The notes under the pieces are model-generated. The model made no database searches. It was not told where the DNA came from and was given only the letters and a program-made list of their open reading frames with translations. Below, one piece after another: positions 1-64,000 of a stretch of 64,000 nt of DNA. How positions within the stretch are numbered: position 1 is the first letter of the stretch; the number at the start of each line of letters is the position of its first letter. The position numbers and the translations under genes are program-made. This DNA is from Eledone cirrhosa (Eukaryota). Location of the stretch: NCBI GenBank assembly GCA_964016885.1, contig OZ024744.1, positions 22,754,001-22,818,000 on the forward strand. Reading direction: 5' to 3'.

Positions 1-3000
1 CCACCGTCAACAAGCCTAACGGAGCCTGCCCACCTTCGACAAACCTAACAGAGTGTATCCATATTCGACAAGTCTAACAGAGACTGCCCACCTTCGACAA
101 ACCTAAAAGAGGCTACCGACCTTCGACAAACCTAACAGAAACTACCCACCCTCGACAAACCTAACAGAGACTGCCCACCATGGACAAAACTAACAGTGAC
201 TGCCCACTTTCGACAAACCTAACAGAGACTGCCTGCCTTCGAGAAGTCTAACAGAGACTAGCCACCTTCGACAAGTCTAACAGAGACTGCCCACCTTCAA
301 CAAGTCTAACAGAGACTGCCCACCTTCGACAAGCCAAACAGAGTCTGCCCACCTTCGACAAACCTAACAGAGACTGCCCACAGTCGAGAAACCTAACAGA
401 GCCTGCCCACCTTTGACTAACCTAACAGAGACTCCCACCTTCGACAAGCCTAACAGAGACTGCCCACCTTCGACAAGCCTAACAGAGACTGCCCACCTTC
501 GACAAACCTAACAGAGACTGTCCACCTTCGACAAACCTAACAGAGACTGGCCACCTTCGACAAGTCTAACAGAGACTGGCCACCTTCGACAAAACTAACA
601 GAGACTGTCCACCTTCGACAAGCCTAACAGAGACTGTCCACCTTCGACAAGCCTAACAGAGACTGCCCACCTTCGACAAACCTAACAGAGACTGTCCACC
701 TTCGACAAGCCTAACAGAGACTGTCCACCTTCGACAAGCCTAACAGAGATTGCCCACCTTCGACAAACCTAACAGAGACTGCCCACTTTCGATAAACGTA
801 ACATAGACTGCCCATCTTCGACAAGCCTAACAAAGATGGCCCCCGTTCGACAAGCCTAACAGAGACTGCCCGCCTTCGACAAACCTAACAGAGACTGCCC
901 ACTTTCGATAAACGTAACATAGACTGCCCATCTTCGACAAGCCTAACAAATATGGCCCCCGTTCGACAAGCCTAACAGAGACTGCCTACCTTAGACAAGT
1001 CTAAGAGATTCGGCCCACCTTCGAAAAGCCTAACAGAGACTGCTCACCTTCGACAAACCTAACGGAGACTGCCCACCTTAGACAAGTGTAACAGAGACTG
1101 CCGACCTTCGACAAGTCTAACAGAGACTGCCTACCTTCAACAAGTCTAACATAGACTGCCCACTTTCGACAAACCTAACAGAGACTGCCCACCCTTGACA
1201 AACCTAACAGAGACTGACCACCTTCGACAAGTCTAATAGAGACGGCCCACTTTCGATGAACGTAACATAGACTGCCCATCTTCTACAAGCCTAACAAAGA
1301 TGGCCCCCGTTCGAGAAGCCTAACAGAGACTGCCTACCTTAGAGAAGTCTAAGAGCGACGGCCCACCTTCGACAAGCCTATCAGAGACTGTCCACCTTCG
1401 TTCGACAAGCCTAACAGACTCTGTCCACCTTCGACAAGCCTAACAGAGACTGCTCACCTTCGACAAACCTAACGGAGACTGCCCACATTTGACAAGTATA
1501 ACAGAGACTGCCCACCTTTTACAAGTCTAACAGAGACTGCCTACCTTCGACAAGTCTAACATGGACTGCCCACTTTCGACAAACCTAACAATGACTGTCC
1601 ACTCTCGACAACCTAACAGTGACTGCCCACTTTTCACAAACCCAACAGAGACTACCGACCTTCGACAAACCTAACAGAGGATACCGTCCTTCGACAAACC
1701 TAACAGAGACTGCCCACCCTCGACAAACCTAACAGTGACTGCCCACCTTCGACAAACCTAACAGTGACTGCCCACTTTCGACAAGCCTAACAGAGACTGC
1801 CTACCTTAGAGAAGTCTAAGAGAGACGGCCCACCTTCGAAAAGCCTAACAGAGACTGCTCACCTTCGACAAACCTAACGGAGACTGCCCACCTTAGACAA
1901 GTGTAACAGAGACTACCCACCTTCGACAAGTCTAACAGAGACTGCCTACCTTCGACAAGTCTAACATAGACTGCCCACTTTCGACAAACCTAACAGAGAC
2001 TGCCCACCCTTGACAAACCTAACAGAGACTGACCACCTTCGGCAAGTCTAATAGAGACTGCCCTTCTTCGACACACCTAACAGAGGCTACCGACCATCGA
2101 CAAACCTAACGGAAACTGCCTACCCTCGACAAACCTAACAGAGACTGCCCACCTTCGACATACCTAACACTGACTGCCCACTTTCTACGAGTCTAATAGA
2201 GACTGCCCACCGTCAACAAGCCTAACGGAGCCTGCCCACCTTCGACAAACCTAACAGAGTGTATCCATATTCGACAAGTCTAACAGAGACTGCCCACCTT
2301 CGACAAACCTAAAAGAGGCTACCGACCTTCGACAAACCTAACAGAAACTACCCACCCTCGACAAACCTAACAGAGACTGCCCACCATGGACAAAACTAAC
2401 AGTGACTGCCCACTTTCGACAAACCTAACAGAGACTGCCTGCCTTCGAGAAGTCTAACAGAGACTAGCCACCTTCGACAAGTCTAACAGAGACTGCCCAC
2501 CTTCAACAAGTCTAACAGAGACTGCCCACCTTCGACAAGACAAACAGAGTCTGCCCACCTTCGACAAACCTAACAGAGACTGCCCACATTCGAGAAACCT
2601 AACAGAGCCTGCCCACCTTTGACTAACCTAACAGAGACTGCCCACCTTCGACAAGCCTAACAGAGACTGCCCACCTTCGACAAACCTAACAGAGACTGTC
2701 CACCTTCGACAAACCTAACAGAGACTGGCCACCTTCGACAAGTCTAACAGAGACTGGCCACCTTCGACAAAACTAACAGAGACTGTCCACCTTCGACAAG
2801 CCTAACAGAGACTGTCCACCTTCGACAAGCCTAACAGAGACTGCCCACCTTCGACAAACCTAACAGAGACTGTCCACCTTCGACAAGCCTAACAGAGACT
2901 GTCCACCTTCGACAAGCCTAACAGAGATTGCCCACCTTCGACAAACCTAACAGAGACTGCCCACTTTCGATAAACGTAACATAGACTGCCCATCTTCGAC

Positions 3001-6000
3001 AAGCCTAACAAAGATGGCCCCCGTTCGACAAGCCTAACAGAGACTGCCCGCCTTCGACAAACCTAACAGAGACTGCCCACTTTCGATAAACGTAACATAG
3101 ACTGCCCATCTTCGACAAGCCTAACAAATATGGCCCCCGTTCGACAAGCCTAACAGAGACTGCCTACCTTAGACAAGTCTAAGAGAGACGGCCCACCTTC
3201 GAAAAGCCTAACAGAGACTGCTCACCTTCGACAAACCTAACGGAGACTGCCCACCTTAGACAAGTGTAACAGAGACTGCCGACCTTCGACAAGTCTAACA
3301 GAGACTGCCTACCTTCAACAAGTCTAACATAGACTGCCCACTTTCGACAAACCTAACAGAGACTGCCCACCCTTGACAAACCTAACAGAGACTGACCACC
3401 TTTGACAAGTCTAATAGAGACGGCCCATCTTCGACAAACCTAACGGAAACTGCCTACCCTCGACAAACCTAACAGAGACTGCCCACCTTCGGCAAACCAA
3501 ACAAAGACTGCCGACCTTCGACAAACCTAACAGAGACTACCCACCTTCGACAAGTCTAATAGAAACTGCCCACCGTCAACAAGCCTTACGGTGACTGCCC
3601 ACCTTCGACAAACCTAACAGAGTGTACCCATATTCGACAAGTCTAACAGAGACTGCCCACCTTCGACAACCCTAACAGAGGCTACCGACCTTCGACAAAC
3701 CTAACAGAAACTACCCACCCTCGACAAACCTAACAGAGACTGCCCACCATGGACAAAACTAACAGTGACTGCCCACTTTCGACAAACCTAATAGAGAAGG
3801 CCTGCCTTCGACAAGTCTAACAGAGACTAGCCACCTTCGACAAGTCTAACAGAGACTGCCCACCTTCAACAAGTCTAACAGAGACTGCCCACCTTCGACA
3901 AACCAAACAGAGACTGCCCACCTTCGACAAACCAAACAGAGTGCCCAACTTCGACAATCCTAACAGAGACTCCCCACCGTTGACAAGCCTAACAGAGATT
4001 CCCCACCTTCGACAAGCCTAACAGAGACTGCCCACATTCGAGAAACCTAACAGAGCCTGCCCACCTTTGACTAACCTAACAGAGTCTCCCACCTTCGACA
4101 AGCCTAACAGAGACTGCCCACCTTCGACAAGCCTAACAGAGACTGCCCACCTTCGACAAACCTAACAGAGACTGTCCACCTTCGACAAGTCTAACAGAGA
4201 CTGGCCACCTTCGACAAAATTAACAGAGACTGTCCACCTTCGACAAGCCTAACAGAGACTGCCCACCTTCGACAAACCTAACAGAGACTGCCCACCTTCG
4301 ACAAACCTAACAGAGACTCTCCACCTTCGACAAGCCTAACAGAGACTGTCCACCTTCGACAAACCTAACAGAGACTTTCCCACCTTCGACAAACCTAACA
4401 GAGACTGCCCACTTCCGATAAACGTAACATAGACTGCCCATCTTCGACAAGCCTAACAAAGAGGGCCCCCGTTCGACAAGCCTAACAGAGACTGCCTACC
4501 TTAGAGAAGTCTAAGAGAGACGGCCCACCTTCGAAAAGCCTAACAGAGACTGCTCACCTTCGACAAATCTAACGGAGACTGCCCACCTTCGACAAGTGTA
4601 ACAGAGACTGCCCACCTTCGACAAGTCTAACAGAGACTGCCTACCTTCGACAAGTCTAACATGGACTGCCCACTTTCGACAAACCTAACAGTGACTGTCC
4701 ACTCTCTACAACCTAACAGTGACTGCCCACTTTCCACAAACCTAACAGAGACTACCGTCCTTCGACAAACCTAACAGAGGCTACCGTCCTTCGACAAACC
4801 TAACAGAGACTGCCCACCTTCGACAAACCTAACAGAGACTGCCCACCTTCGACAAACCTAACAGTGACTGCCCACTTTCGACAAGCCTAACAGAGACTGC
4901 CTACCTTAGACAAGTCTAAGAGAGACGGCCCACCTTCGAAAAGCCTAACAGAGACTGCTCACCTTCGACAAACCTAACGGAGACTGCCCACCTTAGACAA
5001 GTCTAACAGAGACTGCCCACTTTCGACAAACCTAACAGAGACTGCCCACCCTTGACAAACCTAACAGAGACTGACCACCTTCGGCAAGTCTAATAGAGAC
5101 TGCCCATCTTCGACAAACCTAACAGAGGCTACCGACCATCGACAAACCTAACGGAAACTGCCTACCCTCGACAAACCTAGAAGAGACTGCCCACCTTCGA
5201 CAAACCTAACACTGACTGCCCACTTTCTACAAGTCTAATAGAGATTGCCCACCGTCAACAAGCCTAACTGAGACTGCCCACCTTCGACAAACCTAACAGA
5301 GTGTACCCATATTCGACAAGTCTAACAGAGACTGCCCACCTTCGACAAACCTAAAAGAGGCTACCGACCTTCGACAAACCTAACAGAAACTACCCACCCT
5401 CGACAAACCAAACAGAGACTGCCCACCATGGACAAAACTAACAGTGACTGCCCACTTTCGACAAATCTAACAGAGACTCCCTGCCTTCGACAAGTCTAAC
5501 AGAGACTAGCCACCTTCGACAAGTCTAACAGAGACTGCCCACCTTCAACAAGTCTAAGAGAAACTGCCCACCTTCGACAATCCTAACAGAGATTCCCCAC
5601 CTTCGACAAGCCTAACAGAGACTCCCCACCTTCGACAAGCCTAACAGAGACTCCCCACCTTCGACAAGCCTAACAGAGACTGCCCACATTCGAGAAACCT
5701 AACAGAGCCTGCCCACCTTTGACTAACATAACAGAGACTCCCACCTTCGACAAGCCTAACAGAGACTGCCCACCTTCGACAAGCCTAACAGAGACTGCCC
5801 ACCTTCGACAAACCTAACAGAGACTGTCCACCTTCGACAAGCCTAACAGAGACTGCCCACCTTCGACAAACCTAACAGAGACTGTCCACCTTCGACAAGC
5901 CTAACAGAGACTGCCCATCTTCGACAAGCCTAACAGAGACTGCCCACCTTCGACAAACCTAACAGAGACTGTCCACCTTCGACAAACCTAACAGAGACTG

Positions 6001-9000
6001 CCCACCTTCGACAAACCTAACAGAGACTGTCCACCTTCGACAAGCCTAACAGAGACTGCCCACCTTCGACAAGCCTAACAGAGACTGCCCACCTTCGACA
6101 AACCTAACAGAGACTGCCCTCCTTCGACAAGCCTAACAAAGACGGCCCCCGTTCGACAAGCCTAACAGAGACTGCCTACCTTAGACAAGTCTAAGAGAGA
6201 CGGCCCACCTTCGAAAATCCTAACAGAGACTGCTCACCTTCGACAAACCTAACGGAGACTGCCCACTTTCGACAAGTGTAACAGAGACTGCCCACCTTCG
6301 ACAAGTCTAACAGAGACTGCCTACCTTCGACAAATCTAACATGGACTGCCCACTTTCGACAAACCTAACAGTGACTGCCCACTCTCGACAACCTAACAGT
6401 GACTGCCCACTATCCACAGACCTAACAGAGACTACCGACCTTCGACAAACCTAACAGAGGCTACCGACCTTCGACAAACCTAACAGAGACTGCCCACCCT
6501 CGACAAACCTAACAGAGACTGCCCACCTTCGACAAACCTAACAGTGACTGCCCAATTTCGACAAGCCTAACAGAGACTGCCTACCTTAGACAAGTCTAAG
6601 AGAGACGGCCCACCTTCGAAAAGCCTAACAGAGACTGCTCACCTTCGACAAACCTAACGGAGACTGCCCACCTTAGACAAGTGTAACAGAGACTGCCCAC
6701 CTTCGACAAGTCTAACAGAGACTGCCTACCTTCGACAAGTCTAACATGGACTGCCCACTTTCGACAAACCTAACAGAGACTGCCCACCTTTGATAAACCT
6801 AACAGAGACTGACCACCTTCGATAAGTCTAATAGAGACTGCCAATCTTCGACAAACCTAACAGAGGCTACCGACCATCGACTAACCTAACGGAAACTGCC
6901 TACCCTCGACAATCCTAACAGAGACTGCCCACCTTCGACAAACCTAAGAGTGACTGCGCACTTTTGAGAAACCTAACAGAGACTGCCCACCTTCGGCAAA
7001 TCTAACAAAGACTGCCCACCTTCGACAAACCTAACAGAGACTACCCACCTTCGACAAGTCTAATAGAGACTGCCCACCGTCAACAAGCCTAAGGGAGACT
7101 GCTCACCTTCGACAAACCTAACAGAGTGTACCCATATACGACAAGTCTAACAGAGACTGCCCACCTTCGACAAACATAAAAGAGGCTACCGACCTTCGAC
7201 AAACCTAACAGAAACTACCCACCCTCGACAAACCTAACAGAGACTGCCCACCATGGAGAAAACTAACAGTGACGGCCCACTTTCGACAAACCTAACAGAG
7301 ACTGCCTGCCTTCGACAAGTCTAACAGAGACTAGCCACCTTCGACAAGTCTAACAGAGACTGCCCACCTTCAACAAGTCTAACAGAGACTGCCCACCTTC
7401 GACAAACCTAACAGAGACTGCGCACCTTCGACTAACCTAACATAGACTGCCCACCTTCGACAAGCCTAACAGAGACTGCCCAGCTTCGACAAGCCTAACA
7501 GAGACTGCCCACCTTCGAGAAACCTAACAGAGACTACCGTCCGTCGACAAACCTAACAGAGACTGCCTGCCTTCGACAAACCTAACAGAGACTGCCCACC
7601 TTCGACAAACCTAACAGTGACTGCCCACTTTCGACAAACCTAACGGAGACTGCCCACCTTAGACAAGTGTAACAGAGACTGCCCACCTTCGAAAAGCCTA
7701 ACAGAGACTGCTCACCTTCGACAAACCTAACGGAGACTGCCCACCTTAGACAAGTGTAACAGAGACTGCCCACCTTCGACACGTCTAACAGAGACTGCCT
7801 ACCTTCGACAAGTCTAACATAGACTGCCCACTTTCGACAAACCTAACAGAGACTGCCCACCCTTGACAAACCTAACAGAGACTGACCACCTTCGACAAGT
7901 CTAATAGAGACTGCCCATCTTCGACAAACCTAACGGAAACTGCCTACCCTCGACAAACCTAACAGAGACTGCCCACCTTCGGCAAACCAAACAAAGACTG
8001 CCGACCTTCGACAAACCTAACAGAGACTACCCACCTTCGACAAGTCTAATAGAAACTGCCCACCGTCAACAAGCCTTACGGAGACTGCCCACCTTCGACA
8101 AACCTAACAGAGCGTACCCATATTCGACAAGTCTAACAGAGACTGCCTACCTTCGACAACCCTGACAGAGGCTACCGACCTTCGACAAACCTAACAGAAA
8201 CTACCCACCCTCGACAAACCTAACAGAGACTGCCCACCTTGCACAAAACTAACAGTGACTGCCCACTTTCGACAAACCTAACAGAGACGGCCTGCCTTCG
8301 ACAAGTCTAACAGAGACTAGCCACCTTCGACAAGTCTAACAGAGACTGCCCACCTTCAACAAGTCTAACAGAGACTGCCCACCTTCGACAAACCAAACAG
8401 AGTCTGCCCACCTTCGACAAGTCTAAGAGAGACTGCCCAACTTCGACAATCCTAACAGAGACTCCCCACCTTTGACAAGCCTAACAGAGATTCCCCACCT
8501 TCGACAAGCCTAACAGAGACTGCCCACATTCGAGAAACCTAACAGAGCCTGCCCACCTTTGACTAACCTAACAGAGTCTCCCACCTTCGACAAGCCTAAC
8601 AGAGACTGCCCACCTTCGACAAGCCTAACAGAGACTGCCCACCTTCGACAAGTCTAACATGGACTGCCCACTTTCGACAAACCTAACAGTGACTGCCCAC
8701 TCTCGACAACCTAGCAGTGACTGCCCACTTTCCACAAACCTAACAGAGACTACCGACCTTCGACAAACCTAACAGAGGCTACCGACCTTCGACAAACCTA
8801 ACAGAGACTGCCCACCCTCGACAAACCTAACAGAGACTGCCCACCTTCGACAAACCTAACAGTGACTGCCCACTTTCGACAAGCCTAACAGAGACTGCCT
8901 ACCTTAGACAAGTCTAAGAGAGACGGCCCACCTTCGAAAATCCTAACAGAGACTGCTCACCTTCGACAAACCTAACGGAGACTGCCCACTTTCGACAAGT

Positions 9001-12000
9001 GTAACAGAGACTGCCCACCTTCGACAAGTCTAACATGGACTGCCCACTTTCGACAAACCTAACAGTGACTGCCCACTCTCGACAACCTAACAGTGACTGC
9101 CCACTTTCCACAAACCTAACAGAGACTACCGACCTTCGACAAACCTAACAGAGGCTACCGACCTTCGACAAACCTAACAGAGACTGCCCACCCTCGACAA
9201 ACCTAACAGAGACTGCCCACCTTCGACAAACCTAACAGTGACTGCCCACTTTCGACAAGCCTAACAGAGACTGCCTACCTTAGACAAGTCTAAGAGAGAC
9301 GGCCCACCTTCGAAAAGCCTAACAGAGACTGCTCACCTTCGACAAACCTAACGGAGACTGCCCACCTTAGACAAGTGTAACAGAGACTGCCCACCTTCGA
9401 CAAATCTAACAGAGACTGCCTACCTTCGACAAGTCTAACATAGACCGCCCACTTTCGACAAACCTAACAGAGACTGCACACCCTTGACAAACCTAACAGA
9501 GACTGACCACCTTCGACAAGTCTAATAGAGACTGCCCATCTTCGACAAACCTAACAGAGGCTACCGACCATCGACAAACCTAACGGAAACTGCCTACCCT
9601 CGACTAACCTAACAGAGACTGCCCACCTTCGACAAGCCTAACAGAGACTGCCCACCTTCGACAAACCTAACACTGACTGCCCACTTTCGACAAGTTGAAT
9701 AGAGACTGCCCACCGTCAACAAGCCTAACGGAGACTGCCCATCTTCGACAAACCTAACAGAGTGTACCCATATTCGACAAGTCTAACAGAGACTGCCCAC
9801 ACTCGACAAACCTAAAAGAGGCTACCGACCTTCGACAAACCTAACAGAAACTACCCACCCTCGACAAACCTAACAGAGACTGCCCACCATGGACAAACCT
9901 AACAGAGACTGCCCACCATGGACAAAACTAACAGTGACTGCCCACTTTCGACAAACCTAACAGAGACTGTCCACCTTCGACAAACCTAACAGAGACTGTC
10001 CACCTTCGACAAGCCAAACAGAGATTCCCCACCTTCGACAAGCCTAACAGAGACTGCCCACATTCGAGAAACCTAACAGAGCCTGCCCACCTTTGACTAA
10101 CCTAACAGAGAATCCCACCTTCGACAAGCCTAACAGAGACTGCCCACCTTCGACAAGCCTAACAGAGACTGCCCACCTTCGACAAACCTAACAGAGACTG
10201 TCCACCTTCGACAAGCCTAACAGAGACTGTCCACCTTCGACAAACCTAACAGAGACTGCCGACCTTCGACAAACGTAACGGAAACTGCCTACCCTCGACA
10301 AACCTAGAAGAGACTGCCCACCTTCGACAAACCTAACACTGACTGCCCACTTTCTACAAGTCTAATAGAGATTGCCCACCGTCAACAAGCCTAACTGAGA
10401 CTGCCCACCTTCGACAAACCTAACAGAGTGTACCCATATTCGACAAGTCTAACAGAGACTGCCCACCTTCGACAAACCTAAAAGAGGCTACCGACCTTCG
10501 ACAAACCTAACAGAAACTACCCACCCTCGACAAACCAAACAGAGACTGCCCACCATGGACAAAACTAACAGTGACTGCCCACTTTCGACAAATCTAACAG
10601 AGACTCCCTGCCTTCGACAAGTCTAACAGAGACTAGCCACCTTCGACAAGTCTAACAGAGACTGCCCACCTTCAACAAGTCTAAGAGAAACTGCCCACCT
10701 TCGACAATCCTAACAGAGATTCCCCACCTTCGACAAGCCTAACAGAGACTCCCCACCTTCGACAAGCCTAACAGAGACTCCCCACCTTCGACAAGCCTAA
10801 CAGAGACTGCCCACATTCGAGAAAGCTAACAGAGCCTGCCCACCTTTGACTAACATAACAGAGACTCCCACCTTCGACAAGCCTAACAGAGACTGCCCAC
10901 CTTCGACAAGCCTAACAGAGACTGCCCACCTTCGACAAACCTAACAGAGACTGTCCACCTTCGACAAGCCTAACAGAGACTGCCCACCTTCGACAAACCT
11001 AACAGAGACTGTCCACCTTCGACAAGCCTAACAGAGACTGCCCATCTTCGACAAGCCTAACAGAGACTGCCCACATTCGACAAACCTAACAGAGACTGTC
11101 CACCTTCGACAAACCTAACAGAGACTGCCCACCTTCGACAAACCTAACAGAGACTGTCCACCTTCGACAAGCCTAACAGAGACTGCCCACCTTCGACAAG
11201 CCTAACAGAGACTGCTCACCTTCGACAAACCTAACAGAGACTGCCCTCCTTCGACAAGCCTAACAAAGACGGCCCCCGTTCGACAAGCCTAACAGAGACT
11301 GCCTACCTTAGACAAGTCTAAGAGAGACGGCCCACCTTCGAAAATCCTAACAGAGACTGCTCACCTTCGACAAACCTAACGGAGACTGCCCACTTTCGAC
11401 AAGTGTAACAGAGACTGCCCACCTTCGACAAGTCTAACAGAGACTGCCTACCTTCGACAAATCTAACATGGACTGCCCACTTTCGACAAACCTAACAGTG
11501 ACTGCCCACTCTCGACAACCTAACAGTGACTGCCCACTATCCACAGACCTAACAGAGACTACCGACCTTCGACAAACCTAACAGAGGCTACCGACCTTCG
11601 ACAAACCTAACAGAGACTGCCCACCCTCGACAAACCTAACAGAGACTGCCCACCTTCGACAAACCTAACAGTGACTGCCCAATTTCGACAAGCCTAACAG
11701 AGACTGCCTACCTTAGACAAGTCTAAGAGAGACGGCCCACCTTCGAAAAGCCTAACAGAGACTGCTCACCTTCGACAAACCTAACGGAGACTGCCCACCT
11801 TAGACAAGTGTAACAGAGACTGCCCACCTTCGACAAGTCTAACAGAGACTGCCTACCTTCGACAAGTCTAACATGGACTGCCCACTTTCGACAAACCTAA
11901 CAGAGACTGCCCACCTTTGATAAACCTAACAGAGACTGACCACCTTCGATAAGTCTAATAGAGACTGCCAATCTTCGACAAACCTAACAGAGGCTACCGA

Positions 12001-15000
12001 CCATCGACTAACCTAACGGAAACTGCCTACCCTCGACAATCCTAACAGAGACTGCCCACCTTCGACAAACCTAAGAGTGACTGCGCACTTTTGAGAAACC
12101 TAACAGAGACTGCCCACCTTCGGCAAATCTAACAAAGACTGCCCACCTTCGACAAACCTAACAGAGACTACCCACCTTCGACAAGTCTAATAGAGACTGC
12201 CCACCGTCAACAAGCCTAAGGGAGACTGCTCACCTTCGACAAACCTAACAGAGTGTACCCATATACGACAAGTCTAACAGAGACTGCCCACCTTCGACAA
12301 ACATAAAAGAGGCTACCGACCTTCGACAAACCTAACAGAAACTACCCACCCTCGACAAACCTAACAGAGACTGCCCACCATGGAGAAAACTAACAGTGAC
12401 GGCCCACTTTCGACAAACCTAACAGAGACTGCCTGCCTTCGACAAGTCTAACAGAGACTAGCCACCTTCGACAAGTCTAACAGAGACTGCCCACCTTCAA
12501 CAAGTCTAACAGAGACTGCCCACCTTCGACAAACCTAACAGAGACTGCGCACCTTCGACTAACCTAACATAGACTGCCCACCTTCGACAAGCCTAACAGA
12601 GACTGCCCAGCTTCGACAAGCCTAACAGAGACTGCCCACCTTCGAGAAACCTAACAGAGACTACCGTCCGTCGACAAACCTAACAGAGACTGCCTGCCTT
12701 CGACAAACCTAACAGAGACTGCCCACCTTCGACAAACCTAACAGTGACTGCCCACTTTCGACAAACCTAACGGAGACTGCCCACCTTAGACAAGTGTAAC
12801 AGAGACTGCCCACCTTCGAAAAGCCTAACAGAGACTGCTCACCTTCGACAAACCTAACGGAGACTGCCCACCTTAGACAAGTGTAACAGAGACTGCCCAC
12901 CTTCGACACGTCTAACAGAGACTGCCTACCTTCGACAAGTCTAACATAGACTGCCCACTTTCGACAAACCTAACAGAGACTGCCCACCCTTGACAAACCT
13001 AACAGAGACTGACCACCTTCGACAAGTCTAATAGAGACTGCCCATCTTCGACAAACCTAACGGAAACTGCCTACCCTCGACAAACCTAACAGAGACTGCC
13101 CACCTTCGGCAAACCAAACAAAGACTGCCGACCTTCGACAAACCTAACAGAGACTACCCACCTTCGACAAGTCTAATAGAAACTGCCCACCGTCAACAAG
13201 CCTTACGGAGACTGCCCACCTTCGACAAACCTAACAGAGCGTACCCATATTCGACAAGTCTAACAGAGACTGCCTACCTTCGACAACCCTGACAGAGGCT
13301 ACCGACCTTCGACAAACCTAACAGAAACTACCCACCCTCGACAAACCTAACAGAGACTGCCCACCTTGCACAAAACTAACAGTGACTGCCCACTTTCGAC
13401 AAACCTAACAGAGACGGCCTGCCTTCGACAAGTCTAACAGAGACTAGCCACCTTCGACAAGTCTAACAGAGACTGCCCACCTTCAACAAGTCTAACAGAG
13501 ACTGCCCACCTTCGACAAACCAAACAGAGTCTGCCCACCTTCGACAAGTCTAAGAGAGACTGCCCAACTTCGACAATCCTAACAGAGACTCCCCACCTTT
13601 GACAAGCCTAACAGAGATTCCCCACCTTCGACAAGCCTAACAGAGACTGCCCACATTCGAGAAACCTAACAGAGCCTGCCCACCTTTGACTAACCTAACA
13701 GAGTCTCCCACCTTCGACAAGCCTAACAGAGACTGCCCACCTTCGACAAGCCTAACAGAGACTGCCCACCTTCGACAAGTCTAACATGGACTGCCCACTT
13801 TCGACAAACCTAACAGTGACTGCCCACTCTCGACAACCTAGCAGTGACTGCCCACTTTCCACAAACCTAACAGAGACTACCGACCTTCGACAAACCTAAC
13901 AGAGGCTACCGACCTTCGACAAACCTAACAGAGACTGCCCACCCTCGACAAACCTAACAGAGACTGCCCACCTTCGACAAACCTAACAGTGACTGCCCAC
14001 TTTCGACAAGCCTAACAGAGACTGCCTACCTTAGACAAGTCTAAGAGAGACGGCCCACCTTCGAAAATCCTAACAGAGACTGCTCACCTTCGACAAACCT
14101 AACGGAGACTGCCCACTTTCGACAAGTGTAACAGAGACTGCCCACCTTCGACAAGTCTAACATGGACTGCCCACTTTCGACAAACCTAACAGTGACTGCC
14201 CACTCTCGACAACCTAACAGTGACTGCCCACTTTCCACAAACCTAACAGAGACTACCGACCTTCGACAAACCTAACAGAGGCTACCGACCTTCGACAAAC
14301 CTAACAGAGACTGCCCACCCTCGACAAACCTAACAGAGACTGCCCACCTTCGACAAACCTAACAGTGACTGCCCACTTTCGACAAGCCTAACAGAGACTG
14401 CCTACCTTAGACAAGTCTAAGAGAGACGGCCCACCTTCGAAAAGCCTAACAGAGACTGCTCACCTTCGACAAACCTAACGGAGACTGCCCACCTTAGACA
14501 AGTGTAACAGAGACTGCCCACCTTCGACAAATCTAACAGAGACTGCCTACCTTCGACAAGTCTAACATAGACCGCCCACTTTCGACAAACCTAACAGAGA
14601 CTGCACACCCTTGACAAACCTAACAGAGACTGACCACCTTCGACAAGTCTAATAGAGACTGCCCATCTTCGACAAACCTAACAGAGGCTACCGACCATCG
14701 ACAAACCTAACGGAAACTGCCTACCCTCGACTAACCTAACAGAGACTGCCCACCTTCGACAAGCCTAACAGAGACTGCCCACCTTCGACAAACCTAACAC
14801 TGACTGCCCACTTTCGACAAGTTGAATAGAGACTGCCCACCGTCAACAAGCCTAACGGAGACTGCCCATCTTCGACAAACCTAACAGAGTGTACCCATAT
14901 TCGACAAGTCTAACAGAGACTGCCCACACTCGACAAACCTAAAAGAGGCTACCGACCTTCGACAAACCTAACAGAAACTACCCACCCTCGACAAACCTAA

Positions 15001-17516
15001 CAGAGACTGCCCACCATGGACAAACCTAACAGAGACTGCCCACCATGGACAAAACTAACAGTGACTGCCCACTTTCGACAAACCTAACAGAGACTGTCCA
15101 CCTTCGACAAACCTAACAGAGACTGTCCACCTTCGACAAGCCAAACAGAGATTCCCCACCTTCGACAAGCCTAACAGAGACTGCCCACATTCGAGAAACC
15201 TAACAGAGCCTGCCCACCTTTGACTAACCTAACAGAGAATCCCACCTTCGACAAGCCTAACAGAGACTGCCCACCTTCGACAAGCCTAACAGAGACTGCC
15301 CACCTTCGACAAACCTAACAGAGACTGTCCACCTTCGACAAGCCTAACAGAGACTGTCCACCTTCGACAAACCTAACAGAGACTGCCGACCTTCGACAAA
15401 CCTAACAGAGACTGTCCACCTTCGACAAGCCTAACAGAGACTGTCCACCTTCGACAAACCTAACAGAGACTGCCCACCTTCGACAAACCTAACAGAGACT
15501 GCCCACCTTCGACAAACCTAACAGAGACTGTCCACCTTCGACAAGCCTAACAGAGACTGTCCACCTTCGACAAGCCTAACAGAGACTGCCCACCTTCGAC
15601 AAACCTAACAGAGACTGCCCACTTTCGATAAACGTAACATAGACTGCCCATCTTCGACAAGCCTAACAAAGATGGCCCCCGTTCGACAAGCCTAACAGAG
15701 ACTGCCTACCTTAGACAAGTCTACGAGAGACGGCCCACCTTCGAAAATCCTAACAGAGACTGCTCACCTTAGACAAACCTAACGGAGACTGCCCACTTTC
15801 GACAAGTGTAACAGAGACTGCCCACCTTCGACAAGTCTAACAGAGACTTCCTACCTTCGACAAATCTAACATGGACTGCCTACTTTCGACAAACCTAACA
15901 GTGACTGCCCACTCTCGACAACCTAACAGTGACTGCCCACTATCCACAAACCTAACAGAGACTACCGACCTTCGACAAACCTAACAGAGGCTACCGACCT
16001 TCGACAAACCTAACAGAGACAGCCCACCCTCGACAAACCTAACAGAGACTGCCCACCTTCGACAAACCTAACAGTGACTGCCCAATTTCGACAAGCCTAA
16101 CAGAGACTGCCTACCTTAGACAAGTCTAAGAGAGACGGCCCACCTTCGAAAAGCCTAACAGAGACTGCTCACCTTCGACAAACCTAACGGAGTCTGCCCA
16201 CCTTAGACAAGTGTAACAGAGACTGCCCACCTTCGACAAGTCTAACAGAGACTGCCTACCTTCGACAAGTCTAACATGGACTGCCCACTTTCGACAAACC
16301 TAACAGAGACTGCCCACCCTTGACAAACCTAACAGAGACTGACCACCTTCGACAAGTCTAATAGAGACTGCCAATCTTCGACAAACCTAACAGAGGCTAC
16401 CGACCATCGACAAACCTAACGTTAACTGCCTACCCTCGACAAACCTAACAGAGACTGCCCACCTTCTACAAACCTAACACTGACTGCCCACTTTCGAGAA
16501 ACCTAACAGAGACTGCCCACCTTCAGCAAACCTAACAAAGACTGCCGACCTTCGACAAACCTAACAGAGACTACCCACCTTCGACAAGTCTAATAGAGAC
16601 TGCCCACCGTTAACAAGCCTAAGGGAGACTGCTCACCTTCGACAAACCTAACAGAGTGTACCCATATTCGACAAGTCTAACAGAGACTGCCCACCTTCGA
16701 CAAACATAAAAGAGGCTACCGACCTTCGACAAACCTAACAGAAACTACCCACCCTCGACAAACCTAACAGAGACTGCCCACCATGGAGAAAACTAACAGT
16801 GACTGCCCACCTTCGAGAAACCTAACAGAAACTACCGTCCGTCGACAAACCAAACAGAGACTAGCCACCTTCGACAAGTCTAAGAGAGACTGCCCACCTT
16901 CGACAATCCTAACAGAGACTGCCCACCTTCGACAAGCCTAACAGAGATTCCCCACCTTCGAAAAGCCTAACAGAGACTGCCCACCTTCGACAAACCTAAC
17001 AGAGCCTGCCCACCTTTGACTAACCTAACAGAGACTCCCACCTTCGACAAGCCTAACAGAGACTGCCCACCTTCAACAAGCCTAACAGAGACTGGCCACA
17101 TTCGACAAACCTAACAGAGACTGTCCACCTTCGACAAGCTTAACAGAGACTGTCCACCTTCGACAAGCCTAACAGAGACTGCCCACCTTCGACAAACCTA
17201 ACAGAGACTGTCCACCTTCGACAAGCCTAACAGAGACTGCCCACCTTCGACAAACCTAACAGAGACTGTCCACCTTCGACAAGCCTAACAGAGACTGTCC
17301 ACCTTCGACAAGCCTAACAGAGACTGCCCACCTATGACAAGCCTAACAGAGACTGCCCACCTTCGACAAGTCTAACAGAGACTACCCACCTATGACAAGC
17401 CTAACAGAGACTGCCCACCTTCGACAAGTCTAACAGAGACTACCCACCTTCGACAAGCCTAACAGAGACTGCCCACCTTCGACAACTCTAACAGAGACTA
17501 CCCGCCTTTTCAAACT
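1..17516. repeat. 29-bp satellite array (consensus AACAGAGACTGCCCACCTTCGACAAACCT), roughly 600 monomers, open at the window's left edge
   Basis: Continuous head-to-tail monomers. The spurious ORFs inside show a 29-aa (87 bp = 3x29) period. The array decays at CCCGCCTTTTCAAACTC (~17516). Confidence 0.97.
5150..15401. repeat. Near-identical 5,127-bp tandem duplication within the satellite (about 5150-10276 and 10277-15401)
   Basis: Identical ORFs at 7582/12709 and 8914/14041 (offset 5127). Rare variants such as CCTAGAAG, CTGCACACC and GTTGAATAG recur at the same offset. Confidence 0.92.
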
Positions 17517-17559
17517 CGGAAAAGGATACAGGACTGCAACAGACACCAAGTGGGCATGG

Positions 17560-18100
17560 CAGACGTTTGTATGTTGTACATGTGGTAGAAGTCTTCAATG
17601 AAACTCACTGTATTATAGTTGTTGTTAAGTATGATGGTTGTTTGTATTTGACGTCCTCAGATGTAACTGTTGAGAACTGAGATGGTAATGTTTGCTAGGT
17701 ACTACTTTAAGTCTGTTGCTATAGACTCAGGTTTCTAGGGGATTTAAGTAGGGCTAAAGTGGTTGTGTAATTGTATCTAAGGAATGGTAGGAGCATGTAA
17801 TTGTGATGTCATCGGACTCTGTAAGTTTTGTGGACACGTGAGAATGTCGTGTAAGCACGTAGGTTAAAAAGCGTGGACTAGAAGACGGACTTTGTGATAT
17901 TACATTCGGCAAGTTCTAGTTTCTAGATATCTAGTTATTATGAACCACGTTGGCTGCTAGCTAACGTTTAGTGTAAGGAGGTAGTGAGTATTTTGTGTTT
18001 AATTGGATACCGGCGAAAGATCTGCTGATGTACCTGGTAGTATGGTTGGAGATGCTGTTGAAACTAGTGGATTTATTTTGTTTGTTTTAAGTTAAATATC
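17560..18100 (-). pseudogene. Heavily decayed non-LTR reverse transcriptase fragment (Jockey/I-like)
   Basis: Minus-strand remnants in correct order: ADLS, KR*LA, SV..TLFNL..HDI, DDITIT, PHVQH. Many stops and frameshifts. Confidence 0.45.
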
Positions 18101-18906
18101 GTGAGTGGTATGAGAGATAGCATATATTAGATTGAAGATAAGTGAGGGGATGAGAGGAATATATGGGTTGATGATGGCAAGGACTGTGGAGATGTGCATA
18201 TTATTATGATGAAATTGAGCAAGGCGGCTTCAACTGGGTTTTGTTGACATTTCAGATTGTAAAGTTTGATTCACTTTCCAGCGTTCGTAGAAGTAGTTAA
18301 AGATATAGATTAGAGAAATAATTAGTTAACGATCTAATTATTTATTTTAAAGTTGTATATTTTGCCTAGTTATCATTTAGAGGGTTTCTCAGATAGATTA
18401 ATTGTGGGGATTCTGAAGATGATGATTATAACATTGATGGTTATGATGAATTTGATGACGACGATCATGAGGAGGATAAAGATTATAATGATGGTGATTA
18501 GTATTATATTAGACATCTAATTAAACGAGATGGTCAAAAATGGAACGCCTTTAAGCTTAGGTTTTCTCACTCAAGTTTGATATAAGGCTAAGCAACAACA
18601 ACAACTAAAGAAGGGTAGAAGTTATGCTCTAACCAAAAAGAACGTGATTTGATGAACACCCAACTCCATCTCATCGGCTTCCTTAATATTAAAATTACAA
18701 AAATAACAACATTTTAGAATATTTCAATTAAAACAACTATAAATATTACAAATAAATGTAAAAAATAACAACTATCTTTGTTATTGTTATTGTTGTGACT
18801 GGTAGTGATGGTGGTGGTGGCAATGACGGTGATGTTGTTGCTGCTAGTGGTGAGGTTGTGCTGTTGTCGGTATTGCTGCTGCATCTGGTCTTGTTATCAT
18901 TTAGAG

Positions 18907-19219
18907 CAGAGGTTCTCAAACTTTTGCCCCACGCCTCACGGCCATGTAATACCATCAGCACACCACCCCTATTTCCAGAGAGACCTCCCTACACACAAAT
19001 TGTAAATAATATATAAATAAAATCGTTAATTTATATATAATAAATAATATAATGTATACTATGTATAATTAAATACATATTTTTTTATTTTACTATATAT
19101 ATATATATATATATGTATCATTTGATTCTTAATATACTATTATATCATCTCTTCTACACAAAGTGGGAGTTACCCCTCAGTGGGGGGGGGGGGGGTAACT
19201 CCCACTTTGAGAATCTCTG
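18907..19219. mobile_element. hAT (Charlie-like) MITE
   Basis: TIRs CAGAGGTTCTCAAA / TTTGAGAATCTCTG. 8-bp TSD ATTTAGAG / GTTTAGAG. Subterminal 18-bp hairpin at 19159-19209. Confidence 0.85.
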
Positions 19220-19505
19220 GTTTAGAGGTTGGTGAGACTTGATCAAAGATTTTCAAATAAAGGTCATACAGTTTTATCTCTTTAAAACCAGAAAGTGTGC
19301 ACCTAAGAACCCTTCATTCAACGCGTCTTTCTCCTCTTAACAGAGTATAATGTAATATAATGGGTATTTGACTACTATTTCTAGCAGACAACGTGACCGT
19401 GTGCAGGCTTCAATGTCTGGGGGTATGTCTGGTTATATTTAGCCACGTTCAATGTTTTCACATCTTGAATAACGTAAAAGATATCATCACCAAAACAATG
19501 CACAA

Positions 19506-19700
19506 GTGTGTGTACGTATGTACATATGTACGTATGTACGTGTGTACGTATGTACGTATGTACGTATGTACGTGTGTACGTATGTACATATGTACGTATG
19601 TACGTGTGTACGTATGTACGTATGTACGTATGTACGTATGTACGTGTGTACGTATGTACGTGTGTACGTATGTACGTGTGTATCTATGTATCTATGTATG
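19506..19700. repeat. (TGTACGTA/TGTACGTG)n octamer microsatellite
   Basis: Direct reading. Confidence 0.9.
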
Positions 19701-19760
19701 AGTATATGTGGATAAGCGTTATATGTGAGGAAACAAATCTCTTTTTCTCTCTCTCCTCAT

Positions 19761-20530
<770 letters not shown>

Positions 20531-20916
20531 TATATAGGTACACCCACACAAACACCAGTTCATATGTTTCGAACATACAAGGTTGTAGATTTCGACATAA
20601 ATATACCTAAGAGTGTGTATGTATGTATATATATATATATACATATACATGTATGTATGTGTGTGTGTGTAAGTGTGTGTGTTCTAATATCTGTATGTAT
20701 GTATCTGTATGTATGTGTATGTATGTGTGTGTGTTTCTATGTGTATGTATGTATATGTGTGTGTGTCTGTGTTCTCTGTTTTCTACGTGTGTTTTGTGTG
20801 ACATACTTCCTCAAACGTCACATTTCCTTCAGCTAAGAACTTTTGACTCTAACACAAGTTAACTTAAAACCCTGTCATCTTATCTACCAAGGATATTCTT
20901 CCTCGCATGTCCACAG

Positions 20917-22138
20917 CAACAACAACAACAACTCCGACCACCACCACCACCACCACCACCACCCCTACCACCAACACCACCACCACTACCACCACAACCA
21001 CCACCACCACTACAACAACAACCTCGGTGGTGGTGATGAGGGGGGGGACTGGTGGTGTTGGTGGTAGTGGTGGTGGTGGTGTTGGTGGTGGTGTTGGTGA
21101 TGTTGGTGGTGGTGGTATAGTGGTGGTGGTGGTGGTGGGATAGTGGTGGTGATGTTGGTGTTGGTGATGTTGGTGGTGGTGGTGGTATAGTGGTGGTGGT
21201 GGTGGTGGTGGTGGTGGTGTTGGTGATGTTGGTGGTGGTGGTATAGTGGTGGTGGTGGTGGTGGTGGTATAGTGGTGGTGGTGGTGGTGTTGGTGATGTT
21301 GGTGGTGGTGGTATAGTGGTGGTGGTGGTGGTGGTGGTGGTGGTATAGTGGTGGTGGTGGTGGTGTTGGTGGTATAGTGGTGGTAGTGGTGGTGTTGGTG
21401 ATGTTGGTGGTGGTGGTATAGTGGTGGTAGTGGTGGTGGTGGTGGTGTTGGTGATGTTGGTGGTGGTGGTATAGTGGTGGTGGTGGTGGTGGTGGTGGTA
21501 TAGTGGTGGTAGTGGTGGTGTTGGTGATGTTGGTGGTGGTGGTATAGTGGTGGTAGTGGTGGTGGTGGTGGTGTTGGTGATGTTGGTGGTGGTGGTATAG
21601 TGGTGGTGGTGGTGGTGGTGGTGGTATAGTGGTGGTGGTGGTGGTGTTGGTGATGTTGGTGGTGGTGGTATAGTGGTGGTGGTGGTGGTGGTGGTGGTGG
21701 TATAGTGGTGGTGGTGGTGGTGTTGGTGATGTTGGTGGTGGTGGTGTAGTGGTGGTGGTGGCGGTGGTGGTGGTGGTGGTGGTATAGTGGTGGTAGTGGT
21801 GGTGTTGGTGATGTTGGTGGTGGTGGTATAGTGGTGGTAGTGGTGGTCGTGGTGGTGTTGGTGGTGGTGTTGGTGATGTTGGTGGTGGTGGTGTTGGTGG
21901 TGGTGTTGGTGATGTTGGTGGTGGTGGTATAGTGGTGGTGGTGGTGGTGGTGGTGGTATAATGGTGGTGGTGGTAGTGGTGCTGGTGGAGGCGGTGGTGG
22001 TGATGGGGGTTGTTGTGGTGGTAGTGGTGTGTGGTGGTGGTAGTGGTAGTGGGGTTGGTGGTAGTGTTGGTGATGTTGCTGGTGGTGGTGAAGAAGAAGA
22101 AGAAGAAGAAGAAGAAGAAGAAGAAGAAGAAGAAGAAG

Positions 22139-22170
<32 letters not shown>
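20917..22170. repeat. Compound triplet repeat: (ACC)n, then ~1 kb (GGT)n with TAT/GAT punctuation, then (GAA)n and (CAA)n
   Basis: Direct reading. Source of the poly-H/T/P ORFs. Confidence 0.95.
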
Positions 22171-22171
<1 letters not shown>

Positions 22172-22280
22172 AACAAAGATAACAACGAAACAAAAACAAA
22201 AAAATAGATAAAAGATGAAAAAAGAAAGAAAGAAACACGGGAATAGAGGATGTAAAGGAGGGGAGAAACGGAGAAAGTCA

Positions 22281-23082
<802 letters not shown>

Positions 23083-23272
23083 GTTACCAGTTGAATATAG
23101 TATGATACTAGGGAATAAGAGTGTGTAGAGCTTCAGCTAAATATCAGATCTGGAAGAGGAGGTCACACCAAACGGGAGAGTTAGTTAATGGCTGGTGGAG
23201 TTCAAACTTTTATCTGAGGTCATTGCTTCGTTACCTATATAAACACACAGACACATACATGTACATGCTTAC

Positions 23273-23376
<104 letters not shown>

Positions 23377-23473
23377 TGGTTCTTTGATTTCGTTTGGGAT
23401 ATTTCTCAGATGTAGACGCTAGACCAATATCCTTTGAACCTGTGAACATTGAGACACACATACACACATACAC

Positions 23474-23510
<37 letters not shown>

Positions 23511-23516
<6 letters not shown>

Positions 23517-24326
23517 AATAATGGAGCTGCGGCGTTGCAAATGTGTTACATATGAAAAAGTATGTCCTTCATCAGTGACCCTCCAACCGTCCTAGGCATT
23601 TCATCGCTTTAAGGGCCATATACCCCAGGTTGGTGCGAACAACGGCTAAAAAAAGTCGTTGGGACACGTAAATAAAGGGGACGTTAGGGTGAACAAACAA
23701 AATGGTTTAAGCAACAGAAAGTGAGAAGAAAGAGACAAGTCCCAGATTTCTATGAATATAAACTCGGTGAAATCGTGAACAAGAGAATAAAGACCATCAA
23801 ACCTGGTTGAAATGTGAGCAAGGAAGGAATTTCGCACAGGTCTAACGGGGGGAAGAAGAAGGGGTCTGGTCTGCGAATTCGGTAAACATAAGTTCTGTGA
23901 AGTCGCAGACGAGAGAGAGAGAGAGAAAAAAAATTCATACCGGCTTGAGAAAAGGAATCGGACAGGTCAAACGGGAAAAAAGAGGAGGAAAGAGGAGGAG
24001 GAGAGGTAGTGACAGAGAATGAGTGAGTGAAAGTTGAGGAGGAGACTAACAGAGAGAGAGACTGCTAGAAAGGGTAAAGATACAAAGAACGAAACAGACG
24101 GGTGGCATAGAGGAAAAAATATATGTGTAAATATGATAATAATGGAGCTGCGGCGTTGCAAATGTGTTACAGCTTAAACCATTTTGTTTGTTCACCCTAA
24201 CGTCCCCTTTATTTACGTGTCCCAACGACTTTTTTTAGCCGTTGTTCGCACCAACCTGAGGTATATGGCCCTTAAAGCAATGAAATGCCTAGGACGGTTG
24301 GAGGGTCACTGATGAAGGACTTACTT

Positions 24327-24333
<7 letters not shown>
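23511..24333. mobile_element. Penelope-like pseudo-LTR remnant with inverted and direct terminal duplications, in (TA)n
   Basis: 40-bp direct repeat (23511-23550, 24132-24171). ~160-bp inverted repeat (23551-23712, 24172-24333). Truncated hammerhead 5' half CTGATGAAGGAC. Confidence 0.6.
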
Positions 24334-24387
<54 letters not shown>

Positions 24388-24393
<6 letters not shown>

Positions 24394-27053
24394 ATCTGTT
24401 TCAAAGCATGCCTCAACAGTATTAAATGCTTTATTAAACAGTGCCATTCTAGCAACATACTTTTGCTGGGAGACTTTAATCTACCCTGTGTCGATTGGCT
24501 TACAAACAGTTTGAAACCAGGCACCCCAACCTCAACCACTGACAAAGTGGCTGTCGAGTTACTTCTTGACTTCATGAATGAGTTTTTCTTGTCCCAACTT
24601 GTCCTTGCACCAACGAGGCATCAGAAAAACATTTTGACCTAGTGTTTAGTAACCACACTAACACTATACATAATATTACAGTGGAAAAAACCCTTCTCTC
24701 AGACCATGACATGGTTCTTTGTAACCTGAGATTCCACCAGCCGAAAGCTAATCCCAGGGTCCTCTCTCCAGCCCACCCATTTGATAACATGGATCTCTAC
24801 AATGCCAACTGGGATGCAATTATGAACGAACTATCACATGTCAACTGGTCTTTTACACACGCACACACTTCCACCAACATCAAAACATCTTGGCAGATCT
24901 TTGTAGACACTGTCACAAATATATGTACACACCCCACCAAAACCTGGGGAAAAAACCAAGTGCAGTATCGCCCAAAGCAGAAAAACAATTATCAGAAAAG
25001 TAAAAAGAACAAACAAAAAAATTAACACACTAAAATACTGCCAACAGCAACACACACATTCAATGGCTATCACCCTGCTTGAGTCAAAAAATATAACCAG
25101 CAGCAATGCATGATGACCATCATCAATAACCAGAGAATAGCCGAAGAGAGGTGGGCCATTGAGAAAATCAAACTCAACCCCAAAGTGTTCTTTTCATTCG
25201 CTAAAAACACAAGGTCACCGTCTCCACTGTTGGCCCCCTAGTTGATGAAAGTGGCCCACTCCAGGACAATGCCAAAAACCAAGGGCGAGATACTGCAGAA
25301 ACAATACTGCTCTGTTTTCAGCAACCCTGATATGGCCGATCAGGGCCGTATCAGTGATATTAACCCCCAACACACTATATCGGACATAACGTTTGGCGCC
25401 CCTCATGTCTTAGCGGCAATAAACGAAATTAAACACAATTCAGCAGTAGGCCCCGACAGGGTCCCTGCTTGTGTCCTTAAGGTGTGTCGATACCAACTTG
25501 CAGCTCCTCTTGCTAATCTGTGGAGGAACTCACTGGACACTGGCTATATTCCTGAAAACTTTCTGTCCCAGTCCGTTGTCCCAGTCTTTAAAAAGGGAAA
25601 TAAGTCCCTTGCAGTAAGTCCGATCCCACTCACCTCTCATATTATCAAGGTATTTGAGAGGGTGGTGAGATCACGAATAACCCACTTTCTTGAAAGCAAC
25701 GGCCTGCTGAACTCCAACCAACATGGGTTCCGTAATGGAAGGGACTGCCTAACGCAGCTCCTGCATCACTTTGACGATGTTTTGAGAGCCTTGGGAGAGG
25801 GCTCCAACACTGATGTCATCTACCTTGACTTCAGCAAGGCCTTCGACAGGTTTGATCATAAGATTCTACTGAAAAAACTATTCAATGTTGGTGTCTCTGG
25901 AAAGTTACTACAGTGGATCAAATGTTTCCTGACAGGCAGAACCCAGCATGTTGTAGTCGAAGGAGTAGAATCAAGCCCTGCCAAAGTCAGCAGTAGCGTC
26001 CCACGAGGCACTGTGTTGGGCCCACTTCTTTTCATCATCTACATGACATTACTGACATCATCAAGCACAGCAACATTAGAATCTTCGCAGATGATTCCAA
26101 GCTCCAAAGGGTCATCAATGAGGTGGGTGACCGGACTTGCCTTCAGTCAGACCTACTGGCTGTTATCCAATGGGCAGAGATGAATAATATGCTGTTGAAT
26201 GAAGATAAATTTGAACTAATCCACTTTGGAAAAAAGGATGCTCTGAACTACCGTACTCACTTCCTTCGGGTGAAACTCTGGTGGCTTCCAATAACATCGG
26301 AGACTTGGGAGTAATTGTGGACAACAAAATAAGCTAGCCCACTCATATAAACAGCAAAGTTGATATGGCCCGCAGAATGTGTTCCTGCATTCTTAGAACT
26401 TTCCAGTCGAGAGATATCCACACTGTTGTCCTTCTCTTCACCACTTTTGCCCGACCCCACCTTGAATACTGTTGTCCACTGTGGTCACCCCACACGAAAC
26501 AAAGTATCATGAAAGTTGAAGCACCCCAAAGGTCAATTATAAAAAAGATAGTTGGCATGACAGGCCTTGGCTATTGGGGTCGATTAGAAAAGCTCAACCT
26601 TTATTCTCTCCAACGTCGCCAAGAGCGCTACATTATCTGTATGATGTGGAAAATATTCCATCAGCTTAGCCCAAATGATGTTGGCATCACCTTTAATGTA
26701 CACCCAAGGCTTGGGCCCCGTGCTATCCGCCCACAACAAAAATCCCACTCGCATGGCATAACAACAATACAGCACAATTATTTCACCTCAATTGGCCCCA
26801 CTCTCTTTAACATTACACCGAAACACATCAAAGCAGAGACAGACCCCATCAAGTTCAAGAAGTCTTTGGATAAATTCCTTCAAGAAATCCTGGATAAGCC
26901 TCCTACACCCGGATATGCCCCCGTAAACAATAACTCTCTGCTCGATTGGGCCATGGTGCCCAAACACTGACTTGTAAGACTTCGCCAGGTGGTGCTATTA
27001 AGTTAGACATGGCCTGGGCCAATACTGGCCGAACCCTATCAAAGTTATCAAAG

Positions 27054-27056
<3 letters not shown>
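24388..27056 (+). mobile_element. CR1-group LINE, 5'-truncated, with frameshifted APE-RT ORF2
   Basis: APE motifs LLGDFNLP and LSDH. RT motifs QHGFRNGR, YLDFSKAFD and VPRGTVLGPLLF. CR1-type C-terminus RPHLEYCCPLWSP..LYSLQRR. Short tandem tail TATCAAAGT x2. Confidence 0.9.
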
Positions 27057-27102
<46 letters not shown>

Positions 27103-27149
27103 AATACACGCGTCCTAGCAAATACTAACACACTAATATAAATTTATAA

Positions 27150-27258
<109 letters not shown>

Positions 27259-28064
27259 TGTATATATATATATATATATATACATATATATATACACACA
27301 TATACGTATTCACAAAGGTATTTTCCATATCAGTTTTGTACGGAATAAGACTCAGTAATCTTTTTTTTAAATCCGTTTCTTTTCAATCTCATAGACGACA
27401 GCAATAATTCTTAAATTCTTAAATTCCCTTTAAATTCCTCATGGAGCACTTTAGAGTAGATTTGCCTCATTTCTTTGATGATTTAGGGCGTGTTCTCTCT
27501 AGCACGTATGTGTCTATAACCTTGTGTGTGTGTGTGTAAATGTATATATTATATAAACATATATGTTTGGGAATGCGTACATTAGTGAGCATAAAGAAAT
27601 CAATAGTGAGAATAGGGTTAAATATATCTTTATATACCACTTACATAACATTCTGCCACGTGGCTTATATATAACTTAAGTAACCTTCTGTATTTCACAA
27701 GCATCATAGACTAACATATGTATGTGTATGAGCCGACCTGTAAATATATGTTGAGTTCCATACGAATAAAATTACACTTCTTAATACAATGCATATTACA
27801 GTGGAGTGTATATGAAATAATATAGCCCTCCATTGCCAATATATCGTTTTCATACACAAGATTATATCACAAAATCACGTGAGGATAAATTTAATCAATT
27901 CTTAAAATATTGCGGCTCATGTGATATGCTATTTTGTAATGTTTCCATTATTGTATTATGGCCTATAAAATGTGTAAGATATCTGATACGTTACACATGA
28001 ATATTGTTGCCTGAGTTATTTCTATTAAGTTAGAAGTTGAAGTCTGTTCTAAGTCGAAGGCTTA

Positions 28065-28290
28065 TCACACTGGAGCTTAAACTCCGGTTTCCTTGGCTTT
28101 AAGCGACTGACTCCCCATGGACAGGACGCCGTTCTATCGCAGGTTAAACTCACCAGCTACTGTTGGACTCACTCTCGGTACCTAGTATACTATAGCAACG
28201 TGAAATAAAGTGTTTTGCTCAAGAACACTACACAGCAGTCTGTCCAGGAATCGTACCCACGAAATTACAAGCGTACGCCAATCAACCTAT
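28065..28290 (-). mobile_element. Decayed tRNA-derived SINE (V/Meta-SINE-like body)
   Basis: Minus strand: B-box-like GGTACGATTCC, GTGTTCTTGAGCAAAACACTT, AACCTGCGATAGAACGGCGTCCTGTCCA. Confidence 0.6.
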
Positions 28291-28399
28291 AGATAGATAT
28301 ATAGACAGGGATAGATTTAAAAGTATAGAAAGTTAAAGCCATATGTGATGTATATGTTATCGATGATAACATTCACATTTTATATATATTCATATAAAG

Positions 28400-28882
28400 C
28401 AGCGGACGCCAACCGGAGGTTCGAGAGAAAACAAAGATCAAACTATCGTGTTGTCTTATGACAGAAAACCTGCTCTAATTTTGGTGATCCGAGAGATAAT
28501 TTTGGTAATCCGAGAGATAATGTTGGTGGTCCAAGAGATAATTTTGGTGATCCGCAGAAAAATCCGGACATTATTTGCAATTTGTATGTTTTATTAATAA
28601 TAAAACAAAAATAATTTGGGTTAAAATATATTTTATAATCCCCGCCTAAAATTGTTTCTCCTCAGTAAAGAACTAACATCCATGAAAGAATTTTACAGAT
28701 ATGTATCATCTATCGACAATATGACACACGTACGCCTCAGTATTGTTTAATAAAATGGAAGTTCTCTGATCATTATTTTACAAATGTATTCATCTTTTAA
28801 AAAAAAAATTATATTAGTGGTCTGCGGGATTTAAAATTATGAATTTTTTGGTCTGTGAGGTCCGAAAGGTTGGCGACCGTTT
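28400..28882. mobile_element. hAT MITE
   Basis: TIRs CAGCGGACGCCAACC / GGTTGGCGACCGTTT. 8-bp TSD ATATAAAG / CTATAAAG. Internal 21-bp unit repeated about 4 times (28477-28555). Confidence 0.8.
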
Positions 28883-29450
28883 CTATAAAGTGTAGTGAGA
28901 CCAGTTTCCATTAAATGAAGAAGGTTGTAGATAAATTGTTTGAATCCTCCTAATATATGTAAACAATAATATATGTGATCAATTCAATCGGGTGGCAATA
29001 TAACCGTCCAGTATTTGAGAAGGTACTTGTCAAAGTTTTGACATTTGTTAAGGAATTCTGATCTGATATTTAGTTTGCAGGATTGTTAAGCTTTTCTGTG
29101 TATGATGTCTTTTTAACTACGCATAACCAGTGAGTTGCTTAATATTATGTCTTACAACTCAGCAGTACAATAAAATGGAAATCAATAAAATAAATACCGG
29201 ATTAAAATAATTACTGTGATCGATATGATCGACTAAACCGTTGAAGGTGGTGCTCAGCATAACTAAAATCCAATGACTGGAACGACAAAATAATACACAC
29301 ACACGCACACGCGCACACACACATATACACATGCCCACACACACGCAGTACATGCATATATATATATATATATATATTATATATACATGATGTATACATT
29401 TTGCTTTAACATTTATATATATATGTATATATGTATATATACATATATAC

Positions 29451-29544
<94 letters not shown>

Positions 29545-29545
<1 letters not shown>

Positions 29546-30140
29546 TGGTGGCTGCCAACTCGTTTTCGAGTACGGACACTACTTTATATCCATGTAGGAG
29601 AACCCCTACCGTTGCGCTGAACGAGTGTGACTTTATAGTCCAGCCAGCGACTTGAAAACTCTGGTACAAACACTACACTTGTGACAATTATTGACACATA
29701 GTGCTGGGCCCATGGTACCATGTGACGACAAGTGCAGAGAGATCTCCAGATATAAAGCAATGCCTGTGCCGTGAAGCTTTTATAGTGAGCAAAGGCACTG
29801 CACAAAGCCAGTCCCACTCTCTTAACCAAGATGATATTTACCAAAAAGAAGAACAAGTCAACATCATTGGATACCATCAGGGTTGCAGGTGTTATATCAG
29901 AGTTTTCCTTCTCCTAGAATTCTGCCTTGACAAAGGCTAAGGGATCATCTCTCCCGGTGATTTTGGATGGCCATTGATTCTTAAGAGCTCCTTTGCCCTT
30001 TGACAGGTTTTGTTCTTAGTCCTGCAGGATGTCCAAAGTCACCCTCCTCACCAAGAAACCTTGGTGGGGTTGCCAGTTTAGTCGCCAACAACCCGACCAT
30101 GAGACAGGTTGTACTGGGATACATGTTACCAGTAGCACCA
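29545..30140 (-). mobile_element. Non-autonomous ~600-bp RTE-derived retroelement, family A copy 1
   Basis: Closely similar to 45964-46338 and 50151-50764. RTE 5'UTR-type motif TTAGCCTT..GGCA..TCTAGGAGAAGGAAAACTCTGA on the minus strand. 3' stem-loop followed by a microsatellite tail. Confidence 0.75.
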
Positions 30141-30272
30141 TATGTTACCATATACATACATATATACATATATACATACATATAAATATATATATACAAT
30201 GTATACACTTTGAAATAGCATCGTGTGTTCATATTGGTGCCACCTCCAGTAATCAATAATAACATATATACA

Positions 30273-30466
30273 TAGGCAGAATTGGTAGAGTGTCGGACAC
30301 CATGCTTTATAGCATAGAGTTATGGCCCTTTGTGTGCTGAGTTCAAATCATGCCGAGGTTAGCTTGGCCTTACAAGGTCGATAAAATAAAACACCGTGGG
30401 GTCGATTTAATCGATTTTCCCCTCCCATTCAAATTGCTGGCCTTGTGCCTAAAGTAGAAACAATTA
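30273..30466 (+). mobile_element. Octopus-type tRNA-derived SINE (Nin/Deu-like domain)
   Basis: GGCAGAATTGGTAGAG head, GAGTTCAAATC B-box, GGTCGATAAAATAAA. Related to the copies at 33671 and 34053. Confidence 0.75.
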
Positions 30467-30476
30467 TATGTATATA

Positions 30477-31310
30477 TCTAATATATATTTGTGAAATGGG
30501 TGGTGGTTGAAATTCAGATGTGCACGGTTAAATGGTAGTAGACGTGGTCGGACTGAGATGAAAATTTACACACCTATGTGAAAAGTGCCAAGGAAGCAAA
30601 TAGACGAGGTTTCAAATCTCTAACTTGAAAAATGTGGTTCCTAGGGCCCCCAAACGGTCTATTTACTATCGCGTTCGGTGAGTTATTTCCCCGTTCTAAT
30701 ACATGGATGAGTTATTTACAATTTCACGTTCTTTCGCTGTTAATATACAGTACCAATTATTGAGAGTTTATTATAAAGAAGCAGTTTCTGGAAAAAAAAT
30801 AGAAATATGCACTTGGGGCTGGACAGCGTACAAATGAGAATTGGAGCGACGTGAAAAGCGTTGTTTATTAACAGCGAAATAGCAATGTCGAAGATATGCA
30901 AGTTTGAAAATTCAGATTAATAAACTGTTGCCTTCAACAGTACGTTTCATTTTCACTGTACCGTTTTATGAAATCGATTCTGCAGTACGGTCACTGTTTT
31001 CCATCAAAAGAAATAAAACCCTTAAATTGCGTAGAAGGTACGCGTGTTTTTATTTTAATTCTAATACATGTTAACCACCACTAACAGTAAGTAGCATTTT
31101 TCAAATTGCATATCATCGACATTGCTATTTCGCTGTTAATAAACAACGCTTTTCACGTCACTCCACTTCTCATTGTACGCCGTCCAGCCCCAAGTGTATA
31201 TTTCTATTTTTTTGCCTGAAACTGCTTCTTTATAATAAACTTTCAATAATATTTTTCAAATTATTAACTTAATAAAAAGTGGCCCAGAGTGCAACCGGGC
31301 TCAGCTGCTA

Positions 31311-31311
<1 letters not shown>
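30477..31311 (+). mobile_element. Non-autonomous Helitron
   Basis: 5' A|TCTAATATATA. 3' GC-rich hairpin GCCC..GGGC followed by CTAG|T. Inserted between A and T with no TSD. Confidence 0.8.
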
Positions 31312-31371
<60 letters not shown>

Positions 31372-31706
31372 ATTATGATCAATTCCTTAAATATCAGTCA
31401 GATTGTCTTCCAAATGCCTAGGCCAACAGGAATGCTAGAAATAACTCAACGTTATGTCCTTATGTCAGCTCTAATTAATTAAAATTCTTTCTAAAAAAAT
31501 AACTTTTGGAGCGATAATAAAATTGTATATATATATATAATAAAATTATATATATATATATAATAAAATTATATATATATATATATATATATATTATAAA
31601 ATTATATATATATATATATATATATAATTTTATTATTGCCCCTAAAGTAATTTACCTTTTCTACAGAATTACCTAAGGTATATATGTATGTGTGTGTATA
31701 TATATA

Positions 31707-31804
<98 letters not shown>

Positions 31805-32178
31805 TAGAATTGGAGCTCTGAAATAGCAATATATATATGGATGTATATATAATGTATTTTGCAATACACTTTATGCTTAATTAAAAGCATTTTGAAGACC
31901 GTATGCTATTGTTTTAGCGTAGTGACAAATTCACTTACTTTAATCTCAGCAAACAGGGGAGATAAGCCGACAAGGCCTTGTTTCGCTTTTGTTGAAGCTT
32001 ATCAAGGCTAACTACTCCGACCTGTCTACCGAGATTACTGATGTTATATTCTTATAGAATTCTAGTAAATAATCAGGAGCTGATTATACAGAGCGGTTGT
32101 TGGTCAGGCACAAATTAAAAATTAGAATTGGAGCTCTGAAATAGCAATATATATATGGATGTATATATAATGTATTTT
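31805..32178 (-). mobile_element. Hammerhead-bearing non-coding element (retrozyme/Penelope pLTR-like), 318-bp unit plus 56-bp repeat
   Basis: Direct repeat 31805-31860 / 32123-32178. Homologous to 60617-60933 and 61703-61775. Confidence 0.75.
31963..32010 (-). ncRNA. Type I hammerhead ribozyme with mutated core
   Basis: AGCC-TTGATAA-GCTT caacaa AAGC-GAAA-CAAGGCCTTG-TC-GGCT. Stems intact, but core CUGANGA is altered to UUGAUAA. Confidence 0.7.
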
Positions 32179-32179
32179 A

Positions 32180-32180
32180 T

Positions 32181-32250
<70 letters not shown>
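32180..32250. repeat. (TAGA)n microsatellite
   Basis: Direct reading. Confidence 0.95.
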
Positions 32251-32465
32251 TGTAAGCTATCGCCGTATTTTGACTATAGAAATTAAAGAAATTATTTAGC
32301 CTGGTAGTGGGGTTAAGAACCCTCGGAGAAATGGAAAAAGATGAGTATTGACGTACATGTACGTCAATACTCATCTTTTTCCATTTCTCCGAGGGTTCTT
32401 AACCCCACTACCAGGCTAAATAATTTCTTTAATTTCTATAGTCAAAATACGGCGATAGCTTACAT
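32250..32465. repeat. 216-bp perfect spacerless palindrome
   Basis: Centre GTACA|TGTAC at 32357/32358. Identical ORFs on both strands (32180..32374 - and 32341..32526 +). Confidence 0.95.
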
Positions 32466-33074
32466 TTATAATAATTTCAAACCCGCCCGCTGTTTCGAAA
32501 ACATTCTTACATATATATATATATAGCTAGTTGGTTAGTGATAATATATTACTATAAGTGACATCTGTTTGAGCAATCTATACTTTGAGATGAACTAGAT
32601 ATTCAGTATTAAAAGTGTGTCTTAACACTGACATCTTTTTGTTAATGCTATCCAGAGTTTTTATATTAAGAACAAGAAATCGAAGTTTTTGCTTCACATA
32701 TTTTATTCGATATATAATGTATAACAGGTGTTTCGCAAATGACCATCTCGGAACCTTAATCGATAACAATAAGCTTCGTCTCTTGGATCGATATGCTCAT
32801 CAACCGCAGTGGAAATCAGAATCAGAATAGGTTCATCTCTAAGTTGAATTGATTAAAGCGATTAGCTGATTATTTGTGAACTTAAAACACGTGTTATGCG
32901 TGATTATAAAAAGTATGTTTAACTGAGAGTTCGATCTCTCATTATTAATATATATGCATATGTAAGTGTGTGTTTAATGCGTGTATATATTTATATATAT
33001 ATGGAAATACACGCACACGAACACACACACACGTACACACACACACCACACACACATATATATATATATATATA

Positions 33075-33439
33075 TAGTAGTTCCTCGGTTTTCGCGGGAG
33101 TTACGTTACTAGAGCATCCTGGAAGAGTGAAAAACCGCGAACATTGGACGTTGTCCATAAAAATGCCTATAAACGTCCAAATATAACGTAAAAGATAATT
33201 TTAAAAAATGGGAGCCTCTTATGCGAAGGGGCGCCCAATATGCCAGCAAACACGGTATATTGTTATTAATAATTTAGCATTAAGAAAATGTATATTACAA
33301 CGACAAAAGTCATTAAAAAATCGCGGAAGATATTTACGATTCCGTGAATATGCGGTGGTTTCCACAAACAATTATTATTTCTATTGAAAATTCCGCGAAT
33401 AACCGGGACCGTAAATGACGGTAGAGGGCGGGTACACTA
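33075..33439. mobile_element. Tc1/mariner-pogo (Tigger-like) MITE, decayed
   Basis: Ends TAGTAGTTCCTCGGTTTTCGCGGG ... GGCGGGTACACTA, in TA context. Repeated CCGCGAA subterminal motifs. Confidence 0.6.
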
Positions 33440-33454
33440 TATATATATATATAT

Positions 33455-33570
33455 TATTAAAATAACAGATTAAAATTTCGCTGCTTTCACCCTCACCTGA
33501 GTTTCAGAAGATCCCGTTAAGGGTGAAAGCAGCGATTCTTTGCTTAAACTTTAATCTGTTATTTTAATAA
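33455..33570. mobile_element. Fold-back fragment of a dispersed repeat next to (TA)n (related to 61783-61850)
   Basis: Inverted arms TATTAAAATAACAGATTAAA and TCGCTGCTTTCACCCT. Confidence 0.6.
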
Positions 33571-33670
33571 ATATTTTTCCTACGGTTTTTATATATTTTT
33601 ATATCTATATTATCCTTGTCGAGCTCTCTTCGGATTTTAGTCTTCACATTTATTATTATTACTATATCCT

Positions 33671-33867
33671 GGGCAGTGGATTGGCAGTATCGGTAGAGGG
33701 TCGGACACCATGCTTTGCAGCATAGAGTTACGGCTTTTTATGATCTGAGTTCAAATTCCGTTGAGGTTAACTTTGCTTTCATCCGTACGGAGGTCGATAA
33801 AATAAAGTACCAGTAATGTACTGGGTAATTGCTGGCCTTGTGCCAATAGTAGAAACCATTATTATTA
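33671..33867 (+). mobile_element. Octopus-type tRNA-derived SINE
   Basis: A-box-like TGGCAGTATCGG, B-box GAGTTCAAATTCC, Nin-like CTTTCATCC..GGTCGATAAAATAAAGTACCAGT, (ATT)n tail. Confidence 0.8.
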
Positions 33868-34052
33868 CTATATATATATGTGTGACAAGTAAAAGTCATA
33901 AAACACATTAAATATTTTAGAATCAACTGAAGTACCGAAGTAGAATATGAAACCAAAACAGTTATCTTTCTTCGACTCTGTTGTTATTTTTAGGGAACGA
34001 TAAGCGGTGACCCTGTTTATTTTTTTCAAAAGATGAGACATAATAAGTTGTT

Positions 34053-34250
34053 AAGAGTTGGTAGAGCGTCCGATAAAATGTTTAACAATATTTGTTGCGG
34101 CTCCTTAAGTTCTGAGTTGAAATCCCGCTGAAGGCACTTTTGTCTTCCATCCTTCCATGGTCGATAAAATAAAGTACCAGTTAAGTACTGGGATCGATAT
34201 AATCGATTTTACCCTTTCCCGAACTACTGGCCTTGTGCCAATGTTTAAAA
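34053..34250 (+). mobile_element. Octopus-type tRNA-derived SINE
   Basis: Same family motifs as the copy at 33671. Confidence 0.75.
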
Positions 34251-35139
34251 TATGGGGGGGGGGGGCAATATTTTGTAACCATAACCGATTGTGATTTTGT
34301 TTCGATTACATCACATGACAGTCCTATAGATCCAATGTCTTTCCCTTTTTTTGTGAAAGAGTGTAAGTTGTGACATGAGGGGAAATTGTTTTCTGTTACT
34401 AGCGGGTTGAGTGTCCACGTAGTGGTTTCCTAGTTAATTAAACATTTGTTTGATTATACAAAAGTGTGTATTTGTAATTCATTGCCTTGGTAAGGCAATA
34501 ATACATTCACAATATATGTAGTCCTAATCATTTGTATTCCAATATCGTCAAAGCTGCACCTTTAACGGACATTAGGATCTATTCGCACCGGTCACCGTAT
34601 AGACTTCAAGCGTACTTGGACACCGTACTGTCGAGCTCCTCCAAAGTATCGGAACGTCGGAGGCCCGTCTGAGGGAGGAGCCCCGCGAAGTGGGGGTGGC
34701 TGCTGCAGCGGGGATTGTGGGAATGCTTTTGCGGTCTTGCTCCTTTACCATGCGCACTAGGCCCAGAAGACAATCACCCTCACCCTCCCACCTCCCCATT
34801 CTTCTGTGACACTAGAGTCCTTACTCTGCCCTCTCCTTTTCCGGATTTCTTTTTCTTTTTACTTAATATTTTCCTATTTTACATTCCATTCCTCTCGAAC
34901 TATATTTTCTTTGTTTCTTATTCTACTAAACTGTATTTACCTGATACATTGGTCGACCGGTACGAAGAAGTAGCAGCCAGACCTTGCTGTTCAAGGATCG
35001 ATCCCATTGTATGGCGTCTCCAGCAAAGTGTATGTTACGGCAACCTGGGCATGGCTCGGTTCTTGGGATTGTCTGGAAGTCCACATAATGGACCGTACAT
35101 GAAATTTAAGAGACGAGGAACAACCAGTCGTAAAAGCCA

Positions 35140-36180
35140 AACTCGCTATCTTCAATTCGGTTTTCGAGCCAACTCTTACTTATGGCCATGAATCTTGGGT
35201 AAATGACCGAAAGAATACGATCGTGAATACAAGCGGCCTAAATGGGATTCCTCCGAAGGGTCTTTGGAGTAACATTACTCAATAGAATGTGTACCTCAAA
35301 GATCAGAGAGTCATTCCAGGTAGAGCTGTTACTTCTCCGAATTGAGAGATCACAGCTCCGATACTATGGACATGTGGTTAGAATGTCTCAGATCACAGCT
35401 CTGATACTATGGACATGTGGTTAGAATGTCTCAGATCACAGCTCCAATACTATGGACATGTGGTTAGAATGTCTCAGATCACAGCTCTGATACTATGGAC
35501 ATGTGGTTAGAATGTCTCAGATCACAGCTCCAATACTATGGACATGTGGTTAGAATGTCTCAGATCACAGCTCTGATACTATCGACATGTGGTTAGATTG
35601 TCTCAGATCACAGCTCTGATACTATGGACATGTGGTTAGAATGTCTCAGATCACAGCTCTGATACTATGGACATGTGGTTAGAATGTCTCAGATCACAGC
35701 TCCAATACTATGGACATGTGGTTAGAATGTCTCAGATCACAGCTCTGATACTATGGACATGTGGTTAGAATGTCTCAGATCACAGCTCCAATACTATGGA
35801 CATGTGGTTAGAATGTCTCAGATCACAGCTCTGATACTATGGACATGTGGTTAGAATGTCTCAGATCACAGCTCTGATACTATGGACATGTGGTTAGAAT
35901 GTCTCAGATCACAGCTCCAATACTATGAACATGTGGTTAGAATGTCTCAGATCACAGCTCTGATACTATGGACATGTGGTTAGAATGTCTCAGATCACAG
36001 CTCTGATACTATGGACATGTGGTTAGAATGTCTCAGGAAAGAATCACTGGACAGATTTTACAGGCAGGAGACCCAGAGGTAGATCCCGAGCAAGATGGTT
36101 GGATAATATCCATGAGATGGGCTGGTCACGCTTGGCGATCCGACCGGATCATTTGGAGACGGTTGCTTCTGACAGGAATA
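35140..36180 (+). mobile_element. RTE-clade (Expander/Rex3-like) LINE 3' fragment
   Basis: MGFLRRVFGVTLLNR..LLLRIERSQLRYYGHVVRM..ERI. Homologous to 49480-49840. Confidence 0.8.
35347..36034 (+). repeat. 43-bp minisatellite, 16 copies, inside the RTE fragment
   Basis: Unit AGATCACAGCTCTGATACTATGGACATGTGGTTAGAATGTCTC. 688 bp = 16x43. Confidence 0.95.
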
Positions 36181-36477
36181 AGGGAGCAAAGAAGAAGGAC
36201 CAACCTTATGTCAAGGTGATTCTGTTTGAAGATTATATTAAAAGTACACGTGTCTGTGTCATATTTAAACACTTACATATTCATTTAATGTCTAGCTTGC
36301 TGTTCAGTTGGTTGATCAACTGGTGCACTGATCGTCGAAAGTGGTGGAGTTCCATTTATCCTTTCATACATCTAGTCGTAAATAAGTCATCCGTGGGTGG
36401 ACTTGTATGCTGGTAGCTATGAGGAAAACTAATTAATTATATGTTGTTCCAAACTGTATAAATTCTCGTTTTCTAAT

Positions 36478-36545
36478 ATAAATCTCGTTTTCTAATGTAA
36501 AAATCACGTTTTCTTATGTAAATATTTCGTTTTCTAATGTAAAAG
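36478..36545. repeat. ~20-bp tandem repeat (TAAAATCTCGTTTTCTAATG), about 4 copies
   Basis: Direct reading. Confidence 0.75.
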
Positions 36546-37233
36546 AAAGTAATGTTGAGGTTTCCTATATTTTCTAAGACTATAGTGATGTGGTGGCTTC
36601 AACACATGTCCCTTGATAAGTATATGGCAGCGTTATGTGCCATGTTGTTGTTATCATTGTTGCTACTTCAAGTCATCTCTGATTATGCAGGCTCACTATC
36701 AAGTCATTCCAGACGTGATCAGACCATTAAAAAAAAAAATGTTATTTTTATTTTTCCATTTTCTACCCCCCACCCTGAGCACAGTGTACTTGCACTCCGA
36801 ATTAACACCCTACGCCATTCTTTGTTTGATTTTTTTTTTGTTTTTGTTTTTGTTTTTTATTGTTTTAAACAGTGGTGTGTAAATTTAGGAGTAGGTTTTG
36901 CTGCTATTTCTAGCAAGTCTAGCGACCACATAGAACCTTACTACCCTGTTTGGTTCGTTCGTAAGTTGACGTGTAATGAAGTGAAGTGAAATGGGTTACA
37001 AGTAGAAAAGCAACACCAACAACAGCAACAACAACTAATAAAGTAAGAAACAAACAAAACAAGAAAACGGGTCGCAGACTCGATTCGCCCAGAAATTTAT
37101 TTATTTCCATTTTTTTATTTCTTTAATTCTTTCTTTTCTTTCTTTTTTTTATATATTTATTGCAACTTAAAAAAAAAATGTTTTTCCTTCTACTGTTGCT
37201 GTTTAGTAAGTCAGGAGGACAGCTTCGTTGGGA

Positions 37234-38245
37234 CATCATCACCACCACCAACATATTGGCCGTCACAGTCACCACTACCACCACCAGCCCCACAACCACC
37301 ACCAACATATTGGCTGTCACAGCCACCACCACCACACCCACCATCACCATCACCACCACCAACATATTGGCTGTGACAGCCAGCACTACCACCACCACCA
37401 CCACCACCACAAACATCAGCAGCTCTGGATTTCGGGAATGTTTCAAGAAGTGTAACTGTAGTAGTTTAGTTATCTGAGCTGTGTCTAGCAAGTGGACAGA
37501 AGGGTGTGTTCCTTTGCTACTGGCTACAGATAACCGATTACTACATATAACTACATCACCAACAACAACACCACCACCACCAACACCAACAACACCACCA
37601 CCACCAGCAGCAGCACCACCACCACCATCACCACCACAACCAATCCCACCACCAGCACCACCAACACCAACACCACAGCCACCACCACCACTCCCACCAC
37701 AACACCACCACCCCATCATCACCACGTTCACCATCACCACCACCAGTATCACCAACACCACCACCCCCACCCCCACCACACCATCACCACCACCACCACC
37801 AAAACCACCACCACCACACCACCCCACCACCACCACCATCACCACCCCATCACCACCACCACCATTATCACCACCACCACCACCACTATCAACAACAACA
37901 ACAACAACAACAACAACAACTTTGACAAGATGCAAGTTAAGAGTTGCAGTTGCGGTGAAAGAGGTGGAGGAGGTGGTAGTTGTTGTTGTGGTGGTGGTGG
38001 TGATGGCAGTGACGATGGCGATAATGATGTTGATGGTAATGGCAGTGGTGATAATGGTGATGTAGTTGGTGGCGAAGGTGGTCAATGATGGCGGTGGTGG
38101 CAATTTCTTCTTCTCCTATTTCTTCTTATTCAACTTCTTCTTCTCCTCCTTCTGTTTCTTCTTTTCCTTCTCCTACTTCTTCTTCTTCTTCTTCTTCTTC
38201 TCATACTTCTCCTTCTTCTTCTACTACTCCTTCTTCTTCTTCTTC

Positions 38246-38277
<32 letters not shown>

Positions 38278-38710
38278 CTTCTTCTTCTTCTTCTTCTTCT
38301 TCTTCTTCTTCTTCTTCTTCTCATACTTCACCTTCTTCTTCTACTTCTCCTTCTTCTTCTACTACTCCTCCTTCTTCTACTTCTACTTCTTCTCCTCCTT
38401 CTACATCCTTTCTAAGTTTTTATCTTCAAATAACCCACAATTCTTAAAGGAAGCTGTGCGATAAATGGCCAGGGAAGTAAAACACACACACACTCACATA
38501 CACACACATACACTCACATACACACACACTCACATACACTCACATACACACACACGTACACACACAGACCTTACAGAAATCAACTTAAGATCAAAATATA
38601 CACAAACACGCACACATAATTAATAACACACTGACACCGACAGACAGACAGACAGATGGACAGACAGACACATAGACAGACAGACAGATAGACAGATAGA
38701 TGGACAGACA
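37234..38710. repeat. Compound microsatellites (ACC)n, (GGT)n, (CTT)n, (CA)n, (GACA)n, with three CCAACATATTGGCTGTCACAGCC units at 37248-37385
   Basis: Direct reading. Confidence 0.9.
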
Positions 38711-38995
38711 TATTTCTGTTTATTTGCCACTAGGGCACAAAAGAAAAGGACATGTACATGGGGGGGGGGGGGAATTTACATATAAATCGAGTAAGAAAAA
38801 TGTAATAAATAAAATTGTAACAAGAAGGTCCTCAATAAGGAGGGATCGTTTTGGGGTAACACACACCCCTGAAAAAAAAATGTGCGACCTTTCTCCACGG
38901 GAGCACAAAGAGAGGGTGCTCCCTTCTTCCTTTTCCACCTACAGGCTGAGGTAGAGAGAAGGCCCATTCACACGGGCCATTCTCGCAACTTTCAC

Positions 38996-41900
38996 TCACC
39001 TTTCATAAAACTGGCTGGAGTGGAGCACCTCTCTCTCCATCCTGATCCTTCTCCCGAAATGGTATCGGAAAAAAAGGACCAGTTGTTGGTCGGAAAGAAA
39101 GGTGTCCGACCTCAGCCTTTTTAGACGCGTCCACCATATAACCTCTTTTACCATGGCTATTACACAGAGGAAGACCGCCTCTCCTTCATTTTTGAAGGGG
39201 GGAGGCGGCTTGATCGTTACAATAGACTCGGTGGTCAACCTAATTGGTCCCACCCGTGACAGCAGTTGTTCGACATAGCCCCACAGATCGGTAACGCCCG
39301 GGCAGTGCACCAATGCGTGCGCGATGGTTTCCTCGTCGCGCACGCATTTGGGACAAATCTTTTTCGAGGAGTCCCTACCCGGGCGCCCGTGTCTGTAGAG
39401 CTTATCCCGAACGGGCAGAGCCCCTCGGTAGCACTGCCAGGCCAAGGACTTCTGGAAGTTGTCCATAGGTCCCGGGCCGAAAGTCCTACCGAATAGACTG
39501 GCCAGTTCGTCCTCCATGCCTAGGATTTCTCCGAGGGCGTCGTCGCACCTGCTAACCACCAGCCCTCTATAGAATGACGAGGTGGAGTCTCAACCGATAA
39601 CCGGGTCCGCCTGCCAGAGAGCCGTGAGCGCCTGGGCATACTCGGTGTGCCAGTCGCCCAGTTTTATCGGTCTTTGCTTCACCCAGGACTGAAGCTCGGT
39701 GAGCGAGACGAGCTTCGGGAAGGCTCGCCTCACAAACGGGGCCCACACCGGTTGACCGGTGAGGAATACCTGGAGGTGCCTTAGCCTCAATGCGTGTTTA
39801 CGCATTTTTAGCCACGGCATCCCCAGCCCTCCTTTCAAAGGGTGTTGACAGCAGATGGATCTCCTCACCAGAGGAGAGCTCTTCTTCCAAAGGAAATAAA
39901 AGAGAGCGCGCTCCATTTTGGCGAGGATCTCACCCGGGCAAGGCACGACAGTCAAGCGGTAATAGATGACGGACGCTATGTAAGCGTTCGCCACCTCCGC
40001 CCGACCTTTCAGGGATAGTTTGTACTCGGCCCACTTCTGGGTCAGTGCAAACACCCTGTTCGTCACCTCACCCCACTTTTTCTCCACCTGGAGGTCCGGC
40101 CGAACCAGACCCCAAGCAACTTCACCGGGCCCTCCGTCCACCGTCCGACGATACCGTCGGACGACATCGCTTTGCCCCTCCACTCGCCGAGTTGCAAAGC
40201 GACTGACTTGTCCCGGTTCAGTTTAGCCCCTGTCAACCTTTCGTACTCCTCCAGTGAGGTGCCGATTGCCTCGATTTACGCGGTGGTCGACACCATTACT
40301 GTTACGTCATCGGTGAAGGCCGACACCGCTTTGCGCAATCCCGGTTCCAAAGGGATGCCCTGCAACAACTCCAACTTCCGCAGTAGTGGCTCGAGAGCCA
40401 ATACATACAGAAGGGAGGAGAGAGGGCACCCCTGTCGGAGGGAGCGGGTGATTTCGAAAGGCTCCGAGAGGTAGCCGTTCACCTTGACTCTAGAGCAGAT
40501 GCGGCTGCTGTGCATGGCAGTGATCCAGCCCCTGAAAACGGGTCCGAACCAAGCCGCCGCGAGCACCGCATCCAGGTAACCATGGTCCACCCTATCGAAC
40601 GCTTTAGACTGATCTAAATTTATCAGGGCCCCACCAAAGCCGGGTTCGTTCCCAACCCTCTCTATGATGTATCGCATGAGGTGGGGGTTGTCGTGGATGG
40701 ACCTGGACGGGATAGCGCATGTCTGCGCATCTCCCACCAGGCCCCCCACGACAAGCGCCAACCTCTTCGCTAACACCTTGGCCAAAATCTTTAACTCTGC
40801 ATTTAGCAGAGTTATGGGCCTAAAATTACTAATGTCATCCCCCTTGTTCTCGTCTTTCCTCACTAGAGAGACTACGCCCTTGGTCACAGAACAGGGAATT
40901 CTCCCGTTCTGTTGCCAGTTGCAGTAGACCGCCTCGAGGAGATCGGGAACAAGTCCGGCATATTAATATATAGTTCGCAGGGCAGACCATCGAGCCCTGG
41001 AGATTTGCGTTTGCCGCATAGGCTCAGCACGTCCCCTATTTCAGCAGCTGAGATCGGCCCGTCGAAGGACCTCGCCTCCTTGTCCGAAAGACGCGGCAGG
41101 TCGTCGAGGTATGGACCGAAATCCACATCTCCACCCCCCCCCCCCCCCCCGCCCCTCCCGAACAATCGGGCAAAGTGCCTTTGAAAGGTCCCGCGCATTC
41201 GCTTAGGTTCAAGGATCACCCGTCCATCCTGGTCTCACAAAGACCGGATAGTGGATCTAATCCCACTTTTGGCTTCTGTCACGCGGGCCCAGCTAACAGC
41301 TTTGGTCCCCTCGTTTCCCAGAGCACGTATTTTGCTTCGGACAACGCAGCCTTCGTGTTTCGCGTCGAAGAACTGGCTCAAGGCCGTTCTCGACGCTTGC
41401 ACTCTGGCCACGTTGCCGCTTCTCATTGCCTCTTCAACATTAACTACCAACTCCCTTTCCTTCCTATTTCTATCTGAGGCTAACTCCTTACTAACTCCTA
41501 TTGAAACTACTCTAATCTCTCTTTTTAGAGAGCCCCACCACCTGTTGTTGACGATGGCGCCCGTCAACCGCTCCTTAACTAAGGTTCTAATCTGGTCCCT
41601 GTAAGCTCTACTTGCCGGTAAGGACAAGTTGAGCTTCCAGTAACCGGGTCCCTGCCTATACGTTCCATCAAGGTAGGCTACGCAGGTCACTAACTTGTGG
41701 CCTGAATAGCCCACCATGAGCATTTCTGGACAACTTAAAAAGTCCCTATCCTTAATTCTAACTAAGAACCTATCTAGGTACGATCTAGATTGACCGCTAT
41801 TATTTGACCAAGTCCAGGTTGGCACAGTCGGAAAATCTAGTCAATATCTATCGGCCAGGTCAAATCGGCCGATTAACCCCTTGAGGCTATTACACCCCCC

Positions 41901-42377
41901 TCTATAAGGACATGCCTCTACATAGTCCCAACGTGCATCTAGGATACCATTCCAGCCCCCCACTAAAAGCAAGGAGCGGGACGTCCCTAGAAAAGTCTCC
42001 AGACGATGGAAGAAGTCCGACTGCATTGCCCCAAAAGGGGCGTACATAGCGACAAGCCTAAAAGCTTCGCCTTCACCGCTGCCAAGGTCCAGAACCACGA
42101 GTCGACCCTCCGGGTCCAAGTGTACTGTCTGTGTAGCGAGACCCAGATGTTTTTGCAGCAGAACGACAACCCCGCCCCCACCTCCGGGCTGACAGAGAGA
42201 TGCGTGCATCTCAAAGTCATCAAAGGTGGGGGCTAGTTGTCGCACGCTATTGATCCGGGCCTCGCAAATAACCATCACATTTAAACATTGTGACCTGAGG
42301 TCATTTAGAAGTTTAGCTTGCTTCCAAGGTGAACCCAGGCCACGCGCATTTAGACAACTTACTCTTAACACAGCCAT
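38996..42377 (-). pseudogene. L1/Tx1 ORF2 (AP endonuclease, reverse transcriptase, CCHC), disrupted
   Basis: SCLNARGL, SYLDRFLV, KSPGLDGLP, NFRPITLLNAELKILAK, LDQSKAFDRVDH, LRQGCPLS, FTDD, CPKC..HALVHC. Split over six ORFs. Confidence 0.92.
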
Positions 42378-42400
42378 GTTGATGGTAAAGAAAGAGGCAC

Positions 42401-44175
42401 TTACCTCTCTGCGTCCCGGGGTCCGGGCTGCTCAGTTTCCATGGGGCTGGTGGAGGGGTTGTTGGGTGGGGTGGTGGTTTGTGGTGGTGTGGGGGTATTA
42501 GTGTGTGGAGGGGTTGGGGTGTTTGGAATTGTGTGGGTGTTTGAGGAGGGGAGGGGAAAACCTTTCAGGGGGACGCGGTTGAGTGGCCTGGTGCAGGGTG
42601 GCCCCACGTCCTCAGGGTAAATGTTTTTCAATGTTTTGAAAATGTCAATTGGGACTTTCACCATTTTCAGGTTAGGGAGCCCCATTGCCATTGCAAAATT
42701 CGGCCCTTCGGTACAAACCGAAGGATTGTTGTCTATTTTTTCTGTTAAGTTTTTATTGTTTTTGTTTATGTATGTGTAGAGTTTTTGTGTTGTTGTGTTT
42801 GTTTTTGCTTGTTCTTGAGTGAGCTTGCGTTTTGTTGTATGTGTTGTGTTGTCAGGTGGGGTTATTTTTGTTAGTGTGGTGTGTGTACGTTTTTTCCATT
42901 TGACATTTTGGAAGGGAGCCCCCTCGTCTTCCGAGGATATGAGCTCCTCTTCCGTATTGGAGGGGAGGGGTACATTGCCAGGTTGTGTATGCACTGCGTG
43001 TGTTTTTGTATTTGTGTTCTGTGGGGAGGGGCTGGGTGGGACCGTGTTTTGGGTTGTTTTCTTGAGCTGTTGTTGTTGTGGTGGTGGTGCTGGGGGTGGT
43101 GGTGTTGTTTTTTGTTGTCGTTGTGGTGGTGATGGTAGTGTATATTGTTGTTTTTGTGGTGGTGGTGCTGGTTGTTTTTGTTGTTGTTGTGGTGTTTGTA
43201 GCAGTTTTTTTTGTTGTTAGTAGAGGGCAGGCCGTCCTCAGGTGACCTCTGCCAGCGCAGTGGTAACATGGGTCTCTTGCCTTCCACCGTAATATTGATA
43301 AAGGTTCGCCCATGCAGTAGGACTCGGTCGGGTATTCTGGCGATTCTCTCAGGTGTCATCTGTAAGAGAACATCCAGACTTTTCCCCCCGAACAGTCCAC
43401 TGGTGGACTCCCCTGCTGATATAAGGATGTCCTTTTCTAGGTCCGTAAATCCTGTCAGGACGGACCAGATGTTTACTTCTGGCGTTGAGCTCCACATTCT
43501 TAGTCTCTAAGTTCTTCTTCCTTTATACGTGGGGAAGAAGGTGTATTGTGGTGACACTATAGGTGCCACCGAGCATTTTTGAGCCAGCATTTCGTCCTTC
43601 ATTCGGACCATAATGCTGGCATACAGCTTTCCTCTTTCAATAAAGAGTATGTCTTCTTTTATGTCTTTCAGAACCAGCACAATTTGACTTTCTGTCAATT
43701 GAGCTGGCTTTCTTGTTGTGTTGGATATCGTCCTGAAGGTTATGGTATTCCTATATACCTGTTGACGAACTTCTACTGGGGAGTTGATCGTAAAAGACCA
43801 TCCTCCCCAAAAGATATGTATTTTCTGGCATTTAGCAAGTGTTGCTTAGCGTTAGTAATTAATGTCTATGGGCTTGTACTCGATAGCTTTCCTGACCGTT
43901 TGGGCAAAAGAAACTTTGCTGTCTTTGTTGCTTTCGCTTCGTTCATTGTTGCTTGTTGTTGCAATGTTGTTGGTTTCATCTTTTGTGGTGTTTATTTTCT
44001 TGTTATTTTTCTCTTCAAAATTTAGGTTTTCACTTGAATTAATATTCTTTTTTTCATTCGAGAGGAGGGGCTGTTCAACAGTTTGAATTGTTGTTCCCCC
44101 TTTCTCGCTTTTTTTGGTAGGCGTGGCGTTAGCTTCCAATATGGCTTCCTCGTTTTGAACGATATCGATGAACAT
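42401..44175 (-). pseudogene. L1/Tx1 ORF1 (gag-like, zinc knuckle), frameshifted
   Basis: Starts MFIDIVQNEE. Contains SFAQTV and CYHCAGRGHLRTAC, and a Thr/Asn-rich linker. Stops 23 bp before the ORF2 ATG. Confidence 0.8.
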
Positions 44176-44587
44176 TTTGAATTAAATATTTTTTCACCCC
44201 AAAAGGGGTGAAAATATATTTACCCTACGTCTACAGTCCCAGACTAGGGGTTACAGTCAACAATAGAAAAACAATTTAAATAATACACTCACAAATAATC
44301 CAAGTAAAGATTCCAAATCGAAGAGCCGATGTGTAAGACGTCTACTATCAAAGACTGGCAGACAGACAGACACACATACAGCGAGACAGACTGACTGACA
44401 GACAGACTGACTGACAGACAGAGAGACAGACACATATAACCACATACATATATATATAGAAAGAGAGATGGGAATAGAGACATAAAGAGAGAAACTCTCT
44501 AACACATGTCACAGTTATTCATTAAAACACTCACATTTTCACAAACATGGACTGCCATGTGTTTGTGTATATATATATATATATATA

Positions 44588-44697
<110 letters not shown>

Positions 44698-44700
44698 CAT

Positions 44701-44730
<30 letters not shown>

Positions 44731-44733
<3 letters not shown>

Positions 44734-45049
44734 GGAACCAGTAAGACCCCGACAGCTGAGCTCAAGCCCTTTCGACGGCTAATTCTGGACTAAATTTAGG
44801 TTTTCACTTGAATTAATATTCTTTTTTTCATTCGAGAGGAGGGGCTGTTCAACAGTTTGAATTGTTGTTCCCCCTTTCTCGCTTTTTTTGGTAGGCGTGG
44901 CGTTCTAAATTTAGTCCAGAATTAGCCGTCGAAACGGCTTGAGCTCAGCTGTCGGGGTCTTACTGGTTCCTATTACCCACTCTACTACCTCAAGTATTGA
45001 GTACTTTGGTGCGTTATGGTCCACCTGGTTCCTTACCACATTTCCTTCG

Positions 45050-45050
<1 letters not shown>
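44731..45050 (+). mobile_element. Fold-back (Penelope pLTR-like) fragment in (TA)n enclosing a captured copy of 44018-44130
   Basis: 69-bp inverted arms 44731-44799 and 44905-44973. Hammerhead-like 3' half GAAA-CGGCT..AGCTG-TC. Confidence 0.7.
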
Positions 45051-45120
<70 letters not shown>

Positions 45121-45124
45121 TATA

Positions 45125-45907
45125 TATAAATTAATATATGATAAACACTTACGTGTTTTTGTTGCAATTAGGCAGACTATATGTATTTGAATTAAGATAT
45201 TTCATTCTAGCTATTTTATTGTCAATTGCAACAAAAACACGTAAGTGTTTATCATATATTAATTTATACGGCTCAGAAGTGATTCTTAGAGCTAAAATAA
45301 TTGTAAATGACCCCATTGAGTGTAAACTCTAAGTTATATTATATTACTGCTCCCACAGTTGAGCTGAATTTGTAATCCCATATAAACGGCTGTTATTTCT
45401 AGCACTATGAGTGTGGGAGGCTAGAGGACTGGAATAAGTCGTGTGCAAAACCTCGTGTATTTTCGCTACGTTAACCAGACCTTAGGCATTTTTCCGAGAT
45501 GAAGTTACTTAATTTATCTGGGTACCTATTGATAAACACAGAAAATTAATTATCTCACTACTGATTAATTAATTATTTCACTATTATATCATCCTTTGTG
45601 AAACATGTTTAAATTTTGAAGTTCGGACTGATCTGTGGAAAAAGTTTGTATTTTGAAATTTAAACGTGTCTAGGTACCAAGGCCTTTTGCCCATATGTGT
45701 TTGTGAGTATTGATTTATTATTTTTTAGATCGACACAGGCAGACTATATGTATTTGAATTAAGATATTTCATTCTAGCTATTTTATTGTCAATTGCAACA
45801 AAAACACGTAAGTGTTTATCATATATTAATTTATACTGCTCAGAAGTGATTCTTAGAGCTAAAATAATTGTGAATGACCCCATTGAGTGTAAACTCTAAG
45901 TTACATT

Positions 45908-45908
<1 letters not shown>
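45125..45908. mobile_element. Non-coding element with partial tandem repeat (567-bp unit) and inverted tip
   Basis: 172-bp direct repeat 45170-45341 / 45737-45908. 45125-45169 is the reverse complement of 45224-45268. Confidence 0.7.
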
Positions 45909-45963
<55 letters not shown>

Positions 45964-45967
<4 letters not shown>

Positions 45968-46338
45968 TGGCTGCCAACTCGTTTTCGAGTACGCCCACTA
46001 CTTTATATCCATGTAGGAGAACCCCTACCGATGCGCTGAACGAGTGTGACTTTTTAGTCCAGCCAGTGACTTGAAAACTCTGGTACAAACACTGCACTTG
46101 TGACAATTATTGACACATAGTGCTGGGCTAATGGTACCGTCTGATGACAAGTGCAGAGAGATCTCCAGATATAAAGCAATGCCTGTGCAGTGAAGCTTTT
46201 ATAGTGAGCAAAGGTACTGCACAGAGCCAGTCCCACTCTCTTAACCAAGATGATATTTACCAAAGAGAAGAACAAGTCAATACCATTGGATACCATCAGG
46301 GTTGCAGGTGTTATATCAGAGTTTTCCTTCTCCTAGAA
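45964..46338 (-). mobile_element. Non-autonomous RTE derivative, family A copy 2 (5'-truncated)
   Basis: Matches 29545-29920. Confidence 0.75.
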
Positions 46339-46429
46339 GGGTCCTTCCTAAGTTTGGCATCGGTTGAAACTGGCACCAATCAAATTTGTCTAGGCCCACG
46401 ATTCCACTACATGGAGTTTCTTAGTATTT

Positions 46430-49015
<2,586 letters not shown>

Positions 49016-49479
49016 CGTGTGTGCTTGAGTGTGTATTCAACAAGTGACAGACGGTTTAGTATGATGGAGTAAAGAGAGACAGGGGAGTCAGAGAAAGAAA
49101 GAAGAGAGAGTTTGGGGTGGAGTGGTAAATAGAAGAAAGACAGTGGGAGGGAGGGAAAGGGAGAAAGTCTCACTATGTGAAAAATAAATCTTAAAAAGGT
49201 GGTTTCGGGTGGTGTTGGGGCGGTTGGCTGTTGCGAAGGGTGGGGGTAATTATCAGAGGTTCTCTTAGCACTTTGCCTAGTATTTTTAGTGAATCAACAT
49301 TTCCCGAGAGGAAATATCCAAAATTATACGCATCGTGGGTCAATGATTGGCAGAATCTTTTAGTCATTCCGGCTCCTTACATTCTTGCACGTTTAAGACC
49401 TTGTGATATGGTCGTGGGTTCGATACCTGAACTGGGTGGTTCGGGTTAGGTTCTTTAACAAAATATTTTAATTTCACAT

Positions 49480-49863
49480 ACGCGAATACGAGCGGCCGAA
49501 ATTGTATTCCTCCAAGGGATCTTTGGAGTAACGTTACTTGATAGAGTGTGTAGCTCGGAGATGAGAGAGAGCCGCTACTTCTCTGAATTGAGAGATCACA
49601 ACTCTAATACTATGGCTGTGTGTTTAGAATGTCTTAGGAAAGAATCGCTGGACAGATTTTATTATAGCAGAAACCAACTGGTAGGGGACCCAGGAGTAAA
49701 CCTCGAGCAAGATGGTAGGATAACATCCACGAGTTTGGCTGGTCACGGTTGGGAAACCAGCCGGATCAGTTGGAGACGGTTGCTTCTGACAAGACCTGCT
49801 GGATGGGAGTGTTTGAGATCTCTGGCCCCACGACTCTCTCAAGAAGAAGAAGAAGAAGAAGAA

Positions 49864-49895
<32 letters not shown>

Positions 49896-49905
49896 AGAAG
49901 AAGAA
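49480..49905 (+). mobile_element. RTE-clade LINE 3' end with (GAA)n tail
   Basis: Homologous to 35215-36180, with a single copy of the 43-bp unit. Confidence 0.75.
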
Positions 49906-50150
49906 TGAACACGTTGGACAGAGACCTATTTGTTCTGGTTCTCTGAGTTTAAATTCCACTGAGGTCAACTTGGAAGAAATTGGCGGTTTTGAGATCTGGA
50001 AAAGAGGTGGGTTCCACCTACTTTAAAATACCTAAGGCACAGCGCCACCCCTACCACATCTTTAGGAGTTAAAACTCCATCTATCAGTACATCCATCCAT
50101 CCATACATACATACATACATACATACATACATACATACATACATACATAC

Positions 50151-50764
50151 ATGGTGGCTGCCAACTCGTTTTCGAGTACGGCCACTACTTTATATATAGC
50201 CATGTAGGAGAACCCCTACCGTTGCGCTGAACGAGTGTGACTTTTTAGTCTAGCCAGCGACTTGAAAACTCTGGTACAAAGACTACACTTGTGACCATTA
50301 TTGACACATAGTGCTGGGCACATGGTACCATGTGACGACAAGTGCAGAGAGATCTCCAGATATAAAGCAATGCCTGTGCCGTGAAGCTTTTATAGTGAGC
50401 AAAGGCACTGCACAAAGCCAGTCCCACTCTCTTAACCAAGACGATATTTACCAAAAAGAAGAACAAGTCAACATCATTGGATACCATCAGGGTTGCAGGT
50501 GTTATATCAGAGTTTTCCTTCTCCTAGAATTCTGCCTTGACAAAGGCTAAGGGGTCATCTCTCCCGGTGATTTTTGGATGGCCATTGACTCTTAAGAGCT
50601 CCTTTGCCCTTTGCCAGGTTTTGCTTTTAGTCCTGCAGGATGTCCAAAGTCACCCTCCTCACCAAGAAACCTTGGTGGGGTTGCCAGTTTAGTCGCCAAC
50701 GACCCGACCATGAAACAGGTTGTACTGGGATACATGTTACCAGTAGCACCAACTGGTGACCTGA
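50151..50764 (-). mobile_element. Non-autonomous RTE derivative, family A copy 3 (most complete)
   Basis: Matches 29545-30140. Flanked by (CATA)n on both sides. Confidence 0.8.
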
Positions 50765-50772
50765 CACATAAA

Positions 50773-50806
<34 letters not shown>

Positions 50807-51281
50807 ATAACAAAGGCGAGGTGTTACAATGAAGAATCTATTGATCAGTCATAGTTACAATCTTTTCACAAACAATGGACTCATGACCCCGGTTGATATC
50901 CCCGACCAGATAACAGATCTGCCTGATTCTCAGATTAATGCTATCACAACAAAATACATGTTCTTATTATATACACTCTACTCTAGCATTGAGAGCTGAC
51001 TTTGGTGCCCTTACCAGTTTTCTAGGGATTTACTGAACCTTCTTATATATAACGGGATCTGAAACTCTTAATATATATGTGTTGTTAGGTAATTCCACAG
51101 GAACAGCAAAGGAAAAAAGGGTGCTCCATGTATAGAACAGAGCTATTTAATTAGAAGGTGAACAACACAGAATATAACTACTCCATTACCAAAGGTTGCT
51201 GGATCACAGACAATAATAATATACGCAGGGAGCGTTCGTCAGACAGTAATGTAGTAGTTATATTTTGTGTTATTCACTTTC

Positions 51282-51345
<64 letters not shown>

Positions 51346-51579
51346 AAGTGAAGCGAAGTTAGTTGTTGATATTAAACAGTACATAATAGTTAATTCGGTT
51401 AGATATAACATTTACTTCACTTCAGTTAGAAAAGGAATATGATTACTACTAATCATAAAAGTACAATGTTGTATGTAAACATTCGTAAATGAATACCGTG
51501 TTGTTGAAGTTTTGTTGAAGATACTTTGTTTTATGTGTTATACTGAAATAGAAGGTACCAGGTGTCCGTCGGTAGTCGA

Positions 51580-51728
51580 GTCCCTAGTAGAGGAGACTTC
51601 TGATGTCATCTCCCTAGGACCACCTCCCTACTATCGTCTGTCATTAGTATCAGTCCCTAGTAGTGGAGACTTCCTGGTGTCCTTGACCTTAGGACCACCT
51701 CCCTACTATCACCCGTCATTAGTATCAC
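51580..51728. repeat. Diverged ~74-bp tandem duplication
   Basis: GTCCCTAGTAG.GGAGACTTC..TAGGACCACCTCCCTACTATC..GTCATTAGTATCA occurs twice. Confidence 0.8.
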
Positions 51729-51832
51729 CATAGAAGTTAAAAGCCAAGTGTCCTCGTTCCATGACAGCTTATTTATCGAACGCTAGTTATTTTTTTTATC
51801 AAAGGTCGATGACCTCCCACTGCATTTCTCTC

Positions 51833-52290
51833 GGTGGTAGTGGTACTGGTGGTGGTGGTGTTGGTGGTGGTGGTGGTGGTGGAGGTGGTGGTAGTAGTGG
51901 TGGTGGTGGTGGTGGTGATTATGGTGGTGGTTGGTGGTGATGGTGGTGGTGGTGGTGGTGGTGGTGGTGGTGGTGGTGGTGGTTGTGGTAGTAGTACTGG
52001 TGGTGGTAGTAGTGCTGTGTGGTGGTGGTGGTGTTGTTGTTGGTGGTGGTGGTGGTGGTGGAGGTGGTAGTAGTAGTGGTAGTGGTGGTGGTGATTATGG
52101 TGGTGGTGGTGGTGATGGTGGTGGTGGTGGTGATGGTAGTGGTGGTGGTGGTGGTGGTAGTGGTTGGTGGTGATGGTGGCGGTGGTGGTTGGGATGTTGG
52201 TGGTGGTGGTGATGGTGGTGGTGGTGGTGGTGGTGGTGGTTGTGGTGATGGTGGTGTTGGTGGTGTTGGTGGTGGTGTTGGTAGTTGATG
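51833..52290. repeat. (GGT)n microsatellite
   Basis: Direct reading. Confidence 0.95.
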
Positions 52291-52509
52291 TCGTTTGGCT
52301 TTTCATCGTTTGATGCTGCTGTTGTTGTTGATATTGGTGTTGTTCGTTTTTATGCTGTTGTTGTTCTTATAGGTGTAGGTGTCTATAAGCTCTGACCCGG
52401 TCACTAAACACGAGGGTCAGTCTATTTAAACAATGTTGTCCTCTTCCTTCTACATTTGTGGGAAAGGACGTTATAGACATTCAGGTAGAGTTGTGCCTTC
52501 TCGTCTTTC

Positions 52510-53605
52510 TTTTCACCATATTTAAAACAAAGAACATAAGAATACTATTCACCTCTAAAGCACAAGGGTCACTCGATGAGGCCTATGTCAAAGCGAATGT
52601 TGACTACATCCAAGAGGAGATCAATAAGATTCCAAGCCTGCATGCAGCGAAACCACTTGCTGCAGTCTGGAAAACAATAAACACACTTTCTGGGAGAAAG
52701 TCAATGCCCTCTATCCGACCCAAAGGTGGTTCCGCTGAAAAGCACAAAGCCAACTGGCTCCACCACTGTAAGAAACTCCTTGGAGAACTCCCACAGAACA
52801 GTGGCGGCCAGCCACTTCCTCTGTATCAAATATCCAGCAACCTGGATATCAATACCAATCCATTTACGATCGATGAACTCAAAACGACGCTCAAAGAAAT
52901 CTCCAACAACAAATCTCCAGGTCTTGACAATTTACCAACTCTGCTGTGGAAAGATCCAACTTTTCATGACTTCCTTCTTGAGTTCTACAACCACACTATC
53001 ATACATCACTCGCCTCCCCAGCCTGGAATGTCCCCAAAAAGTGTAGCCAATTATAGAGGTATAACTTTTATGCTAATTGTGACAAAAGTCTACAAGCTTC
53101 TGTTAAACAGGATAGTCCCTGCCCTTGATCCTTTACTTCCCAAGAACCAGAATAGATTTAGAAGAGGCAGCTCAACAACTGTTCAAATTCTCTCTATTCG
53201 CCGCATACTGGAAGAAATGAAAAAACCTCAACAGAGAGATCAAGATCTGTTTTGTCGACTTTCGCAAGGCGTTTGATTCTATCAGTAGATATCTTATGTT
53301 TAAAATACTTAAACTCTACGGAATAACTGAAATTGTTGAAGCAATTGAAGGTCTGTACAAAAACACCACTGCCACCGTTGTATAACCTGATGGCGAGACT
53401 GAATCCTTTGAAGTAAAAGCAGGAGTTCCACAAGGTGACACACTTGCCCCTTTTCTCTTCATGGTTGTTCTGGACTATGTCCTGCATATCTCGCTAGACA
53501 ACATGAAGGAGAAGTGACCCCTTCTGAAACGCCACTAGAGCAGTTGCAACCCTGCACAATACCTGACTGACCTAGATTTCGCCGATGATCTTGCCCTGAT
53601 TTCTT
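52510..53605 (+). pseudogene. RTE/RTE-X-like LINE reverse transcriptase fragment
   Basis: KSPGLDNLP, ANYRGIT, KNQNRFRRGSST..QILSIRRILEE, FVDFRKAFDS, GVPQGDTLAPFLF, DLDFADDLAL. Frameshifted. Confidence 0.85.
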
Positions 53606-53621
53606 AATCTACATTCTTATT

Positions 53622-54060
53622 ACACCTTCAGATTTATACCTGTGATTAATGGGGCACTGGGATATGTTAGTAACTGCCTCAATACAAACCTTGAGAAGCT
53701 AGGCTTCACAGGAACAGAAAGAACACAACTAGTTAGGAAATTACAAGTACAATCCATTAATGGAACAGTAAAAATATGTAAAGCATTCCAAAAATGTTGC
53801 ATCTAATAACTGCATATACACATGTACAGATACAAGGCATATACACATGCACACATACAACTCAAAACATACACATACACACATGCAATAACATCCATAT
53901 CTACACACGCATACATGCAGACATACATACATAATCTAACTAGTTGATGTTGTGTAAATTCCAACGAGAGAGTCTTGTGTCTATTTTAGAAACCGACTCT
54001 TTCTCTATTGGTAAACATTTGTGAAATTATAAAACCAGAAGAACATATATACATACATAC
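53622..54060 (+). mobile_element. 5'-truncated copy of the R4/Dong-like LINE (3' end only)
   Basis: Homologous to 57690-58092 with indels. (CATA)n tail. Confidence 0.85.
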
Positions 54061-57000
54061 ACACATTCTTCAGGTATCGGCGTTTTTCGCTAACAGCTCT
54101 CAATTCTTGTTTGAGGGTGATCAGCTTATATTGGAGAGTTCTGGTTCTACTGTTACCAAACATCGTCTCTATTTTATTTTTCACTCTTTGTTGGTGAGGA
54201 GTGAGGTTTTTTGTGTTTGTTTGCATGTAAGGAGCATTGTCACATATCCTATGTTTTTTCGTAGGTCAGCACTCTTTTTTTCTATTTTAGTTATATATGA
54301 TGGTATTTTTGGTGGTGTTTTGTTCTTGTTAATATCTCTGCTATCACCAAGATAATGCTTCACTGTCGTTGCTAAGGCATATAAACAGGCGTTGATTTGC
54401 CAAAATGTTGGGGTTTTTATCCGTCGTAAATATTCATCCCCTATTTCGTCAATAACACGTAGTATTTCATTATTTGGTTTTTTATTCACCATTGTCATTT
54501 TAACACGTTCAGCAAGAGAGATATTTATACATGAGTTAATTTCTCTCTGGAAGATTTCGTTGAGGGAAATTTTCAATTGTTTATACTTTTGATTATCATT
54601 ATCGATAGTATTTTCCACAACAGTCGAGATAGACTCGGATGGTATACGTGGTGTCACATTTATTCGATTATTATTATTTCTTCGATTATTATTATTATCG
54701 ATAGTGTTTCCCCCAGCATTCGAGGTAGACTTAGATGATACACGTGGTGTCAAGTTTCTTACAGGCATAGTTGTTTCATGGTGCTGTTCGACCTGGCTGC
54801 TAGGAAGTCTAGTAGCATGGCGACCTGTAACACGTGTTATTGATAACATGTTTGTTGTGGGGGACTTATAATTAATCATATTTATCTTATTTTTACGTTA
54901 AAAAAATGTCGCTTTTTGGCGTAATTGTTTCGCTGTGAAATAATTTAGCTCTGGGTGCATTTCGTCCCAGTGTAGCTTCATTCTATTCATATAGCCAATG
55001 GAGGGATTGTTTTTTGCCATTTTATAACAATTAAATAAATCATTATTAAGTTCGCAACTCCAAGAGAAATGCGATTTATAATTTCGGTTTCTTCTGTAGC
55101 TACAACTGAATAAAGTTTGATTACCTTCCTTGTTATTTGTCTTCGATACTTCCTTAATTTTGTTGTTGATGTTGTGTTCAGCCATGCTGTTTGTAGCAAA
55201 TCCTTGTAAAATGAATTATGTATTTAGTCGGATATCTCTACGAATCGAATAAAAGGTGTCTTCAGAAGATATAGTTAGAAGAATAACCAGTTATTCAACC
55301 TGGCTGTAGTTGTGGCTTTACTGTCGGAGATAGTATTCATCTTAAATTTAATAAATAGTCTCCCACGACAAAATATGCGACTGATGGCGTTGACTGCCTT
55401 TGAGGCCCCATCCCAGAAATACATAGATTCCTTTTGGAGAAATATATGGGGTGAAAAGAAGAATTTCAACCAAGATGCAGTGTGGCTAAAAGAAATCCGA
55501 AAGAACTATTGCTCCTACAGTACAACAAAAACATACAAAATAAGTGAGGGTACTCTTGAGACTGTGATAGGAAAACTCCAAGATAAGAAAACACAAGGAA
55601 GAGACATGATTGTCGGCTATTGGTACAAAAAACTGATATTCTATCGGAGGTATCTTACTGACCTCTACCAACAAGTTCTTAAGGGAGATACACTTATACC
55701 AGAATGGTTGACATTAGCACAAACGTTACTGGTCCCCAAGAACAAAGACACCCACTTGGCAAAAAACTACCGACCCATTGCATGCCAGAACCTGATGTAT
55801 AAGATGTATACAGCCTGCCTGAACCTATTCCTCCAAGATCACTGTTAAAGTAATAACATCATCACAGATGAACAAGCAGCTGGAAAGAAAGTGGTTTGGG
55901 GATGTGCTGAACAACTCCTAATCAACAAAACTGCGATGTCGGAGGTGCGACAACTTAGGAGGAATATGGCTACAGTCTGGCTGGACTACAGGAAAGATTT
56001 CGAGTCTGTTCCCCACTCTTGGATGATAGAGGCCCTCCAACTTGCTAAAGTCTCAGACATTATTGTCAGAGCCATAGAGAGGCTGTCTTCTTGGGCTACT
56101 ATCCTAAGGTTAAAGACAGAGAGGGCGGGGGGACTCTATTTTCACTGATAAAATAAAATATTGCAGGGTATAATTCAGGGGGACAGTTTCTCTGTGATAC
56201 TGTTCATCTTGTCATTAAACCCCTTGTCCTTTCTGCTCAAGAAATGTGAGGGATGCATCATTGGCTCACAGGAGGACAGAAATACGAACCTAACCCATAA
56301 CTTCTTTGTGGACGATCTGAAACTCTATGCCAAGAACATGGATGGGATGAAGAAAAATCTTGACCTGGTTACAACGTTCTCAAAGGATATAGGAATGGAG
56401 TTTGGCCAAGATAAATGCTCATACATGACTGTAAAGCGGGGAAAAACAACAACCTAATCTAGCAACATTGTCATCAATGGCCTAACTGTTTCACCGATAT
56501 CTGATGAGGACTGCTACAGATACCTGGGGATAGATGAGAACATATCCTATAATGGTATCTGTAATAAAAAACGCGTAACCAGGGAATACTACACCCGATT
56601 AAGAAAGATCTGGTCATCGGAACTCTCTGCGCAGAACAAAACAGTGGCTCACAATGTGTTTGCTGTGCCTTCCTAACACCAACGCTTGGAATACTCAATT
56701 GGATGATAGACGAAATCCGAGCAGTTAATGTTGGAACTCTAAATATACTGAATAATACCGGAAACTTCCATATCAACAGTGACATAGACTGCCTTTACTT
56801 GACACGTAAGCAGGGAGGCAGAGGCCTAACATCAGTCCAGACAACATTTGAATGTCGCATCATATCTCTCCGAAAACATCTACGAACCTCGAAGCGTAGG
56901 AGCCCGTTTCTCGAGCAAGTCTATCTGCATGAAACAGATAAGATCATGAGAGTTGCGAAGAAACTCCTCGAGAGATATTCCCTGTGTGATAATCAAAAAC

Positions 57001-58092
57001 TCACACCCAGGGATGTCACTCAGCAGTATCGCAGTGAATCTATGGATGAAAAACTGCATGCTTATCAGCAAAAAATCATGCATGGATATGTTGCCAGGAA
57101 GCTCCAGAGTGAGAGTAATATAGATAAGGAAAGTAGTCTATCTTGGACCAACAACCGCTATATTTGCTCGCACTTTGAAGGATACGCTTTTGCAATCCAG
57201 GAACAGGAGATTAGCACGAAATACCTGATTCACAAAAGAGATAGGGATGCCGGCAAGACACCTAGATGTGATAACAAGTGCAGACTCTGCAGAACTAACA
57301 TCGAGGATATCAACCATGTCATCAGCAGCTGTCCAAAGATGTCATCGCGGTACTATCTACCTATGAGGCATGATGTAGTGACCAAAACACTGTACAATGC
57401 AGTTCGTAAAAAAGATAGCCCCGATAATAGACACATTAAAAGGTACAACAATGTGGAAGACATCCATGTACATAATATGAAAGAGTACTGGTGGAATGTT
57501 CCAGTAAAAAACCCCAATAAAATGCAGGCATAACAGACCAGATATTATGATATGAGACAGGGAGAGAAAACATTCACAGTAGTGGAAATTAGTTGCCCAG
57601 CAGATGCCAATATAATATCAAAGATTAGTGAAAAGGAAAATATTTATGCAGAACTGATGAGAAACCTGCAGATACTCCACCCTGATTAGACCTTCAGATT
57701 TATGCCTGTAATTATTGGGGCACTGGGATATGTTAGTAACTGCCTCAGTACAAATCTTAAGGAACAGAAAGAACAAAACTAGTTAGGAAACTACAAGTAC
57801 AATCCATTAATGGAACAGTAAAAATATGTAAAGCATTCCAAAAATGTTGCATCTAATAACTGCATATATACACATGTACAGATACAAAGCATATACACAT
57901 GCACACATACAACTCAAAACATCCACATCCACACATACAATAACATCCATATCTACACATGCATACATACATAATCTACCTAGTTGATGTGTAAATTCCA
58001 ATGAGAGAGTCTTGTGTCTATGTTAGAAACCGACTCTCTCTCTATTGGTAAAACTTTGTGAAATTATAAAACCAGAAGAACATACATACATA
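54061..58092 (+). mobile_element. R4/Dong-like LINE (RT, CCHC, restriction-like endonuclease) with an inverted 5' segment (about 54061-55395 on the minus strand)
   Basis: Plus strand: NYRPIAC, WLDYRKDFESVPH, GIIQGDS, FVDDLKLY, CRLC..HVISSC..RHD, NRPDI..VEISCP. Minus strand carries the N-terminal W..ELN..CY..GYMNRM..W..P domain. Confidence 0.85.
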
Positions 58093-58096
58093 ATTG

Positions 58097-58718
58097 ATGG
58101 CTGTCCCCTCGTTATCGAGTATGGCCATTGCACGATATACCATTATTAATAATTATTAATTAATTTTATCGTGCAATGCCTGTGCGTGAAGATATTTTTT
58201 AAATCGAGGAAAGACTGTGCACTGAGCCAATCCCACTCTTTGAGCGACAGTAGCTATAATCCGAAAAGACGAAAGATCAACATCATCGGTAACTACTGAG
58301 CCGAGGGTTTTATATCGGAGTTATCCCAGTTTCCTGAGTTGCCTTCTCCTAGAAGAATGCCCTGACAAAGCCTAGGTGTCCTTAACTCCCAGTGTTTTAA
58401 CCGCGCGATCGGGTGTGCAGCCGACTATTTCTATGTCCCCGCACATATACATACACATGCACCCATGTATATACACATATACATATACATACATATGTAC
58501 ATGTGTATATAGATATTTACACACATTTGGATGGCCGTTGATTCTTATGAGTTCTTCCGACCTTTGTCAGGTTTTGTTTTTTGTCCTGCAGGGTGTCCAA
58601 AATCACCCTCCTCACCAAGTAAACTTGGTGGGGTTGCCGGTTTAGTCGCCGACGACCCGAACATGCGACAGGTTGTACTGGGTTGCATGTTACCAGTAGC
58701 ACTGAAGAGTGACCCGAC
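58097..58718 (-). mobile_element. Non-autonomous RTE derivative, family B (shares its 5' region with family A)
   Basis: 58528-58718 aligns with 50575-50764. Contains the CCTTCTCCTAGAA motif and an internal (CATA) expansion. Confidence 0.7.
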
Positions 58719-58783
58719 ATATATACATACATGCATACAAACATACATATATACATACATCCTTAGATATATACATATATACA

Positions 58784-59200
58784 TGATGGCTGCCGCCTCG
58801 TCATCGAGTATGGCCATTGCACGATATACCATTATTAATTATTATTAAGTAATTCTATCGTGCAATGCCTGTGCGTGAAGATTTTTTTAAAGTGAGGAAA
58901 GACTGTGCACTGAGCCAATCCCACTCTCTGAGCGACAGTAGCTATAACCCGAAAAGAAGAAAAGATCAACATCATCGGTAACTACTGAGCCGCAGGTTTT
59001 ATATCGGAGTTATCCCAGTTTCTTGAGTTGCCTTCTCCTAGAAGAATGCCCTGACAAAGGCTAGGGGTCCGTCACTCCCAGTGGTCTAACCGCACGATCG
59101 GGTGTCCAGCCCGATTATTTCTATGTCCCCGCGTATATACATACACATGCACCCATGTATATACACATTTACATATACATACATATGTACAGGTGCATAT
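58784..59200 (-). mobile_element. Second, truncated family B copy in tandem
   Basis: Aligns with 58097-58500. Confidence 0.75.
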
Positions 59201-59579
59201 ACATATATACATACATGTATATATGTATAAAAGTGTGTGTGTGTATACACACACACACACACACACATAGGTGTAGAGTAAAAATTTGTCTGTGGAAACT
59301 GAAAAGTTCAGTATCTCGCAGTGTTTCATCCCGAAATGGGTATATTAGGATTAGTGTGAGAAGTCCCAGCTGTTAAACACATACACTAGATACAGCTATC
59401 TAGATCTTGGCTTATCTAATTCCTTTTCTATAATGAAATTTACTTCCAGTTCAGAGCGAAGAAATCGTTCTAAACGTAATGTTGCCCCTTGCTGTAGACA
59501 CACACCATTAACTCAATTTTTGTATAGTTTATAATTGTTTTCAATTATTTCTGAAATTTTGCTGAAATACACCCCCATT

Positions 59580-59745
59580 AAAAGTGTGATGAGCTTATGA
59601 GTTCCATTCTTGGACTGATAATTGTTTTGAGTCCTTCAGCAAGACACTTTATTTCATGTTGCTTCAATTTACTCAGCTGTGGAAATGAGTTGTGACGTCA
59701 CTGGAGCCAAGTTGTATCAGCCATTGCCTTTCCCTTGGACAACAT
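59580..59745 (+). mobile_element. SINE 5' part (interrupted; resumes at 62963 and 63100-63292)
   Basis: GTCCTTCAGCAAGACACTTTATTTC..ACTCAGCTG..GAAATGAGT. The segment TGTGACGTCACTGG..TTGGACAACATC recurs at 62965 and 63101. Confidence 0.65.
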
Positions 59746-59784
59746 CATATATAGTGTATATATGGTGTAAATATATTGTGTGTG

Positions 59785-59948
<164 letters not shown>

Positions 59949-60039
59949 TAGAATCCTAACGGTTCAAGTTATTCCAGGAATAACTTGAACCGTTAAGATC
60001 CTATTCCTGGTTATGTCAATATTTATAAAACAAACTTTG

Positions 60040-60100
60040 TATTTTATCTGAAGAGGGCGTACCAAAGTTTTGTTACCCTTGAAATACATATAATAGAATA
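60040..60100 (+). ncRNA. Type I hammerhead ribozyme motif with imperfect stems II and III
   Basis: TATTTTAT-CTGAAGA-GGG..CCC-TT-GAAA-TACATA-TA-ATAGAATA. The element continues to 60240, homologous to 63635-63770. Confidence 0.6.
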
Positions 60101-60261
60101 ATTATGGTTTTATGAATATAGTTTCCATTTATGTAATATCATTGAATATTATACTCTAGAAAACTTGTTGAGTGCTTTGTATCAGTTATAAACATTTATA
60201 TTTGTTGAATTACCAACAAATTAAATATCCCTTTTGCCTATATATCTAGATATATATATAG

Positions 60262-60353
<92 letters not shown>

Positions 60354-60434
60354 GATAAACAGAAATAACAACACAATCGGTACAGTATATGGAAGGAATA
60401 TATTAGGTTAACGCTTGATATAGCATGAAGAGGG

Positions 60435-60470
60435 TCTTAACGTTTCGGACGCTAGTCCTTCATCGGAAGA
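60435..60470 (-). ncRNA. Minimal Penelope-type hammerhead motif (U4C variant)
   Basis: TCTT-CCGATGA-A-GGAC tagc GTCC-GAAA-CG-TT-AAGA. Confidence 0.6.
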
Positions 60471-60616
60471 AAGAATGAGAAATAAGATAGATTGAGGTGA
60501 CGGTCAGGTTGGAAATGGAAAAAATGTCTGAAACTGGATACCAGCCCGGAGTACACCTGAACTTCCAACAGGAAATCTTTCCTATCATTGAAATTTTCTT
60601 TGCTTCTTATACATAT

Positions 60617-60933
60617 AAATTATGAATGTTGGATTCTTATAGAATTCCAGTAATAATTAGTTCCTGATTATTACTGGAATTCTATAAGAATCCAACATTC
60701 ATAATTTCCAACAAACAAGGGGAATGCTAAGCTCTGAGGAATACCAACAGTATGAAACAGAGATCTGTCAGCTTATCTCCCTTTGTTTGTTGAAAAAAGA
60801 AGTAAGTGACATAGTCACTACTTTAAAATAGCCCAAGGTCTGCAAAATGCTTTTAATTAAGCATACAGTGTATTGCAAAATACACTATATACACATTCAT
60901 ATGTATATCGCTATTTCAGAGCACCAATTCTAA
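60617..60933 (+). mobile_element. Hammerhead-bearing element (same family as 31805-32178) with a 5' fold-back at 60617-60707
   Basis: Shared GAATTCTATAAGAAT, CTTATCTCCC, AAAATGCTTTTAATTAAGCATA and GCTATTTCAGAGC.CCAATTCTA. Confidence 0.78.
60728..60775 (+). ncRNA. Canonical type I hammerhead ribozyme
   Basis: TAAGCT-CTGAGGA-ATAC caaca GTAT-GAAA-CAG agat CTG-TC-AGCTTA. Intact CUGANGA/GAAA/GUC core. Predicted cleavage after C60769. Confidence 0.88.
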
Positions 60934-60950
60934 TATATATATATATATAT

Positions 60951-61605
60951 AGGCTGTTTGTTTGTTTACAAACGAACAAACCGAGCATTATAATAAATGT
61001 TCGGTAAACTGATACGTGCATATATATATGTGTGCCTGTATGTATATATATACATGTTACTGTACGTATGTATACATATATGTATGTACGTATACATACA
61101 TACTTACATTTAAGTAAGTGCCGTACTAAGAGTGAGAAATGAAATTTCGTTTCATTCTATTCCATTTATCGTTTTAGGTGTGCCTGGCCGACTGAACTCA
61201 CTCGATATGCAAATTAGGCTGCTCAGCCGTTAATTTTCATAAGGAAAGTATATACTTTCGGACGTTCAACCATCTGGCAGAAAGGTATACGGTGATGACG
61301 ATAGCTAATAAGCTTGAAACTAGTACATCGTTCCTGTGTCAGTGTTGAACAAAAAGGTGACGTGGTTGCCTAAACACTGTACGGCGTAATTCAGGCTGTT
61401 TGTTTGTTTACAAACGAACAAACCGAGCATTATAATAAATGTTCGGTAAACTGATACGTGCATATATATATGTGTGCCTGTATGTATATATATACATGCT
61501 ACTGTACGTCTGTATACATATATGTATGTACGTATACATACATACTTACATTTAAGTAAGTGCCGTACTAAGAGTGAGAAATGAAATTTCGTTTCATTAT
61601 ATTCC

Positions 61606-61610
<5 letters not shown>
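60951..61610 (+). mobile_element. Non-coding element, 442-bp unit plus 218-bp repeat, hammerhead-bearing, in (TA)n
   Basis: Direct repeat 60951-61168 / 61393-61610. Confidence 0.75.
61290..61330 (+). ncRNA. Minimal hammerhead motif (C3A variant)
   Basis: CGGTG-ATGACGA-TAGCT aata AGCTT-GAAA-CTAG-TA-CATCG, with palindromic stem III. Confidence 0.6.
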
Positions 61611-61704
<94 letters not shown>

Positions 61705-62774
61705 TTAGAATTGGAGCTCTGAAATAGCGATATATATATAAATGTATGTATAGTGTATTTTGCAATACACTGTATATATATATATTAAAATAACAGATTA
61801 AAGTTTTAGCAAAGAATCACTGCTGTCACCCTTAACGGGATATTCTGAAATAAAAAAAAAATCAATCTGAGAACGCAGGAGTAAATATTTCGAAAAACGT
61901 TGCAACCGAAGGAAAACAGGAAGACGATATTTTGGTTCGTGAAGACGTTCCCTGGCAATGAACGAAAAAAACCGAAGATAATACATCGTTATGAGGATCG
62001 GAGAGAAGAATAACACGCCAAGATAAAACCACGTTTCTGGTATAAATGAACTCGTAGACTAATGTTCTATTTAGGAAACCAAATGATTCTCGGCTTCAGA
62101 GTTAAGAATAAAGTAAATAAATTAGTAGAACGAAAATGACAGAGGTTATTAAAATCAATAATAATTAAATATATACAAACACACATCTATATACGTACCT
62201 ACACAGCCATAAGCGAAAACACCCGCCATGCATGCATATACATGCACATACACAAAACACGCGCACACATACATAAACCCGCGCGACACATGTACCAGCA
62301 CACATACGAACGTATACACCAAATGCCCCCTCCCAAACAAAAATATATATGTATGTGTATACATATAATAAACGTATACAAATATACACGCATAAATACG
62401 TATATAACGCACGCACACACACACCTACAGGTAAATACACATGTTCACCAAACGTACGTCAACCAAACACAAAGTACGCATATACACACCTAACATACGT
62501 GCAAACATGCATACACACATACAAACACAAACACAAAATACACATATACACATAACTATACGCACATGTACCGGTATATATAATATAACATATATACCTA
62601 TAACAAATACAAGCGTATATATGTACGAGAAAGTATACGTACCTCCACAAAACATACGGGTAAGATCTACTTACCTATACAAATAAGTAATGGTATAAAC
62701 ATAAAATATACTTAGCTACCACATCGAGAGGTAAATTATCCGCGTATTGTTCGTACTATCCGTTAGGGTATAAT

Positions 62775-62960
62775 GTGGGGCTGTAATACAGGAAAGGTTT
62801 ATGCAATTTATGTTTACAAGCCAAAAATGCCTCATATTTTTTATTGAAGAAGGGTCATTGGCGTTGAATATTTCCAGCGCTTCAGCGGCGCAAAGATCGC
62901 ATGGTCTTTTATTTCCGTTATACGATCTAGCTTAAGCTAGGATCTCCCAAGTGTATATTA
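62775..62960 (-). pseudogene. Penelope-like element GIY-YIG endonuclease C-terminal fragment
   Basis: YTWEILA*ARSYNGNKRPCDLCAAEALEIF..ACKHK matches the W.IL..A..Y....CxLC..E..CxH pattern of PLE endonuclease ends. Confidence 0.7.
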
Positions 62961-63099
62961 ATGTTGTGACGTCACTGGTGACAAGCTGAATCAGCCATTG
63001 CCTTTCCCTTGGACAACATCGTATATAGTGTATATATAGTGTATATATATATAGTGTATATCTAGTGTATATATGGTGTATATATAGTGTATATTAATG

Positions 63100-63292
63100 A
63101 TGTGACGTCACTGGTACCAAGCTGTATCAGCCATTACCTTTCCTTTGGACAACATCAGTGACGTAGAGAGGGGAGGTTGGTATGTATGGGAAACTGCTGG
63201 TCTTCCACAAACAGCCTTCCCGGTTTTGTACCTCGGAGGGGAACTTTCTAGTCTATAGCCCATGGTCATTCCTGACTGAACGAGAGTTTTTA
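63100..63292 (+). mobile_element. SINE 3' part (continuation of 59580-59745)
   Basis: The repeated 55-bp segment continues into AGTGACGTAGAGAGGGGAGG..CCCATGGTCATTCCTGACTGAA. Confidence 0.6.
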
Positions 63293-63523
63293 GCCTTATT
63301 TCACTTGTGTGGTATATGTACATATTTCCTTGTGAGACTTATTCTTCTCATTCGTTAGTTTTAGTGTACTAATACCACTGGTATATGTTTCAAGTGGTAT
63401 ATATGCAATATACTACAATATCTGATATAATATATTGTAATATATACTATATATATATATATATATACATACATACACACACACACTGACATACACACAC
63501 ACACACACACGCACACGCACACG

Positions 63524-63639
<116 letters not shown>

Positions 63640-63764
63640 GGTTTTAAAAATAGTTTCCATTTATTAATATCATTGATATTATACGCCAGGAACCGTGTAG
63701 AGTGCTTCGAATCTGTTATAATAAATAAATTTGTTGAATTATCAGCAAATTAAATATCTCTTTG

Positions 63765-63831
<67 letters not shown>

Positions 63832-63874
63832 TTATTTATATTTAGTTATGTAATAAACAACATAAGATAATTAT

Positions 63875-63935
63875 TTCATTTACCAGTGGTTTCTTGAAGG
63901 CAGATGTTATGTCTGTCTTCAGTCGTCAGAATGAA
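63875..63935 (-). ncRNA. Type I hammerhead ribozyme motif
   Basis: TTCATT-CTGACGA-C-TGAAGACAGA cataaca TCTGCCTTCA-A-GAAA-CCACTGG-TA-AATGAA. Intact core, first stem II pair mismatched. Confidence 0.78.
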
Positions 63936-64000
63936 CAAAAAAAATATTTCCGACGGAAATACTTCATTTATATATATATATATGTGAATTATATATATAT

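What the first reader, a model, noticed from the sequence alone, without database searches (positions are those of the whole stretch)
31805..32178. Retrozyme-like architecture: 318-bp ORF-less monomer plus partial repeat, with a fixed 3' junction to TA tracts
One unit plus 56 bp of the next is what reverse transcription around a circular or multimeric RNA would leave. All three family copies (31805, 60933, 61703) end at the same ...CCAATTCTA point against TA or a TA-adjacent microsatellite, suggesting a defined priming site. A circular RNA intermediate is inference. Tandem pLTRs of a truncated Penelope element are the alternative.
Basis: partly seen in the sequence, partly recalled or inferred. 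Interest (0 to 1): 0.7.

Follow-up and report, generated by a model that had tools for sequence, protein, structure and literature searches.

The report
Penelope-copied hammerhead repeat, two priming sites
This is one copy of a young, protein-free 318-base repeat with a predicted self-cutting RNA motif, present well over a thousand times in this animal genome; its insertions likely were made by a Penelope-type jumping-gene enzyme, at least sometimes likely from an uncut chain of units rather than from the RNA circle usually assumed.

Summary
Observation confirmed: a 318-bp ORF-less unit plus an identical 56-bp repeat, sense on the minus strand, ending in (TA)n. It carries a type I hammerhead with a U3-A8 core (covariation in 15 of 29 pairs). 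The copies at 60933 and 61703 belong to a sister family, 79% alike, with a C3-G8 core. A tail 25-mer occurs 1,870 times. In 140 loci the 3' ends fall at two sites about 26-33 nt apart, not one. Head-to-head insertions pair one long with one short end in 69 of 73 cases, as an active Neptune-type Penelope element of this genome does; six loci are joined to Neptune-type DNA. No parent ORF was found. Arms read through the cut site, and 5' ends do not pile up there. Rare variants shared by both arms in the same unit counted from the 3' end (7 seen, 0.27 expected) cannot come from a monomer circle, so some templates were likely uncut multimers. Circles are neither shown nor excluded. Verdict: new member of the animal non-LTR retrozymes. 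The scan noted the two-armed layout before, in other repeats of this genome, and read it as rolling on a circle.

The parts
31805..32178 (-). Whole insertion, 374 bp: a solo 5'-truncated arm with the long (tailed) 3' end, family A
   Evidence: row L001: 5' at monomer position 263, 3' at 318
31805..32122 (-). One full 318-bp unit, ORF-less, GC 34%, folds better than shuffles (z -4.9 linear, -6.5 circular; antisense -2.7)
32123..32178 (-). Last 56 nt of the preceding unit (monomer 263-318), identical to 31805-31860; 5' truncation point
31963..32011 (-). Type I hammerhead: stem I, core UUGAUAA (U3-A8) at 32005-31999, 4-bp stem II, GAAA, palindromic stem III, GUC with predicted cut after 31969
   Evidence: (Rfam HH9, E 0.0056, below gathering score)
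31940..32037 (-). Long outer stem (32037-32021 with 31956-31940) closing the hammerhead; would hold the two ends of a cut monomer together
   Evidence: (7 of 15 pairs change on both sides)
31805..31828 (-). 'Tail' between the short end (31829, end of the internal AT run, monomer 294) and the long end (monomer 318 plus 0-14 nt)
31526..31803 (.). (TA)n target tract at the 3' junction
32181..32250 (.). (TAGA)17.5 at the 5' junction
60618..60935 (+). Sister family B copy: long end at 60935, short inverted 5' arm forming the palindrome 60618-60706, hammerhead with C3-G8 core at 60734 and predicted cut after 60769
61703..61775 (-). 73-bp 3' fragment of family B with the long end

Best explanation
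It is a 5'-truncated copy of a young, non-coding, hammerhead-bearing tandem repeat (an animal non-LTR retrozyme) that is likely copied in trans by a Neptune-type Penelope-like element into (TA)n tracts, at least in part likely from uncut multi-unit RNA. Shown: family size and youth, tandem and head-to-head layout, two fixed 3' ends, long-with-short pairing, TA targets, read-through of cut sites, direct joins to Neptune-type DNA, a conserved hammerhead fold. Inferred: the PLE endonuclease cuts both strands of (TA)n; both DNA ends prime reverse transcription inside the same unit of the RNA, one at the long site and one at the short site; the two cDNAs are joined 5' to 5', or one is lost (the window's copy). 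Inferred further: one RNA primed twice by a dimeric enzyme explains the strict pairing. Some insertions later grow by tandem amplification. Self-cleavage, transcription and circles are untested.
For: Ends: monomer 294 in 90 of 244 arms, 318+2/+7/+9 in 104; 194 of 213 classified ends run into TA-rich DNA. Pairing long+short in 69 of 73 classifiable head-to-head insertions (30/30, 15/17, 24/26; the 15/17 set was picked by a mid-unit motif, without bias for ends). A young Neptune-type element (RT, CX4CXXC, C-terminal GIY-YIG; 99% identical copies) has two ends into (TA)n, paired the same way in 5 loci. Neptune-type DNA abuts family A arms in 8 of 140 loci; in 6 (L002, L135, L184, L198, L201, L215) the join lies inside the PLE, without a TA tract in 5; such DNA covers 1.7% of the other flanks. 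Arms of one insertion share their haplotype in 55 of 61 long+short pairs; 23% of arm pairs from different loci do. Rare alleles shared across arms in the same unit from the 3' end: 7 in 8,810 sites, 0.27 expected; L139, L183, L185 and L212 fit 3'-anchored and not centre-anchored pairing. 5' ends uniform (chi-square p 0.11), 10 of 213 near the cut site against 7.4 expected. Covariation 15 of 29 pairs, 0 of 500 shuffles. In vitro, a PLE primes at two internal sites and uses uncut RNA (PMC11167929).
Against: No sequence homology between families A/B and the Neptune pLTR (best E 0.15), so the partner rests on joins and shared footprint. Head-to-head joins also occur with another hammerhead element (L027) and, by my reading of the flank, an RTE LINE (L194); nested insertion in shared TA-rich sites explains some joins (L003, L175). 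The Neptune tail is about 57 nt, the retrozyme's 26-33 nt. Overall divergence in and off register does not differ (1.85% vs 2.14%, Wilcoxon p 0.33, 46 insertions). In L153, L156, L163 and L008 units of one arm share alleles that the in-register unit of the other arm lacks: this needs later duplication or two RNAs. Only 7-8 of 68 insertions are informative on the template; the rest fit circles equally well.
Confidence: 0.75

Rival explanations
1. The dominant template is a 318-nt monomer circle, cut and ligated at the hammerhead site, round which the PLE reverse transcriptase rolls from both DNA ends (first reader; Cervera and de la Pena model; earlier scan notes). Not exclusive of the best explanation: it differs in what most events used.
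For: Units of one insertion share one haplotype; one complete subfamily is star-like (median 0.7% from its majority); no fixed 5' end; hammerhead and outer stem are kept by compensatory change between source lineages; arrays that shrink by 5' truncation need a way to regrow; circles are shown by northern blot for coral, mussel and axolotl retrozymes (PMC7229834).
Against: A monomer circle cannot give both arms the same variant in one unit and not in its neighbour. L208 is a 14-unit arm of mosaic units 12.8 differences apart in a subfamily about 1% old. Tandem growth in DNA is evident (C8 array), so regrowth needs no circle.
Confidence: 0.3
2. The units are pLTRs of an autonomous Penelope-like element, seen only as truncated pieces.
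For: Tail, inversions, TA targets and a type I hammerhead are all pLTR features (PMC8557442 passages; PMC4209133 passages). Retrozymes are proposed to derive from pLTRs (preprint 10.64898/2026.07.22.740005).
Against: Upstream of a unit lies another unit, an inversion or unique DNA; 0 of 47 solo arms has sense-strand PLE coding DNA within 900 bp upstream; joins to Neptune fall at different points of both partners; arms reach 14 units; no ORF. Limit: 140 family A and 30 family B loci seen, three PLE probes.
Confidence: 0.07
3. A DNA-level repeat: a satellite or Helitron-like element spread by rolling-circle DNA replication, with chance ends in AT runs.
For: The window's copy ends CTAG-T; head-to-tail units; one array of about 73 kb. 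The short end lies in the unit's own AT run.
Against: Other copies end CTAA plus 1-14 nt; no fixed 5' end; RNA-level covariation of a ribozyme; slippage into the flank would give long/long and short/short pairs, seen in 4 of 73.
Confidence: 0.02

Closest known systems
Animal non-LTR retrozymes (Cervera and de la Pena 2020, PMC7229834: abstract, passages, sections 14 and 17 read; Li, Clavereau and Pollet 2026, 10.64898/2026.07.22.740005: parts 1-3 of 5 read)
   Same: ORF-less ~300-bp low-GC tandem units, each with a type I hammerhead; monomers, dimers and long arrays; PLE proposed as the mover.
   Different: U3-A8 core and a 4-bp stem III that could fold within one unit; head-to-head arms with paired long/short ends; joins to Neptune-type DNA; no homology to the partner's pLTR; evidence for uncut multimer templates. 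Expression and circles not shown here.
Penelope-like elements, Neptune/Nematis type (Craig et al. 2021, PMC8557442: passages read; Frangieh et al. 2024, PMC11167929: parts 1-2 of 4 read)
   Same: 5' truncation, partial tandems, inverted 5' copy, a 30-40-bp tail at one end only, AT-rich/(TA)n targets, two internal RT start sites, uncut RNA as substrate in vitro.
   Different: No RT or endonuclease ORF; the whole element is one pLTR-sized unit. The clade label of the partner rests on the CX2-5CxxC motif and domain order named in PMC8557442, not on a tree.
Schistosoma mansoni PLE hammerhead variant with U3-A8 (Cervera and de la Pena 2014, PMC4209133: passages read)
   Same: Same compensatory swap in the catalytic core; palindromic stem III.
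   Different: There mostly single minimal motifs; here it is fixed in a tandem family whose sister families B and D keep C3-G8.

Membership tests
Animal non-LTR retrozyme | Short (170-400 nt) tandem units, GC below 45-50% | tested here: met
   318 bp, GC 0.34; arms of 1-14 units
Animal non-LTR retrozyme | Type I hammerhead in each unit | tested here: met
   Motif parse; 12 core positions intact in 214 of 253 dispersed full units and 84 of 90 array units; covariation. Rfam only below its gathering score
Animal non-LTR retrozyme | No ORF, LTR, PBS or PPT | tested here: met
   Longest open stretch 52 codons; 5' ends variable, no terminal repeat structure; PBS/PPT judged by eye only
Animal non-LTR retrozyme | At least two consecutive hammerheads (the 'active' criterion of Li et al. 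2026) | tested here: inconclusive
   Not met by the window's copy (one hammerhead); met by the family: 64 of 213 arms cross two or more cut sites
Animal non-LTR retrozyme | Self-cleavage | not testable with these tools
   Needs in vitro transcription
Animal non-LTR retrozyme | Expressed as linear and circular monomer RNA | not testable with these tools
Animal non-LTR retrozyme | Long target-site duplications when present | not tested
   Cannot be read inside (TA)n
Autonomous Penelope-like element (pLTR of one) | RT and GIY-YIG ORF in register with the repeat | tested here: not met
   sample of 140 + 30 loci
PLE-mobilised insertion | Tail at one end only, inverted 5' copy, 5' truncation, microsatellite target | tested here: met
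Helitron / DNA rolling-circle element | Fixed 5' end and CTRR 3' end with hairpin | tested here: not met
   5' ends uniform, 3' ends at two internal sites

The most novel reading that the evidence does not exclude
These insertions record the Penelope integration reaction: a dimeric Neptune enzyme primes both ends of a double-strand break at two neighbouring sites of one uncut multimeric RNA, the second polymerase displacing the first cDNA, which makes the tail, the inversion and the strict long/short pairing. Retrozymes would then spread as uncut chains, with the ribozyme limiting rather than enabling transposition (2 of the 8 in-register variants, in L172 and L185, break the hammerhead core of inner units), against the published circle model.
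Probability: 0.35. Interest if true: 0.72.

Novelty: new member of a known kind. Interest (0 to 1): 0.5.

Why it matters
The element class is known, but how it moves is proposed, not shown, in the papers read: a circle template and a PLE partner. This family gives genomic evidence on both. It names a candidate partner that is still young and intact enough to test, two exact priming sites, and a way to tell circle from chain by counting variants shared between arms. If the count holds genome-wide, the circle model is at best partial. It also offers a natural U3-A8 / C3-G8 ribozyme pair, and shows a dispersed insertion becoming a satellite of about 73 kb.

Tried and rejected
RNA: no RNA holder listed; contigs of four runs of unknown kind were laid and say nothing on expression or circles. 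Rfam at gathering threshold: 0 matches in the window; the 60734 hammerhead was not listed even by E-value. Pile-up of 5' or odd 3' ends at the cut site: none; L215 joins one base short of it, a single case. C8 array as the source of dispersed copies: array units differ by 9 on average and dispersed units match only its near-consensus unit. Fold-back copying of one arm from the other: the short-end arm is the longer in 33 of 68, lengths uncorrelated. Centre-nucleated gene conversion: fails for L139, L183, L185, L212; fits only L227, 8 nt from the centre. Genome search with family D returned nothing (common words are skipped, so no count). Partner protein: only a weak RVT_1 match in Pfam (E 3e-4), none in PDB. 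One search used a structure string one column off; one search replaces it. Rows dropped before counts: the duplicated second copy in L184, an older-family arm in L159, a family B arm in L222, overlapping loci L024 and L026, L208; masked columns 1-10, 100-107, 144-150 and 263-296. Paper searches listed no paper on this family, on cephalopod retrozymes, or on long/short pairing in retrozymes; supplements were not read and may list such repeats (PMC7229834 Figs S6, S9; preprint tables).

Full report
Observation. The repeat is as described: 31805-31860 equals 32123-32178 at 56 of 56 bases, period 318, no open stretch above 52 codons, between (TA)n and (TAGA)n. Sense is the minus strand. The other two window copies share the 3' end but belong to a sister family B, 79% identical to A over the unit.

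Ribozyme. A motif scan of the whole window gave three parses, two of them in these copies. Family A has core UUGAUAA, a 4-bp stem II, GAAA, a palindromic stem III and GUC, cut predicted after 31969; family B has CUGAGGA; a third, 310-bp family D (L104) has CUGAUGA and shares the 3' half and tail. Rfam gives HH9 at E 0.0056, below gathering. On 12 rows chosen for variety, 96% of cells pair and 15 of 29 pairs change on both sides, including the core 3-8 pair and a 15-bp outer stem; slid controls pair 34-47%. The structure was drawn from these sequences, so this count leans in its favour. The U3-A8 swap is known from Schistosoma PLE hammerheads (PMC4209133 passages). The unit folds better than shuffles (z -4.9); the isolated hammerhead does not (z -1.2), and its predicted minimum-energy fold is an inactive one.

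Family. The own genome (3.0 Gb) gives 145 matches from 39 scored of 1,395 candidates, the full-length ones 91-100% identical; the tail 25-mer occurs 1,870 times, a family B motif 184 times. I analysed 140 family A loci: 52 in positional order on C1, all 45 further loci of one subfamily motif, and 43 near the window's haplotype. One array on C8 spans about 73 kb, with an ordinary long end into (TA)n and a 5' truncation; 20 kb of its middle was not fetched.

Ends. Of 244 arms, 90 end at monomer 294 (short end, at the unit's own AT run) and most others at 318 plus 0-14 nt (long end); 31 end elsewhere. 194 of 213 classified ends run into TA-rich DNA. 97 insertions are head-to-head; among 73 with two classified ends, 69 pair long with short, 3 long with long, 1 short with short. 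A tail at one end only, inverted 5' copies and microsatellite targets are described for PLEs (PMC8557442 passages), and the tail is the stretch between two internal RT start sites (PMC11167929). The window's copy is a solo long-end arm.

Partner. L081 holds family A units joined to a nearly complete PLE: a 924-codon frame with RT, CX4CXXC and C-terminal GIY-YIG, i.e. Neptune/Nematis type by the motif named in PMC8557442. Its copies are 99% identical and have two ends about 57 nt apart into (TA)n, paired likewise. Its pLTR has its own hammerhead-like core and no homology to A or B. Neptune-type DNA abuts retrozyme arms in 8 of 140 loci, where 1.7% flank cover and 83 free ends predict one or two. 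L135 and L201 are zero-gap head-to-head joins of one PLE arm and one retrozyme arm; L184, L198 and L215 are same-direction joins, as a template switch would leave; L003 and L175 look like later PLE insertions. Head-to-head joins with other repeats exist too (L027, L194), so the partner is likely, not proven. No solo arm has sense-strand PLE coding DNA upstream (0 of 47).

Template. 187 of 213 arms cross at least one cut site and 64 cross two or more; 5' ends are uniform, with no excess at the cut. So the template was a circle or an uncut chain, not a cut linear monomer. Both arms carry the same haplotype in 55 of 61 long+short pairs, the six others differing at two sites only, against 23% between loci; 2 of 3 long+long pairs are discordant. 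A monomer circle makes all units alike at birth. Yet rare alleles present in some units only are shared across arms in the same unit counted from the 3' end: 7 in 8,810 sites against 0.27 expected from the between-insertion rate; of 3 off-register cases, two are extra inner carriers of an in-register allele and one lies 8 nt from the centre. An eighth case (L212) passes the filter. Four cases fit only 3' anchoring. These insertions were likely copied from chains of non-identical units, both ends primed in the same unit. Against: overall divergence in and off register is alike; four insertions show one-arm sharing that needs later duplication or two RNAs; about 60 of 68 insertions are silent and fit circles.

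Mechanism. Shown are the footprints above. Inferred: PLE cleavage of (TA)n on both strands, priming at two adjacent internal sites, 5'-5' joining or loss of one arm, later tandem growth. One RNA primed twice is the simplest reason for the strict pairing, but two transcripts of one locus with an asymmetric enzyme fit as well.

Novelty. The class, its PLE link and the core variant are in print; the family and the paired-arm variant test were not found in six paper searches. Eight earlier scan notes describe retrozyme repeats of 310-600 bp in this genome, most with two arms and a circle reading; a look-up by this unit's sequence found none. I had the pairing result before that look-up. The notes are unchecked and were not counted as support. 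That the host is a cephalopod comes from those notes and from recall, not from a call. Score 0.5: an ordinary member of a known class whose copies make an open mechanistic question testable.

Noticed in passing
window 60385-60615 (-): A different small repeat (family C, 1,960 candidates) with a minimal hammerhead-like motif (core CCGAUGA or CUGAUGA) and a fixed 3' end into (CA)n/(TA)n; no upstream PLE ORF seen in the 19 of 21 loci that could be anchored. It shares a TA tract with the family B copy.
   Followed up: partly
window 32251-32464: Perfect 214-bp palindrome right after the (TAGA)n tract; related sequence in at least 7 other fetched loci. Possibly another head-to-head insertion or a MITE.
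   Followed up: partly
window 30800-31312: Inverted-repeat element ending in a short GC hairpin and CTAG against (TA)n, which by recall looks like a Helitron 3' end.
   Followed up: no
window 1-17508: 29-bp satellite, 604 copies.
   Followed up: no
window 60953-61160 and 61390-61610: Two near-identical ~210-bp blocks next to the family B copies.
   Followed up: no
L104 150-1030: Family D: very young 310-bp tandem units, identical by eye, with C3-G8 hammerhead, sharing tail and 3' half with A and B; probably the 310-bp family of earlier scan notes.
   Followed up: partly
G000:C8:32194239-32267132 (L248, L083-L085, L249, L250): About 73-kb satellite of family A grown from one insertion with normal ends; 84 of 90 units keep the hammerhead core.
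   Followed up: partly
L081 2880-6955: Young Neptune-type PLE family, 1,167 candidates, best 40 about 99% identical, likely recently active; a second Neptune-type family (59% amino-acid identity) and at least two other PLE types occur in flanks.
   Followed up: partly
L215, L223, L225: Arms or insertions that mix haplotypes, pointing to template switches or two RNAs.
   Followed up: partly

What the first reader, a model, noticed from the sequence alone, without database searches (positions are those of the whole stretch)
60728..60775. Hammerhead with compensatory covariation between two copies in this window
The homologous copy at 31963-32010 (-) changes all three stems while keeping the pairing: stem I AGCT/AGCT vs AGCC/GGCT, stem II ATAC/GTAT vs GCTT/AAGC, stem III CAGagatCTG vs CAAGGCCTTG. 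This is internal evidence of selection on RNA structure. The 60728 copy has an intact core and should cleave after GUC (60769). The 31963 copy has two core mutations and should not, giving a natural negative control.
Basis: partly seen in the sequence, partly recalled or inferred. Interest (0 to 1): 0.75.

Follow-up and report, generated by a model that had tools for sequence, protein, structure and literature searches.

The report
Hammerhead retrozyme with stepwise compensatory changes
Both copies belong to one abundant 317-base repeat that carries a likely self-cutting RNA motif and is likely moved by Penelope-type jumping genes; the second copy is not a broken control, because its two core changes form a known swapped base pair that is fixed in its own young subfamily.

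Summary
The two hammerheads and their compensatory changes are real. Both sit in a ~317-nt repeat with at least 2,028 hammerhead-bearing copies and six subfamilies. It has the anatomy of an animal non-LTR retrozyme with Penelope-type insertion ends: (AT)n flanks, inverted arms and a 26-nt tail on one arm. The 'negative control' reading fails. The two core changes at 31963 are the C3-G8 to U3-A8 swap, which is published as active, fixed in three subfamilies and the commoner core in the genome. Genomic intermediates split the A-versus-B difference into single-pair steps, some through G·U wobbles. Pair-keeping is seen in variants shared by several loci (17 of 21) but not in private ones (33 of 133), so selection likely acted on source RNAs and not on these two inserts. 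A second, non-catalytic helix is also kept in all lineages, and folding predicts that the 31963 type cleaves mainly as a dimer. Cleavage, expression, circles and the mobilising element are not shown. This scan has already reported ~316-320-nt U3-A8 retrozymes on other DNA of this genome. Verdict: new member of a known kind.

The parts
60653..60934 (+). Subfamily A retrozyme arm, 282 nt (unit positions 202-317 then 1-168, counted from the predicted cut), 5'-truncated, one hammerhead, ends in (AT)n
60617..60671 (-). Short inverted piece of the same element at the 5' junction; forms the 60617-60707 palindrome
60705..60724 (+). Distal helix I, 5' arm (two private changes against the subfamily, at 60708 and 60724)
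60728..60775 (+). Type I hammerhead, C3-G8 core: helix I 60728-33/60770-75, CTGAGGA 60734-40, helix II 60741-53, GAAA 60754-57, helix III 60758-67, predicted cut after C60769
   Evidence: cleavage is predicted, not shown
60777..60796 (+). Distal helix I, 3' arm
60909..60934 (+). 26-nt tail between the two fixed 3' ends (unit positions ~142 and ~168)
31805..32178 (-). Subfamily B retrozyme arm, about 1.2 units, one hammerhead, ends in (AT)n
31963..32010 (-). Type I hammerhead, U3-A8 core (TTGATAA 32005-31999), perfectly palindromic helix III, predicted cut after C31969; core and helices I-III match the subfamily B majority
61702..61775 (-). Third piece of the family: 3' fragment without hammerhead (unit positions 97-168)

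Best explanation
Both motifs are type I hammerheads inside copies of one ~317-nt non-coding repeat, likely a non-LTR retrozyme that Penelope-like element (PLE) proteins copy into (AT)n sites, and both cores are predicted to be catalytically competent. Shown: the repeat, its head-to-tail units, six subfamilies, compensatory changes in helices I-III and in the 3-8 core pair, two fixed 3' ends 26 nt apart and inverted arms. Inferred: tandem source loci are transcribed; neighbouring hammerheads cut out unit-length RNA, in most subfamilies by pairing their palindromic helix III as a double hammerhead; the unit likely circularises and rests in a fold where the core 5' strand pairs with helix III; a PLE reverse transcriptase primes inside the unit and runs across the cut site. 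Selection therefore acts on the RNA of source copies. The two window copies hold one hammerhead each and are likely dead-end inserts that decay neutrally.
For: Unit lengths between neighbouring cut sites are 311-318 nt in 7 stored dimers. A pattern over helix II and the start of helix III gives 2,028 matches against 1 in the control and leaves out subfamilies C and E. No open reading frame from the window list covers either copy. 3' ends of 197 arms pile up at unit positions 139-143 and 165-169. Of 70 two-armed inserts, 41 have both ends at these sites, and 35 of the 41 have one short and one long end (p 2.4e-6). PMC8557442 (passages) describes inverted 5'-truncated copies, a 30-40-bp tail at one end and microsatellite bias for PLEs. 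The genome holds many GIY-YIG loci (10,596 first-look candidates, 150 scored). One PLE family with a CX4CxxC linker also ends in (AT)n with or without a tail, and 12 of 30 GIY-YIG loci fetched carry their own U3-A8 hammerhead core. Covariation. Stepwise intermediates. Source-level selection: 17 of 21 variants seen in three or more loci keep pairing against 33 of 133 private ones (Fisher p 1.2e-6); private changes hit paired, unpaired and flank sites at 1.36, 1.18 and 1.19%. In real dimers of B (2), D and E the double hammerhead is 12.5-17.5 kcal/mol better than two single ones and within 0-3.4 of the free minimum.
Against: No cleavage, transcript or circle was observed. 5' ends of arms are not enriched at the predicted cut (5 of 197 within 5 nt, 6.8 expected), so the DNA carries no footprint of cleavage. 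No PLE with a 3' end homologous to this repeat was found in the 30 GIY-YIG loci fetched; the only match was an inserted copy at L064. Most copies fetched are solo or 1-2 units, not long arrays. For subfamily A the double hammerhead is not favoured over two single ones (-112.7 vs -115.0). Copies were taken from the top hits of each search, which lowers divergence and favours intact cores. Variants shared by only two or more loci keep pairing in 26 of 52 cases, a weaker signal than the three-locus class.
Confidence: 0.85

Rival explanations
1. One reading: copy A cleaves, and copy B is a dead ribozyme because of two core mutations.
For: Each change alone (C3U or G8A) would break the 3-8 pair (established hammerhead structure, recalled). 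Copy B as a monomer is predicted to misfold (helix I probability 0.06), so it may cleave poorly alone. I could not read the paper on how context limits tolerance to 3-8 exchanges (PMC1986816, not held), so U3-A8 may be slower here.
Against: The two changes restore the pair. U3-A8 is fixed in B, D and F, B has the lowest copy divergence (1.6%), U3-A8 is 66 of 100 listed cores, and helices I-III kept gaining compensatory changes after the swap. Published as active (PMC3088659 passage).
Confidence: 0.06
2. The compensatory changes come from a mutational process (template switching that repairs near-palindromes, or gene conversion), not from selection on RNA function.
For: The hairpin region differs 2-5 times more between subfamilies than the flanks do (A vs B 35% vs 10%). 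These inserts are full of inversions, so template switching is common. Seven of the eight A-vs-B pair changes are double transitions.
Against: Helix II changes one pair at a time along the lineage order, and G·U intermediates exist as real copies. The 3-8 pair is a single tertiary pair that palindrome repair cannot copy. The invariant core letters stay fixed while the stems turn over.
Confidence: 0.08
3. The repeat is only the truncated 3' pseudo-LTR of an autonomous PLE rather than an independent retrozyme.
For: Same insertion geometry as PLEs; PLE ends carry hammerheads; a preprint (10.64898/2026.07.22.740005, abstract, first part and passages) derives retrozymes from pseudo-LTRs.
Against: Among the 30 subfamily A loci, shared sequence stops within about 500 bp of the match, and upstream of the hammerhead lies the unit's own 3' end, a circular permutation. 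Arrays of several units exist (L125, L130). No homology to the PLE ends fetched.
Confidence: 0.08

Closest known systems
Animal non-LTR retrozymes (Cervera and de la Pena 2020, PMC7229834: passages and section 14 read; preprint 10.64898/2026.07.22.740005: part 1 of 5 and passages read)
   Same: Type I hammerhead in a non-coding unit of 150-450 bp, low G+C, head-to-tail repeats, thousands of copies (mussel about 5,000, units 350-390 bp), co-occurring PLEs, dimer-dependent cleavage in some (axolotl).
   Different: Expression, cleavage and circles were shown there and are untested here. Here most copies are dispersed one- or two-armed inserts with fixed ends in (AT)n, and both C3-G8 and U3-A8 cores occur in one family. 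Rfam hammerhead models do not detect it.
U3-A8 hammerheads (Perreault et al. 2011, PMC3088659, passages; Cervera and de la Pena 2014, PMC4209133, passages)
   Same: [quoted passage not shown]
   Different: The Schistosoma U3-A8 motifs are minimal hammerheads of PLEs. Here the swap is in a full-size motif with a 4-5-bp palindromic helix III, and the branch where it arose can be placed.
pDo500 satellite hammerhead of Dolichopoda cave crickets (Martinsen et al. 2010, PMC2837043, abstract only)
   Same: Compensatory stem changes among genomic copies of a hammerhead repeat were used as evidence of selection, the same argument as the finding.
   Different: There the hammerhead region was more conserved than the rest; here the hairpin diverges faster than the flanks while staying paired.
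Penelope-like elements of Neptune/Nematis type (Craig et al. 2021, PMC8557442, passages)
   Same: Inverted 5'-truncated copy at the 5' end, partial tandems, tail on one end, microsatellite targets.
   Different: No coding sequence; tail of 26 nt rather than 30-40; no shared 3' sequence with the PLEs fetched.

Membership tests
Type I hammerhead ribozyme | Core C3U4G5A6NG8A9, G12A13A14, A15.1-U16.1, H17, with a Watson-Crick pair between 3 and 8 | tested here: met
   Copy A CUGAGGA/GAAA/GUC; copy B UUGAUAA with the U3-A8 pair (consensus as given in PMC7151607 passage)
Type I hammerhead ribozyme | Three helices, helix I open-ended, supported by covariation | tested here: met
   14 of 26 pairs change on both sides, 96.8% of 154 cells pair
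Type I hammerhead ribozyme | Tertiary contact between loop II and the helix I internal loop | tested here: inconclusive
   An internal loop starting with an invariant U and a C/A-rich loop II are present in all six rows; the contact itself was not modelled
Type I hammerhead ribozyme | Self-cleavage 3' of H17 | not testable with these tools
   Needs in vitro transcription; 5' ends of inserts are not enriched at the site
Type I hammerhead ribozyme | Match to an Rfam hammerhead model | tested here: not met
   No hammerhead family among 36 matches at E<=10; this is a library limit and not part of the structural definition
Animal non-LTR retrozyme | Non-coding unit of 150-450 bp with one type I hammerhead | tested here: met
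   Units of 311-318 nt; no ORF of 120 aa or more over either copy
Animal non-LTR retrozyme | Head-to-tail repeats with a hammerhead in neighbouring units | tested here: met
   Dimers in A, B, D, E; longer arrays at L125, L130. The two window copies themselves are solo.
Animal non-LTR retrozyme | Expressed as linear and circular unit-length RNA | not testable with these tools
   No RNA run was available to lay
Animal non-LTR retrozyme | Mobilised in trans by PLEs | tested here: inconclusive
   PLE-type ends and abundant PLEs, but no partner identified
Autonomous Penelope-like element | ORF with RT and GIY-YIG endonuclease upstream of the hammerhead | tested here: not met
   no shared coding sequence upstream in the loci examined

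The most novel reading that the evidence does not exclude
The family is a fossil record of a two-state ribozyme switch under double constraint. Besides the catalytic fold, a blocking helix (core 5' strand, positions 2.2-5, against helix III, 15.2-15.6) is kept in every lineage and evolved through G·U intermediates together with the C3-G8 to U3-A8 swap (3:15.4 C-G > U·G > U-A; 2.1:15.5 U-A > U·G > C-G). The unit-length circle would be locked off, and only tandem transcripts would cleave as double hammerheads, so that selection kept both folds.
Probability: 0.35. Interest if true: 0.55.

Novelty: new member of a known kind. Interest (0 to 1): 0.3.

Why it matters
As a class it is known: retrozymes, U3-A8 cores and compensatory changes in hammerhead repeats are all in print. 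Its use is as a ready test set. One genome holds thousands of copies in graded subfamilies that differ by single base pairs, including the core pair, so the effect of each natural step on monomer and dimer cleavage can be measured. The insertion ends also give a genomic handle on how PLE enzymes copy retrozyme RNA. The practical correction matters too: the proposed negative control would mislead.

Tried and rejected
Rfam scans of the window and of 60380-60920 gave only microRNA-type matches to simple repeats and the palindrome. Sequencing runs: no RNA holder listed; three runs of contigs were laid and only confirm that copies of several subfamilies exist. Cleavage footprint in 5' ends: none (5 of 197). 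A first pattern for further subfamilies was too narrow and gave 2 chance hits. RNA editing as the source of stem changes: 10 of 21 variants shared by three or more loci are A>G against 3 C>T, but private changes show no clear strand bias (A>G 14, T>C 8 in paired sites); inconclusive. A general link between position 3 and 15.4 across unrelated hammerhead families in the fetched DNA does not hold: several C3-G8 and U3-A8 families lack the blocking helix. A bootstrap tree of all copies timed out; FastTree and a small IQ-TREE run were used instead, with weak support for the order F-D-B (64-68%). R-scape is not available. Przybilski and Hammann 2007 is not held, so rates for U3-A8 variants were not read. 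Searches for retrozyme or hammerhead with octopus, cephalopod or squid listed no paper on this family, and PMC13282606 has no mention of ribozyme or hammerhead in its main text; supplements were not examined and could list the repeat under another name. A search for double hammerhead with alternative structure and compensatory and one for retrozyme with alternative conformation listed nothing on covariation of a blocking helix, judged from listings only.

Full report
Setting. The window lies in a 3.0-Gb animal genome rich in microsatellites. I did not identify the species; a cephalopod is a guess, also used in titles of earlier notes of this scan.

Observation. Copy A reads AGCT CTGAGGA ATAC CAACA GTAT GAAA CAGAGATCTG TC AGCT. 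Copy B reads AGCC TTGATAA GCTT CAACAA AAGC GAAA CAAGGCCTTG TC GGCT. One pair of helix I, four of helix II and two of helix III change on both sides. Helix I extends about 20 bp further in both copies (z -4.4 and -5.0). Rfam does not detect the motif.

What it sits in. Genome searches with each copy returned many near-identical relatives: 1,867 and 1,421 first-look candidates, of which 40 and 39 were scored. Upstream of the hammerhead lies the element's own 3' end, so the copies are circular permutations of one unit. Stored dimers give units of 311-318 nt. A pattern across helix II gives 2,028 matches against 1 in the control, without subfamilies C and E. From 187 loci I recovered 281 profile hits, 188 near full length and 155 after removing duplicates; 150 fall into six subfamilies and 5 are singletons left out of later counts. 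The de-duplication also dropped identical true copies, mainly of B.

The 'dead' copy. C3>U and G8>A together restore the 3-8 pair. The state is U3-A8 in 29 of 29 B, 29 of 31 D and 3 of 3 F copies, and C3-G8 in 35 of 36 A, 28 of 30 C and 21 of 21 E copies. These are top hits and so biased. The pattern left both positions free: the first 100 listed are 66 U-A, 30 C-G, 2 U-G and 2 C-A (counted by eye). A second pattern that reaches other families gave 155 matches against 22 in the control; its 30 fetched loci are 16 U-A, 12 C-G and 2 U-G. B has the lowest divergence from its majority (1.6%, against 2.4-3.3% for A, C, D, E). PMC3088659 states that this covariation occurs in nature and that such ribozymes were shown active in vitro (passage). 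PMC4209133 reports it in Schistosoma PLE hammerheads (passage). Copy B is therefore a typical member of a young subfamily and not a decayed copy.

Covariation beyond two copies. One real copy per subfamily gives 96.8% of 154 cells paired and 14 of 26 pairs changed on both sides, against 5.0 in shuffles and 0-2 in slid controls. A tree from sequence outside the hairpin groups (E,C) apart from (A,F,D,B) at 96% and places F, D and B together with weak support, so the core swap needs only one event. I fetched 18 of the 100 places listed, chosen as likely intermediates; 16 gave a parsed hammerhead. They fill the gap: helix II goes ATAC/GTAT, GTAC/GTAC, GCAC/GTGC, GCAT/GTGC (G·U), GCAT/ATGC, GCTT/AAGC, and a tree from sequence outside the core motif orders them in that ladder (short alignment, arbitrary root, no support values shown). 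This favours stepwise selection over block repair of palindromes.

Where selection acts. Private changes occur at 1.36% of paired, 1.18% of unpaired, 1.19% of flank and 0.88% of core sites, and 100 of 133 private changes at paired sites break the pair. Variants seen in three or more loci keep the pair in 17 of 21 cases (Fisher p 1.2e-6); those seen in two or more loci keep it in 26 of 52. Inserted copies thus decay about neutrally, and pairing is filtered in the copies that propagate. Each window copy has one hammerhead only, and copy A has two private changes in distal helix I.

A second fold. As monomers, 9 of 9 copies tested prefer a helix between the core 5' strand and the 5' half of helix III (probability 0.65-1.00). 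It pairs in 28 of 28 cells across the six rows, with two pairs changed on both sides, and intermediates keep it through G·U. Helix III is a perfect or near palindrome in the five subfamilies folded. In natural dimers of B, D and E the double hammerhead is 12.5-17.5 kcal/mol better than two single ones; in A it is 2.3 worse, and the single fold lies 1.4 above the minimum. In the circular unit the blocking helix has probability 1.00 for B and 0.32 for A. Limits: both double changes lie on the lineage to B, part of the helix follows from fixed core letters, other families lack it, and these are nearest-neighbour predictions. Dimer-only cleavage as a way to protect circles is described in PMC4209133 (passage) and for axolotl retrozymes in PMC7229834 (passage).

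How it moves. The 3' ends of 197 arms cluster at unit positions 139-143 and 165-169, next to (AT)n. Of 70 two-armed inserts, 41 have both ends at these sites and 35 of those have one of each. PMC8557442 describes this layout for PLEs (passages). The ends lie in the middle of a cleaved unit and arms run through the cut site, which needs a circular or uncleaved multimeric template; the data do not tell these apart. 5' ends are not enriched at the cut (5 of 197). PLEs are abundant. One family with a CX4CxxC linker ends in (AT)n with or without a tail and has its own U3-A8 hammerhead, but it shares no 3' sequence with this repeat, so the partner is unknown. Earlier notes of this scan reported the same two-ended layout in other retrozyme families before I measured it here, and ~316-320-nt U3-A8 families on other DNA.

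Verdict. A real hammerhead in a retrozyme-type repeat, with real and well-resolved covariation. The negative-control claim is wrong. The class, the core variant and the covariation argument are published, so this is a new member of a known kind. The stepwise series and the possible conserved blocking helix are the parts worth an experiment.

Noticed in passing
window 60951-61610 (+), motif at 61295-61330: A different hammerhead repeat family (helix III CTAG) starts right after copy A, with a 442-nt direct repeat (60951, 61393); this copy's core has C3 changed to A. Relatives at L129 and other loci have intact cores.
   Followed up: partly
window 60430-60470 (-): Minimal PLE-type hammerhead (CCGATGA ... 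GAAACGTT, U4 changed to C); a copy with the canonical core is at L175.
   Followed up: no
window 60040-60100 (+): Hammerhead-like motif with long helix II (CTGAAGA ... GAAA TACATA TA), 8-bp helix I.
   Followed up: no
window 63883-63933 (-): Another hammerhead family with a long helix II and helix III CCACTGG; relatives at L027, L053.
   Followed up: no
window 32250-32465: Perfect palindrome with 108-nt arms just upstream of copy B; a related sequence is in L010. Possibly a two-armed insert of another element.
   Followed up: no
window 1-17500: 29-bp satellite, at least 575 units, strongly skewed in composition.
   Followed up: no
L064:2420-2870: A subfamily C insert sits tail-first in the (AT)n end of a GIY-YIG PLE, so both use the same kind of target.
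   Followed up: partly
L060 and L016: Two distant relatives of the family with the same flank layout but different hammerheads, one C3-G8 and one U3-A8.
   Followed up: no
window 24582-26970, 38996-42431, 52389-53276, 54181-57533: Broken LINE-type reverse transcriptase frames, named by eye from the translations; no family search was run.
   Followed up: no
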